The notes under the pieces: generated by a model
Told to the model about the DNA's origin: nothing
The model's input: only the letters and a program-made list of their open reading frames with translations
Databases searched by the model: none
Origin: Neophaeotheca triangularis
Lineage: Eukaryota
Assembly: GCA_054600435.1 (NCBI GenBank)
Contig: BAAIJX010000009.1
Span: forward strand, 372,001-436,000
Length of the DNA stretch: 64,000 nt
Direction of reading: 5' to 3'
Shown here: positions 1 through 64,000 of the stretch, in pieces
How positions within the stretch are numbered: the stretch's first letter is position 1
Layout of the letters: each line of letters starts with the position of its first letter
Made by a program: the position numbers and the translations under genes

Positions 1-2058
1 GTAGAGCGCCGGCTCGAGGTCTTCGAGCATGCGGTCGAATTGATAAAGGCGGAGGTGCAAGCCAGGCATTTCGGCCGTGAACATGCTGCGGAGGTCGTGC
101 TTGTTCATGAGCCGGACTAGCAGGCTGAAGGCTTCTTCTTCGCTCATGTTGAAGAGCAGGGGCATTGCTATGAAGTTCATGCCCTGTGCATACCCCACGC
201 CTTCATCGAAAAGCGCGTAGGCTTTGCAGACTCCAAAGAGACCATCTTGCAGGCCTGCGGATTGTGCGTATTTGCTGTAGGAAGTTCTAGATCCCAAGTC
301 GCGTTTGATGGCTTTTTCCAACTTGGCGAGAAATGCTTGCTCCCGCTTTTGCTTCTCCGCGAGAAGCTTGGACTGTATTTCGGTGGGCCTCTCAGCAGGG
401 GTCGTGTTGCCGTCGACGGAAGGTGGTGGACTAGACGCTGATGTGGCTTTGGTCGAACCGGCAGAGTGTGTACTGGATCTGGAAGAGCTAACAGACTCTT
501 CGTTGGTAGGCGCTGCAGCACCGTTGGCGCCAGCGATCGATCCTGAGCGAGAAGCGGGAGGTTTCTGCTCCGAGTCTGTACCACGAGCTTTGAGCGTCCT
601 GTACAAGCTCTCCAAGTCATCGCTCTTGCTTTCGGCGAGGACCTGCCATATCACACCTCGAATTGCTGGTGGAATGCCTGCAGCGATGGATCTTCGAAGC
701 TCTTCACCGCTGGTTCTTGCTACTGCAGCTGGGCCTTCTTGTACCACAGACTGCCAAAGGTCCCAGTTGACAGGGGGTGTCCCTTCGTGTGGTCCAGCCG
801 TTAAGCCTGAAGCAGTGCCTGGTGGCAGACTAGGGTTGAGAGGTGGTGATTTAAGCAAGCCCGGGGTGGAAGCAGACCGCTCTGGCGTTGGTTCTGTATC
901 CTCTTGCAGCGGCTCAGCAGGCGCAGACGCAAGTCCAGCATCGCTGCTTGTCCTGAAGGCTGAGTTGGTCTCTGGAGCAACGCCATCCGCGTCTAAGCCA
1001 GGATTCTGTTCGCCCTTTTGTCTCAAGCTCTTGAATTGATCTTGCAAACTCGGTCTGATGGCACTGCTATCCTCGTTGTCTACTATAGCTGCCAATGTGT
1101 TCCCACTCTCACCAACAGAGGTGACTGAAGCTCCAGTGTTCCTTCTGTCCAAGCTCCGTGGGCCACTGGGCGAGCGAGCAGACTTCCTAATGCTTGTTGC
1201 CCTCGCCAGGAAGCCTCCAAAGCCTCGCGAGACACTCCTGGCGAGGCCCTCTCTTGGCTGCGGTGAAGCTCCTACACTCGGCGTTCGTTCCGAAGAAGAC
1301 ATACGTGGTGTAAGGTCTGGTCGCGTGAGCGGAGGCGCCGGAGAGTCAATCGAAGGTACATCTGCCGACAGGCTCTGGGTGTGCGGCTGCTGGCGAGGGG
1401 ATTTCTCTGGTGATGCGCTGCGCTCTGCAACAGAGGGCTCAGATGGAGCTGGTAAATTGGGCGCCGATTCCACCAAAGCCGATCCATCGCGAGAATGCGA
1501 GACGGGGTCGGCCCCGTCGAGTCCGCCGACATCGTCTTTCTCCGCAGCAGTCTCATCAGCCTTCTCAAGCCCGTCAGGCACATGTACATGCTGAGATGTC
1601 GGCCTGGGTGTAGCAGTGTCTACGGCATCCTCAAAAGTGTCGCTTTTGGAACTCTTCATGCTCTTTGCATCGTCGTCGTCCTTGACTTTCGACTCCTCAG
1701 GTGCCTCGGCCATGCTGACGCGTATCGGGATGCCGAAGCTCCTCCTTTTCCCACCACGTTGCCCTCCTCGCAGCGATCGATCGGGACTCGGTCGTAATGA
1801 CTTTCGCCGGTCTGGGATGCCAGGAGCTTGGTTTGAAGATCCGGCAGGACTGTAAGAGTGTCGTCGATTCTCGTCGCCGGGTGTTTCTGTTGATGGCTCA
1901 AGAATGCGTGGGGAAGAAGGAGGTTGTTGATGTTGTGTGTTGTCGTCAGTTGGCCCGTTGACGTCCGGGGATAACATGGCTTCGGGAGGTGCAGCTGCAG
2001 CTTCCACGCTTGTTGTAGTGTCGCTAGTAGTACTACTACTACTCGACACCTGCATCAT
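1..2058 (-). CDS. GYP5: TBC-domain Rab GTPase-activating protein (Gyp5/Evi5-like), 3' end truncated by the window edge
   Basis: Manual translation of the minus strand from ATG 2058, in frame with position 1. A long disordered N-terminus is followed by TBC motifs: IRRDLG..T, FGVCKAYALFDEGVGYAQGMNFIAMPLL and GLHLRLYQF. Missing from the ORF track because there is no stop inside the window. Confidence 0.9.
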   Translation of the reverse strand, partial: MMQVSSSSSTTSDTTTSVEAAAAPPEAMLSPDVNGPTDDNTQHQQPPSSPRILEPSTETPGDENRRHSYSPAGSSNQAPGIPDRRKSLRPSPDRSLRGGQRGGKRRSFGIPIRVSMAEAPEESKVKDDDDAKSMKSSKSDTFEDAVDTATPRPTSQHVHVPDGLEKADETAAEKDDVGGLDGADPVSHSRDGSALVESAPNLPAPSEPSVAERSASPEKSPRQQPHTQSLSADVPSIDSPAPPLTRPDLTPRMSSSERTPSVGASPQPREGLARSVSRGFGGFLARATSIRKSARSPSGPRSLDRRNTGASVTSVGESGNTLAAIVDNEDSSAIRPSLQDQFKSLRQKGEQNPGLDADGVAPETNSAFRTSSDAGLASAPAEPLQEDTEPTPERSASTPGLLKSPPLNPSLPPGTASGLTAGPHEGTPPVNWDLWQSVVQEGPAAVARTSGEELRRSIAAGIPPAIRGVIWQVLAESKSDDLESLYRTLKARGTDSEQKPPASRSGSIAGANGAAAPTNEESVSSSRSSTHSAGSTKATSASSPPPSVDGNTTPAERPTEIQSKLLAEKQKREQAFLAKLEKAIKRDLGSRTSYSKYAQSAGLQDGLFGVCKAYALFDEGVGYAQGMNFIAMPLLFNMSEEEAFSLLVRLMNKHDLRSMFTAEMPGLHLRLYQFDRMLEDLEPALY

Positions 2059-2119
2059 TGATGATCTTTTTTATTGTCGGCCGAACTGGTGGGGCAAATA
2101 TGGAGAGAGAGTTTTTCGG

Positions 2120-2144
2120 TATATATATATATATATACATATAT
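2120..2144. repeat. (TA)n microsatellite upstream of the GYP5-like gene
   Basis: tatatatatatatatatacatatat. Confidence 0.9.
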
Positions 2145-3140
2145 CAAAAGAACGAAGCTGGGAAAAGCAAAAGAGACAGGCACCGACCAGGAGGTAGTGT
2201 TGGAATACATGTATGATATGGATGGGTCAACACACACGGCCAAGATGAGGTCAGCAGGTGTATACAGGGTACCTAGGGTCATGGTCGTAACATAATAACA
2301 AGGGAGTAACCGTTTTTACCTGACATAGCCCTTGCGATTACGCATTGTGCCGCTCGAGCTCCAATCGAAGTCTTGTTCCGTCGGCCAAGTTGACGATCAA
2401 ATACAATACTGGTTCGTTGACTGGGCAATGCTGGGAGCTACAGTATTATTACATCTACTAGCCACCTTCCTACCGGACGACGAGGGGGTGCTAGTGGTAG
2501 GTAAACAACAACCGAGACATAACATTAACGTTATTTCAATGATATTTCAATGTTCTGGCAAGAGGCGTCGTATCCTTGTCCGATGTCCCCATCTGTGCCC
2601 CTGAAAATAGAATCCAACGGCACCCTGCCTCGTTTCAGCTTTTCCGGGTTCCTGCGCACAGCACAGCCGGCTTCTCACCTCACCTCACCTCACCTCATGG
2701 AAATAGAAATGGAACGTTCATTCTCCTGTCTATTATATGTAGTCTATAAGATGAGACCGGAACCAGTAGTATCCAGGCAAACACCCGATGGTGAGGGAAA
2801 CCAGACAATCGAGGGGGATATGAGAACCATCAAAACACCACTCATGCCCTTCGCAGACGCTCTCAAGCGCAGACATTTATCATTCTATTATCAACAAACA
2901 TCGCATATATAGGCATGCAGCAGACTGTAAGTCAAGACGCTTTAATGGGGCGCCTCGTCTAGGATAAGTACTTTGTTCAGCTTTTCCAAATAGGGTTAGT
3001 TATGAGATGAGCAAATAAGATGCATCGATAGAGCAAACAATGGGTCAAGATGCTGAGACCGCTAAGTTATTAAAGCATGTTCTATGCGACTTTAGAGCCC
3101 CGTCCCTTGTACGCAACCCACTAAGCGCAAACACTAGAGG

Positions 3141-3692
3141 ATGCGAGACCCCAACGAGCCCGAGCCCGGCACGAACGATGCAACATCAGCATACTCGCAA
3201 AAGCCATCAGACCCATGCCTCTCGCCAGACACTACCTCGACCCCGAGCCCTAGCAACCCAACCGTCACAAACACCCAAGTCGAAACCTCCCCTCTTCTCC
3301 CTCAAACCCATGTCATCGCCACTTCGCCGCAAAAAACCACCTTCCCAGCTTCCCAAACCCCATCTCACGATCCCCCCACCCCCCAACACTATTTGAACCC
3401 AGGTGCAGCTTCAGCCGCATGGGCTTCAGCAGCCGCGCCGCCAGCTAGGAAAGCCCGAGAACCCCGTCGAGCGAACTCCTTTCCCCAACCGGGGTCTGGA
3501 GTCACGTTTCTCGTGGCCCGAGAAGAAAGTACTCTCCTGACCACCAGGCCTGGAGAAGCAGGCGGCTGGACTCGGGGACGGGGTTTTGAGACTTTTGCCG
3601 CGGTGGTGGACCTGCTGTGGTGTCTTTGCCTTGTCATCATTTGCGTTTTGGTTTTGTGCGTGATTGGGAGAGGGGAGGTGGTTGATTTATAG
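3141..3692 (+). CDS. Hypothetical S/T/P-rich protein with a C-terminal hydrophobic helix (possible tail anchor)
   Basis: 183-aa ATG ORF ending in VVDLLWCLCLVIICVLVLCVI. It has the C-rich 5' / G-rich 3' skew seen in other genes here. No recognisable homology. Confidence 0.45.
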   Translation: MRDPNEPEPGTNDATSAYSQKPSDPCLSPDTTSTPSPSNPTVTNTQVETSPLLPQTHVIATSPQKTTFPASQTPSHDPPTPQHYLNPGAASAAWASAAAPPARKAREPRRANSFPQPGSGVTFLVAREESTLLTTRPGEAGGWTRGRGFETFAAVVDLLWCLCLVIICVLVLCVIGRGEVVDL

Positions 3693-5394
3693 AGAGTACG
3701 AGGGTCGCGGCCTGGGTGACATGGCTAGGTATATGCTTAGCACGAGCTTGATGTCGAGTCTTCGATAGTGCACGACGAGCGCCGATTTAATCAGGGAAAG
3801 TGGTGAGAGGAGCGAACGCGACGTAGCGATTCAGCAAATCAAAAGCTAAAGTGCTGGTTGAAGTCCTTTAGAGAGAAGCTTCCTTTCCCAGTCCCCAGAC
3901 GTCTCCCAACAGCACCCCGTGCGCCCACCAGCATTCGACACCAACCTCAGCCGCGACAGCCCTAGCAGTGGCGCCAGTGAGTGGAAGCGCGGAGTCACGG
4001 TGAGCAACGTATACCTACCCCTGACGGCGCGGCTCCCGCCGACATTAGATCCCAAACCTGGTGTTGCGCCGCAACAATGCACGCCCGCGAGCCTGCGAGT
4101 CGCCGGCCGCCGGGAAGAAACGGTCAGTGCGGCGAAAGGATCTCCGTGGCGGGTGTATGACGCGGTTGGGCTGTGCTGGTGTGGTGGAATTCGTGGCATA
4201 GGCGACTTTGGCGCCAGAGTCGACTATGAATGTAGGTTTGGAAGGATTCAGAGCCCGTCGAAGTGTTCATGGACCTGCTTTGAGACCGCTCGCAAGGCCG
4301 CACATGCTGGCCAGAAGATACGGCCCAGAACGTGCTTCGTCCCAAATCCTCTTTCAACCGCTTGAATCATCTTGGACGACCGTGGCAATGTTCAGACATC
4401 GCAGTCGGTGTACTTTACTATCCAGAACAAGAGACACTGCGGAGCATGAACCAAGCAGCAAGGCTGCTAAGGAAGTGTAGCCAAATCATGCCTGCTGGGG
4501 CAAGGGAAGCCTTTCGGCGCGACGAAGCAGCCACAAAAGCTCGCGGTCGAAACCGATGAGCTATTCCCAGCGGGCCAAGGCGCTCCAGTGAAGCTATCGA
4601 TAATCGCGCTGGAGGTTGAATTCAAGGCCGTCAGATCTGGCTAGCATTTGCTCAAAAGTCATCACCGTTGTCGTGAGCGACCTCTGCTATGCTTGCATCT
4701 TCTTTCCAAGCCACGTCCTGGGCGGTCATGCACTGCGTTATACGGTCTGCTTGCAATGCACGGCTTTCGAAGGGCCTAGGATCGTGGATTCAGTCCTCAC
4801 GGCTTCTCGTGCACGGCAGACATTACTCACCGTCCCCGGCCACCACGCGCGAGAAATCGAGCATCGAAACTCGCGAGAAGCGGAAGCGCTTGGTTGCGAA
4901 ACTTTGGTATTCGGTGTTTGGTGAGGAAGTCTCATTACATAGTCATTAAGTAATTATCAAGGTGTCGTCCCTTGTGCGGCAGCAAAGCAAAAGCAAAAGT
5001 ACCGTAGTACTGCTCGCGAACAAACAAACGAATAAACAAAGCAAGCCAGCTCGCTCCCATTTCCTTCGCTGAGATTCCTGTGCTCTGCATGTTTAACAAT
5101 TAATGCAAGAGCAAAGCCTCTCGGTATCGCACTCAGCTATGGTCTGGCCTTTCTTCTTTTCATTCGTAAAAATCGATGGCGAAGCACTTGTTGTAGAACC
5201 AAACGCAGACCCCCGGGAATTGCTTGCACCGTAGACAATACCACTGCCACAAGCCGCGAAAGTCAGACGTCCAGAGGCTGATATTCGAAGGCCGCTCGTG
5301 GCGCGGGCGCGGTCTAGCGTGGTACGCTTCTTCCCAACCGTACAGATCCCCGCTATAAGGACTTGGTTTGTATATTTAGCAGGAATGTTTCCGT

Positions 5395-6384
5395 CTAGTA
5401 GTTGGTAGCGGTGCCCGTATTGCTGTACCCGTAGGGGTTCACGCCCTGACCCTGCGGTTGGGTGTAGTAGCCGCCGTGGGTGCCATGGGGCGCATGGTTG
5501 CCGTGCATTGAGTCGACTTTGTCGTATGGGTTGTCACCCGATTGTCCGACGGTGGTGCCCGTGTAGCCAGTCTCGTGGCTCGGGCGCATGTCTGGGTTGT
5601 TGGGTGCGGCGAGCGTTGCAGGGGCGACGCCAGCGCCGTATGTCCCCAGCTCTTCATCGGCAGGCTTCTCCTCCTTGGGCTTCCGTTGCCAGAACTTGCG
5701 TTTACCGGCGCCGGAGGTGTAATTGTTTGCTGGGCTAGGGCCGTAGCGCTTGTCCTTGGCGTGGCTGCGTTTAAGGAAGATTTGCATGATCGCGGTGAGG
5801 AGAAAAACAAGGGCGCCGATGATGGAGACGGCGAAGGCGGCGGTGTTGAGCTGGCATGCCGTGTAAGGGCTGACAGAGTATGTGACATTCTCCCCCTGAC
5901 TTGTATCCGTACCGAGCCCACCAGGACCAAACCCACTACCAGAAGATTCTGTTGATCCCTGGCCGAGCGGTGTGTCTACTATGCCGGAGTCGCAACCGTT
6001 GGCGCCATTGCGGGTAAGGACGGCGATCGCAATGAAGCCGGCTACGAAACAGATGTCGAGGACGAGACCGAGAAAGGCGAAGAAAGAGACGCCGGCCAGA
6101 CAACAGGTAAGGACGACTGCGCAAATAGTGTATAGGACTGCGGCTCCCGAGATACCTTCAACGGCTTTTTGGTATGTATCGATTGAGCTGGAAGAGCTTC
6201 TGTTAGTGGCCGCGCAAGGGAGGCCGTGTCGTGTCGCGTATAGGTAGGTGTCTTACCGGTTGCGGTCTGCTTGCACAGCGAGAAAATAAGAGTAGATGCC
6301 GAGAATGAGGCCGGCGCAGCAGAATGCCAGGCCGTAGAGGATGGTCTGTAGAAGACGGAGAAATCCGCCTTTAATGAGGCCCAT
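5395..6384 (-). CDS. 4-TM MARVEL-like fungal membrane protein; exons 6384-6257 and 6187-5395
   Basis: Starts MGLIKGGFLRLLQTILYGLAFCCAGLILGIYSYFLA. Intron 6256-6188 (GTAAGA..CTAAC..CAG) joins in frame to KAVEGISGAAVLYT, LDICFVAGFIAIAVLTR, ACQLNTAAFAVSI and YGPSPANNYTSG. Confidence 0.85.
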
Positions 6385-9048
6385 GGTCAATAGTGATCAA
6401 GGTGAAGCGTATGCCAGGGATGGTAGTGGTGGTGCCGCTCAAAACGGTATACGATTGGGGAGAACAAAAGAGAAAGCAGTAGTCAAGGGGATGTGGTAGT
6501 GTAGTCTTTGAGGAGAGGAAACAAAGATCAAAAGATTCCAGTGCAGCGGTGGTGTCTGCCCGTGAATTTGAGGTAGTTCCAAGTTGGCGCAGCGCTTTTG
6601 GCTGAGGTGGCTGCAGGTGCTCGAGGGTGCCCACCAGAGGTGTGGAAAAGGCTGTGACGTCGTCAGCCGCAACGAGTAAGGCTCAAACCTTGACCCGCTA
6701 TGCGACCCTTTCCAGCTAATGGGAGGACGACATCACGGCTTCATCCGCCGTCTCAGCCACAACAATAATAATCGCTTCCAAACTTCCCCCTGTCTTCGTG
6801 ATTTTACCTAGGTACCTATACCTTACCTAGGTACCTTGGGTAATTTACCTCTGTGATGGCTGGGCCGGGAGATCTGCTACTCATTCCTGATCCTCCTTTC
6901 CCACAGTAATACGGAGCGAAAAGACGTGCAATATTTAAAAGGGAATTCCAAGACGAGACGAACAGCGCAGTGGTCTGTTTGCACTTGGAAGTAGCGTGTG
7001 ACGACTAAAGAAGCTGGGCTCCGACGGTCACAGCCATTGGAGACGCGTAACAGAATCACGGTCAATTTGCGGCGCAAAACTTGACGCGCATCGCAATCAA
7101 CCAACATCTTGCGACCTCGCACGCACAGCCTCCAAGTCCACAAGGCAAACATTCTTTTTCTTTGTTCCGAGTACTGCCAACTTCCATCTTGGCTTTGACC
7201 ATCGGTGCCACTCCCGACAGAACGGAGAATAGAATGATGGAGCGTTTGCTTCTGCCTGGAGACATTCCCTTAGACATCCATTCTAACTTCCTCCACTTCA
7301 TTGTCAGGTAGGGTAGGGTTGGCATCGTCAGCTTCGAGAACAAATCTACGAAGCCGCTTCTATGACTCGCAACGTTCATGTGTCGAACAAAAGTTGGCAA
7401 AGTCTCTTCAGGAGTGATGCCTAGAGTAGAGTGGTCAGATTTGTGCCCACTGTACCATGTCTCGAAAGCGTGAGGACTACAGGTACGCACCCTCCCTTAA
7501 ACTCCTCAGCAACACAAGCCTGAAGCTCTACTCCCGACCCTACGTCGGGTTGCCTATTAAAGTCGCTACAGATGTTCGCGAGACCTGACACATAGTGAGG
7601 CATGGGGACAGAGCTCCTCCGCGCCAATGTGTGAGATCGACCTACGCTCTCGCCTGATGTTCGCAGAAGTCCTGTTTTGCATCAGGGACAAGGTCATCTG
7701 AAGCAGCGACTGTGATGCAAAGCAGCTTGCGTCGTCGGACGAGACCGTTAAACGTTGATCAGTTTACCCGGCAAATCGGAGATGCGGGGACTCGGTGACT
7801 GCCATTGTGATGGTCTGAATACCTAGAAGAGCATGTGACTACTAGGATATGCGACCTGTCCGAGGGTCTGATAATAGGGCAAGATGGCTCAGTACGGAGG
7901 GCAACGGTCTTTTTCTAGGCGTTTTTGCTGAACTTGGAGAAGCCGTGAGTGCCGTGATGTCTCGGGGCCAAGATGGATGGCAACTGCAAGGGAGCAGTGG
8001 AAAATCATCTGCCATACTTTTCGCTCGTTGCTTTTGCCATGAATTCATCTCGCGGATGTACATGCGTGGGGATGCAACTCTTCCGACTCCCATGAGCCTC
8101 GCGCACCAAAGCAGGTACACATCTAACCCGCAGCACCAAAAGATTCTGATACCTAGTCCTGCGAGCATTCTCGCTGCATTCACTCACGAGTCAGCCCAGG
8201 TAACAGGTGCAAGGCAAAGCTACTAACCCACGTGGAATCCACTACCTCGCATTAGAACTGCGGGGGATCCTGGGGGTAAAGAAAGAAAGTTAAGAAACCC
8301 ACAGTCCACGCGAGTCGGCAGGACAGTACAGGTACAAGAGATAGTTTTTTCCTAGATCCCGTGTACACAACGGGTATACCGACAACCACAATACCATTTC
8401 CTCCCCATCCGAAGCGATGCGATGCGACGTGACAGCCACGAGCTTCCGCGTATCAAACCGTTCGCATCATCAATAGCCAACTCTCGTCCCGCCTCGTCTC
8501 GCCACGCCGGCCTCTCCATCAAATCAGCTCAAGCAAACAGCTCTCCCCTCATCACCGGCTCACGAGGCCGCGCGCTCGGAAAGCCCTGACTGAGCTGAAG
8601 GATGAGAGGGGCTCAGACCCCTCCCCGCATTCCTACGCATACGCCCAGGCGGCGCGCTCACGGCATTGGGTTTCGCGGGCTTCTAGATTGCGCGCCGCAT
8701 CACGCGCATAGTAAAAGGTGAGGGTTTCGTAAGTTGGCGACCAGAGCGCCGGCGTCGCATGGCTGGAAAGAGTAGGCCGATGGGTTTCGCGCATTTGCGG
8801 GTTGGCATCAGAGTGATTTCAGCTGTCAGCTGTTGTGGTGCAGTGGGCAAGGTAGGTCTTGTGCGGCACGGATGAGGAGAGGGAGCTGTTCTAGTACAAG
8901 TACATCTATCTCTTTCGTGGGATATATATCTGAGCTCGGGTTGGTGGTATTCCCCTTGTCTCTTTTCTGCTTTTCCTCCCTCTTCCAAGTCTCCATTCCT
9001 ACGATTAACTATCTACAGCCCCGTCTACTGATTTCGCTCCCATCAACC

Positions 9049-10373
9049 ATGGCGACTCAGACGACTTCCAAGGTCCAGACCGGCCTTCCCCTGGCCGTCG
9101 GGAACACTCCCGCTCCCAAGACCAAGAACACAATGAGCGCGCTCCGCTTCCACGGCAAAGAGGACTTGCGCCTCGAGCAGATCGAAGAGCCCAAATGCGG
9201 CAAGGGCCAGATCAAGATCAAACCCGCCTGGTGCGGCATTTGCGGTTCCGGTAAGCAGGTTCCCCCGCCGCCGTCTCTGGCACGACAAGCGTGAACCAAG
9301 CGGAGAGTCTTGCTGACACGCGTCCTTGCTTTAGACCTCCACGAATACATGGGCGGCCCTTCGCTCGTGCCTACGACCCCTCACCCAATCACCGGGGAGA
9401 GCGTGCCTGTGACTTTTGGGCACGAGTTCTCCGGCACGATTGAGGAGATAGGCGAGGGCGTCGATGGGAAATACAGTGTCGGGGATAGGGTGTGCGTGCA
9501 GCCCATCATCTACGACGGGACGTGCGGTTCCTGTCAAGACGGACTGGTCAATTGTTGCGATCAGAATGGTTTCGTGGGACTTAGTGGCTGGGGGGGAGGG
9601 CTGTCCGAACACGTCGTCGTGCCGGATTATGCCGTCTACCAGCTGCCGGATAACGTATCGATGGAAATCGGAGGCAAGTACCCTGCCCACATCCCCCTAA
9701 GAAACCCAACCCGCCCCCAGAACACACCCACTAACCCCACACTGCAGCCCTCATCGAACCGCTAGCAGTCGGCTGGCACGCCGTCAACATCTCCCCCTTT
9801 ACCCCAACCTCGAGCGCTCTAATCCTCGGCGGCGGCCCCATCGGCCTCGCCGTCCTCCAAGCACTCAAAGCCCGCGGCTGCCAACAAATCCTCGTGAGCG
9901 AAGTCTCAAGTAAACGCAAAGAATTCGCGCTCGCTTTCGGCGCCGACGCAGTCCTCGACCCCACCCGCGACGACATCGTAGCCCAGTGCCGCCAACTCTG
10001 CGACAACCGCGGTCCGGACATCGTCTTCGACTGCGCGGGCGTGCAAGCGGGGCTCGACCAAGCCATCCTGGCCGTCAGGGCCAGGGGCACCATCGTCAAC
10101 ATTGCCGTTTGGGAGAAGCCGTTTAGCATGAATGCGAACCATATGCTTTTCCGCGAGCGCAAGTGGGTCGGGGTCGCGACGTACGTGAAGGGGGATTTCG
10201 AGGAGGTTTTGGAGGCCATTGCCCAGGGCCGGTTCCCGCATGTTGAGAAGATGATTACGAAGAGGATTGGACTGGGGGAGGTGGTGGAAGGGGGTTTCAA
10301 GACGTTGATAAGGGAGAAGGATCAGCAGGTTAAGATTTTGGTTCGAGCTGGGGAGGGCGAAGTGGCCAAGTGA
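9049..10373 (+). CDS. Zinc-dependent MDR dehydrogenase, 2,3-butanediol dehydrogenase-like; introns 9251-9334 and 9674-9747
   Basis: After splicing: WCGICGSDLHEY, GHEFSG, structural-Zn residues D..C..C..G..N.C, ALIEPLAVGWHAV and GGGPIG. The alternative start is ATG 9133. Confidence 0.9.
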
Positions 10374-11412
10374 GCGTGCTGCGCTCGCGTTTCTTGCGCT
10401 GGGATGTTTTGGTCGAAGGAGCGTTTCGAGGCGATGGGTGCTTGCCTGAGGTTCTTATTATGAGGCTATGATGGTTATGATTGATGAGACGGCTGTATAA
10501 TCAGTAATGATAGCGTTCGTTTCCTTGTTCGAAAATCGAAGCCATTTTCCCATTGACCTGCTGCTGGCCTCTTCCCTCCTCTTGGGCCTTTTTCAACGTA
10601 AAAGCGGCGACGTTGGGAGTCGCTTTGCAAGTTAAGATTGGAAAATTGCCCTACTATCGTGCGTGACAGAACAGAGTCGATGGAAATAATCCGAGGGATG
10701 GTCTTAACATTCGTCGCCTTCAGTAATCTTGATGTGATACGAAGATTCATCACACCATACCGCCTTATGTTTAGGTAGTATTTATCAAAACCAAGCCCGT
10801 CATTGTTTTGACATGGATGGCCTCAATGGCGTTTTCACCACCACATGGAAGTGGCGGGCAACAGACGTACGCGAAGCCGCCGGCGACGAGAGATCCCCTC
10901 CCTGCCCCTCCACTCGGTTTGGAATCTGCCCCGCAGCGTCATCACTAACCGCGTGCATCCGATCTAGACACCCGATTTAGGTTACCCAGATGGCAGGGCG
11001 CTGTTTAAGGCGCAATAATAATAACATCGGCAAATGCTCCAAGCAATACTGATATTATAATCGTTGCAAAGAGGCGCAAATGCTCGCTCACAGGCATGAT
11101 TGGGTTCTGTCCATGACAAGGTCCCTGGCTGCAATAATGGATAGAGCTCCGAGGAGACCAGACCGTAGTCGATAAAATGCCACTTCTGTCAAGAGGCGTT
11201 GTACGTGCAGTGCGGTGGTAGCTGCAGGTGCGACATTGTAGGTTGTTGACGACTTGTAGACGTCACCCCGAAACTTTTCGAGGGGCGACAAGCTCCCGTT
11301 AAGAATAACTTACTTGGAACATTGCTGCCCTCTCCCTCTTTCATCACACCATACTCCCAACCTATACCAATCTCCCAATCAATACTCAAGACTCCAACGG
11401 AAATCAGCAAAA

Positions 11413-12613
11413 ATGGGTTACCCAGAGACCGCCGAGGGCTTCATGGTCGAGAGCCATGATGACTACAAGAACTTCACCAAGAAGGAGGTACGAAAGGACA
11501 CCTACTTTCATTGCGAGCCTTCGATCCTCTGACATGCCCTGCAGTTCCCGCTCAAGCCGTTCGAGGACCGTGACATTGACATTGCCATTGATGCATGCGG
11601 TGTCTGCTCTTCCGACGTCCACACCATCAGCGGCGGCTGGGGTGGTGCGCCCTTGCCTCTCTGCGTCGGGCACGAAGTCATTGGCAAGGCCATCAAGGTC
11701 GGCAAGGACGTCAAGACAATCAAGGTTGGCGACCGCGTTGGTGTTGGTGCGCAGATCCAGGCCGACTTGACCTGCCACAACTGCAAGGCCGACCAGGAGA
11801 ACTACTGCCCCAACGCCGTCGACACCTACGGCGCAAAGTACAGCGATGGCACCATGGCGCAAGGTGGATATTCCAGCCACATGCGCTCGCACGAGTACTT
11901 CACCTTCAAGATTCCCGACAACATTGAGACTGCTCTGGCCGCACCCATGCTGTGTGCCGGTCTGACGACATACTCGCCCCTTGTGCGTCTTGGTGCTGGG
12001 CCGGGCAAGAAGGTCGGTATCGTGGGTATTGGTAAGTTTCGGCATAGTCCTGGGCGTCATTGTTATGTTTCCCGTCTAACCTGCGAACTTAGGTGGTCTC
12101 GGTCACTTTGCCGTCATGTGGGCAAAGGCTCTCGGCGCTGAAGTCTACGCCCTCTCCCACTCCCCCTCCAAGAAGGACGACGCGATGAAGCTCGGCGCAA
12201 AGGAGTTCATCCTCACCAGTGAAGAAGGCTGGGCCAAGCCATACGCCAACTCTTTCGACTTCATCATCAACTGCGCAGACGCCACGCACAAGTTCAACCT
12301 CCCCGATTACTACTCGACTCTGAAGATCCACGGCAAGTTCCACTGCGTCGGCTTTGGTGACACACCCGTCACTATCAACGTCCAGGACTTCGCCGCCACT
12401 GGCTGCTACATTGGAGCCAGCCACATTGGTAACAGGCCCGAGATGTTGGCCATGTTCGAGTTGGCCAGCAAGCAGAACCTCAAGAGCTGGGTCGAGACTA
12501 TTCCAATCTCCCCCGAGGGTTTGAAGAAGGCTGTAGAAGGAGTCGAGGCTACCAAGGTCCGCTACAGGTACACTATGACCGACTTCGACGCTGCTTTTGG
12601 TAAGAGGGCCTAA
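11413..12613 (+). CDS. NADP-dependent alcohol dehydrogenase (Adh6/Adh7, cinnamyl-alcohol dehydrogenase family); introns 11488-11544 and 12032-12092
   Basis: CGVCSSDVH, GHE, VGDRVGVGAQ, APMLCAGLTTYSPL, GIGGLGH across intron 2, and C-terminal VRYRY. Confidence 0.92.
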
Positions 12614-13309
12614 GCAGGTCGTGTCGGTCTGCCAGGAGTGAGTGGAGATTGTACAGTAGATCTGTAAATAATTACATCATGACCAGTTCCATGACACTTT
12701 ATGCCAGGTGTTTCCCAGTTCCTGAGTTCTTGATGTTCCTGATGTGACTTCGATCCCCGGCCATGTATTTCTGGTCTGGTAATATTCGTTGGGGTGATGG
12801 TAATTCGGAAGAGACGTACATAATCAATTTCCAGCTTTGCGTGCCCTGCGTAATGGTCGAATCTTGACGATGGCAACCAAACAAGACTACTATTGTCAGT
12901 TCATGTGAGGGGTAGGAGAAGGAAGACTCTAGCCATGGACCACCAAAGTTATACCATCTAATGCCTATCAAGGTGCTGGCTGTTACACCTCGATCTTCAA
13001 GCGTTCAAGCGCGTCACATGCGATCTTCGGTCGGCTTCCGTTCTTTCACATGTTTCTCCAGCTTACCCTCGGCTTTGAGCCTCAGTCGTCTTGTCTTGTG
13101 CATCATGTGCTTCAATTCGCTAACCCATACCAAGGACAAACGACAACTATTCACTGCAGCGAAACCCCTAGCCATCCAACTCATCACTCTCACTCGTTTT
13201 CGATTCCCAGGGGTTGCGGCTTCAATGTATCGTGGCATCCGCCATCTCCTCACACGCCCTCCCTTGCTAGAGCTGCTAGCAGCAACATAGACACCAACGC
13301 AACACGATA

Positions 13310-15487
13310 ATGGCCGTCTTAGCAAGCCTCACGACCCCTTCGACCCGATCTCTGAAGACTCTTCTCAACGACCTGACCAGATTATACGTTACAAACCGCA
13401 CCAGAGTATCGCGCACAATCTACCTCGCCCTCTTCCTCGCCCTCATCAACCGCGTCCGCAGCGCGCTCAAGGAGCAGAAAGAGGCCGCCGCCCGCTCAAC
13501 AGAAGCGCGCAGAGCCGGTATTGCGACCTCCAAACCCACCGGCGAGACACCCTCAAACCGCAAAAAAGTCGAGTTGAACAGGGAATTCTTCCAGAACCTC
13601 GGTCGCTTGCTCAAGATATGCATTCCCGGCTGGCGATCGCGAGAGGCCGGCTTGCTGGCTCGTCACAGCATCTTCCTCGTTTTGAGAACGCTAATTAGCC
13701 TGTACGTGGCGGAGCTGGACGGGCGGCTTGTCAGTGCGCTGGTGAGAGGTCGCGGCAAGGCTTTCTTGAAGGGCCTGGTGTGGTGGATGATTGTTGCTGT
13801 TCCTGCGACTTTTACAAACTCCATGCTGTCGTACCACCAGACTGCTCTGGCGCTTTCGTACCGGACTAGGCTCACGACGCATATCCATCACAAGTACCTG
13901 AACAATATGACGTTCTATACGCTTTCGGCTTTGGATGATCGCATCAAGAATGCCGATCAACTTGTCAGTGTGGATGTTTCGAAGTTCTCGAACAGTTTGG
14001 CGGAGCTGTATTCGAACCTGGCGAAGCCGACGTTGGACCTCATCATTTACAATTGGAGTCTGAGCAGAAGTGTGGGTGGGGAGGGGCTGTTTGCCATGTC
14101 GTTGATGGTGCAGCTGAGCGCGCAGGTCATGCGAGCGTTGACTCCGCCTTTTGGAAAATACGTTGCCGACGAGGCCAGGTTGGAAGGAGAGTTTAGGTTT
14201 CAACACTCAAGATTGATTGATTATAGCGAGGAGATTGCGTTGTACAATGGACACGAGGCTGAGAAGGATGCATTAGACAAGGGCTACTTCACCCTCATAC
14301 GGCACGTCAACCGCATCCTACGGCGCCGCTTCTACCACGGCATTATGGAGGACTTTGTCATCAAGTATTTCTGGGGCGCGTTAGGACTGGGGCTTTGCAG
14401 TATTCCGGTCTTCTTCACACTGCCTACTGAAGGAGGGGCGAGAGGATCTGGCGACCGCACCGAGTCTTTCATCACCAACCGACGCTTGTTGCTGTCCAGC
14501 AGCGATGCTTTTGGTCGATTAATGTTCAGTTACAAGGAAATCAGCCAACTTGCCGGGTACACCTCACGCGTCGCGACACTCTTGGACGTGATTGCGGATC
14601 TCCAAAAAGGCCATTTCGAGAAAGCACTCGTCTCGTCTGCATCCACGGAAGCCAATGCCGCTGTCCTTGCAGGTCGCGGTGAGCTCGAGGAAGGAGAAGA
14701 CATTTGTTTCCAGAAGGTCCCGATAGTCTCTCCAAACGGCGACGTCCTAGTGAAAGCACTCGACTTTGAAATTGGTCGCGGCGACCACCTGCTTATCGTC
14801 GGCCCCAACGGCTGCGGCAAGAGCTCCCTCTTCCGCATCCTAGGCGGCCTATGGCCAGTGTACGGCGGCAAAGTGCGCAAACCGCCCAGCGAAGACATTT
14901 TCTACATCCCGCAACGCCCTTACCTCAGCAAAGGCACGCTGCGGCAGCAAATCCTCTATCCCGACTCGACCCTCGACATGCGCGGCAAAGGTGTCACAGA
15001 CCAAGACCTGGCCGACATCCTGACCAGTCTCGGCATCGACAGCTTGCTACACTTGCACCAAAGCAACGGCCGCGACAGTTTCGCGGACAGCGGCAAAGCC
15101 TCCGGCCTCGACACGGAAGAAGAATGGCCTACACTTCTCTCCACAGGCCACCAGCAGCGCATCGCCGCCGCTCGCCTCTTCTACCACTCCCCCCACTACG
15201 CCATCCTCGACGAGTGCACTTCGAGCTTGACCCCGGATATTGAGCAGCTCATCTACACCGAGGCCAAGAAGCGCGGCATCACGATCCTGAGCGTCAGCCA
15301 CCGGCGCAGCTTGTGGCGTTACCACGAGTGGATTTTGCAGTTTGATGGACAAGGGGGATTTGTGTTTGCAAGGTTGGAGGCGGAGAGGAGGTTGGCGTTG
15401 GAGGATGAGAAGGAGGGTTTGGAGGAGCGGTTGAGGGCTGTGGAAGGCTGGGAGGAGAGAGTTAGGGAGTTGGAGGCCGGTGCGTAG
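13310..15487 (+). CDS. PXA2: Peroxisomal ABCD half-transporter for long-chain acyl-CoA (Pxa2-like), intronless
   Basis: ABC_membrane_2-type N-terminal half ([13 protein letters not shown]-like [21 protein letters not shown]), Walker [14 protein letters not shown] and Walker B ILDECTS. Pxa2 versus Pxa1 is from recollection of orthologues. Confidence 0.88.
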
Positions 15488-17519
15488 GGTAGGTAGGTGA
15501 CCGACTCGTGTCAAAGATGCGCGCTACGAGTGGCTCAGTCGTGCACAATAATGTTCCCTAAACATTACTGCCGCCTTGACTTCCTGTCTGCATGGTGCAG
15601 CAGGTGGAATGCCTCACGAGTCGTCAAGATATATAATCATTGCAGTGTTGCTACTGTTTCACCCTCGACCTCAGCAAAGCTTCGCCTCCGACAACAGCTC
15701 GGCCTGCTTATCGCGGTTATCTCTCCAACATAACGAACCTTATCGCGACGCCCCCACCTGGACCACCCATCCTTGGCGTATGGACATAGCCGTTGGTTGG
15801 TAGGTAGCAGCGTGAACTCCGGAGCCACTTCAGTAGTTGTTGCCTGCGCTGCGCAAGTCCGCGGCCGCTGCCCAACACCGCCTTCCGACTCCCGAGTGCC
15901 TCCCCACCCGCCACGTATCGAGCACAGAAACGGCCCGCTTCAGTCCCAGATAACAGCAGCAGTGACACCTTTGCGCCACGCCGGCAAAGCGCTGTTGGTG
16001 GTCGCACTGTGATGACTTGCAAAGTACCTTAGCTCATGACACAGCTGCTTATTGCACGTAGCCATGATGAAGCACAGAACCCTGGAGGAATAACGTTGGT
16101 AGTTGGTATAGCAAGGTTGTTGCTGTGAAGGTCTGTTGTAGTGTGCAGCATTTATTCGATGCCCGTTGGTGCTAGCGACTAAAGAGGCCCAGACTTTTTG
16201 TGGGCAGGAAGGTGGCTTTGTTGGGGAATGCCGAGGGGGAAAAGCTGATTAAGGTAGGTAGGTACACTTGCGCTAGTATCTGCCCACTAGCAGGTCACTA
16301 CACTACCCGACTGTATCCATGCCATCTTACGGTAGGTAGTGCTCGCTGACCTTTACATTATTATTGCCTTGTCTTTTGCTGGCTGGCTGCCGCGACTGTT
16401 GTATGCGACTGGACTACATTCTTGTTGTTACATCTTACCGACGCCCTTCGGATTGATGACCTGCGACTCGGCAAAGCTAAACTATTAAGACCGCAGCAGC
16501 TTCACGAATCACCCGGCGCCGGCACAGCTTGAACCCTCGGAGGCCTCCCCCGCAGCTGCTTCTGCAGTTGGCACATCTTTCAGCGTGTTTGGGAAACACC
16601 ACGGTGAGTACCATTATGACGAGAGAGTTTGCTCCGGTTGAGTATCTTGTATCTAATTGCAGCAGTCTTCAGCTACGACGTCGCGCATATCTTGATAACG
16701 GGTTGTTTTGCTGGCTGTTCCTTGTTGACTGCTTCCGCGCAGCTGCGCTTCACCGGCCTTGAGAGTAGGTGCTATTGCAACCGCCCATGTCTTGCCGTCT
16801 AGTACATATCTAATTGCATACTCCAGCCTCGCGCCCTGCCCATCGCATCTACTTCTTCGCCGTACTACGCCATACACGGAGACTCCCAGGCTGATGTTAA
16901 CAGTAAGCGTTGTCGATTCCTAACCCTAGACTCTGTCCTACCTCCTAATGCCCGTGGTACAGCTCCGTCTCGTTTCCCTTGTACAGCGGTGCCTTGTATA
17001 TCCACGGCCTTCTTGAACAGCTGGCTATCTGCTTTGCTCTTCTCGTATCGTCTCCGGCTGAGCTGTGAGTGTTTGCCATTTGCCCAATCTCGCAGACTCC
17101 CAAGCTTACACTCATCAGCTTAGATTTGCCCTCTCGGTGTACTACGTTGACCCCCTAGATCCTGTCGTATCGCCGAGCGGACAAACCTGCGCCTGTGGAC
17201 GTCCCGCCGCTCAGTCGAGCCTTATCAGATTGAGCCAGATCAGATCAGATTGGTGTTGTGTTGCGCCGTGAGGTGAGGTCAAGGTCCTCGCCGTGAGGTG
17301 CAGAGCTGCAATTCCGGACCCTCCCGCCTCGTGCCTGCTGTTTCTGGATGCCCGGCCTCAGCTGAGGCCCGCTCGTTTCTAGAAGACGAGAAAATGTCAC
17401 TCAGGCACTTGTCTCGCCGACATCTTCACCAAGCCTCATCATCACCACAGGAGTATCCATAGTCACGACACTGCGCACAACACACTCGCATCCTCAACAA
17501 CCCTCAGCACTACACCAAG

Positions 17520-18959
17520 ATGGTGTCCCTCCTGGTCGAGAGCTGGGTTTGGTTCGCCATCTGCATGCTGGTCGCAATCGGCCGGTAGTAAGTCACGCTC
17601 CACTCCAATTCTTCACCTCACAGAGGTCTTGCTAACCTCTGTCACGCAGCTACTCTCGCTATGAAACTCTGAAGTCTATCAGGAGCTTCTGCGCCGACGA
17701 CTGGCTCATGCTCGTTGTCCTGTGCTTCTTTCTCACCCTCATCGTCACCATCAACATTGTGGCAGACTCAAGCTCCAACCTCCTCCCCCGTGGCTTCGAC
17801 CCCGACACACTCACCGACTCAGACATTAGCGAGCGCCGCTTTGGCTCCAAGCTTGTTCTCGTCGTCGAGCAGTGCCAGTGTGTTGTGATCTGGGGTGTCA
17901 AGACATGCTTGGTCATCATGTATCTGCGCCTGACGAGCCTCCGCCTGGAAAATATCGCCATACGAGTCCTTGCCGCCTACATTGGGCTCTCTTTTGCCAT
18001 CATGGAGATTCTATACTTGGGCGTCTGGTGCAGGCCGTTCAGCAACTACTGGTGAGTTGATCCTCTACTCGCAATGCTACTACTCATCATCTACTAACAT
18101 CTCCTGTAGGGCCGTTCCAACTCCAAACCCGCAGTGCAACGCCGCTACCAATCACCTCATCACCAACGCCGTCTTCAACATTTCCTCCGACTGCATCATG
18201 CTTGCTATTGCTCTGCCAATGTTCTTGAAGCTCAAAATCACCTGGGATAAAAAGGCCCCCATTGTCATGATTTTCAGTCTAGGCATCTTCGTCATCATCG
18301 CTTCCGTCCTGAATAAAGTTTATTCCTTTACAAAGCCTTTCGGTGCCGACTGGACACATTGGTACGTCCGTGAGAGCGCCACGTCGATGCTAGTCTGCAA
18401 CCTCCCCTTTTGCTGGATCTACGTTCGAAAGACATACAAGCTCCTGTCGATCCCATTCACCGAATCCACCGCTACCATGGACAACGGCGGATCGGTCGTC
18501 AGTCGCTCTGTCAACCGCCTGGCTCGCAAGAAGGCCCCTGTCGCTGACCCTGTCGACTACACTCTGGGTCGTACCCCCACCAACTTCACTACCAATGACA
18601 TCGAAATGGGTCTTCGTAACAATCATATATCCAACAACGGCCCCGCAGATGGTCCAGTCTCCATGAACGATTTTCTCGGCGAAGAGGTCGAGTCCGCCAA
18701 CATCCCCGACAACAAGGTCACGGAGGTGACGCACCCGCGCCTCTACGCGGACCGCCAGCGCCAGCGGGCTGCAGAGGCCGCCAAGCCCCACTCCAAGACC
18801 GAGGCTGAGGCCATCGCGGCCGACGACGAGAGGATGCGTCGCTCCGGTGTCATGGACGACACCAACGCCTACCAGATGCGCCGCGGCTCGTCGGTCCCAG
18901 AGTCCGCTCTGGGCTCGTCGACGAGCGCGAGCCGCCGGACCTCAACGTCTTGGGTTTGA
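17520..18959 (+). CDS. Pth11-like / fungal rhodopsin-domain integral membrane protein without CFEM; introns 17588-17649 and 18052-18109
   Basis: Spliced sequence shows R..SR.....ADDWLM, GSKLVLVVEQ, WGVKTCL..Y.RL, WCRPFSNYWAVP, NISSDCIML, FSLGIFVI and WYVRES. Confidence 0.88.
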
Positions 18960-21044
18960 GCTCTCCCTTTCCGCTCGCTCTCTCCCTCTCCGCTGTGCTG
19001 TGCATTTTCGCTAACCTACTCGGCCGTTTTCTTAGCATCTTTTAGAAGCTCGCGGGTCGAAGGTGTGGTGGCAGGTGGCGGAGAGGGTGATTGTGAGGGA
19101 GGGAGGGGGAGGGGAGGCGTGAGTGCCGGTTGCTGGGTGCTGGGCGTTTTGCGGAGTGTGGGTGGAGATACCCCCGGGGTCCGCCGCCGTCGGCTTTAGC
19201 TCGCGGTATCAATCGTGCTGTCTTTCTTGCTTGCTGATCTCTCGCTGTCTCAAACGTGTTGCTACCTCCCGGTCGTCCACGGACTGTGATTCATGCTGAC
19301 TCTACTGCTCCAGTATCACAACTCGTGAGCAATACTCCGCCCCCTGTGCTACAACACTCCACGATACCTCCTCAAAACTTTGCCGAGAAGCTTGCACCAG
19401 CAGTGAAACCCTCGAAAAGACCAAAAGATGACAACAGCTCCAGACACGCTCCTCAACGCTGCAACCTCACCACTGCTTTCTCGGCGACAACTTGACTTCG
19501 CAATCCAAACGACAGCCACCCCAACACCCCTACCAGAGCAAACCCGTTGTCTCCCAAAACCCCCCCCCCCCCTCCTTCCGAACACCACTCAACCGCCACG
19601 CCAGCACAACCGGTCCTCCGACCCCGAACCGACCAACAAGCACCACGCGCCCAACACCCCCGCCAGCATCCAAGCACCCCCCCGCCCACTCCACCACCGC
19701 CACAAGCCAAGCAAGTAACCAAGCTCAGCCAACCTCGCCATCGTCTCCCCAGCTCCCTCCAGCTTTCGCGCAGCCGGGGGTCAAAACCCCCAACGGGGTG
19801 CGTGACGTCCTCATCCGGCTCGCGGGGAACTTTTACTCTCCAACGGAGGAGTTTGGCGATCGAGAACGCTGGCGGTAAATTTGCGCGGTTCCCGGTTTCG
19901 TCTCGAGGGACGCCCTTCGAGCCGCCCACGGCGGGATCTCGTCTCTCTGGGCTGCTGGATGCGGTGGAGTGGGGGACTGTGGCGGCGGCGGCGGGCTTGC
20001 TCTGCCGTGGGCCTTGGTAGACGTCGGGGTCTGGTCTAAGACGGGTGGGCGAGTGCTAGAAGAGAAGGGGGTTAGGGGAGGGGAGAGGCGGTCTCTACGC
20101 TGTTCTAGATAGATCGCTTGGACTCGTTACACACCAAAAACAAAAAACAAAACAAAAAAGCAGAGGAACTAGATCCTAAGAGCAGGAGACCTACTTTATT
20201 TCGTAGCAGTCTCCTCGCCAAAGCAGCAACAGCGCGTGAACTTCGGATCGACTCGACCGACTTCTCCCCCTGGCAGGAGCGCGTGAATGTCAAGACATCT
20301 CATTAGAATCCGGGCTTGATGAAACGGAAGTAGGACCGCTCTCGCCATCACCCTTTGACTTCCATCGACTCTTCTCTGGCTCGAGATATGTAGCGTTCTC
20401 GAAGAGCGAAAAGGACTCCTCAACGGTTCCATTGAACTTCCCAGAGCGTCCGTGAGCTTTCTTCTGCCGAGCGGGCTGCTTCTATCTCCGTCGCTCTCGC
20501 TGCCGGTCTACCGCTGTGTGGTCCACTGCTAGATTCGGAGCGAAAGGAGATGGAGAGATGGGTTTTGTTACCTGAGAGAAAGCTAGGTTAGGTTCGGTTC
20601 GTTCACTCTTCTACACACAAGGATATCGTAGTCTCCACGTCGTAGATTAGAGGCCTGCTCGAGGAGAGAAAAGGCGCAGTACATTAGTAGTGGCATGGTA
20701 TTAGCGATAACTTGATACGTTCCGCCACGCTGCCATCCCGAAGACCTCAAGCTGCTGCCGTAGCAAGCAGACTCCCATCAACAATGAGCCCCCCGCTTGC
20801 CGCCCATGGAAACGCCGTAAAAAACATCCGCATCGCTATGCTTGCGAGACCTAGCCGCCCTTGCTGATCAAACTTGTAGCATGAAAGCACCTTGCTACCC
20901 ATCATGTCCCAAACCCTCCTCGCGCTCGCTCTCCGAGACCTCCCCACCAAACATGACTTGCCAAATCAACTCCAAATCGACGTCTTCTCGGGTAAAGTTG
21001 CAGGGTTAGTACTGCGGTTACGAAGTCTCTCGCTTTTGGGAGTT

Positions 21045-22615
21045 TTAGGCAGCGCCCTTCGAACCGTCTTGGTAGTCTTGACCGGCGTGCTCGTACTCGG
21101 TGCTGAGGTACTGCTCGATACGGTTGGAGAGGTAGGCGGTCATGAGGTTCAATTCCTTGCGTAGACGCTCGACCGACGGGGTGTCCATATTGGTGTGGGC
21201 GAGGAGATCGGGGAGGGCGGCTGTGAGGGTTTTGGTTAGTCGGGACGAATCATGGTGGTCTGGTGGCGAGAGGGCTTACTGAAAAGACGCAGCAGGTGCT
21301 CGCATCCGTAGACGTCGGCTAGGGTCTCGCCGGCGTGCTCGCCGTGGCCGGAGTCGATCTGCTTGAAGAGAGTGTAGTATTGCTGGCGCTCAAAACGGTA
21401 GAGAAGGAGACGGCCGAGAGCTTTGTTGAAGTACTCTTTGAGGCCTGCAATGACTTCTTCTAGAATATCGGCGTCGGGAGAGCCAGGTCGGCGGTTGATG
21501 GATTCGTGGTGGTAGTAATCGTTCAGGAACTTGGTGACTGGCTTTTGCGATGGCAGAGGCACGAGGCGGTGCTCTTTAGTGACTTTCTCCCAGTCGTCGA
21601 CGAGAATGGACTTGAGGGGTTCCGGGATAATGATGCGGATGGCGGGGCGGCGAACAAAATCTTCCTCCTGTGTGGGCGGTTGTGTTAGCGAATCGTGTGG
21701 CAAAGTGATGCTTGATGCTGCTGCAGTAGGAACACGTCGCTTTTTCGTGGGGGGGCCAATGTACGCTCGCGCCGGGCGCTTCTGCCGTGCCATGATGCGA
21801 CGGCGGCACGGCGGCAGGCTGATAGTAACGGATTGAGCGAACATATAAACCCATACCCTCAAAGAGCACATCTGCTCACTGAAGCAAACATGTCACAAAC
21901 CCCCAATAAAGACCCTCCCATCAAGCGCTAACAGAAGGCGCAAGAAAATGAAAAGAAAACCTACCTTGTCAATGCCTTCAATCTCACGACCCCTCTTAGT
22001 GCCCCTCTGAGCTTGCGGTGCCGCCGAACTCCGCTCCTCGCTGCCTCGAGTGGAAGAGTTAGCCAGGTCGGAACCCAGACGGCCCTTGGAGCGAGCGGCG
22101 GCCGAGGGTTTGCTAGTTTGGCGGCGCTGCGCTTCCATGTCCTTACGCAGGTTGGCTGCGAGCTCGACGTTTTCGTCAGTCTTCTTGCGGAGTCGGCCTT
22201 GCGGGACCCAGTCGTCCCAACTGCGAGAGAAGGGTGTTAGTACGGTGTTCCTCGACGGATGGCGCGGTTCGAGGTGCGAGGTCGAAACGCCAGAAGAGCG
22301 TGGACAATGTGGATGAGGCATCATTCCGCTTCATCGCTGGCGACTAACATCGCTTGCCTGAAAGCGATGGCCGAGGACACCAGCGCTCGAGTGCAAACAA
22401 CACGCGGCAAAGGGCAAAGACGCGAGAACGACGGGGAAAGCTCACGTGTTCTTCCAACCCTTGTAATGAACGCGATACATGTAGCCGCCAGCCTTGTCGT
22501 TCGGGTCCTTGATTTTGGTATCGACGACCTTGGCCTCGTACATCAGATCTCCGTGGAAGCAGAGGGCCTTTTCATCCTTTTGATACATCGGGCCGGAATT
22601 GGAAGAGGGCGCCAT
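21045..22615 (-). CDS. EAF3: Eaf3/MRG15 chromo-barrel + MRG domain protein; introns 22445-22221, 21964-21668 and 21279-21221
   Basis: LCFHGDLMYEAKV, Y.VHYKGWKNT|WDDWV, LKSILVDDWE, GLKEYFNKALGRLLLYRFER and YGCEHLLRLF|TALPDLLAHTNMD. All junctions are GT-AG and in frame. Confidence 0.93.
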
Positions 22616-23910
22616 GATGGGGGAGGTAACTTTTCGAGCCTTTTCGCGTCTTTGGTAAATTCTCTTTAGTGGCAAATGTTCTTGTTACTGGCCTGGTTGG
22701 GGTTTTGGCGAAGATGGCAAGGGGGTTATGTTGGTGCTGTGAAGCGGGAGGAGAGGTCGAAGTTTGGGTGAGCGCGAGACGCGAAGGGGGCACGTGCCAC
22801 GCCGGCCGTCCAGTCTACAAACCTCACCTTCATTGTCACTTCACTTAGGAGCAATCTCGTGACACGTCTATGACGGGATTCTTGCTCGACTTCCAATCTG
22901 TGATGCGACTCGAGCAGCACCGAAAGTTGTTTTTCCATGCTACCTCTTGCGGTACAAGTACCGACATCGATGTTTTTGTAGTACATACATAGGTAGCTGC
23001 CACCAACACGCACGAGCAAGACTATCTCTACACTATCGACTTGCTATTGTATGCATCGGACCTGGCGCTCCAGCTAGCTGTGTTCCCTGTCACCATACCC
23101 ATTGCGAAGGCTTGACCTAGCGTGCATCCACATGCCCACGCGTGCATGTTTCATGAGGGCCTCCCGCACTCCCTGCCCGGAGAATCAAGCTCTTGAGAAC
23201 AGGATCGCCCTTCAAAGTCTTCTTGGCAGCTCAAGTGACAGCCCATGCGCCGCTACCTCAAGCCCCAATCCCATGAGCTGCTAGTGTAGCCGGCAAGTCA
23301 CAGCATCCATTGACGAAACACTCGGGAGAAGACCACCAAGACCACTCGATCAAAAGATGAAAATGTGATGCTGCGAGTCCTATCTAACTAGAACACCCAC
23401 GCCTCCCATAACCTCCCGGCACGGTGTCCGAAAGTCACGACGCAAAATCGAAGTGTCTGTTGAGAAGAAACCCACCAACTAGACGTCGAAACTCCACCTA
23501 CTATATAGATTCAACGAGTTCAGCAATTGCCGACGATGGAGGAATCTACAGCCAGAGAAACGCAAAGAAAGTGGTCTCGATCTCGTACTTACCCAACGCC
23601 ATCATCGATGGGCAAGGTTTCTACTGGAGAGCAAAATGCGCAGCATGACACTCACCTTGACGATCTCGTGTCGGGGAGAGGCTCTGGCTTGCTAAAAGTT
23701 TCTTTGTGTGAACATCGAAGTTTGGTACAGCAAAAAGCTCAAGTTTCAGAGCTTACCTCAAAATCTTTCCCTGCCTTGCATTCTTCTCTTCTCGGTAGTC
23801 TTCGTAACATATTCGTCTCGCACGGTGTCCGTAAAGCCCACAAATGCATGACCTCGTCGACTGTCATAGTCGTAGACATTCGTGCCCGCAAGCACTCGCA
23901 CCGTTCTTGC

Positions 23911-25935
23911 TCACTGCAGTCTGACACCAGCCCTGTTCATCTCCTTTCTGGCAATGTCCGCCGCATTGTCCTGGTACCCGCCGTCCTTGCCCGCAATCAA
24001 CGCCGTCTTAGCCATAGCCTTACGCTCGTCCTCGATGCGCTTGAGGTGCTTCTCCGTCTTAGTCTTGCCACTGCCCTTGCCGTGGAACTTGTGACTCAGA
24101 TGCTTGAAAGCCTCCTTGGCATTCATCGCGCGCCCGTACTCGTCGTTGTACTTGAGCTCGACGTTGGGCTTGTACTCGGCGTTGAACATCTCAGCTTGCT
24201 GTGCAGCGAGCCATTGCTCGCGCTTTTCGTTCTGCTTGCGGGAGTAGGCTTCGCGCTCCGCAGTGTTCATGTTGGCGAAAACACCATTCTCACGGTCGCG
24301 CTCGCGTTCGGCGACGTTCTTCTTCTCGAACTCTTCCAGCAGACGATCTTTTTCGGCGAGGAATTTGGTGCGGGCGCGGTCGTGTGCGGCGAGGCCTTCG
24401 GCGGAATGGTCGGTGCTGCCGAGAGCGCCGCGGCCGCGAAGTTCATTGAGCGTGGCTCCAACACCGTTGTACATGGTGTGTTCCTCTGGCAGACCGGTAG
24501 TGGTGATGGGCTTGGCCTCGGTGTTTCCTTGGGCGGCAAGCTCGCGCTTGTGGGCGTTGAAGGCCTCTTCGTCGAAGTGCTCGTACTTCTGCTCGTCTGG
24601 GTCGTCGCCCTCGGGCCCATCGTCCTCGAAAATGCCTGCTTCACGGTTGCGGAGAGTCTGGCGATCCTTCTCCCTTTGTGTCATCTGGCGCTCTTCGCGT
24701 TGAGTGACCTTGGACAAAAACTCGGCTGTCTCGTCGATAAGCAGGCCTCCTTCCTCCAGCTCAGGCTCTTCTTCCTGCGCCTGGTTGCGTAGTTGACGAG
24801 CGAAGTCGGCGTCATCCCTCTTGCGCTTCTTCAAGGCTTCGCGACGCTGAGCGGCGAGCCTCGTCTGGAGGTCGTCATCGAACTCGAAATCATCGTAACT
24901 GCGCTTCTTGCTTGCAGCACCGCTCTGCCCATCTACATCCATCTGAGTTGCTGGTGCAGGGGTCGTATCAGCGGCGCTCGTCCCGAGTGCCTCGTCATCG
25001 TCACCGCCCCTCTTACGCATGACCTTGGATTTCTTGTCTTTCTTGTCCTTCTTTGACTTCTTGAACTTGGCGGGTTTGTCGGCTTTAGCGGGACGAGCTT
25101 CCTGGTAATCTGAGCCTTTGGGCTTTCCTACGATGTCCGCCAAATCGTCCATGTTGATCGTGACCATACCCTCATCCTCATCATCGCCGGTGTATCTGGC
25201 GCGGTCGTTGGCAGCGCTGCCCTTGTTGTCGATGGTGAAAGCCTTTTGATCCTTATCACCCTCATCGTAGTGAGAGAGAATGCCCTTGTTCCCTTCATGC
25301 GCATCCGCAGCATCGTACGTGGCCGACTTCTGCTTCATCTTGTTCTTCTTGTCGACTTGCTTCTGCGCCACCAAGCCTTGATGCTCCAGCTCATCCTCCC
25401 CACTGTCACTCCCGATCTCCGCGTCCTTGAGCGTGAGGATCTGCTCTCCAGTCAAGTCGTCGAATTCATTGACGTCATGGCCGACCTTGACACCCGCCAG
25501 ATCCTTCGACGAGTACTCCGGCATAGCCTCCTTATCCCTCTCAGCAAACTCCTCCGCCGCCTTGCGCGCCTTCTCAATCTTCTTCTGACGCTTCTTGCTC
25601 TGCTTCAACCACTCCCTAGTACTCAGATCCTTCTCTCCTTCTCCGAGCTGACCAAGACCTTTGCCTTCAAGCGTCGCATGGCGCGCTTTGCGCTCAGCCT
25701 CCTTCTGCGCAGCGAGCTTCTGCTCCTCGCGCTGGATCTTGGCCAGGCGCTCCGCTTCTAGCTTTTGCCAGTTCTTGTCCTCAAGAGCTACGCGTTTTTC
25801 GTAAGTACTCGTGTCGTCGTTGCCCTCGTCATCGCCTTTCTCATCGCTACCTTCGCCTTGGAAGTGAGGTCCCGATGGAAGTGGCGCCGCGCCCATCTCC
25901 GCGCGAATCCTGTTCATTTCCTCCATGTCGGCCAT
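23911..25935 (-). CDS. SNU66: U4/U6.U5 tri-snRNP protein Snu66/SART1
   Basis: HIND-like [30 protein letters not shown] and C-terminal [20 protein letters not shown]. The likely start is MADMEE at 25935. Confidence 0.93.
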
Positions 25936-26385
25936 GGCTGTGGCTATTGCAGGTGTTTGATGTAGTGTTTGCGCCGCGCAGAGTATCTGACTTATGTGAA
26001 GGATTGAGGGGGCCAAGTAGTGACAGCCGCGAGGTTTCACAAGCGACTTGGATGGAGGATACTAGCGTTGATTTGCTTAGTAACCTTGCATCACTGGCGT
26101 CTTGGCAATCAGGACAAGGGTTTGAGTTGCAGTGTAACCTTGGGTCTCACGAAATGCTCGTGAGAAGCATCTGCATGGTGCCGGTGGGTTGGGGATCTTC
26201 GTGATCTTCTGTTGCGTTACTTGTTTGTGCAAGACTACCAACGAAGAGAAGACTAGCTGTCAAGGCGACTAAACCACTATCATCCATACTGGATACAAGA
26301 CCAATTCAAAGCAGATATGCCTCTTGCGCCGTCCAAACACCCGTCTCCTCTTCTGTTATATAACCCTTGCCATACCATCCATTAA

Positions 26386-27574
26386 CTAAGAGATACTCCT
26401 TTCCTCCGCCCTCTCATCCGCAGTCGAATACGGTGGGCCCTGCCCAGCAGCCGCCCTCTCGCCCGCCTCTTGCTGCTCCCTGTGCAACGCATCGACCCTC
26501 TGCTGCTCGGTAGGTCGACCAAGAGGTTCGGTCGAGCTAGCAACGCTCTCCTGCGGGCTCATGGTACGATCAGTCAGCGACTGCCCACCACCCATCGCGG
26601 CCGCGGCACCTCCACCAGGCATGCCGCCAACGCCCAAACCTCCGGCTTGAGACCGCACTTCGTCGACGCTAGGCCGCCACGATCTCAGGCTCTCTTCGGC
26701 ATCGTTGAGCACATCCCTTGCAGCCTCGCTCTCAGAAAAAACCTGACGTTCCTCGCCGGGAACGATGGGCGCGTCGTCGAGGAGGTTTAGCAGGCGCCTG
26801 GCGTGCTGGGCCAGCATGATCTGCTTCTCGGCACGCTCGATGATGGCCGCCGTGTGCAGGTCGTAGGCATTCTTGAATTTCTGGCGAGTGACGTTGGTCA
26901 ACTGCGCCTCGGCGACCAGACTTTGGGCTTCGGCGCGCACGAGCTCTTGCTCGAGAGTCACAATCTTCGTCGACTCGGGCTCCTTGTACTTGAGCTTTTG
27001 GATCTCATCTTGGATCTACAAACGTCAGACATGGTAGTCAGCTATGTGGCCCTTCCTGAGCAAGAAGTTATCGCCATGTGTGCATTCTTACCTTCACCTT
27101 GTGATTTCTGCTAGGCTGCACAGAGCTCTCGGTATTGCGAATCTGCTTAAGCACACCCCTCGAGTCTTCCAAGTTTTGCGCAAACACATCTTCCTGCTCG
27201 GCAATCTCAGCGAGCAAGACCCCCAACTTGTCGCTAATGTCGGAGACGGCGTCGTCCTCGGTGCTCTCGCCCCAGTCGGAAAGCTGACCTGCGATGGACT
27301 GACCCTCGCGACCCGCGGATTCGTAGGCGCCGATGGCGTGGTTCTCCGTCTTGATGAGTTTGTACAGCTTCTTGCTCAGCTCGGGCTGCTGGGTGCCGCG
27401 AAGGGAGGCCATGGTGAAGCGGTGGGTTGGGGTGGATTTTGAGCTCGAGTTGTCCTTTTTGGAGGAGCGCACCGAGTGCGAGCGGCCGATGTTCCTGTTG
27501 CCATGTCTGTTAGCCGCCTGCTCGAAGTGGCAGAGATGATGCTTGTCAAGGGGTGGATGCGGTTGAGCTTACAT
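26386..27574 (-). CDS. Eisosome BAR protein of the Pil1/Lsp1 family (PilB-like); introns 27572-27495 and 27091-27016
   Basis: QPELSKKLYKLIKTEN, QLSDWGE, DDAVSDISDKLGVL, IRNTESSVQPSR, KLKYKEPES and LEQELVRAEAQSLVAEAQLTN. Confidence 0.92.
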
Positions 27575-28473
27575 CTTGACGGGCTGTTGTTGGCGTAGGT
27601 GAAATTAGGATAGATTTGCTGCGGAGGCTTGAACGCTCAAAGGTAGTAGGCGAGTGAGATCGTCAAATGTGCTGTTTCCTGAGAGAGTCGAGGCAATCAA
27701 AGCAGGCAGAGTAGCTAATCTGGTGGGAAGGTAGAGCTCGAGGGCGCGCGGCGGGGGCATCGAGCCAAACCCAAAGCCGGGCAGCTGGAGGTGACAATCA
27801 CGAACGACGTCATCTGCCAATGTGGAATGAGACCTACCTTACCTTACCTTACATGTGATCCCGAGGTCGTAGCATGCCGCGGAGCTACAGTGGAACGGAT
27901 CAAGGTAAATACTTGACGGCGTGAGCAATGCGAAGCTCGTCGACTAATGACTACAAGTATATGTAGGCATAAGGTAACGTCGACGTGGAACAGTATGGCG
28001 ACAACTATAGCCACATCTGAAACAACTGGAACTCGGCAGCGAAGATCAATTGGTTGATCGACGCTGTGAGCACAGGCCCTTGGTGCATGCCGATGAGAAC
28101 TTGAATCTAAGTAAGTGTGCAATATAGCCAAGGCAGCTAGTTAGTGAACGAATCCAATATCCAGTCTCAAAGAACTTCAAGCAGTGCAAATATGGCGCGT
28201 AAACACTTGTGACATGGCAGGCCTCCCACAAATCAACCGCTCCACGCAAGGCAAGTTGGCACCCCATGCTCCAGCCCAGACCTGTAGTCCCAATCGTACT
28301 ATGTATCCGTCAAACACAGCGCATACAAAAACTTCCACAGCCTCCCGTCCCATGCCACCGTATCCAACGTAATCGCCCCACACCCACATATATCGCCATC
28401 CCGAACCTCCCCAACCCAAGCACCCCAAGACCCAGCCCTGCGCAACGCAACGCAACGCAACCACCACCTCCCC

Positions 28474-28791
28474 CTACCTAGCCACCCTCCTAGTCCGACT
28501 AACAGAACGCCGATACTCCACATCCCTTCCCACACTCCGACTCCGCGCCCTCACGGGTTCCAAGTACCGACTCTCCCTCGCAGGTTCCAGAAACCTGCTG
28601 TCCCGAGCACTGGCATAGCTGCGCCGGGGACTGCGCGGTACCGCTGCGTAACGTGGTGCCGGGCCACTGTTGTAATTGCTGGCGCGGCGCGGGGCTGGCA
28701 CGTCGTAGTCGTAGGAGTTTTGGTAGTCGTAGTCGGGGTAGGAGCTGTCGTAGCGGCGGACCGTCTTCGGGGGGCGGGTCACGAGACACAT
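28474..28791 (-). CDS. Small R/S/Y-rich hypothetical protein (105 aa)
   Basis: ATG ORF with biased, protein-like composition and a duplicated SR(F/Y)LEP(A/V)R. Flanking nucleotide skew is typical of genes here. Confidence 0.55.
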   Translation of the reverse strand: MCLVTRPPKTVRRYDSSYPDYDYQNSYDYDVPAPRRASNYNSGPAPRYAAVPRSPRRSYASARDSRFLEPARESRYLEPVRARSRSVGRDVEYRRSVSRTRRVAR

Positions 28792-29449
28792 CTCTTTTTG
28801 GTTGGGTTGGGATGGGTTTGGAGTTGGGCTGAGTTGGGTCGGGTTGGGGGGTTGAGCGGCAGTGGTTGGTGAGTGGGATAGCGGTGGAGTGGATTGAGAT
28901 GGCGCGCGCGAAATGCAAAGGAAGCCTCCTCTCGTGAGCGGACGAGCTGTCTAGAGGCGAAGGCCGACGTAGGAGAGGGTGGGGGAACTTAAGAGGGCAC
29001 AAGGTAGAAGGCAAGGTAGTAGTGAACAACACGACTGCCAACTTACTTTCTCCGCTAATCTACACTTCTAGACTTGACCGAGTGCTAGAATGCGCCAGAC
29101 TCGTCATGCCTCTCGGCGCGAGCCTGTTGAAGACGGGATGGGATGGGGGTGGATGCTCAGGGCGGGCGGCTTTCGGTTTTGGTGGGGCCCGGCTGTTGCG
29201 TAGGCCAAGAGTCTTTGTTTATTCTTCAAAATAATCGGAGGCCGAGATGTTCATGTACATGGACATCCCTGACGGAGTTGGCCCAACAATTGACAAAACT
29301 CCAAGAGGCACACATGTGTTCACAAAGCGGTTTTTACGCTACGTACCGCAATTTGCCAACACCGCCCAAATACCTCAACTCCAATTCCCGTATCACATTA
29401 CCCAGACCATCCACAACGACCACTAGAAACACTCCCAACCCCTCTCACC

Positions 29450-32400
29450 TCAAAAATTCATCCCCCCTTCGCCCATCGGCGTACTGACTAAACTCTGTCT
29501 GCTCCTCCTCGGACTATCAATGTCCATAGCACCACTCATAACCCTCACGACCTTCCTCCCCTTACCGCCATCATTGTGCACCAAAACCTGCGCAGGACAA
29601 ACGACAATCTCCTCGTCGCCTTCGCCGCTCTCATCGCCCTTTTTGACAACGAGCGGGAATAGCACGATCTTGACAATCGCCCGCTCTTGCTCCAATTGTT
29701 CGTTGGAGCTGTAGTGCCCGCTGCGCTCGTTCATCAGTGACGCGTTGAAGTGCACTTTACGCACCAGGTCGCCATTGGTGTCGTATTCGGGTTGTAGGGG
29801 CGGGAGCATGATGAACTCTGCGCGTTGCGTGCGCATCTCGATTGACAGATTGACCGCAACTGTGACGACTTTTTGCAGTGAGTCGACGAGTTGACGCTCA
29901 GAGCTAGAGGGAGGTGGTAGGAAGGTGCACAGCACGCTGAAAATCTCAGTTGCCACGGCTTCTGTGTCGAGCGCGCATTGCGTGGAGAATGCTGGGCGCT
30001 TTGAGAGTAGCGTGAGAGTCGTAGCGCGCCATTGGGCCACTGCGCGTGGCGGGCCGACTTCTGCAAGAATCTTCTCCAGCGCTTTGAGCTTTTGTCGTTG
30101 CTCGCGGTCCATTCCAAAGAGATAGCGAGTGAAGACGTACTCCCAGATCATAGTCATGAGCACCGACATGAAGACGTCACGACGCCTGACGCGGTCACCA
30201 AGAAGTTTGTCGACGTCGGTACCGTCAAGGATAGCATTGTCGAGGCGCGCTTCGATCGTATCGTCGTTCAAGTCGGAGGACAGTCTGCAAATACGGTTGT
30301 CTGAAAGCTTAGAGAAGCGCAGCACCCATTGCTGTGCATGCTGGCAGAGCTTCTGGCAGGCCCCGTCAAAGTAGTCCTCGTCGCGGGCAGTCAGGAAGTC
30401 GTCCTGATTTGAGCCCTGTATTTGGACCTGCAACGCTCTGATGCGTTCTGTGGCGATTTGCAGTTCTTCGCGCAACCTACGAATCTCGCTGTTCTTGTCG
30501 GAGAGAGCGCTTGTAATCTCCTGCTCAACGACATCGCGCATGCCAGAAGTAAGTCTGCCGTTCTCCTGGCGGATAGCTTCAAGTTCTCTGCTAGCGTTCT
30601 GCCATTGCTCACGGGCTTGAGCATGTTCGGCTTGCAGTGTACCATAGCGGCCATTAGTGTCGTCGACCAAGTTCTTGTTTGCTTCGGTCAAACCACCATT
30701 CATCTCCATTAGTCGCTCGATCTCAGCTTGCATGGGGTCGAGCATCATCTTGATACGAGAGATTTCATTTTCTTTCTCCCGCATCTCGTGGTCTCGTTGA
30801 TCGAGAGCTCGCTGGAGATTTTGGTAGTCGCCATTGTTCGAGTCGAATCCTCTTTGGCCGGAATGTTGCGCTTCGTGCAATTCGCGATTCTCTTGGACGA
30901 GTTGTTCCATTCTGGATTCGAGATCCATTATGTGCATGCTCTGGCGCTTGCGCATGCTTGGCGGTCTGGTCGGTGAGACTTGCGAGCCTGAAGCGTCGCC
31001 ATAGCCCTGCTGTAAACAAGTGTCAGTTACTGCACCGGCATTGACAGCAAATTCATGACTTGCACTTACGTATACATCTGCCATTCCACCAGCTGCGCGC
31101 GGTGCGCCACGATTGACTACCTCTTCATCGTCTTGTAGTGGTGGAGTTGGTGGAGGCTCGAAGGGAATTGTTTTGGGTGACGAGCGGGCGCCAACGGCAG
31201 ATCCCGATCCCGCCTCGCTAAGCCTGGCCGCAGAACGAAGGTCACCTGACGTGCTGCGGTCCATGCGTCTCAGGCTTGGCGTGAGACTGCGGTTGCTCGC
31301 CCTGCTGAACGATCGCAGCTCTTCTTGAGGTCGTGGGAAATAGCCACCACTGACGTTCGATCGATTGCTCATGGCGCTGGGCGAGCGTTGGTCGGATATT
31401 GTGCGTCGCGACGGCTTGTTTTGCAGTGACTGGTCGGCGCTCCCGTATTCACCATTCTCGTTGAAAGCATTGCGGTTGATTGCGTTGGCAGCCCATCCCT
31501 GCCTACCTACTTGCGGCAGGCCAATGTGCGGATCTGCGTTGGGCGTATGCAAAGGCGAAAATGATTGATCGCGTAAGGCTTCTGGCGTCTCTTGGTGCTT
31601 GGAAGCTTTGAGATCGTGAGCTGGTGAGCCAATGTCGTTCGTTGGCTTGCTCCTCTTGCGCTGGCTCTTCGAAGATGGACGTCCTTCCGGTATGGCTCCA
31701 AGTACACCCCGTGAGCCGAGAGGCCCTGCAGAAGGCGAAGACGTTGGTTGATCGAGTTGCCTGCTATTGTCTTGGTTTTGCGCCTGTTCAGTCTCCAGTG
31801 AGCGATGGGTGTCGCCTGGTGTGGCGTTAGTATCACCTTCGCGAGGACCAGCGTGTGGCGACTGAAACAAGTAAGAAGCGCGGTTCTTGGTCGTCGGCTC
31901 CAGCGGAGTCATCGCGGCGTCACCACTAGGGGTGCGCTGGTGGTCGCTTGCTTGCATGTCTCTTGACTGCGCGTTATTGCCGGTACCAAGATGCAGCGGC
32001 TCTTGCGATCGTCGCTCACGCAGGCTGCCCTGGGAAGCCGCTTGTCGAAGCTCTGGTGTCCTTGGAGCTGTGCTCTCCGTGGAACGGTGTTTGACGCTGC
32101 CTTCTTGGTAACCTGAGTCTCTATTCAATTCGTCTTCAGCAGGGAGAGCTCTAGACGTAGTGTCATCGGCAGCTGGAACATTGTCAAAAGACCAAGCGCC
32201 TTGCTTCTCAGAAGGTTGGGACAGAAGCGTCTCGGAGGTCTCAAGCTGGCGGTAAGTTTGCTCTGGCGTGTGTTTTACCTGAGTAGGCAGCGACTGAGAC
32301 ACCTCGGAGGTGTGCACGATGTCCGGTTTAGGTCTTGCAGTGTCGTTACCGGAAGTCGTTCGTCGCTTTACGCGTTGCAAGCCAGGAAAAAGGCTTTGGA

Positions 32401-35400
32401 CTTTGCTCGCGCTATTTGGACTCGAAACGTTGGAAGGAGGGTCTTCTCGGCTGGCCTCCGGTGAACGAGGAGTATATACATTGGTCTCACCACCAGCTGG
32501 CGCTTCTGTCGTCTTCTCTTGCGGCTCTGATGAAGTTCCCGGAATAGCACTTGCCTCTGATTGCTTCGTGCCACCGCTTTCGGGCATAGCGCTTGGCGGC
32601 TCAGCTTCCGTAGTATCGCCTGACTGCGCAGCAAGAGCCTTCTGCTTCTTCTTGTTGCGCTTGTTTTTCTTATACGCCCGGTAAGCCTGGTCCATCTCAT
32701 CGACATCCATCTCCTGGCTTTTGACTTGAGATTCGCTGGGAGTTGGCCCGTCGGTTGGCGGCACAGACGTTGCACCTGTTGACTGTTCTTGTTCGCGAGT
32801 GGCGGGAATGTCGTTACCGCCATTCTCTGCAAAGCCACGCCGATTATTCGTCTCAACGAACGGTTGTTCCTCTGCCTTCTTGTTTTTCTTGCCCTTCTTC
32901 TTGGCGGACGGCGCAGTCCACTCATCAAACCCGCCTTCTTGATCGACAACATCCGGCGCCGCGAGATCTTGTGTCGCGTCGCCTGAAGTCATTGCAGTAT
33001 CATTACCAATAGGGCCGGAGTCTGTTCCTTCAGAAGGCTCCATAAGGGAAGAGTCTTGCGCTTCGTCCTCAAGCGGCGTGACAGGCACTTCCACCGGGTC
33101 CTTATTCTTCTTCCCCTTCTTCCCTTTCTTCTTTGTCGGCGCAGCCCACTCATCCTCTCCAGCTTCGCGAGACATTGATGCAAGGCTAGGTTCCCGAAAT
33201 TCGCCTTCAAGCGCGTTGCCTTGGATGTCTCCTGCCCCAGATGCGCCCACAGAGCGATCGTTGTCGGCCTCTGTATCAATCGCTGCATCAGACAGATCAT
33301 TGTTGCCGAACTCGGGGGTCTCAGCTAAGACGGCAGGGGGTTCGAAAGCGTCCCTTGGAGCTGACTGGTCCTCTTGTGAAGGAGACTGCGATCCCTTCTT
33401 GCCTTTCTTGCGCTTTTGCTGTGCAAATGAGAAGTCTCTATCTCCGGTGACTTCATTGAAATCAGCATCTCCACTGGGCGCAGAACCAGCTTTCTTCAGC
33501 ATGTCGGCATCGAAGCCGCCACCTTGCAAGCTCTGCGCTAGGACTTTGTCGAAGTCGTCTTGAGCGTTCTCGAGACGAGGTTCCGGAGTTTCAGCTGATG
33601 GCTCTGGTGCATCTGGAAATTGCTCGTTGCTTTCTTGCGCTCTCTTGGCTTTCTTGCCCTTCTTTACTTTCTTCGATGTCGCTGCTGGGAAGGTTTCCTC
33701 AGGGTCGGCTTCCGCTGTCGCATGCGGCGGAGACTGCCTGCGATGGTAGGCTGGGTCGTCGACCACCACGTTGGGATCAAAACCGCTCTGCGAAAGCCCA
33801 GCAGCAAGTGTCGCAGCGAAATCGATGTCTTGCGAGGAAGATGGTTCGTTATCCGCGGGAGCAGAGGCAACAGAAGGCTCTTCCCTAGCTTCATCAAAGG
33901 CCCCTTGTTCGTCCTCCTCAGTTGTAGCCTCGGTTGGCTTATCACTCTCGAGCTCAAGGGCAGTCTCGGCTTCTCCTGATGCGGGTGTTAAAGTTGTATC
34001 TTGGCCCTCGCTGACAAGCTCGAGTGGCTCTTTGGCCTCTTCTTGAGAGATAGCTTGAGGCTCTTCAGTCACTAGTGAAGTTGGTTTATGCGCCTCATCC
34101 TCAGCTGGGACGTCCCAGGCCAAGGCAGCACCCTTCTTAGCCTTCTTCTTGTCTTTCTTAGACTTTTTCGAAGGCGCTGTACCCCAAAATTCATCTGCTT
34201 CTGGCTCTGCAGCGATTTGATCGGCGTTCGCAGTTTCGAGATCCCTCGACATAGGCTCTTTTGGCTGAGTTTGGGCGAGCGCTTCATCCGTGAAGTTTTC
34301 GGGCTCTTCGGTGGGCTCATCGGCAAGCGCTGGACCTCTCGCAGCCTTCTTCTTGGCCTTCTTCGACTTCTTCGAGGACGAAGCGCCCCAGAAATCATCT
34401 TCTGCAGGCTCTCCATGAACTCCCTCGGTTTCAACAGAAGCTGCTGGCTCCTCTGGCGTAGCAGTTCCCACAGGCGCGATAGGCTTCTCTTCTTCTGCTC
34501 CTACTTCCAATTCTGCGGCAGGCTCGTTCTCGGAAGCTTGAGCTTTCCTGTCCTTTTTCTTGTCCTTCTTGCTCTTCTTCGTGCTCACAGGGAACATTGA
34601 TTCAGGGTCAGGCTCGGTTTGGACTGCTTCTGGCATATCTTTTTGAAAATCGAAAGCTTCTGACGGAACAGTGGCACGCTCATTTACCTCACCAATAGAA
34701 GTGTCTGGTTTCGGTTGGTCGGCGCGAAGGGGTGCCTCTGGAGCAACAGGCATTTCCGCTTTCTCTTCAGCACGGTCGCGATTGTCAATGTCGTTGCTTG
34801 ATGCCTCTGGCTGGTTGGTATGTTCGGTGATCTGAGCCGAGGGTTCGCCGTTCTCATTCCTAGCCGAAGATCCCTGCTTCGCTTTCTTCTTGTCCTTCTT
34901 GCTCTTCTTGGCCGGAATTTGGAAATATGTCTCGGTTTCTTCTTCGGGCTCTGGCTGAGTCGACTGCGGCACTTCTTCAACTGTGGTTGTCTCTTCGTTG
35001 ACAACAGCTGCAGGTTGAGAAGAGTAATCTACGCGAGCTTGAGGTGGTGGCTCCGGTTGTGCCTCTTCAATCGGGTTGCTCGCCTGCCCCTGTGGGGTTT
35101 CAGATTCATCCCATGCTAGGCCCTTACTGGCCTTTTTCTTGTCTTTCTTGCTTTTCTTTGTTGTCATGGGGAAGATATCAGCCTCTGAGGGCTCTTGCTC
35201 AGGTGGTAGCTGGGCATTGTTGTTGTCAACGGCCGGGGGGTCCTGCCTTGGCTCTGGAACGACAGTAGCCTCTGCCTTCGGCGCTCCAGTACCTTCGGCA
35301 TTCTCCACCGGCTCGTCTTCTGGGACTGGGCTTTCAATGAGCTGCGGGTCCAGTTGCCCCAGGCTTGGTGTTTCCTCGGTCTGCCCGGATTGCTGCTTTT

Positions 35401-38400
35401 TGGCCTTTTTCTTGTCCTTCTTGCTCTTTTTGGTACTGATTGGAGCAAAGCTGTCGTCTTCCGGTTGTTGTTCAGGCTCAAGCAGCGCATTGCCATCCTT
35501 GAAGTATCGAGGAGATTCGATATTTGCAGATTCTGGCTCTAGACCCTGTTCACTTGCACGAGTAAAGATGTCGTCGCTAGTTTCTGCAGCTTTAAAAGCT
35601 TCTTCCGATTGAGTGTCGACCACGGCGGCATTCTGAGAAGGCTCTAGACCAAACTGCTCTCCTACGATGGGCTGCTGGGGAGCCTCGGAGGCAGGAACAT
35701 CTTCGTTGCGCTCGTCGTTCGGGGCCTCCATAGCGGTGATGTTATCTTGGAGAGGGGAGCCTTCTCCGCCTTCTGGAGCATGCCTTTGGACTTCATCTTC
35801 ACCAGCTGCGGCCACCTCGCTTGTGATCTTCTCTGCGGAATCGATCGTAGCCTCTGCGGGAGTGGTGCTAAGGACTTGGGGTGTTGCTGCTTCGTCGGCA
35901 TGGCGCTCTTGTTCGGGAACAGATGGTCCCTCGGCGGCATCGACCTCTGGTGGCATATCAGACAAAATATTCAGTGCTTTCGCCTTCTTTCCTTTCTTTT
36001 TCTTGCCCTTTGCAGAGAGCGCCCAAAGGTCGTCCTCACCGCCCTCGACCGGTGTCTGAGATTCGCTTGTGATCTGGTCGCGTTCTTGCGTGTTCTGAGC
36101 AGCAACCTCATCAGACTCCGGAGGAGATGGCGCGCTGTCTGCAGCTTCGAGTGCCTGATCCATCCCCTGTTCAGCAGCAAGTTGCTTGGCCTTTTTGGCC
36201 TTTTTGCCCTTCTTTGTCGTAGTTGGCATCGACCACATGTCTTCGGTTGTAGCTTCGATCGGTTGGGCTTCTGCTTCGGGCGACGGTTCCGTTGGCCCCG
36301 TCTCTTTTGGCCCAACGCCAGGAGACGTCTCTAAAGTGGACTGACTTTCATCGTTTGCAATCGGTGGCTCTTCGAAGCCGTCCATCTTCTTCGCTTTCTT
36401 GTCCTTCTTTCTCTTTGACTTGATTGGCGCTCCCGACAGGTCTTCGCCCGTAGCTGCAGCATCTTCTTGCATCGTTTTAGGAGACTGATCTTGCACATGT
36501 GCCTCAGAAGTGGGCGTACCAGTCACCAGGGGCTCGGTGACCGGTGGCGCATCTGATCTACTCTCTTCGAAACCCCCCGATACCGCTGCATTTTCAAGAA
36601 GTTCACCAGATTCGGTCGCTTCGACGGCAGACCGTCCAGTAATCTCACTTGTGGATTCAATGGCAGTGTTTTCCTGGGGTTCGGTATGGGGCGGCTCGGC
36701 AGTTGTTTGATTTTGGGATGGCACACTCGAATCGGCGGTCTCGTCGAACATCACCTGCGCCCTCTTCTTAGCCTTCTTGGACTTCTTGCTAGTGGTTGGT
36801 GGTTCCCACTCGTCCTTTGGCTCGGCTTCTTGCAAAGATGGCTCAACAGGCATGTCTGCGCCTGGAGCATCTGGCGTGGACTCGGAGCGATTAAACGGCT
36901 CATCTGCATGGCCTGTGTCTTGCTGCTGTGCCTCTGGAGAGGTGGCCTCATTTTCGAAGTGAGTTTGCTTTCCCTTCTTCGACTTTTTGCCCTTTTTGCT
37001 TTTGGCTGGAGCCGCCCAGAATTCATCGGCTTGCACCTCATTCTGGGAAGATGTCTCAGGCAGTGCACCGCCTTCGGCTTGTGCGGCGGGGTTGTATAAT
37101 GCTTGGTCTTGGGGTCGTTGACTGGAACTTGCCGCTTCATCGCCGGCACTTGCTTCTGGAGAAGAAGTAGCGACCTCATAGTCAAGGCTTTGGAAGTGTT
37201 TCGCCTCGGTAATAGCCTCTTCACTGGCCGCAGGCTCGATCCGAGCATCTTCGGCGTCTGGTACGCCTACAGCTTGGCTCTCGCTCTGATGGAGCTCTGC
37301 AGGTGGACCGTCTTCTGAATAGGCTTTGTTCTTCTTGCCCTTCTTCCCTTTCTTTGACTTTGAGGGGGCACTCCAGATGTCGTCCGCCTCAGCCTCAGTC
37401 GGATGCGCCGGTTCGCCACGTGAAGCTTCTTGATCTTCGACGTTGTGATTGATGGGTTCAATCCGCTCATCAAATGAATTCTCGACGCTGGCGGTGTGAT
37501 TGCTACCGGGAGCATCTTCGGGTTGTTGCTGCTCAGCCGTTCCAGAAGCCTCGTCAAGAGTGGGACTGTCCTCGAAGAAGGCGTTCTTGTTCTTTTTGCC
37601 TTTCTTCCCTTTCTTGGTCTTCGTGGGAGCGCTCCAGATGTCGTCGGCTTCGGCTTCAGCAGGGGGCGCATATTCATCTGCGACGGCATCACCTCCTCGC
37701 TCATCTTGGAGAGCAGGCTGCTCGACAATTTTGTTGTCCTCATCGGGACTTGGGCCGGTGGTGGATAGTTCCTGAGCTGGTTGTTCGTCGTCAGGATCTG
37801 CTTGCTTTGACTTTTTACCCTTTTTATTCTTCTTGCCCTTCACAGGGGCAGCCCAGTAGTCGTCTGCGTCTTGCTCGGCTGGCATTTGCGACTCGGGTGC
37901 AGCCTGCTCGGAAGCCTTTTGATCGGGAGGAGACTCAAGGGTGAGTTCGTTTCCGGTCTCGGTCGCTTGAGCTTGAGCTTGAGCTTGACTTGGTTCTGGC
38001 TCTTCACTCGTCTCGGCAAAGAGTGCGGCAGCCTGTTTGGCTTTCTTGGCTTTTTTGCCCTTCTTGCCCTTTGCTGGCGTGCCCCCGAGATCTTCCGCTT
38101 CAGCTTCTTCGGTCGGTGGCTGTTGGGCAGCATTTGTACCCACTTCCTCAGTGTTTGTCTCGGAAACAGCTGGGGGGCTTGGTTTTGTCGAAGCAGCGTG
38201 ATCGATGCCTTGTAGCTTTGGGCTTGTGGTAGGTTGCGCTTCGGAAGCCGTGTCGAGCGGTGCCGCATCTTGGGCTTGCAGATCCACCTCTATGGTGTCA
38301 GGCCCTGCACCTTTTTCTTGCGCATCGGACGGCAAGGCACTATTGTCCGCAGCAGGCGGCGCCCTTTCTTGTTGATACGTCGTCATCGAACCAGACTCAG

Positions 38401-41400
38401 CAGTAGGTTCGCCAGCATCCGCTCGAGGCTCTGCCGGCTTTGCTTCATTCGACAGAGTCGGCGGTTCGCTACCGTTTGAAGCTACGTTTTGTTGCTGCTC
38501 AGAAATGGTGTTTTCCGGGACATTAGGGGTGACTTCCTCCATACCGAAAGCAGCACGCTTCGCCTTCTTCTTCGCCTTCTTGTCTTTCTTTGAGGTAGAA
38601 GCCGACCAGAAATCTTCCTGTTCCTCTTCTTGGGCTGGTTGCTCGGGTGGGATGTCTTCGCCATTCGCAGTCTCTGCTGGCTTGTTTTCTGGCGCTTCTT
38701 GGAGGCTGTCCGCAATCAGCACATCAACTGACGCGGGAGGCGCCTGCACCAGGTCCTTCGGCTCTTCGGGGATAGTAGCAGAGGCTTCTTCGTCCTGAGA
38801 CTGCGAACGTTCATTCTCTTCAAAGGCGGCCTGTCTAGCCTTCTTTCCCTTCTTGCCTTTCTTCTTGGAAGCAGGCTGGTCCCAGAAGTCTTCGGAAGGC
38901 TCGGCTGATTGTTCGAGATATTCTGCCGGAGCCTGAGAGGGTTCCTCGGCTTGCTGAGGCTGACTTGGGTCAAGTGGCTCTTGAGGGTCCACTGTAGGAA
39001 CGTCCTGGTCTTCAGATCGTGATGCTCCTTCGTCTTCAAACGCAGCTTGCTTGGCTTTTTTGCCCTTTTTGCCCTTCTTCTTGGAAGAAAGCTGGTCCCA
39101 GAAATCGTCCGACGGCTCGGCTGGTTGCTCACTTGGGTGAGGTGGTTCGTCGGCTTGCCCTGGTTTGTCTGTATCGACAGGCTCTTCAGGCGCGGCAGGG
39201 GAATGTGGTTCCTCAGGTGGGGTTACGTCCTCTTCTCCTAATCCAGCTTGCTTAGCCTTCTTTCCTTTCTTGCCCTTCTTCTTGGGGACAGGCATATCCC
39301 AGAAACTCTCAGATGGCTCGGCTGGTTGCTCGGCTGGTTGCTCGGTTGATTGGGATTCCGTCGGGGGCTGAACAGTATCCTCGGCCGTTTCTTGACTGTG
39401 CGACTCAGGCTGCGCATCTACAGGCTCATCGCTTTGGCAAATTTCTGCCTCTGCAGTCTTCGAAGTGTCATCCTCATCCTGAGCAGCCTGTTTCCCCTTC
39501 TTACCCTTCTTGCCTTTTTTCTTGGAAGGCAAGGGTCCCCAGAAGTCGCCAGGCTCATCTGGCTTGCCAGCTTCCTCTGGCTGATCAGTGTCGTCCGGCT
39601 TGCTCGCCTCGGGATTTTTCACAGAACCAAGGTCAGTGTCGCCGAGCGGCACGGTCCCCTCTTCTTTCGATTCGAGGCCTTCTCCCAATTGATTCTCCAT
39701 CTCAAAAGCTTTGTCCTCACCGAGGAATGGGCTATTGAAAGAGCTAGACTCCTCAACGCCCTCTTTCGCTTTCTTGCCTTTCTTGCCCTTCTTCTTCGTG
39801 CTCGAGGAACTCCATAAAGCATCGAAATCGGGCTCTTCAGCGGCGGACTCAGCATTTGGAGCGGACTCAGCGGCCAACTCTGGCTCTCGACCTGCGTCTT
39901 CGCCGGCGGCCTGGGCCTCGGAAGTGCTGGGCTCCGAAGCGACGTCCTTCGATTTCTTCCCTTTCTTGCCCTTCTTCTTTGTGCTCGTTGGTGCCCAGAA
40001 AGCGTCAGGGTCAGGCTCTTCGGCTACGGGTTCGGCGTTGGGCTCTTGCTGTGCTTGACCGGACTGTTCGGTAATTTCTGGCTTCGGGTCGGAAGGCTCT
40101 TGTAGGGTATAGGGGACCTGTTCTTCTCCGGAGGCAACAGTCTCCCGGGGCACAGCACCGACTGCATCGTTCTCAACGAGTGACTGGCCCTTGCTCTCCT
40201 CGGCTACCTCTCCTTGAGGGCCTTGTTCGTTCTCCGCAAAGCTTGTTGACAGCCCTTTCTTGCCTTTCTTACCCTTTTTGCTCTTCTTAGAGCTGGTAGA
40301 GAAAGCCCAGTCATCGGCAGGCGGAGGGTCTTGGGCGGGCTCCTCGTTATTGAGCTCAATCCCTTCCGCCGAGGCTGGGGTAGGCTCGATGAGGTCGCGC
40401 GCGACCTCGTCTGACTCTGTAGGCCTGAGTTCTTCACCAGCAGGCTCGGTGACATCTGCGCGCGCGGTTTCGTGTTGAGCAGCGTCTGCAAGTGGGTACT
40501 GGTCGCCAGTTTGCGGTTCGGGTTCGGATACCACAGGCTCGGGACCCGCAGCAGGCTGCCGCATATTGTCGCTCACGGCCCTGTCTGCCTCTTTTACGTC
40601 GCTAGTAACCGGCGGGGGCTCAGATGCAGGGACGATGGGGGTATCATGTGGGTTGTCCGCTGCAGTTTCTTGCTGGCTCGTCGGATCCTCCAACCTCTGA
40701 TCTTGAGTTAAAGGTGCAAGAACATCCTCCACAGGCTCCGACTGGACGTTGCTAACTTCTCGATGCTCGTGGACATTTCCGGTCTCTTGCGCGCGAGTAT
40801 CGGGTTCTTCAACAAGGTCGCGATTTGCCTGTGGGTGTTCAATAGACTTATCCTCGACGGGAATGTCAGAAGATTCTACATTCTGAGACGCTTCATCGAA
40901 GGGCTCAATCGTTGCCTCAGCAGTCTGCGGCGGTGGTGTTGCCGGCGGCGCCGTTGCTTTCTCCGTCTTCTTACCTCCCGACCACCAGGAGGAGAACCAA
41001 GACCGCGCACCTCCGGCCGGCTGAGTGGCATCCTTACTGGTCTCCGATTGCGGCTGGAGGATAGGTTCAGGAACGGCTGCGGCAACGACAACTTGTTCAT
41101 CGTCAGGCGTTGGCGCCTGGGTCGCACCTTTACTGGAAACTTCTGGGACTACGGCTGTTTCTTCTACCGGAGCGTCCTTGGGCATTCCTGCATTGTCCTT
41201 GGCCAAGCTTGAACTGGAAAAACCATCCTGGGTGGGAGAGTGGAACTCGTCCGCGGAGAGCTCCATGTCCCTGGCTTCAGCAGAAATCTCTCCGTCCTTG
41301 CTCTCCTGATTCGCTTCGGCAGTAACCTCTTCACCTTTGCCCTCCTGGCCAACTTCAGCAGCACCTTCTTCAACATTAGCAGCGGTTGCATTTTCACCTA

Positions 41401-44400
41401 TCTGCTTCGCGCTCTCATCAATCGCACTTGACTCGCTCTCCGGCTCAGCAAAAGTATCCAGCTTTTTCTTCTTCTTATCTTTCTTAGCTTTCTTCGAAGA
41501 AGGGAAAGCAGCAGTCCATTCATCAGCGGGCTCATCCTCTGCCACCACTGCTAGGGCTTGTTGGCTTTGATCTTCAGTCTCGGTGGCAAGAGCTTCTCCG
41601 TCCATCGGCTGACTTTCGGCCACAGGTTCGGATTGTAGAGAAGTTTCTGCGGGCTCATCGATAGAAGGCAGAGCATCTTTTCTGCGCTCGGTGTCTTTGC
41701 TGTCTGGTGGCGTGCTGTCTTCCATTACCGGCGTTTCTTCAAGCCCTGGCCCCTCACCAGCCTCTCCGCCGGCGTCATGGGGCGACTGACTATCTTGCTC
41801 CCCGCTAGGAAGGGACGAGGCGCCCGAACCTTCAGATTTGCTTCCAGATTTGCTCTTCTGCTTCTTCTTGCCCTTCTTATTTGGCGTGCGAGCGAAAAGC
41901 GCCGAAGGCACGGAAGACACTTGGGTCTGGCTGTCGTCTTGCACGGCCTCGCCACCTACGGACGGCCCATTGGGAGGCTCTCCGGGTTCTTTGCCACTAG
42001 CTGCGTCGTCTCGCGTAGAAGGCTCGATGAACGCATCGCCGACGGAATCTTGCTTCCCCTTTTTCTTCTTCTTGTAGCCGTCAAGAGCAGGTTTAGCAGG
42101 GGCAAACCAGTCGTCGACAGCACCCTCAGCGTCGTTAGCTTCGATCTGTCTCTGCTCCTCGGTGGTAAGCGCAGCAGCAGGATCCGCTGCCGAAATAGTT
42201 GTAGTGCCCAAGGCAGGCTCTTTGCCCTTCTTCCCCTTCTTACCGCCCTTCTTCGAAGAACTTGCTCTCGACAGCGTCGGGCGCTCAGGTTCCTGCGTCG
42301 ATCTTGTTGAGGCATCGGGCTCCGCTGACCGTGTGGCGTCGTTTTCGGCATCATCGTCGGCTCCAAAAATTCCCGAGACGTCTTCTCGGTCTCGATCTCG
42401 AGACTCGCTCTCTTCGTCTGTAGATCGCGACGCAAGCCCGGCAGCAGCGGCGCCCACAAGCGCACCAGCAGCCGCGGCGCCACCAACATCTCTCTTACGA
42501 GAATGGTGCTCAACACCCAGCGACTCAGTCGGACTAGCAGGAACAGCGCCGCCAACGCTCTCCCATTCAGCCGCCTTATCAGCCTTTTTGCCTCTTGAGT
42601 GGTGCTCGACATCCATCGAGCCCGTGGGACTAGAAGGCGGGATCCTAGCACCATCCCACGAGACACCAGGCTCCATGCCCTGCTCCTTGGCCAGATCATC
42701 CCAGGTCCAGTACTGCGGCTCCTGGCGCGGGCCCTTTGGCTGGTCTTTACCCTGCTCCGCTAGAGCAGTGATGGGATCACCCGCCTCGACGGCTTTAGGA
42801 GTGGCTTGTTGCGACCCTAGCACGTCCTCGTTGAGATCGATAGCATTGGCACGGCTGGTATCGATGCTAAGCGGTTCGCCTCGCGTGGACATTTCCGGGG
42901 AGGACGGCTGGTCTTCGAAGGCGGATTGCCAGTCCTCGCTGCCTTGCACGCTCGATGTGCGGCTCGAAGGCTTGCTGGAAGGCAGGCTAGGCAGGGTCTC
43001 GGGGGTTTCCTGTTGCTGTTGCTGGTCGGTGGGTTTGCGGTTGCGCTCGACAAGGTACAGAGGGCGGATTTCCTGGGAATGCCGGAACTCGGTGGAGCGG
43101 GGGCGGTGTGTGCGTTGTTCTTTCGTAACCGAGCTTGGCGAGGTTGGAGTACCAGATGTAGGATCTGCTGGACCGTGGAAACTGGCGGATCTAGCAGACT
43201 TTGTCTGCGTGCTTGGTGAGTGTGGGAAGGTGCGGAAACGTAGAGGCACTGCTGTTGAAGAGGCCGGGCGAGCGGGCTGCAACGAAGGTCGCAATGGTGT
43301 TTCAGGAGTGATTGCTGTCGGCGACCCAGGCCTGGATGAAGGCAAAGCGGGTAAAGCAGTAGTGTCGACTTCCCTTGGTGCTCCTGTACTCTCATCACCA
43401 GCTTCAATTTCACGACTCTCCCCAACATGGCCCTCAATGGCGCGGTCAACCTTCTCTCCCTCGCCAAACTCGGTAGCAGAGCCAGGGTTGCCGACACCCT
43501 GCTCTTTCTCCATCTCCTCATCGGCTACCAAGCTAGGCGTAGCGGGTGCGCTGGGGGGTAGAGGCGGCAAATCATCTTCCTCTACCCGCATCCCTAAAAA
43601 AGATTGGTCCTCACCATTCTCACCAGACCGATGTCTGCGATGATGTCTCGCCCTGCCTTCAGAAGCCACACTCGGGCTGCGGGTATCGTAATAGTCATCA
43701 CCGGACTTGCTGCGGCGCGACACGGGCTCGGTAGCCGCGCTGCGCGTATCGTCGTAGTCGTCCGCAGCCTCGCCTGACTGGTGGCGTCTGTGGTGACGGC
43801 GCTCACGACTTTCCTCGCCGCCTTCGTCGCGAGAACTACGGTGTCTTGAGCGAGAGCCAGAGGCGGTGCTACGAGTGTCGTCGTCGCCATATTCCGAACC
43901 GCTTCTATGCTTCTTCTTGCGGTGCTTGCGCTCTTCCTCAGGTTCATCTGCTTTAGCGATGCTTTCAGACGACTTGTTACGACTAAACAGGCCGAACAAG
44001 CCACCTTTCTTTTCCTTCTTGGCGCTAGATGGCGACTCGTCCTTCTCCCGTCTAGATCGCGAGGAAACGGAAGCAGTATCATCGTCCTCGTATTTCGAGC
44101 GGCGGCGCCTTTCCTTCCTCCCACTCTCGTAATCCGCAGGCTCCGAAGCGGCAACGGAGCGAGTATCATCATATGCGCCTCCCTCTTCAGGGTAATCATC
44201 ATCACGACGAGAGCGGCTGCGGCTGCTCTTAGACCTGCGCCTTTCAGAGTCACCCGTAGGTGCTGAAACAGCTGATTGCGCGCCTGCAGGAGACATGGCG
44301 CGAGGGCTGTCAGTAATACCGTGGTCATTAAATTGATCTTGGGAGCCGACGTAGTCATCGAAAGCGACTTCGCTGCGCAGAGGCGAGCTAGCGGCAGGTT

Positions 44401-47400
44401 CATTAAACCTCTCGCTGTCGCGCTTCTTCTTGCCCTTCTTGCTCTTCTTGGTGGGTTCGGCAAGCTCAGCCCAGGGGTCGCTTTCTCTGGAGCCGGAGTC
44501 GCCGTTGGCCTGCCCGGGAGACGTCGAATCCCCAGACTGTTCGTTAGGTGGAGACTGGTTCCACTCGCCGGGCATACCATGGGGAGTCTCGATTGAAGGC
44601 GAAGGTTCAGAAGGCTCATCTTGGGCTTCTGACGCCATGCTCGCAGCTTTCTGTTGCTCTTTTTCCCGCTTCTTCTTTTCTTTCTTACTGAGCGGAGGCT
44701 CCCACGCATCTTCTTGCGCTGGTGGCTGAGACTGCTCAGGCTCGAAAGAAGGGTCCTCCCTCTCAGCAGCAACGGACGACGACTCACCAAAGTCATCGAA
44801 TCCTGCGCTCTTGGCAGCCTTCTCCCGTTTCTTCTTCTCTTTCTTGCTAAGAGGAGGCTCCCAAGCACTGTCGCCACCGGGACCTTCATTCCGCTCCTCG
44901 CGGGGCGTCTCTGGTAGGGGAAAGTCTTCCGCCAGCGTTTGCGGCTCAGAAGCAGCAGGCTCATCGAAAAAACCCTGCTTAGCGGCTTTCTCTCGCTTCT
45001 TCTTGTCTTTCTTGCTGAGAGGCGGTCCCCAAGCAGCTTCGGCACCTGCGCCAGCCTGTTCTTCACCTGGCGTTTCACGTGGGGTATCTGGTAGAGGGAA
45101 GTTCTCAGCTGGAGTCTGCGGCTCAGAAAGCACAGCTTCGTCGAAGCCACCCTGCTTAGCGGCCTTCTCCCGCTTTTTCCTGTCCTTCTTGCTAAGAGGT
45201 GGCTCCCATGCGCCTTCAACCTGGCCATGTTCTTGCTGCCCTTCTAACGGGAATTCGCGTTGGGTGTCATAGGGAGCGGCTTGCTCAGCTGGCGTCTGCG
45301 GCTCAGAAAGCACAGCCTCGTCAAAACCGCCTTGCTTCGCGGCCTTCTCACGCTTCTTCTTCTCCTTCTTGCTAAGGGGGGGTTCCCAAGCGCCTTCGAC
45401 CTCGCCGTTTTCCTGCTGCCCTTCCAATGGGAATTCTCGTGGAGTCTGGTCAGGAGTGACTTCCTCGACAGGAGTCTGCGCTCCAGAAGCCGGCGACTCG
45501 GCGAAATCGTCAAATTGCTGGACGCCCTTCTTTTTCTTCTTCTTGTCCTTTTTGCTTCCGCCGGTAGTGGGAAAATAGTCATCCGTAGCAGTTTGTTGGC
45601 CCTCCTCAGCCGGGACATTCGGCGGTTGTTGCCTGTCTTCTTCATCACCGTGCCACTGCGAAGCCAGTCCAGCAGCAGCCGCACCCGCTACAGCGCCGAG
45701 AGCCGCAACACCGGCAGCGCCCGAGGAAGAATCCTCAGGCAACGGTGAGGCATCAAAACTCTCGCCACGCTTAGCAGCCTTCTCGCGCTTCTTCTTATCC
45801 TTCTTGCTAAGAGGAGGCTCCCAAGCGCTTTCCACTTCGGGCTCAGGTTCGAACGAGGCTGCGCCCTCTTGGCTCATGATCGGCGTCTCGTCGGTCAGAG
45901 CCGCTTCTGCTTCAGCCTGTTTGATCTCCTTCTCCCGCTTCTTCCGCTCCTTCTTCGACAGCTTGGATAAATACTCTTCCGGTTGCTGGGCTTGCGTTCT
46001 CGTAGCCACAGTATCAGGATCCTCTTCGAACCCACCCGGGATATGCATCTCCCTCTCAGCAGCAGGCGTGGGCTCAGCCGTCTCGCCTTCCACATAACCA
46101 CGAACAGGTGGCGCACCCTCTGTCCCGGGTGAATTGACGGCAAACCCCAAATCCGAGACCGTTTGCGCAAATGGCTGCTGGTAGAAGCTCCCTGACCTGG
46201 CACCATAGCTCTCTTCATCACGAGCATTACGCGACATATCCTGCTCGTCATATCGCGCGCCCTTGGCCTCCCCGTCCAAAGGCCTCTGCTCAGGAACCCC
46301 ACCAGGCCCTGCCATGTAGTCCTCGCGCTCCGCATGCGAGTCCGGCGTGCGCACCTCATACTCATGCATCTGGTCTGCCCCCCAGCTGACACTGCGACCA
46401 GACGAACTGGGCCTCGAAGCGGCGCCAGAACGCGAGTCTTCGGCTTCCACAAGCGGGCTAGGGGGCGCAGATCTACCTCCAGTGGAGCCAGCAGTACTCA
46501 TGGGGGGCGTAGGGGCAATGACATTGAGCAATGGAACTCCAGTAAAGCGCTCCTCCTGTTGCAGCTGCTTCTTGCCCTTCTTCTTGCCTTTGCCCTTACT
46601 GGTTGCAGCGAAACCGCCATTGTCGAAGATCTCCCTCTCAGCCCTATCGCCAGCCCCGACATCGTCGCCCACGTGCCAAACTTGGACGTCTTGATTATCT
46701 CCCAGCGCGTCCGCGACTCTAGTCTTGCCTTCGGAGGGCTGCGAGAGTACGTCTTTGGGGTAAAAGAAGTCAGCTTGCGATTGCGAGGGTTCGCGGTAGC
46801 GGCTTTCCATGTCTTGAACGACCTGGTCCGAGGCTTTGGCGTAGCGGGACAGCTCAGAGGGACTGCGCGAACGCTTGAAGAAGTCTGGGTCGTAGATATC
46901 GTCGTCTTTGAGAGGTTCGCCGGAGCGCTCGCTGGCAGGCGTGATCTCGCGGGCTGGAGGTGATGGGTGATCGTCGTCTCGATTCCGCATAGCTCCTGCA
47001 ATGGCTGCGCCGCCTGCTGCGGCCGCGACCGCTGCGCCAGCGGCACCAGCTGTGCGTTTCCAAGTCCCAGAGGAGGAATCGCGTCGATCGTCTCCCTCGC
47101 GTTGCCGCGAGCGTTGCCGATCAAAGTCGCGCTCACTCTGCTCCCGTTCCCTTTCCTCCCTCTCTTTCTGCTGGCGCTCAACCTCAGCACGCTCCTGGTC
47201 TTCCCGCTCCCTCTGCTGCCGCGCCTGGAACTCCCTCTCTAACTGCGCCCGAGCCTCGGCTTCACGGGCCCGTCGAACTTCGTGATCCCCCTTCTCCCTC
47301 TCCGCTTTCGCATATTCTTCTCTTTCCCTCTTTTCCCTCTCAGCCTTTTCTAATCGCCTTTTCTCGCGCTCCTCCTCTTGAGCAACCCTATCTGCTTCTT

Positions 47401-50400
47401 CCTCGAGCGCCCTTCTGCGGTCCTCTTTTCTCCTCTCCTCGGCTCTCCTTTTCTGGTCCCTGCCCTCTTGCTCGTCGGTGAGCCCGAAGCGCACGTTGCC
47501 GGGGCTACGCCTCTCGCGCTCGGCAGAGGCGCCAGCGAGAGCACTGGCAGTGGCAAGACCCGCGCCGCTAGCCAAGGCAGCTTCAGTCCATTTACTATCG
47601 TAGACGGGACTGGACTGGGTGCGTCGAGGCATGGGTCGGGAAGGGTCGCGTGAAGATGGGGAGGGTTGTACGAGATTTGAAGGTATTGGGGTGATGGGTT
47701 GGGGATGCTGGATGGGCGAGGGACCTGGACGTGCTATGATGGGTGGGTCTTCCACAAAGGAACCAGGCATAGGAGCTTGGCGCGAGCCTGTCTGGCTACC
47801 AGAGGCTTCTGAAAGAGGGCGTGGGTCGATGTGTTGCAGCGGTTGAGTCGGCTGGGCGGAGTTGGTCGAAAACACGCTTTCTGTGGGTGCATAATTTGCT
47901 TTTGGCGCAATCCTCTGAGGTGTAGGCTGCACCGGTGCCCCGTCGTAGCCAGAAGGCCCGGGGATGAAGTTGTCGCCTGGTCTTGGTGGATAAGCCGGTG
48001 CCGACTCGATCTTCCTCTGCTTTTTCTTGTCTTTCTTGCCGCCCCATCGCCAGCCCCAAGCGCTCAGCCCGCCGCCGCCGCCAGACGACTGCGAATTGAG
48101 GCTTTCCATACTTTGGCGGCCCTTTAGTTTTCTGTCATCACCACCAAATGCAAGCCCAGATCCCTCACTAGAGGCATCGTCCACGTCACTCGGTAGCTCG
48201 TCTTCCCATTCATCGTCGGAAGAATCTTGACGTGACACGCGTCGTCCTTGCTGACCGCGCATAGCCTGCCGACTGGGTCGTTTGGAGATACGACCATTCT
48301 TTTTGTGTTGAGCGGCCGCGAGCGCTGCAGCCGTGGCACCAATACCCGCCACAGTCGCGTTGAGACGATCATCAGAAGACTTACGGCCGGCCTTTTTCTG
48401 CGTCGGCAAGCTCGTCCGGCTGGCGTTCTTGCTGCTGCCTACAGTCGAGTCGAAAGCTAAGCCGGAGTCAGAAGAAGACGCTGAACCATTACCGAAATTG
48501 AAGAATCCACTCTTGCGCTCCTTGCGACGAGGGGCTTGCTGAAAGTTGCCTTGAGAGGAGGCGTAGTAGCCTCCAGGTACATTGCCGGAAAGAGCAGAGG
48601 AAGCATTGCCTCGAGCACCACTGTACCTCGTGCTCGGAGAAGCTCGTCGCTCAGCACGACGCTTAGCCTTGCGATCGGTAAAGCCGAAAATATCAGCTAG
48701 ACCGGGATTGTGGATGCTGCCGCTGCTGTCACTCGAGCTGCTGCTGGGACGATGCGGGCGGACAAAAGCACCTTGAGATTGCTCTTGACCTCTGTCACTC
48801 GTTGTCCCGGCCGAAAGCGCTCCGGCACCGAGCGCAGCGCCGCCGAATCTAGCGCCAAAACCATGTCGCTCTCGAGAAGAGCTCCGCTGGTACTTTCTGC
48901 TGTCCATGACCCCATCCCGCCTCGTCGAACCTGTGTACTCTCTTCCATCCGAACGGCGGACAGAACCATACTGGCCTCTGCTCCTCCTCTCCCTTGAGGA
49001 GCTGCGGCTCCTCCTGGCAGCAGAGCTAGCCCGATGGCCAGACTTGACACTGTAAGTATCGTCAAAGTCCTTGCGGTCATTGAACATAGCGTTCGCCGCT
49101 AGACCCGCACCTGCAGCCGCCAGACCCGCACCTGCGAGACCAGTCTTGCTAAACTTCTTGCTCCTACGCTCGTCGTCCGACGAAGAAGCCGAAGAGCCAT
49201 ACGCGTAGCGGCTGTTCTTGTCTACCCTGCGGCTTCCGTGACGGCGCAGACTGTCTCCGGAGGTTTGACGACGCAGGCGGTCGTTGCTACCACGGCGCTG
49301 TCCGTAGAGATGCCGACGTGGTCCTTGTGAAGGGGAGGAGTTGGGATCGAAGCAGTATTTGCAGACGCCGATGTATTCTGTGTACTCCTCCATCTTACGC
49401 ACGTCATCCGGTGAGGAAACGAGATTGAGGAGTCCGTCCCTCAGGCGGCTGATTGGGCCGCGGTGTTCGTGTTGGTGGTGGTCGGGCTGGTGCAATTGCG
49501 GCATGTTGCCATTTGCGTATGGTGGCCTCGAAGCATATTGTGAAGCGCTGCCGTATTGCGAGCCGGCGGCTGTGGTGGAGTAATGGCTGTTTTGGTATTG
49601 AGACGCGCCGCCGTACTGAGATCCACCGAATGTGGTTGGAAATTGACTGCCTTGGTACTGGGAAGGGCCCTGGTTCATTTGGTGCGCTGCTAGGCCCGCT
49701 GCCCCTGCTGCTGCTGCACCCGCTGCGTACATTGGCATGTTAGAGTGTTGTTCTTGGGAAGGGTACTTACTGGTATGTCGGCCAGAGATCTCTGGTGGTG
49801 GCGCGTAGTAACCTCCGTTGGATGCTGCGGCTGGTTCTGAATTGTGGCGCATCGGTCGAGGAGGCGCGTAGCTAGGCAGTGAAGCAGGTGGCGCAACTGA
49901 AGAGGCTGGCACCGTGGATGGTGGCATCGAAGAGACGGTGGATGGTGAATAGTATGATGCCGCTTCACCTGTCATGGGCACTGTTGGTGCACGCTGCGAT
50001 GATCGCTCTTCCTCCTTGGCAGAAGACTTCGACGCTGGACGCATCCATCCACGGCTCGTCTTGGTCTTAGGGTCACCATCTGAACATTTCTTGTCGGACT
50101 TCTTCTTCGATTTCCTGTCGTCCCTATCATCTCCAGCCGGCCCTGCTCTTCCCTCATAGAACTCCGCCGCAGCCCCGTTTCCAGTGTCTTGCGCGGGATT
50201 CGCTTCCACGCTCGCCGTAGTGAGGTGCGGTGTAGCATTGACAAGCATGTTGGGTGTACGCGATCTCACCCCTGGCTGACTCAGCACGCTCTGTCCTTGA
50301 TCTTTATAATAATCCGCGGCAGCACCGAATTTTTCCTCTCTCTTACTCGAGCCGCGATCGTCGCGCGGATCGGGGCCAAAGTCAGACCGCGTATAGGAAG

Positions 50401-51064
50401 CCGGATTCTGCTCAGGGAACTGATGCGCCGGGTCCTGCGGAGGCATAACGGACGTGCGAATGTCTCGAGGATCGGGACGGAAAGCAGAACGCGTGTAGGA
50501 GCCTGGATTCTGCTCTGAAAACTGATGCGCCGGGTCCTGGGAAGGTAGAGCACCAGATATCTTCACGCGAGAAGGGCCATCATAGTCTCCAGGTGGCCCA
50601 ACAGGCGCCGCGGAGTACTGGCCAGGGAACTGTTCGAAAGACCCCATAGCCGGTATTCCACGCTCATCTTCGTCGACGCCGTCCGAAGCCCTACTGCTCT
50701 TGCGCTTGCTCTTGCTCTTCTCACTCCGCTCACGACTGCGACTGTGACTACGGCCGTTCTTCCTCCTCTTATCCTCCCTCTCGCTCTTCCCCCTCCCGCT
50801 CCTCCCCTCTTCCCCGTCCTCATCCTCCCACCCCTCTTCCCCGCGCTCCTGATCCAACATCTCAATCGCGCTCTCAGTCAGACCCCTCGCAGGCCTCCCA
50901 TCCCGATCACGCCGGCTCCTGTGCTTTCTCGACGAAGACCCGCTTGCCATACTCCGCGTATCGTCGTCACCCGCGGTACTGCTGCGACTGGAGCGCTTCT
51001 TACGGTCTTTACCGCCCGTGACGCTTCCGCTCTCGCTGCGCCCGGTGAAAGCCGCTTTCCACAT
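29450..51064 (-). CDS. lah: Giant Woronin-body tether, Leashin/Lah homologue ('involucrin repeat protein'), ~7,184 aa; one in-frame 60-nt intron at 31069-31010
   Basis: 21.6-kb open frame; the first ATG is at 51064 (the track start is TTG). Conserved-looking N-terminus (MEEYTEYIGVCKYCFDP), a huge acidic disordered middle with ~40 aromatic+polylysine motifs, and a C-terminal coiled coil plus globular domain (DEDYFDGACQKLC, YVFTRYLFGMDREQRQKLK, LFPLVVKKG). This matches the published architecture of Aspergillus Lah and Neurospora Leashin. Confidence 0.85.
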   Translation of the reverse strand: MWKAAFTGRSESGSVTGGKDRKKRSSRSSTAGDDDTRSMASGSSSRKHRSRRDRDGRPARGLTESAIEMLDQERGEEGWEDEDGEEGRSGRGKSEREDKRRKNGRSHSRSRERSEKSKSKRKSSRASDGVDEDERGIPAMGSFEQFPGQYSAAPVGPPGDYDGPSRVKISGALPSQDPAHQFSEQNPGSYTRSAFRPDPRDIRTSVMPPQDPAHQFPEQNPASYTRSDFGPDPRDDRGSSKREEKFGAAADYYKDQGQSVLSQPGVRSRTPNMLVNATPHLTTASVEANPAQDTGNGAAAEFYEGRAGPAGDDRDDRKSKKKSDKKCSDGDPKTKTSRGWMRPASKSSAKEEERSSQRAPTVPMTGEAASYYSPSTVSSMPPSTVPASSVAPPASLPSYAPPRPMRHNSEPAAASNGGYYAPPPEISGRHTSKYPSQEQHSNMPMYAAGAAAAGAAGLAAHQMNQGPSQYQGSQFPTTFGGSQYGGASQYQNSHYSTTAAGSQYGSASQYASRPPYANGNMPQLHQPDHHQHEHRGPISRLRDGLLNLVSSPDDVRKMEEYTEYIGVCKYCFDPNSSPSQGPRRHLYGQRRGSNDRLRRQTSGDSLRRHGSRRVDKNSRYAYGSSASSSDDERRSKKFSKTGLAGAGLAAAGAGLAANAMFNDRKDFDDTYSVKSGHRASSAARRSRSSSRERRSRGQYGSVRRSDGREYTGSTRRDGVMDSRKYQRSSSRERHGFGARFGGAALGAGALSAGTTSDRGQEQSQGAFVRPHRPSSSSSDSSGSIHNPGLADIFGFTDRKAKRRAERRASPSTRYSGARGNASSALSGNVPGGYYASSQGNFQQAPRRKERKSGFFNFGNGSASSSDSGLAFDSTVGSSKNASRTSLPTQKKAGRKSSDDRLNATVAGIGATAAALAAAQHKKNGRISKRPSRQAMRGQQGRRVSRQDSSDDEWEDELPSDVDDASSEGSGLAFGGDDRKLKGRQSMESLNSQSSGGGGGLSAWGWRWGGKKDKKKQRKIESAPAYPPRPGDNFIPGPSGYDGAPVQPTPQRIAPKANYAPTESVFSTNSAQPTQPLQHIDPRPLSEASGSQTGSRQAPMPGSFVEDPPIIARPGPSPIQHPQPITPIPSNLVQPSPSSRDPSRPMPRRTQSSPVYDSKWTEAALASGAGLATASALAGASAERERRSPGNVRFGLTDEQEGRDQKRRAEERRKEDRRRALEEEADRVAQEEEREKRRLEKAEREKREREEYAKAEREKGDHEVRRAREAEARAQLEREFQARQQREREDQERAEVERQQKEREEREREQSERDFDRQRSRQREGDDRRDSSSGTWKRTAGAAGAAVAAAAGGAAIAGAMRNRDDDHPSPPAREITPASERSGEPLKDDDIYDPDFFKRSRSPSELSRYAKASDQVVQDMESRYREPSQSQADFFYPKDVLSQPSEGKTRVADALGDNQDVQVWHVGDDVGAGDRAEREIFDNGGFAATSKGKGKKKGKKQLQQEERFTGVPLLNVIAPTPPMSTAGSTGGRSAPPSPLVEAEDSRSGAASRPSSSGRSVSWGADQMHEYEVRTPDSHAEREDYMAGPGGVPEQRPLDGEAKGARYDEQDMSRNARDEESYGARSGSFYQQPFAQTVSDLGFAVNSPGTEGAPPVRGYVEGETAEPTPAAEREMHIPGGFEEDPDTVATRTQAQQPEEYLSKLSKKERKKREKEIKQAEAEAALTDETPIMSQEGAASFEPEPEVESAWEPPLSKKDKKKREKAAKRGESFDASPLPEDSSSGAAGVAALGAVAGAAAAGLASQWHGDEEDRQQPPNVPAEEGQQTATDDYFPTTGGSKKDKKKKKKGVQQFDDFAESPASGAQTPVEEVTPDQTPREFPLEGQQENGEVEGAWEPPLSKKEKKKREKAAKQGGFDEAVLSEPQTPAEQAAPYDTQREFPLEGQQEHGQVEGAWEPPLSKKDRKKREKAAKQGGFDEAVLSEPQTPAENFPLPDTPRETPGEEQAGAGAEAAWGPPLSKKDKKKREKAAKQGFFDEPAASEPQTLAEDFPLPETPREERNEGPGGDSAWEPPLSKKEKKKREKAAKSAGFDDFGESSSVAAEREDPSFEPEQSQPPAQEDAWEPPLSKKEKKKREKEQQKAASMASEAQDEPSEPSPSIETPHGMPGEWNQSPPNEQSGDSTSPGQANGDSGSRESDPWAELAEPTKKSKKGKKKRDSERFNEPAASSPLRSEVAFDDYVGSQDQFNDHGITDSPRAMSPAGAQSAVSAPTGDSERRRSKSSRSRSRRDDDYPEEGGAYDDTRSVAASEPADYESGRKERRRRSKYEDDDTASVSSRSRREKDESPSSAKKEKKGGLFGLFSRNKSSESIAKADEPEEERKHRKKKHRSGSEYGDDDTRSTASGSRSRHRSSRDEGGEESRERRHHRRHQSGEAADDYDDTRSAATEPVSRRSKSGDDYYDTRSPSVASEGRARHHRRHRSGENGEDQSFLGMRVEEDDLPPLPPSAPATPSLVADEEMEKEQGVGNPGSATEFGEGEKVDRAIEGHVGESREIEAGDESTGAPREVDTTALPALPSSRPGSPTAITPETPLRPSLQPARPASSTAVPLRFRTFPHSPSTQTKSARSASFHGPADPTSGTPTSPSSVTKEQRTHRPRSTEFRHSQEIRPLYLVERNRKPTDQQQQQETPETLPSLPSSKPSSRTSSVQGSEDWQSAFEDQPSSPEMSTRGEPLSIDTSRANAIDLNEDVLGSQQATPKAVEAGDPITALAEQGKDQPKGPRQEPQYWTWDDLAKEQGMEPGVSWDGARIPPSSPTGSMDVEHHSRGKKADKAAEWESVGGAVPASPTESLGVEHHSRKRDVGGAAAAGALVGAAAAGLASRSTDEESESRDRDREDVSGIFGADDDAENDATRSAEPDASTRSTQEPERPTLSRASSSKKGGKKGKKGKEPALGTTTISAADPAAALTTEEQRQIEANDAEGAVDDWFAPAKPALDGYKKKKKGKQDSVGDAFIEPSTRDDAASGKEPGEPPNGPSVGGEAVQDDSQTQVSSVPSALFARTPNKKGKKKQKSKSGSKSEGSGASSLPSGEQDSQSPHDAGGEAGEGPGLEETPVMEDSTPPDSKDTERRKDALPSIDEPAETSLQSEPVAESQPMDGEALATETEDQSQQALAVVAEDEPADEWTAAFPSSKKAKKDKKKKKLDTFAEPESESSAIDESAKQIGENATAANVEEGAAEVGQEGKGEEVTAEANQESKDGEISAEARDMELSADEFHSPTQDGFSSSSLAKDNAGMPKDAPVEETAVVPEVSSKGATQAPTPDDEQVVVAAAVPEPILQPQSETSKDATQPAGGARSWFSSWWSGGKKTEKATAPPATPPPQTAEATIEPFDEASQNVESSDIPVEDKSIEHPQANRDLVEEPDTRAQETGNVHEHREVSNVQSEPVEDVLAPLTQDQRLEDPTSQQETAADNPHDTPIVPASEPPPVTSDVKEADRAVSDNMRQPAAGPEPVVSEPEPQTGDQYPLADAAQHETARADVTEPAGEELRPTESDEVARDLIEPTPASAEGIELNNEEPAQDPPPADDWAFSTSSKKSKKGKKGKKGLSTSFAENEQGPQGEVAEESKGQSLVENDAVGAVPRETVASGEEQVPYTLQEPSDPKPEITEQSGQAQQEPNAEPVAEEPDPDAFWAPTSTKKKGKKGKKSKDVASEPSTSEAQAAGEDAGREPELAAESAPNAESAAEEPDFDALWSSSSTKKKGKKGKKAKEGVEESSSFNSPFLGEDKAFEMENQLGEGLESKEEGTVPLGDTDLGSVKNPEASKPDDTDQPEEAGKPDEPGDFWGPLPSKKKGKKGKKGKQAAQDEDDTSKTAEAEICQSDEPVDAQPESHSQETAEDTVQPPTESQSTEQPAEQPAEPSESFWDMPVPKKKGKKGKKAKQAGLGEEDVTPPEEPHSPAAPEEPVDTDKPGQADEPPHPSEQPAEPSDDFWDQLSSKKKGKKGKKAKQAAFEDEGASRSEDQDVPTVDPQEPLDPSQPQQAEEPSQAPAEYLEQSAEPSEDFWDQPASKKKGKKGKKARQAAFEENERSQSQDEEASATIPEEPKDLVQAPPASVDVLIADSLQEAPENKPAETANGEDIPPEQPAQEEEQEDFWSASTSKKDKKAKKKAKRAAFGMEEVTPNVPENTISEQQQNVASNGSEPPTLSNEAKPAEPRADAGEPTAESGSMTTYQQERAPPAADNSALPSDAQEKGAGPDTIEVDLQAQDAAPLDTASEAQPTTSPKLQGIDHAASTKPSPPAVSETNTEEVGTNAAQQPPTEEAEAEDLGGTPAKGKKGKKAKKAKQAAALFAETSEEPEPSQAQAQAQATETGNELTLESPPDQKASEQAAPESQMPAEQDADDYWAAPVKGKKNKKGKKSKQADPDDEQPAQELSTTGPSPDEDNKIVEQPALQDERGGDAVADEYAPPAEAEADDIWSAPTKTKKGKKGKKNKNAFFEDSPTLDEASGTAEQQQPEDAPGSNHTASVENSFDERIEPINHNVEDQEASRGEPAHPTEAEADDIWSAPSKSKKGKKGKKNKAYSEDGPPAELHQSESQAVGVPDAEDARIEPAASEEAITEAKHFQSLDYEVATSSPEASAGDEAASSSQRPQDQALYNPAAQAEGGALPETSSQNEVQADEFWAAPAKSKKGKKSKKGKQTHFENEATSPEAQQQDTGHADEPFNRSESTPDAPGADMPVEPSLQEAEPKDEWEPPTTSKKSKKAKKRAQVMFDETADSSVPSQNQTTAEPPHTEPQENTAIESTSEITGRSAVEATESGELLENAAVSGGFEESRSDAPPVTEPLVTGTPTSEAHVQDQSPKTMQEDAAATGEDLSGAPIKSKRKKDKKAKKMDGFEEPPIANDESQSTLETSPGVGPKETGPTEPSPEAEAQPIEATTEDMWSMPTTTKKGKKAKKAKQLAAEQGMDQALEAADSAPSPPESDEVAAQNTQERDQITSESQTPVEGGEDDLWALSAKGKKKKGKKAKALNILSDMPPEVDAAEGPSVPEQERHADEAATPQVLSTTPAEATIDSAEKITSEVAAAGEDEVQRHAPEGGEGSPLQDNITAMEAPNDERNEDVPASEAPQQPIVGEQFGLEPSQNAAVVDTQSEEAFKAAETSDDIFTRASEQGLEPESANIESPRYFKDGNALLEPEQQPEDDSFAPISTKKSKKDKKKAKKQQSGQTEETPSLGQLDPQLIESPVPEDEPVENAEGTGAPKAEATVVPEPRQDPPAVDNNNAQLPPEQEPSEADIFPMTTKKSKKDKKKASKGLAWDESETPQGQASNPIEEAQPEPPPQARVDYSSQPAAVVNEETTTVEEVPQSTQPEPEEETETYFQIPAKKSKKDKKKAKQGSSARNENGEPSAQITEHTNQPEASSNDIDNRDRAEEKAEMPVAPEAPLRADQPKPDTSIGEVNERATVPSEAFDFQKDMPEAVQTEPDPESMFPVSTKKSKKDKKKDRKAQASENEPAAELEVGAEEEKPIAPVGTATPEEPAASVETEGVHGEPAEDDFWGASSSKKSKKAKKKAARGPALADEPTEEPENFTDEALAQTQPKEPMSRDLETANADQIAAEPEADEFWGTAPSKKSKKDKKKAKKGAALAWDVPAEDEAHKPTSLVTEEPQAISQEEAKEPLELVSEGQDTTLTPASGEAETALELESDKPTEATTEEDEQGAFDEAREEPSVASAPADNEPSSSQDIDFAATLAAGLSQSGFDPNVVVDDPAYHRRQSPPHATAEADPEETFPAATSKKVKKGKKAKRAQESNEQFPDAPEPSAETPEPRLENAQDDFDKVLAQSLQGGGFDADMLKKAGSAPSGDADFNEVTGDRDFSFAQQKRKKGKKGSQSPSQEDQSAPRDAFEPPAVLAETPEFGNNDLSDAAIDTEADNDRSVGASGAGDIQGNALEGEFREPSLASMSREAGEDEWAAPTKKKGKKGKKNKDPVEVPVTPLEDEAQDSSLMEPSEGTDSGPIGNDTAMTSGDATQDLAAPDVVDQEGGFDEWTAPSAKKKGKKNKKAEEQPFVETNNRRGFAENGGNDIPATREQEQSTGATSVPPTDGPTPSESQVKSQEMDVDEMDQAYRAYKKNKRNKKKQKALAAQSGDTTEAEPPSAMPESGGTKQSEASAIPGTSSEPQEKTTEAPAGGETNVYTPRSPEASREDPPSNVSSPNSASKVQSLFPGLQRVKRRTTSGNDTARPKPDIVHTSEVSQSLPTQVKHTPEQTYRQLETSETLLSQPSEKQGAWSFDNVPAADDTTSRALPAEDELNRDSGYQEGSVKHRSTESTAPRTPELRQAASQGSLRERRSQEPLHLGTGNNAQSRDMQASDHQRTPSGDAAMTPLEPTTKNRASYLFQSPHAGPREGDTNATPGDTHRSLETEQAQNQDNSRQLDQPTSSPSAGPLGSRGVLGAIPEGRPSSKSQRKRSKPTNDIGSPAHDLKASKHQETPEALRDQSFSPLHTPNADPHIGLPQVGRQGWAANAINRNAFNENGEYGSADQSLQNKPSRRTISDQRSPSAMSNRSNVSGGYFPRPQEELRSFSRASNRSLTPSLRRMDRSTSGDLRSAARLSEAGSGSAVGARSSPKTIPFEPPPTPPLQDDEEVVNRGAPRAAGGMADVYVSASHEFAVNAGAVTDTCLQQGYGDASGSQVSPTRPPSMRKRQSMHIMDLESRMEQLVQENRELHEAQHSGQRGFDSNNGDYQNLQRALDQRDHEMREKENEISRIKMMLDPMQAEIERLMEMNGGLTEANKNLVDDTNGRYGTLQAEHAQAREQWQNASRELEAIRQENGRLTSGMRDVVEQEITSALSDKNSEIRRLREELQIATERIRALQVQIQGSNQDDFLTARDEDYFDGACQKLCQHAQQWVLRFSKLSDNRICRLSSDLNDDTIEARLDNAILDGTDVDKLLGDRVRRRDVFMSVLMTMIWEYVFTRYLFGMDREQRQKLKALEKILAEVGPPRAVAQWRATTLTLLSKRPAFSTQCALDTEAVATEIFSVLCTFLPPPSSSERQLVDSLQKVVTVAVNLSIEMRTQRAEFIMLPPLQPEYDTNGDLVRKVHFNASLMNERSGHYSSNEQLEQERAIVKIVLFPLVVKKGDESGEGDEEIVVCPAQVLVHNDGGKGRKVVRVMSGAMDIDSPRRSRQSLVSTPMGEGGMNF

Positions 51065-51627
51065 CTTCAAATTGAGGTATAGAGATTGGCGTTGCTAGGG
51101 TAGTGTTGTGGGTGTTGACGCTTGTTTTGATAGATGGGTCACGCGAGGCGTTGGTTTGGGAAGAATTGCAATGCTAGCGATGGGCGAGTAGCTGAACGCG
51201 CCACCGAGAGATCAATATGTACACTCGGATAGTCTTTTCGTCGTCGTTTTGTCTCGTCTCGTACAGTGGTATAAAAGCCGCGTCCTATGTCTGATAGCTC
51301 AGGTCACTAGGAATAATAAACACGGCCTCGCAAATGGTGTATCGTATGTACAAGGATTGGGTGATCATGGACATGCAAAACATTTCTGCACACATGTACG
51401 ACAAGGAAGACAAACATTTCGCCCCTACAACAAGGTCGGTAAGAGGATGGTGAGGCGGGATCTTCACACCGCATACATGCCCGTACTAGCAGCAGCTGCT
51501 GTGTTGTTCATGCAGCTCGGTGGCTGGCTTTGCCGAGTGGCCGCCCGCAACGGTGGGCTGAACTGAAGAACCCCCGGCGGGTCCTTCCTAACGGCTACTG
51601 CCGCAGAGTCGGTCTGCTTCTGCTGTT

Positions 51628-51657
51628 GACCGTTGACCATGGCGTTCTTCGTCTCAA
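51628..51657 (+). repeat. Left TIR GACCGTTGACCATGGCGTTCTTCGTCTCAA
   Basis: The reverse complement of 62124-62153 is GACCGTTGACCATGCCGTCTTTCGTCTCAA: 3 mismatches, first 14 bp perfect. Confidence 0.92.
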
Positions 51658-51933
51658 AACAATGAACGTGGGGTTTTCAGCTTTGCATACTTCCGCTTTC
51701 ATTAACAACACTAGAACAACACACGATTTGTATGCGAACAGCGTACAACTAATGAGAAATGGAGTCACTGTCGCTGCATGCGGTACTCACGTTCGCTATG
51801 CGCTGCTTGCGGCCTAAGGCATTTTGTTGTTCGCTAACATACCTCTAGCCGCGCGTAATCCTCACAACTAAACCTCTAACAACAACCACATTGCGCGTTA
51901 TCTCGTGGTAGCGCGGTTTACCTACTACGCATT

Positions 51934-52860
51934 ATGGACTCTGCTATAAGTAAGCCTAAGGACACCTTATCTATCAATAAACCTCCGGTTAGCGAACCTA
52001 GAGCTAACGAAACTAGCATAGATTTAGCCGAAGAGTGAGTTCCTACGTACCCTTTCGGGTCAATCGTTCATGTTCGCACCTAATTCGTTATAGTGAGCCC
52101 GTTATCTTACCGAGCGACCCTCCTCGACCCTAGCTCCCCGACAACCTTAAGTAGCTTAAGCAACCTACTACGACCGACATTAACGACTTTTGGCTTAAGA
52201 GCGACAAGGACTAGGATAAATTAGTAGTGAAAGCTACTAAAGAGTAGAAAGAGAAGATGAAGAACAAGCTAGTAACGGCGTATCTAAAGAAGTTAGACGC
52301 CGCGCGCCGTATAATAGAGACGGGGGAGGGTGTCGTCGCTATCGTACCTTATAAGACATACGTACGCGTAGCTATAAACGGTCCGGCGAAAAAGGCCCTA
52401 ACGTGTACGGTTTTTAAGGACACTAGTAAGGCCTATGCATACTATCGGCGTATAGGAAAGTCTAGCTATAATGCCCGTAAGACGGCGAAGCCCCTTACGA
52501 ACGGCGAGCGATTAGACAAGATAGAGGTATAGATTAAGGAGCTAGGTGAAGAGCTCCGTCTTCGGTTAGATAAGCTAGAGGAGTCTATTAGAGAGCGTCT
52601 AGAGGAGCAGAAAGACGACATTGCTACTAATACTACCGACGTTAACCGAGTAATAACCGATATCTCTACTATCGAGAAGGGCCTCGACGAGAAAGCCGAC
52701 TAGTCTAACCTCGCTAGTCTAGCTAACACGCTTAGTAGCTTTAGGGGTAAGGTAGAGGCTACGTTTAGAAGGATTAAGTAGTAGTTAGAGAAGTTTAGGG
52801 TAAAGGTTACGGACAAGGACGGGGAGCTTAGAGAGATTTATTAGGCGTAAAGGAGCGATT
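51934..52860 (+). pseudogene. RIP-degraded gene with a putative Cys-cluster and C-terminal coiled coil; intron 52035-52093; 3' end approximate
   Basis: ATG 51934 and a GTGAGT..CTAAT..TAG intron restore frame with track ORF 52257-52532. A heptad-like E/L/K-rich tail follows. Confidence 0.6.
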
Positions 52861-53280
52861 ACACTTGCGAATACCTAGCGAACAGTCTTTTGAAATCAAT
52901 TTAGAGTCTCTCGAATACTATAGTCTAGCCGAATTTCATTAGTTTTACCCATAATTCAAGCATTATACCCTTCAAATAAAATCTTTAACCCTTACTCTCG
53001 ATATAACCTAGGTAACACAAGGAGCATTAGCATTACATAATTCCCTAATACCGACACTGTAACTACTAAAATAACTCCCGTGTCGGCGACTATTGCAGAT
53101 TTTAATATGATTTCTACGCAAACTCTAACCCTCGACCTTAATATAGACTAGCTCCCGCTATATCTAGGCTTCTAATTAGCTCGCTAAGCCGCCGAAGTCT
53201 AACCGACCGACCTCTTCCCTTGCATCTATAATAACAACACGGTACTCTAGCTATAACACCTCTCGTCCTATTACTAAACA

Positions 53281-53425
53281 ACCTATCCCGGCATTAATGA
53301 ACCTATCCCGGCATTAAATAACCTATCCCGGCATTAATTAACCCATCCCGGCATCAAACAAACCATCCCGGCATTAAACAAACTATCCCGGCATCAATCA
53401 ACTCATCCCGGCATTAATCAACCTA
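53281..53425. repeat. 20-bp tandem repeat x7 (ACCTATCCCGGCATTAAWYA-like)
   Basis: Directly visible periodicity. Confidence 0.95.
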
Positions 53426-53616
53426 CTACGGTAACCGCTATCCTACCACGGTACCTATTAACCTATCCTAGCCTAAAGAAACCGTTAAAGCACTTAGGCT
53501 AGCCTAAGAGACAGTCGGGCTATAGCATATTAAGAGTTAGGCTAGCCGGAGAGCATCGGGCTACGTGCTAAATAGTTTTAGGCTAGATAAATTAGCAGTC
53601 AGACTAAAAAGTTCCG

Positions 53617-53689
53617 GGCTAGGTCAGGATAGGCTAGGTTAGGATAGGCTAGGTCAGGATAGGCTAGGTCAGGATAGGCTAGGTTAGGA
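53617..53689. repeat. 15-bp tandem repeat x~5 (GGCTAGGTYAGGATA)
   Basis: Directly visible. Confidence 0.95.
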
Positions 53690-53747
53690 AGGACATATTC
53701 CGCCCTGTTATATCCTTTAGAAAACCAGGGTTTTTGCTCTAGCTAGC

Positions 53748-53869
53748 GTATTAGTAGTCGGGCTAGGAGCATTAGTAGTCGGGCTAGGAGCATTAGCAGT
53801 CGGGCTAGGAGTATTAGTAGTCGGGCTAGGAGCATTAGTAGTCGGGCTAGGAGCATCGGCAATCGGGCT
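53748..53869. repeat. 21-bp tandem repeat x~6 (GCATTAGTAGTCGGGCTAGGA)
   Basis: Directly visible. Confidence 0.95.
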
Positions 53870-53961
53870 CTATAGGGGAAGGGCATTAGTAGAAAAACTA
53901 GAGGCTCGATAGAAGCTCGATAGTCCTCGAGACGCCTTCGCGACTAGCTACCTAAGCTAAT

Positions 53962-54140
53962 ATTTAACAACATAGCTGCCTTAGAGGCAATTCCCATGCT
54001 ATAGCCCGCCTCGGAGGCAATTCCTACGCTATAGTCTCTCGTCTCGTACGCTTTACCTCCCGAGAGACTATGGCGTAGGAATTTCCTCTAAGGCGGGCTA
54101 TAGCATGGGAATTTCCTCTAAGGCAGCTATGTTGTTAAAT
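53962..54140. repeat. Long inverted repeat with 80-bp arms (53962-54041 / 54061-54140) and a 19-nt spacer
   Basis: Arms differ at ~5 of 80 positions. Each arm contains an internal 30-bp direct repeat. Confidence 0.93.
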
Positions 54141-54258
54141 CTTAGCTAGGGCAAGAGGCTATAGCAAATAGGGTATATACCCGCGCTTATTAACGAACTT
54201 AGCCTTTAAACTAAAGAGCTTTACGGAGGTCGATCCGGCGTACGACGAGCGAGATCAC

Positions 54259-54356
54259 AAGGAGCGAGACAAGCTTAAAGAGACCTACATCTCCGCCTCT
54301 ATTCATAAGGAGCGAGACAAGCTTAAAGAGACCTAATCTCCGCCTCTATTCATAAG
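54259..54356. repeat. ~49-bp direct tandem duplication
   Basis: aaggagcgagacaagcttaaagagaccta(c)atctccgcctctattcat occurs twice, with a 1-nt deletion in the second copy. Confidence 0.9.
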
Positions 54357-54826
54357 CCTTATAGGCATATGCCTTCCTATTATATGCTCGAACGCTACCG
54401 TGGCAAGGGGCAGTTATAAAAACCTACGTCCCTTCATTATAATACCTCTTCTTTATAATAACCTTCCGCCTTCTACTTCTCCGACCACCTTCTACTTCTC
54501 CGACTACCTTCTACTTCTCCGACTACCTTCTACTTCTTCGAGACTAGTACCCGCTACTACTAGCTCATTATGGCTAGTAATAAAGGCTCTAGTAATAGCA
54601 CTAATAATAAGAGCTCCGGTTAAACCCCTAGCGGCAATAGAGGCATTACCGACGAGAACCGCGCCGACATAAGGGACTTCGTTACTACTACTTAGCGTTA
54701 CGTGGATTAGTACGATCCTAACGACCCTACGTCTAATGACGCTCAATTTACTGCTGCCGCTTAGCGGTTTATCGACCGCGGCGACCTAACGGATCTATTA
54801 GCCTCGCAGAATTAGAGCACAACCTT

Positions 54827-54984
54827 ATCTACGCCCGTAAACATATCTACGTCCGTAAACACCTCTACGCCGGCAAACACCTCTACGCCGGCAAACACCT
54901 CTACGTCCGCGAACACCTCTACGTCCGCGAACACCTCTACGTCCGCGAATACCTCTACGTCCGCGAACACCTCTACGTCCGCGG
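54827..54984. repeat. 18-bp tandem repeat x~9 (ACACCTCTACGTCCGCGA; encodes NTSTSA-like units)
   Basis: Directly visible. Confidence 0.93.
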
Positions 54985-55116
54985 ACTCCTCTCCGCCTAC
55001 GGGCCCCCTAACTAGTAAGCGTTAAGAGCGTCGCTACCCGGTAACGTCTACATTAACATCAATACTAACTCTAATACTAACACTAATACTATCTAGTGGA
55101 TTAGGCACTAGCGGAG

Positions 55117-55278
55117 GGCACTAGGCACTAGGCACTAGGCACTAGGCACTAGGCACTAGGCATTAGGCATTAGGGCAATAGGGCAATAGGGCAATGGGGC
55201 AATAGGGCAATAGGGCATTAGGCATTAGGGCAATAGGGTAATGGGGCAATAGGGCAATGGGGCAATAGGGCAATGGGG
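55117..55278. repeat. Compound microsatellite, (GGCACTA)n grading into (GGGCAATR)n
   Basis: Directly visible. Confidence 0.93.
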
Positions 55279-55589
55279 CGGTTATTTCATCTTGGTTTTT
55301 TAGCTACAAAATGAGCTCGTAAGAGCATAGTTATAACGAAGGCTTTAGGCCAGTTTCACCTCCTTGTGAAGTTATTAGGTTACTAAAATTCAGGTTAGGC
55401 CGGGTTATGTTAGGTTAGGTTATGCTAGGTTAGGATAAGTCGGGCTAGGGCGAGAGCAGTTAGGCTATTCGAGTCCGGGAGTTAGGCTAGCTAGATCCTT
55501 AGACAAGTTAGGTGAAAAACGTTAGTCAGGCTAGGCTTAATGCAGTTAGGCTAGCGAAAGTGAAGTTAAAGGATCCTAAACCCTCCTTT

Positions 55590-55662
55590 ATTCACGACAG
55601 CTTACCTACATTCACGACACCTTACCTATATTCACGACACCTTACCCGCATTCACGACACCT
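55590..55662. repeat. 20-bp tandem repeat x~4 (ATTCACGACACCTTACCTAY)
   Basis: Directly visible. Confidence 0.9.
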
Positions 55663-56510
55663 TCGACTTGTCTACTACTACTAAAGGCTCCCTTGATCTT
55701 TATAGTAACCTCCTACTAACATCCTAACCTTTTACCCTCTACCTTTAACTACGCTATAGCGAACGATATAGGACTCGATAAGGACGGCTAACGTATCTCG
55801 AGGTCGCCATTAAGTACATCATCCTAGTCGTTAACACTAGCGCCTCCTACGCTATTAGTAGCGCCTAGGGCAAGAGCTAAGATAAGATCTTAAGCCTAAG
55901 CTTAGGCGTTAGCTAGTAGGCGGCTCCCTACTACCTCGCCTAAACGCTCTCTGTCGCCTTTAGCATTTCGACTAGTTCCTATTTCTTAACCACGTCGGGT
56001 TACTTATGGCTTAGGGCGCGCGCCTCTATCTCCCTACCCTTATTATGGCGCGGCGCGGCATTATACCTCTCTCGCTCTACTACCGGGAACAGTTCGTCCT
56101 CGCGCGGTAATAGGACTAGGCTTAATAACGCCTACTTCGAGACCTCTAACTATAAGGCCTAACCCGGCTATAGAGCCTCCGCGGCGTAGACATCCTTTAA
56201 CTATAACTAGCAGCGCCCTACGCTTAACGCTCTATGCGAGACAAAGAGACCCGCGCGACGTGCCTTCTTCGCCTACCCCCGACGGTAACGACGGCTTCGG
56301 ACACCTCTTTACGCCTTCCCGTTAACTTGCGTAAGAATTAGGTGCTACTACTATTAGAGATTCCCCTACGCCTTAGTTACCGCTTGCTAGCTATAGTCGA
56401 CAAAGCTCCTATAGCCCCCGACTTTAGTACGGCCCTCTTAGTTATTAGAACTAATACCTAGAGTCCCGTTATAGCTCGTAACATGGCTCGCAACATGGCT
56501 CCTAACATGG
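55650..56510 (-). pseudogene. RIP-degraded hypothetical gene remnant; boundaries approximate
   Basis: A minus frame reads as charged protein (e.g. LPREDELFPVVERERYNAAPRHNKGREIEARA) with RIP-type stops. Confidence 0.35.
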
Positions 56511-56609
56511 CTCCTAATAACCCGCCCGGTAACCCTCCTAGACTCTATAACCTTCTATCGAGCATAATGATTATGTGCCTATAGATATTGACGACGATAG
56601 GCCATCTGT

Positions 56610-57680
56610 TAATCGTTCTTTGTCGGGTGAGGGTTTAACGTTCTAATCTCGAGAGCCGTCTCGTTAGTCGTCTCGATAGCCGTCTCGAGAGCCGTCTCGT
56701 TAGTCGTCTCGAGAGCCGTCTCGTTAGCCGTCTCGTTAGCCGTCTCGTCAACCGTCCGGGTCTTTACAGCGTGCTCTCTTCTTACGGCCCTCTGCATCTA
56801 TACTTGGCCTTTATTAGAGCTCGCTGCCTAGCTAGCGTTAGCTACTATTAGCTCTAGAATGTTAAGCCTAGGCTACATTCGAAGAGCGAGAGTATCTAGC
56901 TCGGGCCTAGGCCGAAGCAAGTATAGCTAGCTATACTTAAGGCTAGATTTAAGAGAACGATCTATACGAACAATAGCGACAGCCTAGGTACCCGAGCTAG
57001 ACTTTAGTCTAGAGTAGAGAGACTCGTGCCTAGCGAGAGAAGCTCCCCTCTAGATCTCGAGAAGGCTAATCTCTCTATACTACTAAGCTCCGTAAGCCGA
57101 ACGACAAGAGCTAGCTCGTATAGGACGTAGGGTCTAAGACTTAGAAGAGGAAGTAGAGCTATCGCGGGAGAATGACGGATACCGACGCTAGCCTTAAGTA
57201 TTACGGAGATTAACGCTACGACCGTTATCGGTCGATAGGAGCCCGTTGCTTTACCTATAAAGAGATAGAGCGCGCTTTCTACTACTAGAACCGGGGCACT
57301 AGTTACGGTTATAGTGAATGTCTAAATAGGAATACCGTATGCTCCTTTTAAAAACGAGCTAATAAGCGAAAGGAGCTTATAGAGTAGGAACGTTAACAAT
57401 AGGCGCGACAGACTAGCACCGCCGCTAGCGCTAGCTCTAATTATTAACGATAATCTTAGTAATAGTAGTTTAGCCCTCCTCCTTCTTAGTAATAGTAGTA
57501 GCAGGCTACTACTAGTACTCGACGTTCGAACTAGCGTAGTTTTGCCGATATAACGCCTACGGAGCGGCAAGTAGAGCTTAAGGAGTACGAATAGCGTGAT
57601 GCTCGAACGGTAAGAATAAGAGAGTTAGTTAGGAATAGGACCGAGCCACACTAGTTTACGCCCTACATTATTATATGGGT
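56610..57680 (-). pseudogene. RIP-degraded low-complexity S/R/P-rich gene remnant ending in ETAN/ETAL repeats; boundaries approximate
   Basis: ORF-track fragments 57322-57570 and 56609-56797 appear to be parts of one degraded coding region. Confidence 0.4.
56648..56748. repeat. 12-bp tandem repeat x~8 (GCCGTCTCGTTA/GAGA)
   Basis: Directly visible; encodes ETAN/ETAL on the minus strand. Confidence 0.9.
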
Positions 57681-58199
57681 AGAGCGTTTTAGTTAGACGG
57701 AGTCGCGTATATAGGTAGAGTATACTATAGGTAATATTTAGGAGTTCGCGGATAGGGGGTAGGGTCGTAGGGTCCGCGGTAGTTAAGCGTAGGGGGGAAG
57801 AGCATAAGGGGAGAAAGCATAGCGGCGGTTAAGGAGCAAGGCGTAGGTTTATAGATAGCACATCTACGTTCTAGACGAAATCATCCTACCTCGACCCGTT
57901 ATACTACCTCTTAACCCTATAAGACCTAGCTTAACTACTTCTATAGCTAGCCTAACCGCTCCCTTACCCTTAGCCTAACTACTCTTTAGCTAGCCTGATT
58001 ACAATTTACTTATAGCCTAACTGCCTCTCGGGCTAGCCAAACTGCTTTACACGCTTAGCCTAGCTACGTGTAGGCTAGGAGGGGTAAGAATAGGCTGTAC
58101 TAGGTTAGGGCGTAGTAGGTCGGGCTTAATAGGGAATGTGTAGTCTAAGATAGTACAGTTTCTAAAGCAAACAATAGGAAATTACACCGCGTACGCCTA

Positions 58200-59922
58200 A
58201 GAAACAGACGTAACTAGACAAAGTATGTCCCTATAAAAGAAAGCCCCGACGGGACGCGCCCCTTACTACTAGCCTGCCTATCCTTTACCGACCGCGACGT
58301 CGGTTACGGAGCTCCCTCGTACCGCCCTAGTTAACGCTCCCCCTCTTACGCTTGCTACTAGCGCTAGACTTTTACTTAGATAATAGCGGGGGCTCGGACG
58401 AGGTAGGTGGCTCGGAGAGGCCTAACGACCCCTCGGCCTATAAGATAAGGTCTAACGACTCTCCGGCCTAGGAGAGAAGGCCTAACGATTAGCCGACGCT
58501 ACTCGGCGAGGGTTCGCTACCCGTTACCGGTAGTAATACCTCGCGAGAGTGCTAAGCTGTATTAGTAACGGCTTCGGCGTTACTAGCGGTAGGGCTAGAA
58601 GCTCTAAGGCTAAAATTAGGTCCTAAAATAGGAAGCTCCTCGGGACTATCGCATCCCCCGAGTAGTAGATCGGGAGATGCTCGCCGCGCTACTCGCCGCG
58701 CGCGGGGTATTAGTTAACCGGTAAGATTAACAAACTCGGGGGTCTTGTCTAGATCGATTTGCATAGTCGACTATGACCGCTAAAACTCCGTTTTCACGAC
58801 AGTATTGTTGCTGTCCGCCTCGACGCTCGGCTAAACCGGAGTAACTAGCTGCTTCTACTGCCTCTTCCCCCCCCTTAGAGTCCTTAGTACTCTTAGTGCT
58901 TTTAGTGTCTTAGGGGTACGGGGTTTCGGCAGACTCGGCGGTAACTCCTCCTCTACCTCCTCCGGTTCTAGCTCCGGCTCCGGCTCTACCTCCGTCTAGA
59001 TTACGATCTTAGCGGTAAACTCCCTACGGTTCCTCCTATGCTAGAGGAAGGGTATAAGGATTTGCTCGAGGTCCTTAGAGTAGGTAACGCTCCGACCGTA
59101 AATACTAGGCATATGAGTTTTGCTGTCGAAATCGGTAATTAATAGGGTGTTAACGTGATCAGGTTTTAGCGAGGCAAACTAGTAGTCTATGTTGTCGGTC
59201 TGTTTTAATAGGAACTCTAAGAAGTATATGTTTTCGTAGTAAAAGGCCTTCTCTTTAAAACCGTAGGTGATTCTATTCGCCTTTCTAGGCGCGCCATAAA
59301 CCTACTACTAATTAGTCCTATTAGATCCTTTTAATACCGTCTATATGAAAATCTTAATATTGGCGGAGTACGTACGCTCTAGAGGGGGTTCGGACGAAGA
59401 CTATACTAGATCAGTAGAGCTTCTTAGCGACCTAGAGGAACGGTAACTAAAGCCTACGGCGCCGGCGTTACTCTTCTTATAACCCTAGAGACTATACGTA
59501 CGTAGGCTAGTAGCTAATCGGTTAGTGTTAGCCGTTCCGCTAATGGCGCCCCTAGGACCTTCGATAAAGGTCTAGTAGCCCGATCCTTAAGAGGCCGTCC
59601 TTTAGTCGCTCTACGTTCGCGGGGGCTATACCGGGCTAACTAGCTCTACGGTAGGTTAGCGCATCTTAGCGATAGGCGCCGGAGCGACTTATTACCTCTA
59701 GGGCTCGGCGTTAACGGCGTGCTCTCCGCTAGTTCTCGTATCTATTCGGTCCGGAGGTGCTACGGAATAACGGATCATTAGTCGCTTATAAAGAGGGATT
59801 AGATTCGAGAGCCTATAGAACCTACACTTACTATAGGCCTTAGTAAGTTCATAGCGAATTTGCCTACGTACGCAATAGGACCCGATTTGCTAAAATTCGG
59901 TAGGTCCCTCTTGTTCCGACAT
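58200..59922 (-). pseudogene. RIP-degraded second ORF of the element (unknown function, EPEPE-rich segment); 3' end approximate
   Basis: ATG at 59922 (MSEQEGPTEF*QIGSYC...). The long frame is interrupted mostly by TAG/TAA and is co-oriented with the transposase. EVEPEPE(L)EPEEVEEELPP occurs near 58950-59000. Confidence 0.55.
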
Positions 59923-60169
59923 AGTCCTGAAATTTGCCTCGAACGAGCGGCGATTAGGCGACGAATAAGGCGTTATGTTAGGGGAGAATATAGGTAAACG
60001 GGGGGTAAAGGAAGAGTAAGACAAGATACGATACGAAAGATGAATAAGAAATTTAGAGCGAAATGAAATACCCTGTGGCTAACTACGGGGTTACGAACGG
60101 CACTACGAACTAGGTTCGATTAGACTTTTAGAGCTTGCCTTAATATAGTCAATTTCCGCGGGGTTTCTA

Positions 60170-61998
60170 CTCATTATTAATAGGTATACCCTGCGCTATA
60201 CGCGTCCTCGTAGTTAATCGGTTAGCTAACTATACTAGCGTCTACAAATACTTGCTACGCAGCCCCTATTGCCGGCTAATTTCGAGCGCCTAGTAGGCGC
60301 TCGAGCTCTATAAGTATTAGCTTATAGCCGGCTAAATCATAAAGGCGGACCTAGTCACGAAGCGCTCGATATACTAGGGTGTGCACTTTCTGTCCGCTAG
60401 GATTAACGTCGTCACTTGTAAAACGCTTAAAACCGAGGTCCTAGAGCGTCTATTAACACTAATTAAACGTAGGTTAGGGAAGGTAAGCATTAATGTCTGC
60501 TTACGTTATTAGTTCAGCCCTCTTAGCCGTTCGTAGCATGTTCGCGAGGCTACTTACGAAAATCCGTAAGGCTCTTAGCGAGGGGAGTAAGTAACCCCTC
60601 CGGAACCGCGATCCTATAATCTCTTCTACCGTAGATTATAGGGTAGTCATATAGCATGTTTAGTACCCCTACTACTGCGTTTAGTCGATCGGGCTGCCTT
60701 CTAATTCTATGGTTGTTCTAAAGGTCTATATACTAGAAATATACGGCACGGATAATAGGTATATATACCGCTAAGAATACAATGCGGTGCCGCATATTAC
60801 CTAGTTAATACTGTCTAGTAGCGACGAGGATCTCGAAGTAGCTCTTCTATTACTGTCCGATACTTAAGAAGGACTTCCCCTACTAGACCTCGATACGCTG
60901 ATTTTGCTTGCTAGTACTATACCGGAAATAGTCCTTAAAAGTCAGCTCCTCTTAGTTACCTAGCCCGTTAGCTTAGTCGCCGCCTATTCGCAGTTACGTT
61001 GCTAAATAGAACTAGGCATCTGCTAGCATAATTGTTTTACCGCCGCGGTCTATAGTAATAACTTGGGGCATAACACCCCCTTTACCGACGCTTACGAGGT
61101 ATTATGCGCCGACGGACACCGCTATCTAAGCCGTAATGCTAACGTAAAGCCAGATTACCTTTCGAGAAAAGGCGTCGATATAACTATAGATCTATATACC
61201 GTAGCCCTCGAATTTGCACATAGCGTCGATCGACTATACGTAATTAGGCCCCGGTATGTTAACTGTACGGGTATGACGGACCGTCTAAAGACGCCTCTTA
61301 AAACTAGCAGGATTAATTTCATGCGTAACCCTCTAGAGGCGGTTTCTAGTAGCAACGTGTTAGCGATTTGTCTATAAACGCGGAGCGAACAGCGCCCTTT
61401 TCGCTATAACTAGACAAAACGAATAGGAGAAGACGCTTGTCCTATTAGACGTAGTAAAGGGAGTAGCGAATAACTAGGGGAACAGGGTGCGAATAGCCTA
61501 CCTTCCTACTACGTTATACTTCGACCTAAGGGTAACGTAGAGCGTTTGTATGCTAAGGTCTTTAATCTTGCCGCCTTCGAGCTCTACTATGTACTTGTCT
61601 CTTATCTACTACTCTATAGCCTAGCCTAGCTCTAAGTCGTCTACGTACTGTTTACGTAGGCCTATAGACAGTCTTAGATTGATTATTTGCCGTTCGCTCA
61701 AGTCGCTATAGCCGTCCGCCTAGAGCACTATAGCGATTTCGGCGTCTATTAGCCTTATGTCGCAGACTAGCATGTGTACACGGTACCGTATTACCTCCGT
61801 CTCGATATCAAGGAGTCTTAGCCGGCGACGACTAGTAGTCTGCTATTCGCCGAGACGCCTACGTAGTATACCTTCCGAAACGAGAAGGCTATAGGTGGTT
61901 AGTAAATCGGCGCGCAGCTCTAAGTGTTGTTTTCCGCTGGCAATGGCTTGTTCGATGTGGGCGCGAAACGGCTCTAGGTCTACCCGTTAGCGAGGCAT
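60170..61998 (-). pseudogene. RIP-inactivated DDE transposase (Clr5-like N-terminus + integrase core); intron 60557-60497; 3' end approximate
   Basis: Segments in one frame from ATG 61998: MPR*RVDLEPFRAHI..LRRRLGE*, PGPNYV*SIDAMCKFEGYGI*IY..IDAFSRKVIWLYV, DRGG, Y.TSKQNQRIEV**, L*NNHRIRRQ and MLYDYP. Stops are TAG/TAA at expected Trp/Gln positions. Confidence 0.88.
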
Positions 61999-62123
61999 GA
62001 ATGGGAAGTATGTATGTGCTTTGCATAACAAAATCAGTAATATCGTAGCATGGTTGCGAACAAGGTGCGAACGAGATTGCAATGTTTACAAAACAAAAGT
62101 GCGGAAGCGCGGGGGACTTTGAA

Positions 62124-62153
62124 TTGAGACGAAAGACGGCATGGTCAACGGTC
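62124..62153 (-). repeat. Right TIR
   Basis: ttgagacgaaagacggcatggtcaacggtc, followed by the TSD ctgtt. Confidence 0.92.
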
Positions 62154-62500
62154 CTGTTTCAGCTGATATGCAGGGGTACCTGGGTACTCGGTATGGTCAA
62201 GTCACGTGCGAATTGTCTGTCGTAGACTGCAAGAGAAGGAAGAAACACTCAATGAGCCGGCTGCAAATTAACATTTCCTATACTGATCCGGACCAGTGTG
62301 AATTTTAAATCGCCTTTGGGACCTTCGCCCGTCTATCCCGACCGAAATGATAAGTAATCGCTAGCCCATAATGCTCGCCCAATGTGACATTCCCTACGCC
62401 GCACGCCATCGCTTTCCCTCAAGAACACATTCCGGTTCCTATTTCTGGAGCTCTCAAATCGCTATTGCCCATAGACAACAGTCTGCGGTTTCCAAGCTTA

Positions 62501-63710
62501 CTAAACTGGGTTTCCAAACTGCGCCCTCAGGCCAATAATCTGGTCCCTCGCGCCAGCGTCCATGGCGTAGACTTGCTCCCTCGTGAGCGCCATGATGGCA
62601 CGTAAAGCTTCTTCCTGGTTTGGCTGGCCTTGTGGGGCCTGTTGCGGCTGCGGCGGGGGTTGGTACGCTTGTTGCTGTACCGGGGGGGTCGGGGCGTAGC
62701 CCATTTGTGGAGGCCCCTGTTGAGGAGGGTAACCATATTGGCCTTGCGGAGGGAACTGTGGAGGTGGTTGCTGCATTGCTTGCGGCGGCGGTGGCTGTTG
62801 GTACATCTGCTGTGCTGGAGGCTGGGATGGCGTAGGGGCGGGAGCCGTCTGTTGCACAAGGGAGTTGATAACGCTTGTGTCGACGACGCCGAGGAGCAGC
62901 AGCGCCTGGAAGACGGCGTAGCTGAGTTGAGGTGCAGATGTGAGGAGGGCCGTTGCGCGCTGCGGCTCGGTTTGGACGAGGTTCTTCATCTGGCTGATGA
63001 TGTCGAGAAGTTGGGGTGGAGGGATGGAGGAAAGCGTGCGACTGATTGCGTCGGGGGCTGTGAGGTTGGGATCGAGGTCGACTCCAGATGGGAGTGGTGG
63101 AAGTGCTGATGAGTCTCCTGGTACCGCGTTCGTGCCATTCGCATCCGCTTGGGGTCCGTTCAGATTGAAATGTGCTGGTGGTGGTGCCCTGCCACTGCCT
63201 CCATCTTGTTGCCCTCCAGCTCCGCCTCTACCACCGCCGTTGTCGTTGCTGTAGTCAACGCGCAGTGTCCTTCCCATAACCTCGTGTTCGTTCAGGTTGC
63301 GAACAGCGCTCGCGGCCTCGTCAACGTTGGTATACTCCAAAAATCCGAAACCCTTAGGCTTCCCACTCTCCTTATCGTAGACAAGGCGGAAGTTCACCAC
63401 CGAGCCAACGCGCCCGAAGATCTCGCATATTTGCTCCTCGCTGACTCCTGCGCGCACCTCAAGTTAGCAAGATTCTCCACCCTATGCAAATGTCAATCGC
63501 AACTGCCCCCATTTATCCCCTGAATGGATGCTTATTTCGATTTCTCATCCAGTTTCTCGGGCTTTGTGATGTGTTGACTGTCTCTCCCGTCCATGCTTCT
63601 CCTCGTCTGAGGCAGTAGGAACGGTAACAATGAGGTTTTTACACGTTATACGTACCGTATGGGATGTTGCCAATGAAAACCACCCTTCCACCCTTCTCGC
63701 GCGCAGCCAT
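62501..63710 (-). CDS. RNA15: Cleavage/polyadenylation factor Rna15/CstF-64; intron 63655-63448
   Basis: MAAREKGGRVVFIGNIPY|GVSEEQ; RRM FRLVYDKESGKPKGFGFLEY..AVRNLN..GRTLRVD; hinge PQLSYAVFQALL; Q/P-rich linker and C-terminal LT.EQ..M....R.QI..LR. Confidence 0.93.
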
Positions 63711-64000
63711 AGTTGCCTCACTATTTCACGGGCCTTACTGATCCGGTGTGTTCATTCGCAGTCTGGTGTCGAAGATTGAAGGAGGTAGGACGCCAGAAAC
63801 GTATCGGTCGTGGGTATTTTGGCAGAATGTCGATGGCAGAGTCAAGACTTGTTAGTGTGTTCGTAGTCGCGATTTCGCTTGCGAAAGTAAGATTTGGTCA
63901 GAGGTTGATGTTGTTGTGTTTGGTGTTGAAGGTCAAGTCGTGCACGCCGTACTCGTGAGAGTTGAAGCTTCAACGCATTGTTGCCAAGACTGCGTTCGAC

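Follow-up and report, generated by a model that had tools for sequence, protein, structure and literature searches.

The closest described relatives of the locus reported here are transposons of the IS3EU superfamily, which, as characterized in the pertinent part of PMC10045372, have TA..TA termini and 6-bp TSDs; these traits had been given correctly in an initial annotation of this DNA. Within the superfamily, the IS3EU-like element Styx/REP9 measures 7.9 kb and has four genes (PMC8232023), two of them DUF3716 genes; its TIRs are 36 to 43 bp long and its TSDs 6 bp. An element of this kind exceeding two genes thus has a precedent. Styx is reported to be confined to Zymoseptoria (PMC8232023, PMC10853768). 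Larger still are the rust-fungal TET/JBP-carrying families, with IS3EU consensuses of 8,337 to 12,933 letters in 15 of about 27 rows of Table S1 (PMC12730594). The initial annotation had suggested that large multi-gene elements of this kind may be a poorly described novelty, but they are already in print in these sources, and no new class of element is opened here. Integrase-type DDE cores are also described, in excerpts of PMC10045372, for the IS2 subgroup of bacterial IS3 (5-bp TSD) and for Ginger2 (4 to 5 bp). The same excerpts give IS481EU TSDs of about 4, 15 or 25 bp and a transposase closest to prokaryotic IS481, and report it only from parabasalids.

The window, meaning the whole 64-kb stretch of DNA analyzed, very probably contains a single copy, now dead, of an IS3EU-superfamily DNA transposon of the cut-and-paste type, belonging to a G-ended sublineage with 5-bp TSDs, polymorphic between isolates and hit by RIP. 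As a sublineage it is a variant within an already described superfamily, unusual only for ends in G…C and for a TSD of 5 rather than 6 bp. Its features are the following.

51628..62153 (10,526 bp), no strand: whole element, RIP-mutated throughout according to dinucleotide indices of element versus flanks
51623..51627, no strand: left TSD copy CTGTT, exact; a single CTGTT at the empty site in isolate X2
62154..62158, no strand: right TSD copy CTGTT, exact; a single CTGTT at the empty site in isolate X2
51628..51662, plus strand: left TIR, beginning GACCGTTGACCATG and aligning with the TIRs of relatives
62119..62153, minus strand: right TIR; X1, record 8, contains the end once more in diverged form
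52017..52970, plus strand: K/E-rich, coiled-coil-like ORF-like remnant pointing inward, seen in translation and not demonstrated as a gene
53235..56770, no strand: minisatellite-rich zone with periods of 7 to 63 nt (Tandem Repeats Finder)
53955..54147, no strand: palindrome of 193 nt, its 87-nt arms matching at 93% around a spacer of 19 nt; a flanking TSD was not seen
60241..61998, minus strand: transposase pseudogene with a Clr5-like N terminus by alignment and an rva_4 integrase-type DDE core (Pfam, alignment, tblastn)

The borders of the element are well defined. Inverted-repeat comparison within the window gives TIR arms of 35 nt each that are 86% complementary, extending the 27/30 identity noted earlier, which is correct for the outermost 30 nt; both ends share the same terminal 14 nt, GACCGTTGACCATG. 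When the 28-nt left end was searched with up to three mismatches, its sole match in the window was the partner TIR, against a chance expectation of 0.00 (100 shuffles). The GAC...GTC termini read GACCG..CGGTC, with G as the first base and C as the last, and the CTGTT duplication annotated at both outer borders is exact. TIRs of this length are in line with the 30 bp or more of IS3EU. In contrast, two defining IS3EU traits are absent: the ends are not TA..TA (TAYGG..CCRTA in fungi), and the duplication is exactly 5 bp, a 6-bp reading not fitting.

Contigs of X2, another isolate of this organism, were compared with the window and yielded the empty site that the initial annotation had proposed to look for. 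Record 14, a 781-nt contig, matches up to 51627 and then continues with TCAGCTGATA, which equals window positions 62159 to 62168, while two other contigs starting at 62154 are preceded by GTCGGTCTGCTTCTG, equal to 51608 to 51622. Combined, they read as left flank, one CTGTT and right flank, a reading that depends on short contig overhangs (10 and 15 letters) rather than on a listed joint. A single CTGTT joining the flanks means that the insertion is polymorphic and its 5-bp TSD genuine. The insertion is later than the split of the present isolate's lineage from X2, where the site remains empty. Other, diverged copies of the ends exist as well: from its 31st letter, X2 record 15 matches 51628 to 51767 with 16 differences and so contains a second left end starting exactly at 51628, and X1 record 8 matches 62057 to 62151 with 14 differences. 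X3 (share 0.05) and X4 (share 0.00) gave short repeat-like matches only.

The whole element carries the signature of a RIP-affected repeat, that is, a TpA/ApT ratio raised and a (CpA+TpG)/(ApC+GpT) ratio lowered relative to unique DNA. These indices equal 2.09 and 0.44 in the element versus 0.61 to 0.76 and 1.18 to 1.34 in the flanks, respectively. The signature sets in about 300 bp inside each end, is seen nowhere outside and has sharp borders; the indices are most extreme at 55.6 to 58.6 kb. RIP requires a second copy within the same nucleus, which implies that the element was multi-copy when RIP struck. This copy shows that the family was mobile and multi-copy in the host species before RIP silencing.

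The transposase remnant extends from an ATG at 61998 to about 60241 and takes up some 1.76 kb of the 10,526-bp element, in agreement with the earlier figure of under 2 kb. It lies in one frame, and the 600 codons read there contain 42 stops, of which 38 are TAA or TAG. Pfam places an rva_4 match in it (E value, 6.5e-10; 39.5 bits; cut-off, 26), the residues D258, D317 and E370 are kept and invariant across seven aligned sequences, and a tblastn comparison with relative L001 covers residues 1 to 586. It is the sole gene of the element supported by homology. The initial annotation described it as a Clr5 plus integrase-core protein, and the family N terminus is indeed Clr5-like: 36 N-terminal exons were found among relatives, and of the 27 scanned, 25 match Clr5 at an E value of ≤0.1 and 22 at the Pfam cut-off. 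However, Pfam finds no Clr5 match in the window copy, L001 or L003. A word-based protein search with the RIP-damaged transposase returned six matches and an exhaustive one 813 cluster representatives (E value, ≤1e-3); the best is 39% identical, so that no intact close copy was found. The rva_4 clusters in the Atlas are all eukaryotic and mostly labelled hypothetical, and a literature search found no paper that brings Clr5, an integrase and a fungal transposon together. By extension from the family, the transposase would bind the approximately 35-bp TIRs through its Clr5-like helix-turn-helix N terminus, excise the element and attach its ends to a target cleaved with a stagger of 5 bp; repair of this stagger would give the CTGTT duplication. 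After insertion, the whole 10.5 kb was struck by RIP.

Of 602 pattern-matched metagenome stretches, 466 encode transposase relatives. In a tree with 83 rows (the window, six database proteins and 76 of 80 loci; quick search), the window, whose own branch is long (0.94), groups with L001 and L002 (SH-aLRT, 96), within a six-row clade that also holds L003, L065 and L072 (SH-aLRT, 98). Four of the six rows, L003 among them, have visible ends, each beginning with GAC. The window, L065 and L072 show the two ends together, and all three have exact 5-bp TSDs (CTGTT, CAAAG and AACAT). The region upstream of L001 holds repeated units only, without a recognizable TIR. Elsewhere among the metagenome relatives, L047, L055 (=L057) and L066 have TACGG..CCGTA ends and exact 6-bp TSDs. 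Companion ORFs include a Tet_JBP ORF in L066, DUF3716 ORFs in L004 and L018, and unnamed ORFs of 350 to 446 amino acids. These ends, 6-bp TSDs, Tet_JBP and DUF3716 correspond to the IS3EU/Styx anatomy as set out in parts of PMC12730594 and PMC8232023.

The integrase-type DDD/E transposase expected of IS3EU is therefore indicated by the rva_4 match, the DDE residues and a tree shared with relatives of canonical anatomy, the class assignment being made indirectly, through that anatomy. This upholds the IS3EU side of the earlier proposal that an IS3EU/IS481-like integrase drives the element. The likeness to IS3EU further comprises the lack of an HHCC finger (rva_4), TIRs longer than 30 bp, the frequent presence of several genes and the occurrence in fungi; what sets the window copy apart, along with L065 and L072, are the GACCG..CGGTC ends and the 5-bp TSD. 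Compared by description with the passages on Styx/REP9, it is likewise a multi-kilobase ascomycete TIR element with an IS3EU-like integrase, isolate-polymorphic and, like many Styx copies, RIP-degraded. However, Styx/REP9 has 6-bp TSDs and two DUF3716 companions, whereas DUF3716 is undetected here and the TSD is 5 bp. The rust-fungal families resemble it in size (8.3 to 12.9 kb, 15 rows) and in having genes that face each other from both ends, but differ in their TAYGGA starts (15/15 rows) and in carrying genes for TET/JBP and alpha-kinase, both undetected in this element (PMC12730594, Table S1).

The interior is harder to account for. About five gene remnants had been annotated in it by eye, whereas besides the transposase only 52017 to 52970 stands out in this way. 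This remnant has no homologue among 1,307 candidates scored and matches DUF4795 only below threshold (16.5 to 17.1 bits; Pfam cut-off, 34.8). Pfam gives no domain above threshold outside the transposase in six frames, with stops read as X or as Q/Q/W, and when the element is compared in six frames with the 80 loci by tblastn, the transposase region alone gives matches. Among the companion ORFs of relatives, 0 of 13 match the element, the best hit (E value, 0.006; 23 residues) falling within the transposase region. DUF3716 was found neither by six-frame Pfam nor by tblastn with the L004 and L018 ORFs, and RIP could mask a domain of 59 residues. Stop-density profiling was discarded as a guide to coding frames because it fails on the known transposase frame, which renders gene remnants called by eye unreliable. 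Cargo genes are thus not demonstrable in the remaining 8.6 kb or so, which is RIP-degraded, minisatellite-rich sequence.

Two readings of this interior deserve consideration. The first, that about five passenger genes travel with the transposase and have become unreadable through RIP, is conceivable but doubtful. The unit was moved or duplicated whole, with one TSD, one empty site and RIP stopping at its borders, and its 10,526 bp are twice the length of the complete clade-mates L065 (5,248 bp) and L072 (5,327 bp). Relatives do carry companions, and one ORF-like remnant points inward. Against this stand the lack of a homologue for that remnant, the negative Pfam, tblastn and companion searches, the unreliability of remnants called by eye and the fact that about 3.5 kb of the interior is minisatellite zone.

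The second reading, in which a core transposon of about 5 kb was inflated later by nested repeats or by growth of tandem arrays, is equally tentative. It fits the size of the complete clade-mates (5.2 to 5.3 kb) and of other relatives (2.6 to 6.6 kb), and the most extreme RIP indices, at 55.6 to 58.6 kb, are in its favor. The many minisatellites annotated earlier are borne out by 20 Tandem Repeats Finder rows, nearly all at 53.2 to 56.8 kb, and the interior palindrome by the 193-nt foldback. No TSD, however, was seen that would identify the foldback as a nested MITE, the one internal TIR-like site (57439) is without a partner, and neither LTR-like long direct repeats nor an internal TIR pair with a TSD was found in the element. 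At 85% likeness, no further X1 or X2 contigs cover long interior pieces. Moreover, X2 with its empty site dates the entry to after the isolate split, so that nesting would have had little time. As a separate matter, a dimer of two elements of about 5.3 kb (10,526 being close to 2 × 5,263) was rejected, as the element lacks a second transposase as well as an internal TIR pair.

That the element represents a separate, unnamed superfamily, perhaps nearer IS481EU, Ginger2 or the IS2 group of bacterial IS3, is improbable. A 5-bp TSD and G..C ends do lie outside the published IS3EU definition, and TSDs of 5 bp in the IS2 subgroup, 4 to 5 bp in Ginger2 and about 4 bp in some IS481EU are given in the corresponding part of PMC10045372, the last being near the length seen here. 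The IS2 subgroup and Ginger2, set beside the element by description, share the integrase-type DDE core but belong to prokaryotic or distant eukaryotic lineages whose ends differ in sequence. The transposase, however, falls in the same Pfam family and tree as elements with TACGG..CCGTA ends and 6-bp TSDs, its rva_4 clusters in the Atlas are all eukaryotic, and its TIRs are alignable with those of T-ended kin, A2, C3 and G5 being invariant. Both T and G occur as first bases in L005 and L006, respectively, the transposases of which are near-identical.

Starships are giant elements with a tyrosine-recombinase "captain" gene at one end. A Starship-type element, or a chance inverted repeat around AT-rich, RIP-affected DNA, has size alone in its favor and a negligible probability, given the single CTGTT of the empty site, the TIR expectation of 0.00 and the lack of any tyrosine recombinase match in Pfam (six frames, two read-through codes), which extends the earlier failure to see one.

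Returning to the IS3EU assignment, the evidence is evenly balanced on whether the element stands for an unnamed ascomycete IS3EU-type branch with G-ended repeats (GACSG..CSGTC) and a target stagger of 5 rather than 6 bp, able to move units of at least 10 kb with more than 8 kb of non-transposase sequence and recently active enough for isolate polymorphism in the host species. The first base is not strictly clade-bound, in view of L005 and L006, and L030, which has a GGC end, is placed elsewhere in the tree. The 5- versus 6-bp rule is based on three plus three cases, because 6 of the 13 elements with both ends have no TSD (L004, L018, L030, L044, L051 and L052) and L006 has one of 3 bp only. 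Within the titles and abstracts listed for IS3EU and GingerRoot, no 5-bp-TSD or G-ended IS3EU lineage is mentioned. TSD length and end sequence are diagnostic characters in DNA transposon classification, and a clade of the IS3EU transposase family that alters both provides, together with its near kin, a natural comparison for tracing target stagger and end base to a region of an integrase-type transposase.

The insertion site lies approximately 0.55 kb upstream of a giant ORF of 7,214 codons and 0.35 kb downstream of the RNA15/CstF64 gene, making this copy a recent insertion beside the promoter side of the giant gene.

The element spans 10,526 bp and ends in 35-nt terminal inverted repeats (TIRs); the initial annotation's figure of 27 identical positions out of 30 is right for their first 30 nt. 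The outermost 14 nt, GACCGTTGACCATG, are the same at both ends, and within the window the 28-nt left end matches only its partner (up to 3 mismatches; expected, 0.00). CTGTT abuts the element on either side. When the boundaries were shifted and target-site duplication (TSD) lengths of 3 to 10 bp were scanned, the longest flank match was 5 bp at shift 0. On its left the insertion adjoins the 5' side of a giant open reading frame (ORF), and on its right the 3' side of an RNA15/CstF64 gene, whose stop is about 0.35 kb from the right end.

Features of the insertion and its surroundings (window coordinates)
29450-51094, minus strand: single open frame of 7214 codons, rich in KKGKKGKK-type repeats; no Pfam domain in its first and last 1,200 residues
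51628-51662 and 62119-62153: arms of the TIR, 35 nt, 86% complementary
53955-54147: foldback of 193 nt, each arm with two 30-nt sub-repeats
62501-63463, minus strand: RNA15/CstF64-type gene with RRM_1 and CSTF2_hinge domains

Contigs of sequencing runs labelled as the same organism were aligned to window positions 48000-64000. The whole stretch is present in run X1, from which it may derive. X2, a second isolate in which a fraction of 0.44 of the sampled words occurs, spans both flanks, where a few tens of single-letter differences are listed, and leaves nearly the entire element uncovered. A 781-nt X2 contig (record 14) stops at 51627 and continues with TCAGCTGATA, which is window 62159-62168, while in two X2 contigs starting at 62154 the preceding letters are GTCGGTCTGCTTCTG, window 51608-51622. 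These contig ends overlap by 30 letters, as expected for adjacent unitigs built from 31-letter words, and therefore belong to one molecule. This molecule consists of the left flank, a single CTGTT and the right flank, that is, an empty site with its junction read from contig ends. Hence, the TSD is 5 bp long and the terminal G and C are the element's own. The insertion is true and polymorphic. The initial annotation had claimed a TIR transposon with a 5-bp TSD and had suggested looking for a single-CTGTT site in other strains; the X2 site confirms and strengthens that structure. In addition, X2 record 15 matches 51628-51767 from its letter 31 (16 differences) and X1 record 8 (1,018 nt) matches 62057-62151 (14 differences), which shows that both genomes contain additional diverged copies. 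Within the giant ORF, X2 differs from the window by 9 inserted nt behind 50018 and by clustered differences at 50553-50586, and for 50759-50881 it has two 123-nt contigs that are alternatives. Run X4, carrying the same organism label, has almost nothing in common with the stretch, its only matches being to short, repeat-like segments of the giant gene, so the label may cover more than one lineage.

The element carries a strong RIP signature, with a TpA/ApT ratio of 2.09 and a (CpA+TpG)/(ApC+GpT) ratio of 0.44, compared to 0.61-0.76 and 1.18-1.34, respectively, in the flanks. In 300-nt steps, the signature starts at most about 300 bp inside either end and is absent outside. The element's plus strand contains 460 TAG and 314 TAA triplets and only 38 TGA. 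As RIP targets duplicated DNA, two or more copies of the whole unit with its present borders existed during a sexual cycle, around the time of insertion or later.

On the minus strand, a single frame from an ATG at 61998 runs over 600 codons with 42 stops, of which 38 are TAA or TAG. It matches the Pfam integrase core rva_4 (E = 6.5e-10; 39.5 bits, cut-off 26) and aligns with rva_4-family proteins of fungi and animals, D258, D317 and E370 being invariant in seven sequences. A stretch of about 50 residues that is missing in every relative looks like a read-through intron. An exhaustive search returned representatives of 813 clusters at E ≤ 1e-3, of which 273 reach ≤ 1e-10 and 30 reach ≤ 1e-30; the best of them is 39% identical. 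The Atlas clusters around one database homologue (P0006) are eukaryotic throughout (Basidiomycota, Ascomycota, Chordata), and the label of most is hypothetical or "integrase core domain-containing"; in one ascomycete cluster, 64% of members carry Clr5. Among the N-terminal 100 residues of 27 of 36 relatives (near-duplicates and rows with a stop excluded), Clr5 was listed in 25 and reached the Pfam cut-off in 22. The same Pfam scan of N-termini did not find Clr5 in the window copy, L001 or L003 (the latter two being metagenome loci encoding relatives), but the window copy's N-terminus can still be aligned to those of relatives (MPR..[VI]DLE).

A metagenome scan gave 602 pattern matches, 466 of them encoding relatives, and the 80 best loci were retained. 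At least one element end is recognisable in 23 of the 80, starting with T in 18 (among them L057, a duplicate of L055) and with G in five (L003, L006, L030, L065 and L072). TSDs were compared in the 13 elements with both ends, namely the window and 12 loci.

Ends and TSDs of two-ended elements
L047: TACGG..CCGTA-type ends, exact 6-bp TSD CGTAAT
L055: TACGG..CCGTA-type ends, exact 6-bp TSD TGTGCC
L066, 6654-13205: intact-looking, 6,552 bp, TACGG..CCGTA ends, exact 6-bp TSD TCCCTG
Window element: GAC..GTC ends, exact 5-bp TSD CTGTT
L065: GAC..GTC ends, exact 5-bp TSD CAAAG
L072: GAC..GTC ends, exact 5-bp TSD AACAT
L006: flank match of only 3 bp
L004, L018, L030, L044, L051 and L052: no TSD at 3-10 bp

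The missing TSDs of the last six may reflect chimeric assembly of repeats. Published descriptions give IS3EU elements TA..TA ends and a TSD of usually 6 bp (PMC10045372), TET-carrying fungal IS3EU elements TAYGG..CCRTA ends (PMC12730594), and Styx/REP9 two DUF3716 genes, TSDs of 6 bp and an integrase that is IS3EU-like (PMC8232023, PMC10853768). L066 combines a Tet_JBP ORF with an rva_4 transposase and, on the other strand, an ORF of 350 aa, a layout that matches the published TET-carrying IS3EU families. Two IS3EU-type elements contain DUF3716 ORFs (L004:4163-4633 and L018:3953-4456), a domain also found in Styx REP9-1 and REP9-2. Because these ends, TSDs and companion ORFs are published IS3EU features, the window's rva_4 transposase family is the IS3EU family, an assignment made indirectly, via the anatomy of relatives. 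In ascomycetes, IS3EU-type transposases of this family may repeatedly be accompanied by DUF3716. The inverted ends of L047 are very long (4581-5772 and 10007-11183, about 1.2 kb, 85% alike) and made of internal sub-repeats, as are those of L060; the region upstream of the L001 transposase likewise contains repeated units.

A tree of 83 rows from a quick IQ-TREE run (the window with stops as X, six database proteins, and the 76 of 80 loci whose core match spans at least 140 residues) groups the window with L001 and L002 (SH-aLRT 96) within a six-row clade that adds L003, L065 and L072 (support 98). Its sister comprises eight rows, including L006, L005 and the database proteins P0002 and P0005 (support 94). 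The window's long branch (0.94) is due to RIP. Within the six-row clade, all four rows with a visible end start with GAC and all three showing both ends have a 5-bp TSD; the window's end, GACCGTTGACCATGG, resembles that of L003, GACGGCTGACCATAG. All TIRs can be aligned with the T-ended ones, A2, C3 and G5 being invariant. However, first base and clade do not correspond strictly: L005 starts with T (L005:4415) and L006 with G at both ends (106 and 6104, a perfect 42-nt TIR), yet their transposases are almost identical, and L030 (GGC) sits in a different clade.

The initial annotation had described about five gene remnants in the element besides the transposase. The transposase is the one gene that can be demonstrated. 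Six-frame Pfam searches with two read-through codes gave no above-threshold domain outside it, only low-complexity sub-threshold matches. Six-frame tblastn matches to the 80 loci are confined to the transposase region (103 in the true strand's frames), those on the plus strand being antisense of the same stretch. Searches of the element with 13 companion ORFs of relatives gave no match, and no homologue was found for an ORF-like remnant at 52017-52970. The direct repeats are minisatellites throughout, mainly at 53,235-56,770, with none LTR-like. No TSD is visible beside the foldback, and no partner was found for a RIP-degenerate TIR-like site at 57439. Complete clade-mates, likewise RIP-affected in appearance, measure 5,248 and 5,327 bp, half of the element's size; the additional ~5 kb may represent passenger genes, nested repeats or expanded arrays. 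Large size by itself is not new, given IS3EU consensus lengths of 8,337-12,933 letters, all starting with TAYGGA, in 15 of about 27 Table S1 rows (PMC12730594). Repeat annotation of ascomycetes also calls IS3EU routinely (PMC11645255). The initial annotation correctly identified the type of element and what drives it but overstated novelty and cargo. Judging by the literature searched (Repbase and Dfam lying outside it), what is new is an IS3EU-type branch whose ends are G..C and whose TSD is 5 bp long, and which was recently mobile in Neophaeotheca triangularis.

Follow-up and report, generated by a model that had tools for sequence, protein, structure and literature searches.

Near one end of a 64,000-nt stretch of the Neophaeotheca triangularis genome (the window), a reading frame on the minus strand is broken by many stop codons. 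What did this frame encode, and how did it come to lie there? An earlier note had proposed a transposase that was disabled by repeat-induced point mutation (RIP). We confirmed that the minus strand from 61998 to about 60172 is a transposase pseudogene struck by RIP. With a probability of roughly 90%, it encoded the transposase of a class II DNA transposon, with terminal inverted repeats (TIRs), which had inserted between two genes of the fungus before RIP destroyed it. The features are listed in Table 1.

Table 1. Features of the transposon and of its transposase pseudogene, in window positions.
Feature	Positions	Strand	Basis
Left target-site duplication, CTGTT	51623..51627		Only direct repeat of at least 5 nt flanking the inverted ends
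Entire transposon, 10,526 bp, RIP-mutated	51628..62153	- (transposase strand)	Bounds from empty-site contigs of X2
Left TIR, 35 nt, begins GACCGTTGACC	51628..51662	+	86% complementary to 62119-62153
Minisatellite arrays, units of 20, 15, 21, 19, 18, 8 and 12 nt	53235..56768		Repeat analysis
Palindrome with 87-nt arms	53955..54147		Repeat analysis
Transposase pseudogene, 3 exons, ~534 codons, 32 internal stops	60172..61998	-	
Exon 3, predicted helical C-terminal region, ends TAA TAA TGA	60172..60496	-	Aligns with C-termini of relatives
Putative intron 2, 61 nt, GTAAGT..CTAAT..CAG, phase 1	60497..60557	-	Frame change; intron in L008
Exon 2, entire DDE catalytic core	60558..61345	-	Alignment to relatives; rva_4 match inside
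Catalytic Glu codon (NQRIE)	60889..60891	-	Aligns with P0002 E308
Second catalytic Asp codon (IDRG)	61048..61050	-	Aligns with P0002 D267
First catalytic Asp codon (xSID)	61225..61227	-	Aligns with P0002 D208
Putative intron 1, 156 nt, GTAGGC..CTAAC..TAG, phase 2	61346..61501	-	Alignment score; intron in L012
Exon 1, predicted N-terminal helix-turn-helix region (MPRxRVDLEP...)	61502..61998	-	Aligns with P0002, P0004 and P0012 N-termini
Right TIR, 35 nt, transposase-proximal	62119..62153	-	Complementary to left end
Right target-site duplication, CTGTT	62154..62158		Flank repeat and empty site

A three-exon pseudogene struck by RIP

The spliced model is colinear over its full length with 15 intact fungal relatives (470-530 amino acids), and in BLASTP the intact relative P0002 is matched over 462 columns with E = 1e-46. 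No other copy of the pseudogene lies within the window.

The sequence suggests two introns. Putative intron 1 is the top GT..AG pair by summed alignment score (367, versus 316 without splicing), and an intron of 50 nt in locus L012 shares its position (P0002 residue ~167) and phase. (Intron 1 is absent from the earlier note.) Excising intron 2 shifts the frame by +1, and homology resumes only then (DINAYLPxPTFNxC versus DADEYLPADTYNW in P0004). An intron of 107 nt in the metagenomic locus L008 has the identical position (P0002 residue ~417) and phase. So the 61-nt intron that had been claimed appears to be real; an alternative AAG acceptor would shorten it to 58 nt. The three RNA runs listed contain 0.05-0.06 of the sampled sequence words. 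The true stop of the gene is uncertain because RIP can make TAA from CAA.

RIP-degraded transposons are commonplace in ascomycetes, and the usual thresholds for RIP are a TpA/ApT of about 0.89 and a (CpA+TpG)/(ApC+GpT) of about 1.03. Across the element (51628-62153), these indices are 2.09 and 0.44, versus 0.71 and 1.24 in the left flank and 0.71 and 1.18 in the right flank. The spliced model has 34 stops, of which 22 are TAG, 12 are TAA and none is TGA. The dinucleotide indices and this spectrum of stop codons bear out the claim of RIP. The signal is unbroken across 51.85-61.95 kb, and there is little of it in the outermost ~200 bp of each end of the element.

Six TAG stops fall at columns with tryptophan in 11-15 of the 15 relatives, and one more at a column with tryptophan in 7 of 15. 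Three stops are at columns where glutamine is the most frequent residue, and the remaining stops are in variable columns. The statement that stops fall where tryptophan or glutamine is expected is therefore correct for seven tryptophan and three glutamine columns but not for the rest. To call the ancestral protein largely reconstructable was optimistic, since the variable columns hold most of the stops, and many of the missense changes as well. RIP would have turned CpA/TpG into TpA while at least two copies were present, and this would account for the 32 in-frame TAG or TAA stops as well as the missense changes. The present copy cannot make transposase.

The catalytic triad and the predicted fold

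In the minus-strand frame from the ATG at 61998, the three codons of the proposed D-D-E triad are all where they had been placed. The P0002 D208 column has aspartate in 166 of 170 relatives, the D267 column in 166 of 169, and the E308 column has glutamate in 168 of 170. The earlier note had made its reading depend on conservation of the acidic residues in homologues, and they are conserved family-wide.

Between the first and second aspartates there are 58 residues, a spacing typical of the family (142 of 158 members). Counting on the translation, 52 residues separate the second aspartate from the glutamate, as had been stated. Across the family, this D-E spacing has a median of 40 and a range of 32-92, and it is at least 52 in 20 of 162 members. 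The "extended spacing" is thus ordinary within the family and not a distinguishing trait, although the count itself was right. The D-E spacing is a variable loop ahead of strand beta5.

We scanned the window's frame with X at the stops. It matches Pfam PF24764, rva_4 ("Integrase core domain"), with 35.4 bits (gathering cut-off 26, E = 1.1e-8) over ~60691-61260 (P0001 residues 247-436). An integrase-core match had been expected, and even with the stops masked this one exceeds Pfam's threshold. All 50 aligned relatives match rva_4. The match of the window's frame to Pfam rve is weak (12.4 bits). Among the NCBIfam models, IS3 matches 32 of the 50 aligned relatives (best E = 6.7e-13) and IS481 matches 20 of 50. 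As for the N-terminus, which had been described as Clr5-like, the window's own sequence has no Clr5 match at E <= 1, but 16 of the 50 aligned relatives match Clr5 at E <= 0.01 (best 8e-9); the description is partly right. The IS3-type helix-turn-helix HTH_21 matches 5 of the 50.

An RNase H fold had also been expected. We modelled the intact relative P0002 with AlphaFold2, rather than the window's mutated sequence. The model (pLDDT 85.6) has the topology b1-b2-b3-a-b4-a-b5-a and is predicted to be an RNase H/integrase catalytic core. D208 lies on strand beta1, D267 comes directly after beta4, and E308 is at the start of a helix (305-331); these are the canonical secondary-structure places of RNase H/integrase cores. 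The N-terminus is modelled as two three-helix units (residues 8-51 and 65-111).

Foldseek with this model puts TnsB, the prototype foamy virus (PFV) integrase and IstA on top (E ~5e-5). Among the structural matches, the model aligns with TnsB (9bw1_M; residues 192-492 versus 498-796) with Z = 13.7 and an rmsd of 3.8 A over 201 residues; with the PFV integrase core (194-395 versus 114-300) with Z = 13.0 and 2.9 A over 156 residues; and with the HIV-1 integrase core (195-395 versus 53-208) with Z = 12.7 and 3.3 A over 149 residues. (Overall, Z is 12.6-13.7 for these three cores.) Retroviral integrase, TnsB of Tn7/CAST and IstA of IS21 thus seem to share with the model an RNase H-fold core (Z = 12-13.7 over 144-201 residues), with the acidic residues in identical secondary-structure positions. 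Unlike them, P0002 is predicted to have helical termini, with neither an HHCC finger nor an SH3-like C-terminal domain, and sequence identity is only 9-16%. A search of solved structures by sequence found no match for the window's frame, and the family profile gave marginal matches only (E = 0.018-0.4).

Could the frame instead be a remnant of an LTR retrotransposon, or of a retrovirus-like integrase? Retroviral integrase cores are among the best structural matches, and the weak match to rve points the same way. But in six frames across 51400-62300, we found no reverse transcriptase, protease or RNase H domain, and the model is colinear with stand-alone proteins of 470-530 amino acids. Nor is there a conserved histidine or cysteine upstream of the core: in the 50-sequence alignment, none upstream of D208 is invariant or even 90% conserved. 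Furthermore, the terminal repeats are inverted rather than direct, and the relatives are 6-8-kb TIR elements. We consider a retroviral or LTR origin to be extremely improbable.

The ends of the element and an empty site

The 35-nt TIRs of the transposon align with the TIR core of the metagenomic relatives L001, L002 and L004. The right TIR has its inner edge 121 nt upstream of the ATG; the equivalent gap in L001 is 97 nt. Within the window, the exact TIR 11-mer is found at the two termini only. If up to 2 mismatches are allowed, the window has 9 matches, fewer than the 15 that chance alone would give; there are thus no additional binding sites. The CTGTT duplication is exactly 5 bp, with no extension possible on either side.

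The element is absent from this locus in X2, a second sample under the same organism label. There, a single CTGTT stands at the junction, with no footprint. One X2 contig follows the window up to 51627 and then continues with TCAGCTGATA (which is 62159-62168). Other X2 contigs begin matching at 62154 and have GTCGGTCTGCTTCTG (which is 51608-51622) ahead of it. The exact ends of the element are fixed because a related strain keeps the empty site. This proves a 5-bp target duplication and termini of GACCG..CGGTC.

Other, diverged copies start or end at the same termini in contigs from X1 and X2. In record 15 of run X2, which is another copy, matching starts exactly at 51628. In record 8 of run X1, also another copy, 62057-62151 is matched and is followed by a different flank. 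(Run X8 gave only one 34-nt piece of low identity.) Between the flanks in X1 and X2 there are several substitutions per 100-300 nt, so these lineages are not very close.

A different account of the X2 junction is that the element is old at this locus and was lost from that lineage by precise excision or deletion. DNA transposons can excise, and the differences between the X1 and X2 flanks would be compatible with an old insertion. But the junction has just one CTGTT and no footprint, as in an unoccupied target; DDE elements that excise usually leave a scar or the duplication behind. We think that loss from X2 is unlikely. The description of the transposon as long-resident fits the family; the present insertion is absent from X2.

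These ends also bear on whether the locus could be a duplicated host gene, such as a domesticated Clr5/integrase-like regulator that suffered RIP after a segmental duplication. In favour of this, no named relative has an annotation beyond hypothetical or "integrase core domain-containing" protein, and many clusters were seen on one contig. Against this, relatives have homologous TIRs, the empty allele and a duplication of exactly 5 bp point to insertion, other copies share the same termini, and the catalytic triad is conserved across the family. A host-gene origin is very improbable. In all, the TIRs, the target duplication, the empty site, the introns shared with relatives and the triad uphold the earlier view of a eukaryotic DNA transposon, as opposed to a retroelement or a bacterial insertion sequence.

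If this is a class II transposon, then its three-exon gene would once have encoded a protein of ~530 amino acids, with two N-terminal helix-turn-helix units (the first of them Clr5-like), an RNase H-fold DDE core and a helical C-terminal region. The helix-turn-helix units may have bound the conserved core of the TIRs, and the D-D-E site would have cut the ends of the element and joined them to the target with a 5-bp stagger. Movement might have been by cut-and-paste or by copy-out/paste-in.

The interior of the element and its intact relatives

Besides the transposase, the element has few recognisable contents. A six-frame Pfam scan of 51400-60100 detected no protein family, and across 51400-62300 the only matches besides rva_4 were to DUF4795 and Collagen, both sub-threshold. 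This leaves ~8.4 kb (51663-60100) without a recognisable gene. There are at least seven tandem arrays inside the element.

A profile search (E <= 1e-3) found relatives of the transposase in 11,482 representative clusters. Among the genomes with intact relatives are those of Usnea florida, Penicillium lagena, Venturia inaequalis and Aspergillus spectabilis. The layout is the same in the relative L001, a 6.0-kb element whose 42-nt TIRs are perfect: its transposase lies ~100 nt inside one end. In L009, there are 7.9 kb between the TIRs. Both have internal short-repeat clusters as well. (The contig of L008 ends within subterminal repeats.) At the TIR edge of L001 there is only a flank match of 3 nt (ATA), with one 4-nt candidate 9 nt further out, and at L009 we found no duplication. 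The 5-bp rule therefore rests on the window's one insertion.

L001, L006 and L008 have a second ORF in common. No counterpart is detectable in the window, where RIP could mask it: a profile of the three sequences gave only a low-complexity match (E = 0.08). A tblastn search with all ORFs of at least 90 codons from 11 of 16 related loci returned transposase matches, plus one 29-residue match (E = 0.007). Of the 11 ORFs of relatives that we scanned, 10 match no Pfam family, and one, from L002, has a Tetraspanin match.

Given the ~8.4 kb with no gene and the undetected second ORF, the 10.5 kb may include nested or expanded DNA. The element could be a composite: originally ~6-8 kb, as L001 and L009 are, and then enlarged by minisatellite expansion, nested insertions or both, with its second gene lost or mutated past recognition. 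The tandem arrays and the palindrome fit such growth, and so does the missing counterpart of the second ORF. On the other hand, RIP is continuous over 51.85-61.95 kb; six frames reveal neither another transposase nor a reverse transcriptase or any further mobile-element domain; and L001 and L009 have internal repeat clusters too. We put a composite origin at somewhat below even odds. It would modify, rather than exclude, the reading of the locus as a class II transposon destroyed by RIP.

Relationship to known transposons

Judging by the likeness of motifs and profiles, this is probably an IS3EU/GingerRoot-like fungal DNA transposon. Published GingerRoot transposases belong to the Pfam family rva_4. 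The GingerRoot supplement includes an alignment with the motifs DGYDKL..FGFxIHGCIDGYSR..RADNGTEN..NQRIEAWW (PMC6839031), and by eye the motifs W.xDGxDKL, IDxxSR, R.DxGxE and NQRIExWW are shared with Acropora GingerRoot in that alignment. There are other similarities: a TIR element with one DDE transposase of the integrase/IS3 type; a first catalytic aspartate that lies ~200 residues in from the N-terminus; the lack of an HHCC zinc finger ahead of the core (the N-terminus of the present element is modelled as helix-turn-helix instead); and IS3 as the best bacterial model.

The ends are different. In published members, the duplication is "usually" 6 bp in IS3EU and is 6 bp in 72 of 77 intact GingerRoot elements, with the exceptions given as five of 7 bp and one of 8 bp (PMC6839031, PMC10045372). 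Complete IS3EU families "always" have TA..TA termini (PMC10045372). The present element has a 5-bp duplication (in one insertion) and ends in GA..TC (5'-GACCG..CGGTC-3'). The GA..TC termini are fixed by the empty site and by the second copy that matches from 51628. (RIP changes C to T and G to A; it cannot change T to G.)

Rust IS3EU elements are described with TAYGG..CCRTA ends (PMC12730594). L002 and L009 have TACGG at, or within 2 bases of, their ends, which resembles the rust ends as given there. Rust IS3EU has an alpha-kinase as its second gene, whereas the ORF that our relatives have in common is a different one and has no Pfam match.

Another similar element is Styx/REP9 of Zymoseptoria. 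As described, it is 7.9 kb, with 43-bp TIRs and an integrase-like transposase at one end, there are RIP-degraded copies in sister species, and the authors' nearest placement was IS3EU (PMC8232023, PMC10853768). Its target duplication is 6 bp long, and two of its four genes are DUF3716 genes (PMC8232023, PMC10853768). Compared by these descriptions, both are large TIR elements of Dothideomycetes with the transposase at one end and with RIP. But the present element has a 5-bp duplication, and we found no DUF3716 in six frames (RIP may mask genes). There were no Zymoseptoria sequences among our matches.

Bacterial IS3 and IS481 are the best NCBIfam models of the aligned relatives. Yet the present gene has putative spliceosomal introns, lies in a fungal host and was struck by RIP, and its element's termini are not TG..CA. 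It is also one ORF, unlike the frameshifted orfAB of bacterial IS3/IS481 transposases.

Ginger1 and Ginger2/TDD are eukaryotic DNA transposons with an integrase-like DDE as well. As described, Ginger elements end in TG..CA, and Ginger1 retains the Gypsy-type YPYY, HHCC and GPY motifs (PMC6839031). By comparison with that description, none of these three motifs is conserved here. Among the papers that a literature search listed, none was relevant to PF24764/rva_4 or showed the accession, and none bore on a link between Clr5, an integrase and a transposon. The available part of bioRxiv 10.1101/2021.09.26.461848 has nothing on IS3EU.

A possible branch of the IS3EU/GingerRoot lineage

Characterisation of the IS3EU/GingerRoot group has so far been poor. 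The ascomycete elements that combine a Clr5 helix-turn-helix with rva_4 might form a distinct, undescribed branch of this lineage, with the rank of a superfamily or a deep family. We offer this tentatively and regard it as rather doubtful. The branch may be marked by target duplications of 5 bp; by termini of GAC(C/G)G where TA would be expected; by a TIR core that is conserved (ACSG..G..CA....T..CG..CAAAAC) and may be the binding site of the transposase; by a conserved second protein that has CxxC and is rich in lysine and glutamate; and by gain and loss of introns in the transposase gene. If there is such a branch, then intact metagenomic copies such as L001, with its perfect TIRs, would be currently active elements.

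The present copy has no remaining function and is an ordinary kind of genomic fossil. For annotation, this means that an 11-kb AT-shifted block beside two genes can be explained as one dead transposon whose ends are exactly known. For a fungal member of the IS3EU/GingerRoot group, it is a rare exact pair of an insertion and its empty site. It also means that the published rules (a 6-bp duplication and TA..TA ends) do not hold throughout the rva_4 family, which has over 11,000 clusters. The intact relatives, with their TIRs, transposase and shared second ORF, are candidates for a first transposition assay.

An empty allele defines the ends of the transposon

The earlier note had proposed a RIP-degraded DDE transposase from a eukaryotic DNA transposon. 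That reading holds up: it is supported by a match to Pfam's rva_4 (PF24764), the predicted fold of an intact relative (P0002), terminal inverted repeats (TIRs), an empty insertion site, and the indices of repeat-induced point mutation (RIP). The block with the RIP signature is bracketed by a single long inverted repeat (35 nt, 30 of them paired), and the inner edge of the right TIR is 121 nt upstream of the transposase's ATG. CTGTT, directly outside both TIRs, is the only flanking direct repeat of at least 5 nt.

We compared the window to two public sequencing runs: X1, the probable source of the window's DNA, and X2, which has the same organism label but is from a different sample. (X2 contains 0.49 of the words of 61000-63500.) Over 50000-64000, X2 covers both flanks at a depth of about 115-120 and leaves the element uncovered. 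One X2 contig matches up to 51627, and its next letters are TCAGCTGATA, the sequence of window 62159-62168. In the X2 contigs whose match starts at 62154, the preceding letters are GTCGGTCTGCTTCTG (window 51608-51622). The empty site in X2 thus reads ...TTCTG-CTGTT-TCAGC..., with one CTGTT. Therefore, the element is exactly 10,526 bp, with ends 5'-GACCG..CGGTC-3' and a 5-bp target duplication. (The duplication is exactly 5 bp, as the neighboring bases bar extension either way.)

Both runs hold further copies. In X2, 30 unrelated letters of a contig give way to a match that starts precisely at 51628 (140 nt, 16 differences), and a contig in X1 matches 62057-62151 (14 differences) and then has a different flank. 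Several shorter pieces, with 85-95% likeness, match elsewhere in the element. Hence the family was multi-copy, which is a requirement of RIP. Within the 64 kb there is a single transposase copy (tblastn with five relatives as queries). In one X1 contig, 60897 is joined directly to 61500 (602 nt are skipped, and the shorter side has only 25 letters); this may be another copy, with an internal deletion in the transposase gene, or RIP-degraded copies may have been joined by chance.

The element occupies a spacer of about 0.9 kb between the 3' end of a gene for a CSTF2-type RNA-binding protein and the start of a 7,206-codon open reading frame (ORF), and is 557 bp upstream of the first start codon listed for that ORF. 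A hypothetical protein of the dothideomycete Neophaeotheca triangularis matches the CSTF2-type protein at 100% identity. Scanned in three pieces, the long ORF matches no Pfam family at E ≤ 1e-5. Low-complexity sequence, with abundant Ser, Arg, Pro, and Gly, makes up its first 500 residues. Across window 33-40 kb, the AT skew of the plus strand is about -0.36.

Coordinates of features in the window and in loci that carry related transposases
Sequence	Feature	Coordinates	Strand
Window	Transposon	51628-62153	
Window	TIRs	51628-51662; 62119-62153	
Window	Transposase pseudogene	61998-~60172	minus
Window	Intron 1	61501-61346	minus
Window	Intron 2	60557-60497	minus
Window	First D (xSID)	61227-61225	minus
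Window	Second D (IDRG)	61050-61048	minus
Window	E (NQRIE)	60891-60889	minus
Window	Tandem arrays	53235-56768	
Window	Array of 18-nt units	54810-55013	
Window	Palindrome arms	53955-54041; 54061-54147	
Window	7,206-codon ORF	29450-51070	minus
Window	CSTF2-type gene	62501-63457	minus
L001	Second ORF	4414-5688	
L006	Second ORF	1463-2668	
L008	Second ORF	2063-3402	
L008	Subterminal regions	1-210; 3909-4186	
L004	Inverted arms	262-333; 610-681	
L002	Tetraspanin-family ORF	6712-7314	minus

The transposase belongs to the rva_4 family

We read through the window frame with X for every stop (P0001; 666 positions, 46 stops). As the earlier note expected, this frame matches an integrase-type family: residues 247-436 match rva_4 ("Integrase core domain") at 35.4 bits (E = 1.1e-8; Pfam's curated threshold is 26). 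With the classical rve model, the score is only 12.4 bits, and in a six-frame Pfam scan of 51400-62300, no family other than rva_4 was above threshold.

Used as the query in a word-seeded search, the broken frame retrieved 5 proteins at E ≤ 1e-3, the top one being P0002 (530 amino acids, E = 9.9e-40). By BLASTP, the window frame and P0002 share 129/462 identities (E = 1e-46), from a common N-terminus (MPRP...) to past the core. With P0002 as the query, we found 27 proteins at E ≤ 1e-10, including hypothetical proteins from Usnea florida, Penicillium lagena, Clonostachys rosea, and Cladorrhinum; their precomputed Pfam matches are to rva_4, frequently along with Clr5 and/or rve. When a profile of five relatives was run against 1.84 billion representatives, 11,482 proteins passed E ≤ 1e-3, 5,218 passed 1e-10, and 1,093 passed 1e-30. 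Among 50 aligned relatives, rve is found in 30, Clr5 in 16 (at E ≤ 0.01; best 8e-9), and HTH_21 in 5, and the bacterial models for IS3 and IS481 match 32 (best 6.7e-13) and 20. The window protein is a member of rva_4.

We then examined the catalytic residues. The proposed motifs (xSID, IDRG, and NQRIE) lie exactly where they had been placed in the minus-strand frame from the ATG at 61998, and their acidic codons align with D208, D267, and E308 of P0002. The predicted conservation in homologs was borne out: across 174 retrieved proteins aligned to the profile of the family alignment, D208 is kept in 166/170, D267 in 166/169, and E308 in 168/170 of the sequences that cover the column. The spacing between the aspartates is 58 in 142/158 members and also in the window. 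The earlier note described the spacing from the second D to the E as extended. The 52 residues are indeed present, but this is ordinary variation, because the family ranges from 32 to 92 (median 40; at least 52 in 20/162 members) and the 12 additional residues are in a loop ahead of strand β5 where P0016, P0018, and P0025 (other relatives) have longer insertions.

An RNase H/integrase fold had also been predicted, and the AlphaFold2 model of P0002 has it (50-sequence alignment; mean pLDDT 85.6, pTM 0.79). The order is β1 (204-210, with D208), β2, β3, α1, β4 (263-266, then D267), a helix, β5 (296-298), and a long helix from 305 (with E308). Two three-helix units (8-51 and 65-111) precede the core, and helices follow it. 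The top Foldseek matches in PDB were TnsB, PFV integrase, and IstA (E about 5e-5). Structural re-alignment of the model gave Z = 13.7 for TnsB (9bw1_M; rmsd 3.8 Å, 201 aligned, model 192-492 vs. chain 498-796), Z = 13.0 for PFV integrase (2.9 Å, 156 aligned, 194-395 vs. 114-300), and Z = 12.7 for the HIV-1 integrase core (3.3 Å, 149 aligned, 195-395 vs. 53-208).

Intron positions are shared with relatives

The 61-nt intron described earlier (GTAAGT..CTAAT..CAG; intron 2) is required: C-terminal homology resumes, with a +1 frame shift, only once it is removed. Another in-frame stretch, of about 50 codons, has no counterpart in relatives (BLASTP against P0002). Among all GT..AG pairs, a 156-nt intron (GTAGGC..CTAAC..TAG; intron 1) gave the top summed alignment score (367, vs. 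316 unspliced). With two terminal TAA counted, the spliced model is 536 codons long; it aligns end-to-end with 15 intact relatives.

The position and phase of each intron recur in (metagenomic) DNA loci with related transposases. Intron 1 is matched in L012 by an intron of 50 nt at P0002 residue ~167 (phase 2), and intron 2 is matched in L008 by an intron of 107 nt at residue ~417 (phase 1). Other introns are at residues ~192 (L008) and ~324 (L009 and L012). The P0002 clade (L001 and L002) is intronless, with 530 codons in 1590 nt. Intron content thus varies inside one transposase family, with one or two of the four positions used in each intron-bearing locus (L008, L009, L012, and the window).

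The window copy is inactivated by RIP

In 1-kb windows, the RIP signature is typical over kb 52-62 (TA/AT 1.67-3.52, (CA+TG)/(AC+GT) 0.23-0.68); the rest of the window has TA/AT of 0.35-1.33 and (CA+TG)/(AC+GT) of at least 1.0. For the element as a whole, TA/AT is 2.09, (CA+TG)/(AC+GT) is 0.44, and GC is 0.47. The corresponding values are 0.71, 1.24, and 0.56 in the left flank and 0.71, 1.18, and 0.55 in the right flank. The outermost ~200 bp of both ends (51628-51850 and 61950-62153) have near-zero RIP signal, and the interior is heavily mutated.

The 34 stops in the spliced model are 22 TAG, 12 TAA, and no TGA, as predicted for CpA/TpG to TpA mutation. The suggestion that stops fall where W or Q is expected was partly right. 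Six TAG stops (codons 52, 203, 320, 321, 332, and 375) are at columns with W in 11-15 of the 15 relatives, another stop (codon 441) is at a column with W in 7/15, and Q is the commonest residue at three stop columns (130, 247, and 447). The remaining stops are in variable columns. The window copy of the transposon is dead.

Ends and interiors of related elements

The arrangement of the window's element recurs in intact relatives. The TIRs of L001 are perfect, 42 nt long, and separated by 5,915 nt, with the transposase's ATG 97 nt inside one of them; in L009, the TIRs are 194 nt long (98% identical), and 7.5 kb lies between them. L004 has 72-nt inverted arms (94%, 276 nt apart) immediately upstream of the transposase gene, which look like the right end of one copy adjoining the left end of another. 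The TIR of the window's element can be aligned to the core of the TIRs in L001, L002, and L004, with 11 invariant columns over seven ends (ACSG..G..CA....T..CG..CAAAAC). This is strong evidence that these repeats are homologous transposon ends, and its conservation makes the core a likely binding site for the transposase. In L008, the subterminal regions contain arrays of a ~21-nt unit (TCTACCGCCATCGTCCTC...) in opposite orientation at the two ends, and the one on the right contains four occurrences of the terminal 9-mer of L001 (GACGGCGGT). These arrays may be iterated binding sites for the transposase.

The interior of the window's element has at least 7 tandem arrays (units of 20, 15, 21, 19, 18, 8, and 12 nt; for example, the 18-nt TCTACG.CCG..AACACC) and a palindrome with 87-nt arms (93%). 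L001, L008, and L009 also have clusters of short repeats.

A second ORF is conserved among L001, L006, and L008 (31% identity over 236 amino acids between L001 and L006, E = 3e-24). It lies downstream of the transposase gene, on that gene's strand, and has a CxxC-like motif near the N-terminus and a Lys/Glu-rich tail. It has no Pfam family in these three loci, and neither tblastn with the relatives' ORFs nor a profile search detected it in the window. Its product may be a helper protein for this branch of transposons. In L002, an ORF directly downstream of the transposase matches the Tetraspanin family (33.2 bits; cut-off 32.1).

Relationship to IS3EU, GingerRoot, and Styx

The element belongs to the class II TIR transposons, and its transposase joins helix-turn-helix units to a DDE core of the integrase/IS3 type. 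The transposase would bind the TIR core and cut the element's ends, which would be inserted into the target with a 5-bp stagger. IS3 moves by copy-out/paste-in. Cut-and-paste has been proposed for Styx (PMC10853768), and the window's element may have moved by either route.

Kojima & Bao joined Repbase IS3EU and GingerRoot at 99% bootstrap (PMC10045372). In the supplementary alignment of the GingerRoot paper (PMC6839031), Acropora GingerRoot has our family's motif string (DGYDKL..FGFCIHGCIDGYSR..RADNGTEN..NQRIEAWW), with motifs near-identical to those of the relative P0006. The target duplication is "usually" 6 bp in IS3EU and is 6 bp in 72/77 intact GingerRoot elements; TA..TA termini are "always" present in complete IS3EU families and in 72/77 GingerRoot elements; and both groups are described as lacking the HHCC motif (PMC10045372, PMC6839031). 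IS3EU in rusts has TAYGG..CCRTA ends and an alpha-kinase gene (PMC12730594). Styx/REP9 from Zymoseptoria (also Dothideomycetes) is a 7.9-kb element of four genes, with TIRs of 43 bp and a target duplication of 6 bp (PMC8232023).

The window's element resembles IS3EU and GingerRoot in its protein type, its TIRs, and the absence of HHCC, but at this one insertion it has a 5-bp duplication and GA..TC termini. (TACGG is at, or at most 2 bases from, the ends of L002 and L009.) Because these two descriptive features differ in the single insertion examined, and because we compared motifs and descriptions rather than a tree, we do not formally assign the element to IS3EU. It is expected to work like an IS3EU, GingerRoot, or Styx transposon. 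Among the papers listed in our literature search, none names PF24764 and none links Clr5, an integrase, and a transposon in fungi.

Overall, this is an ordinary RIP-degraded transposon of a known yet poorly studied kind. Two results go beyond the routine: an exact pair of insertion and empty site, which shows a 5-bp duplication and non-TA termini in the rva_4 family, and intron positions that are common to the window and its relatives.
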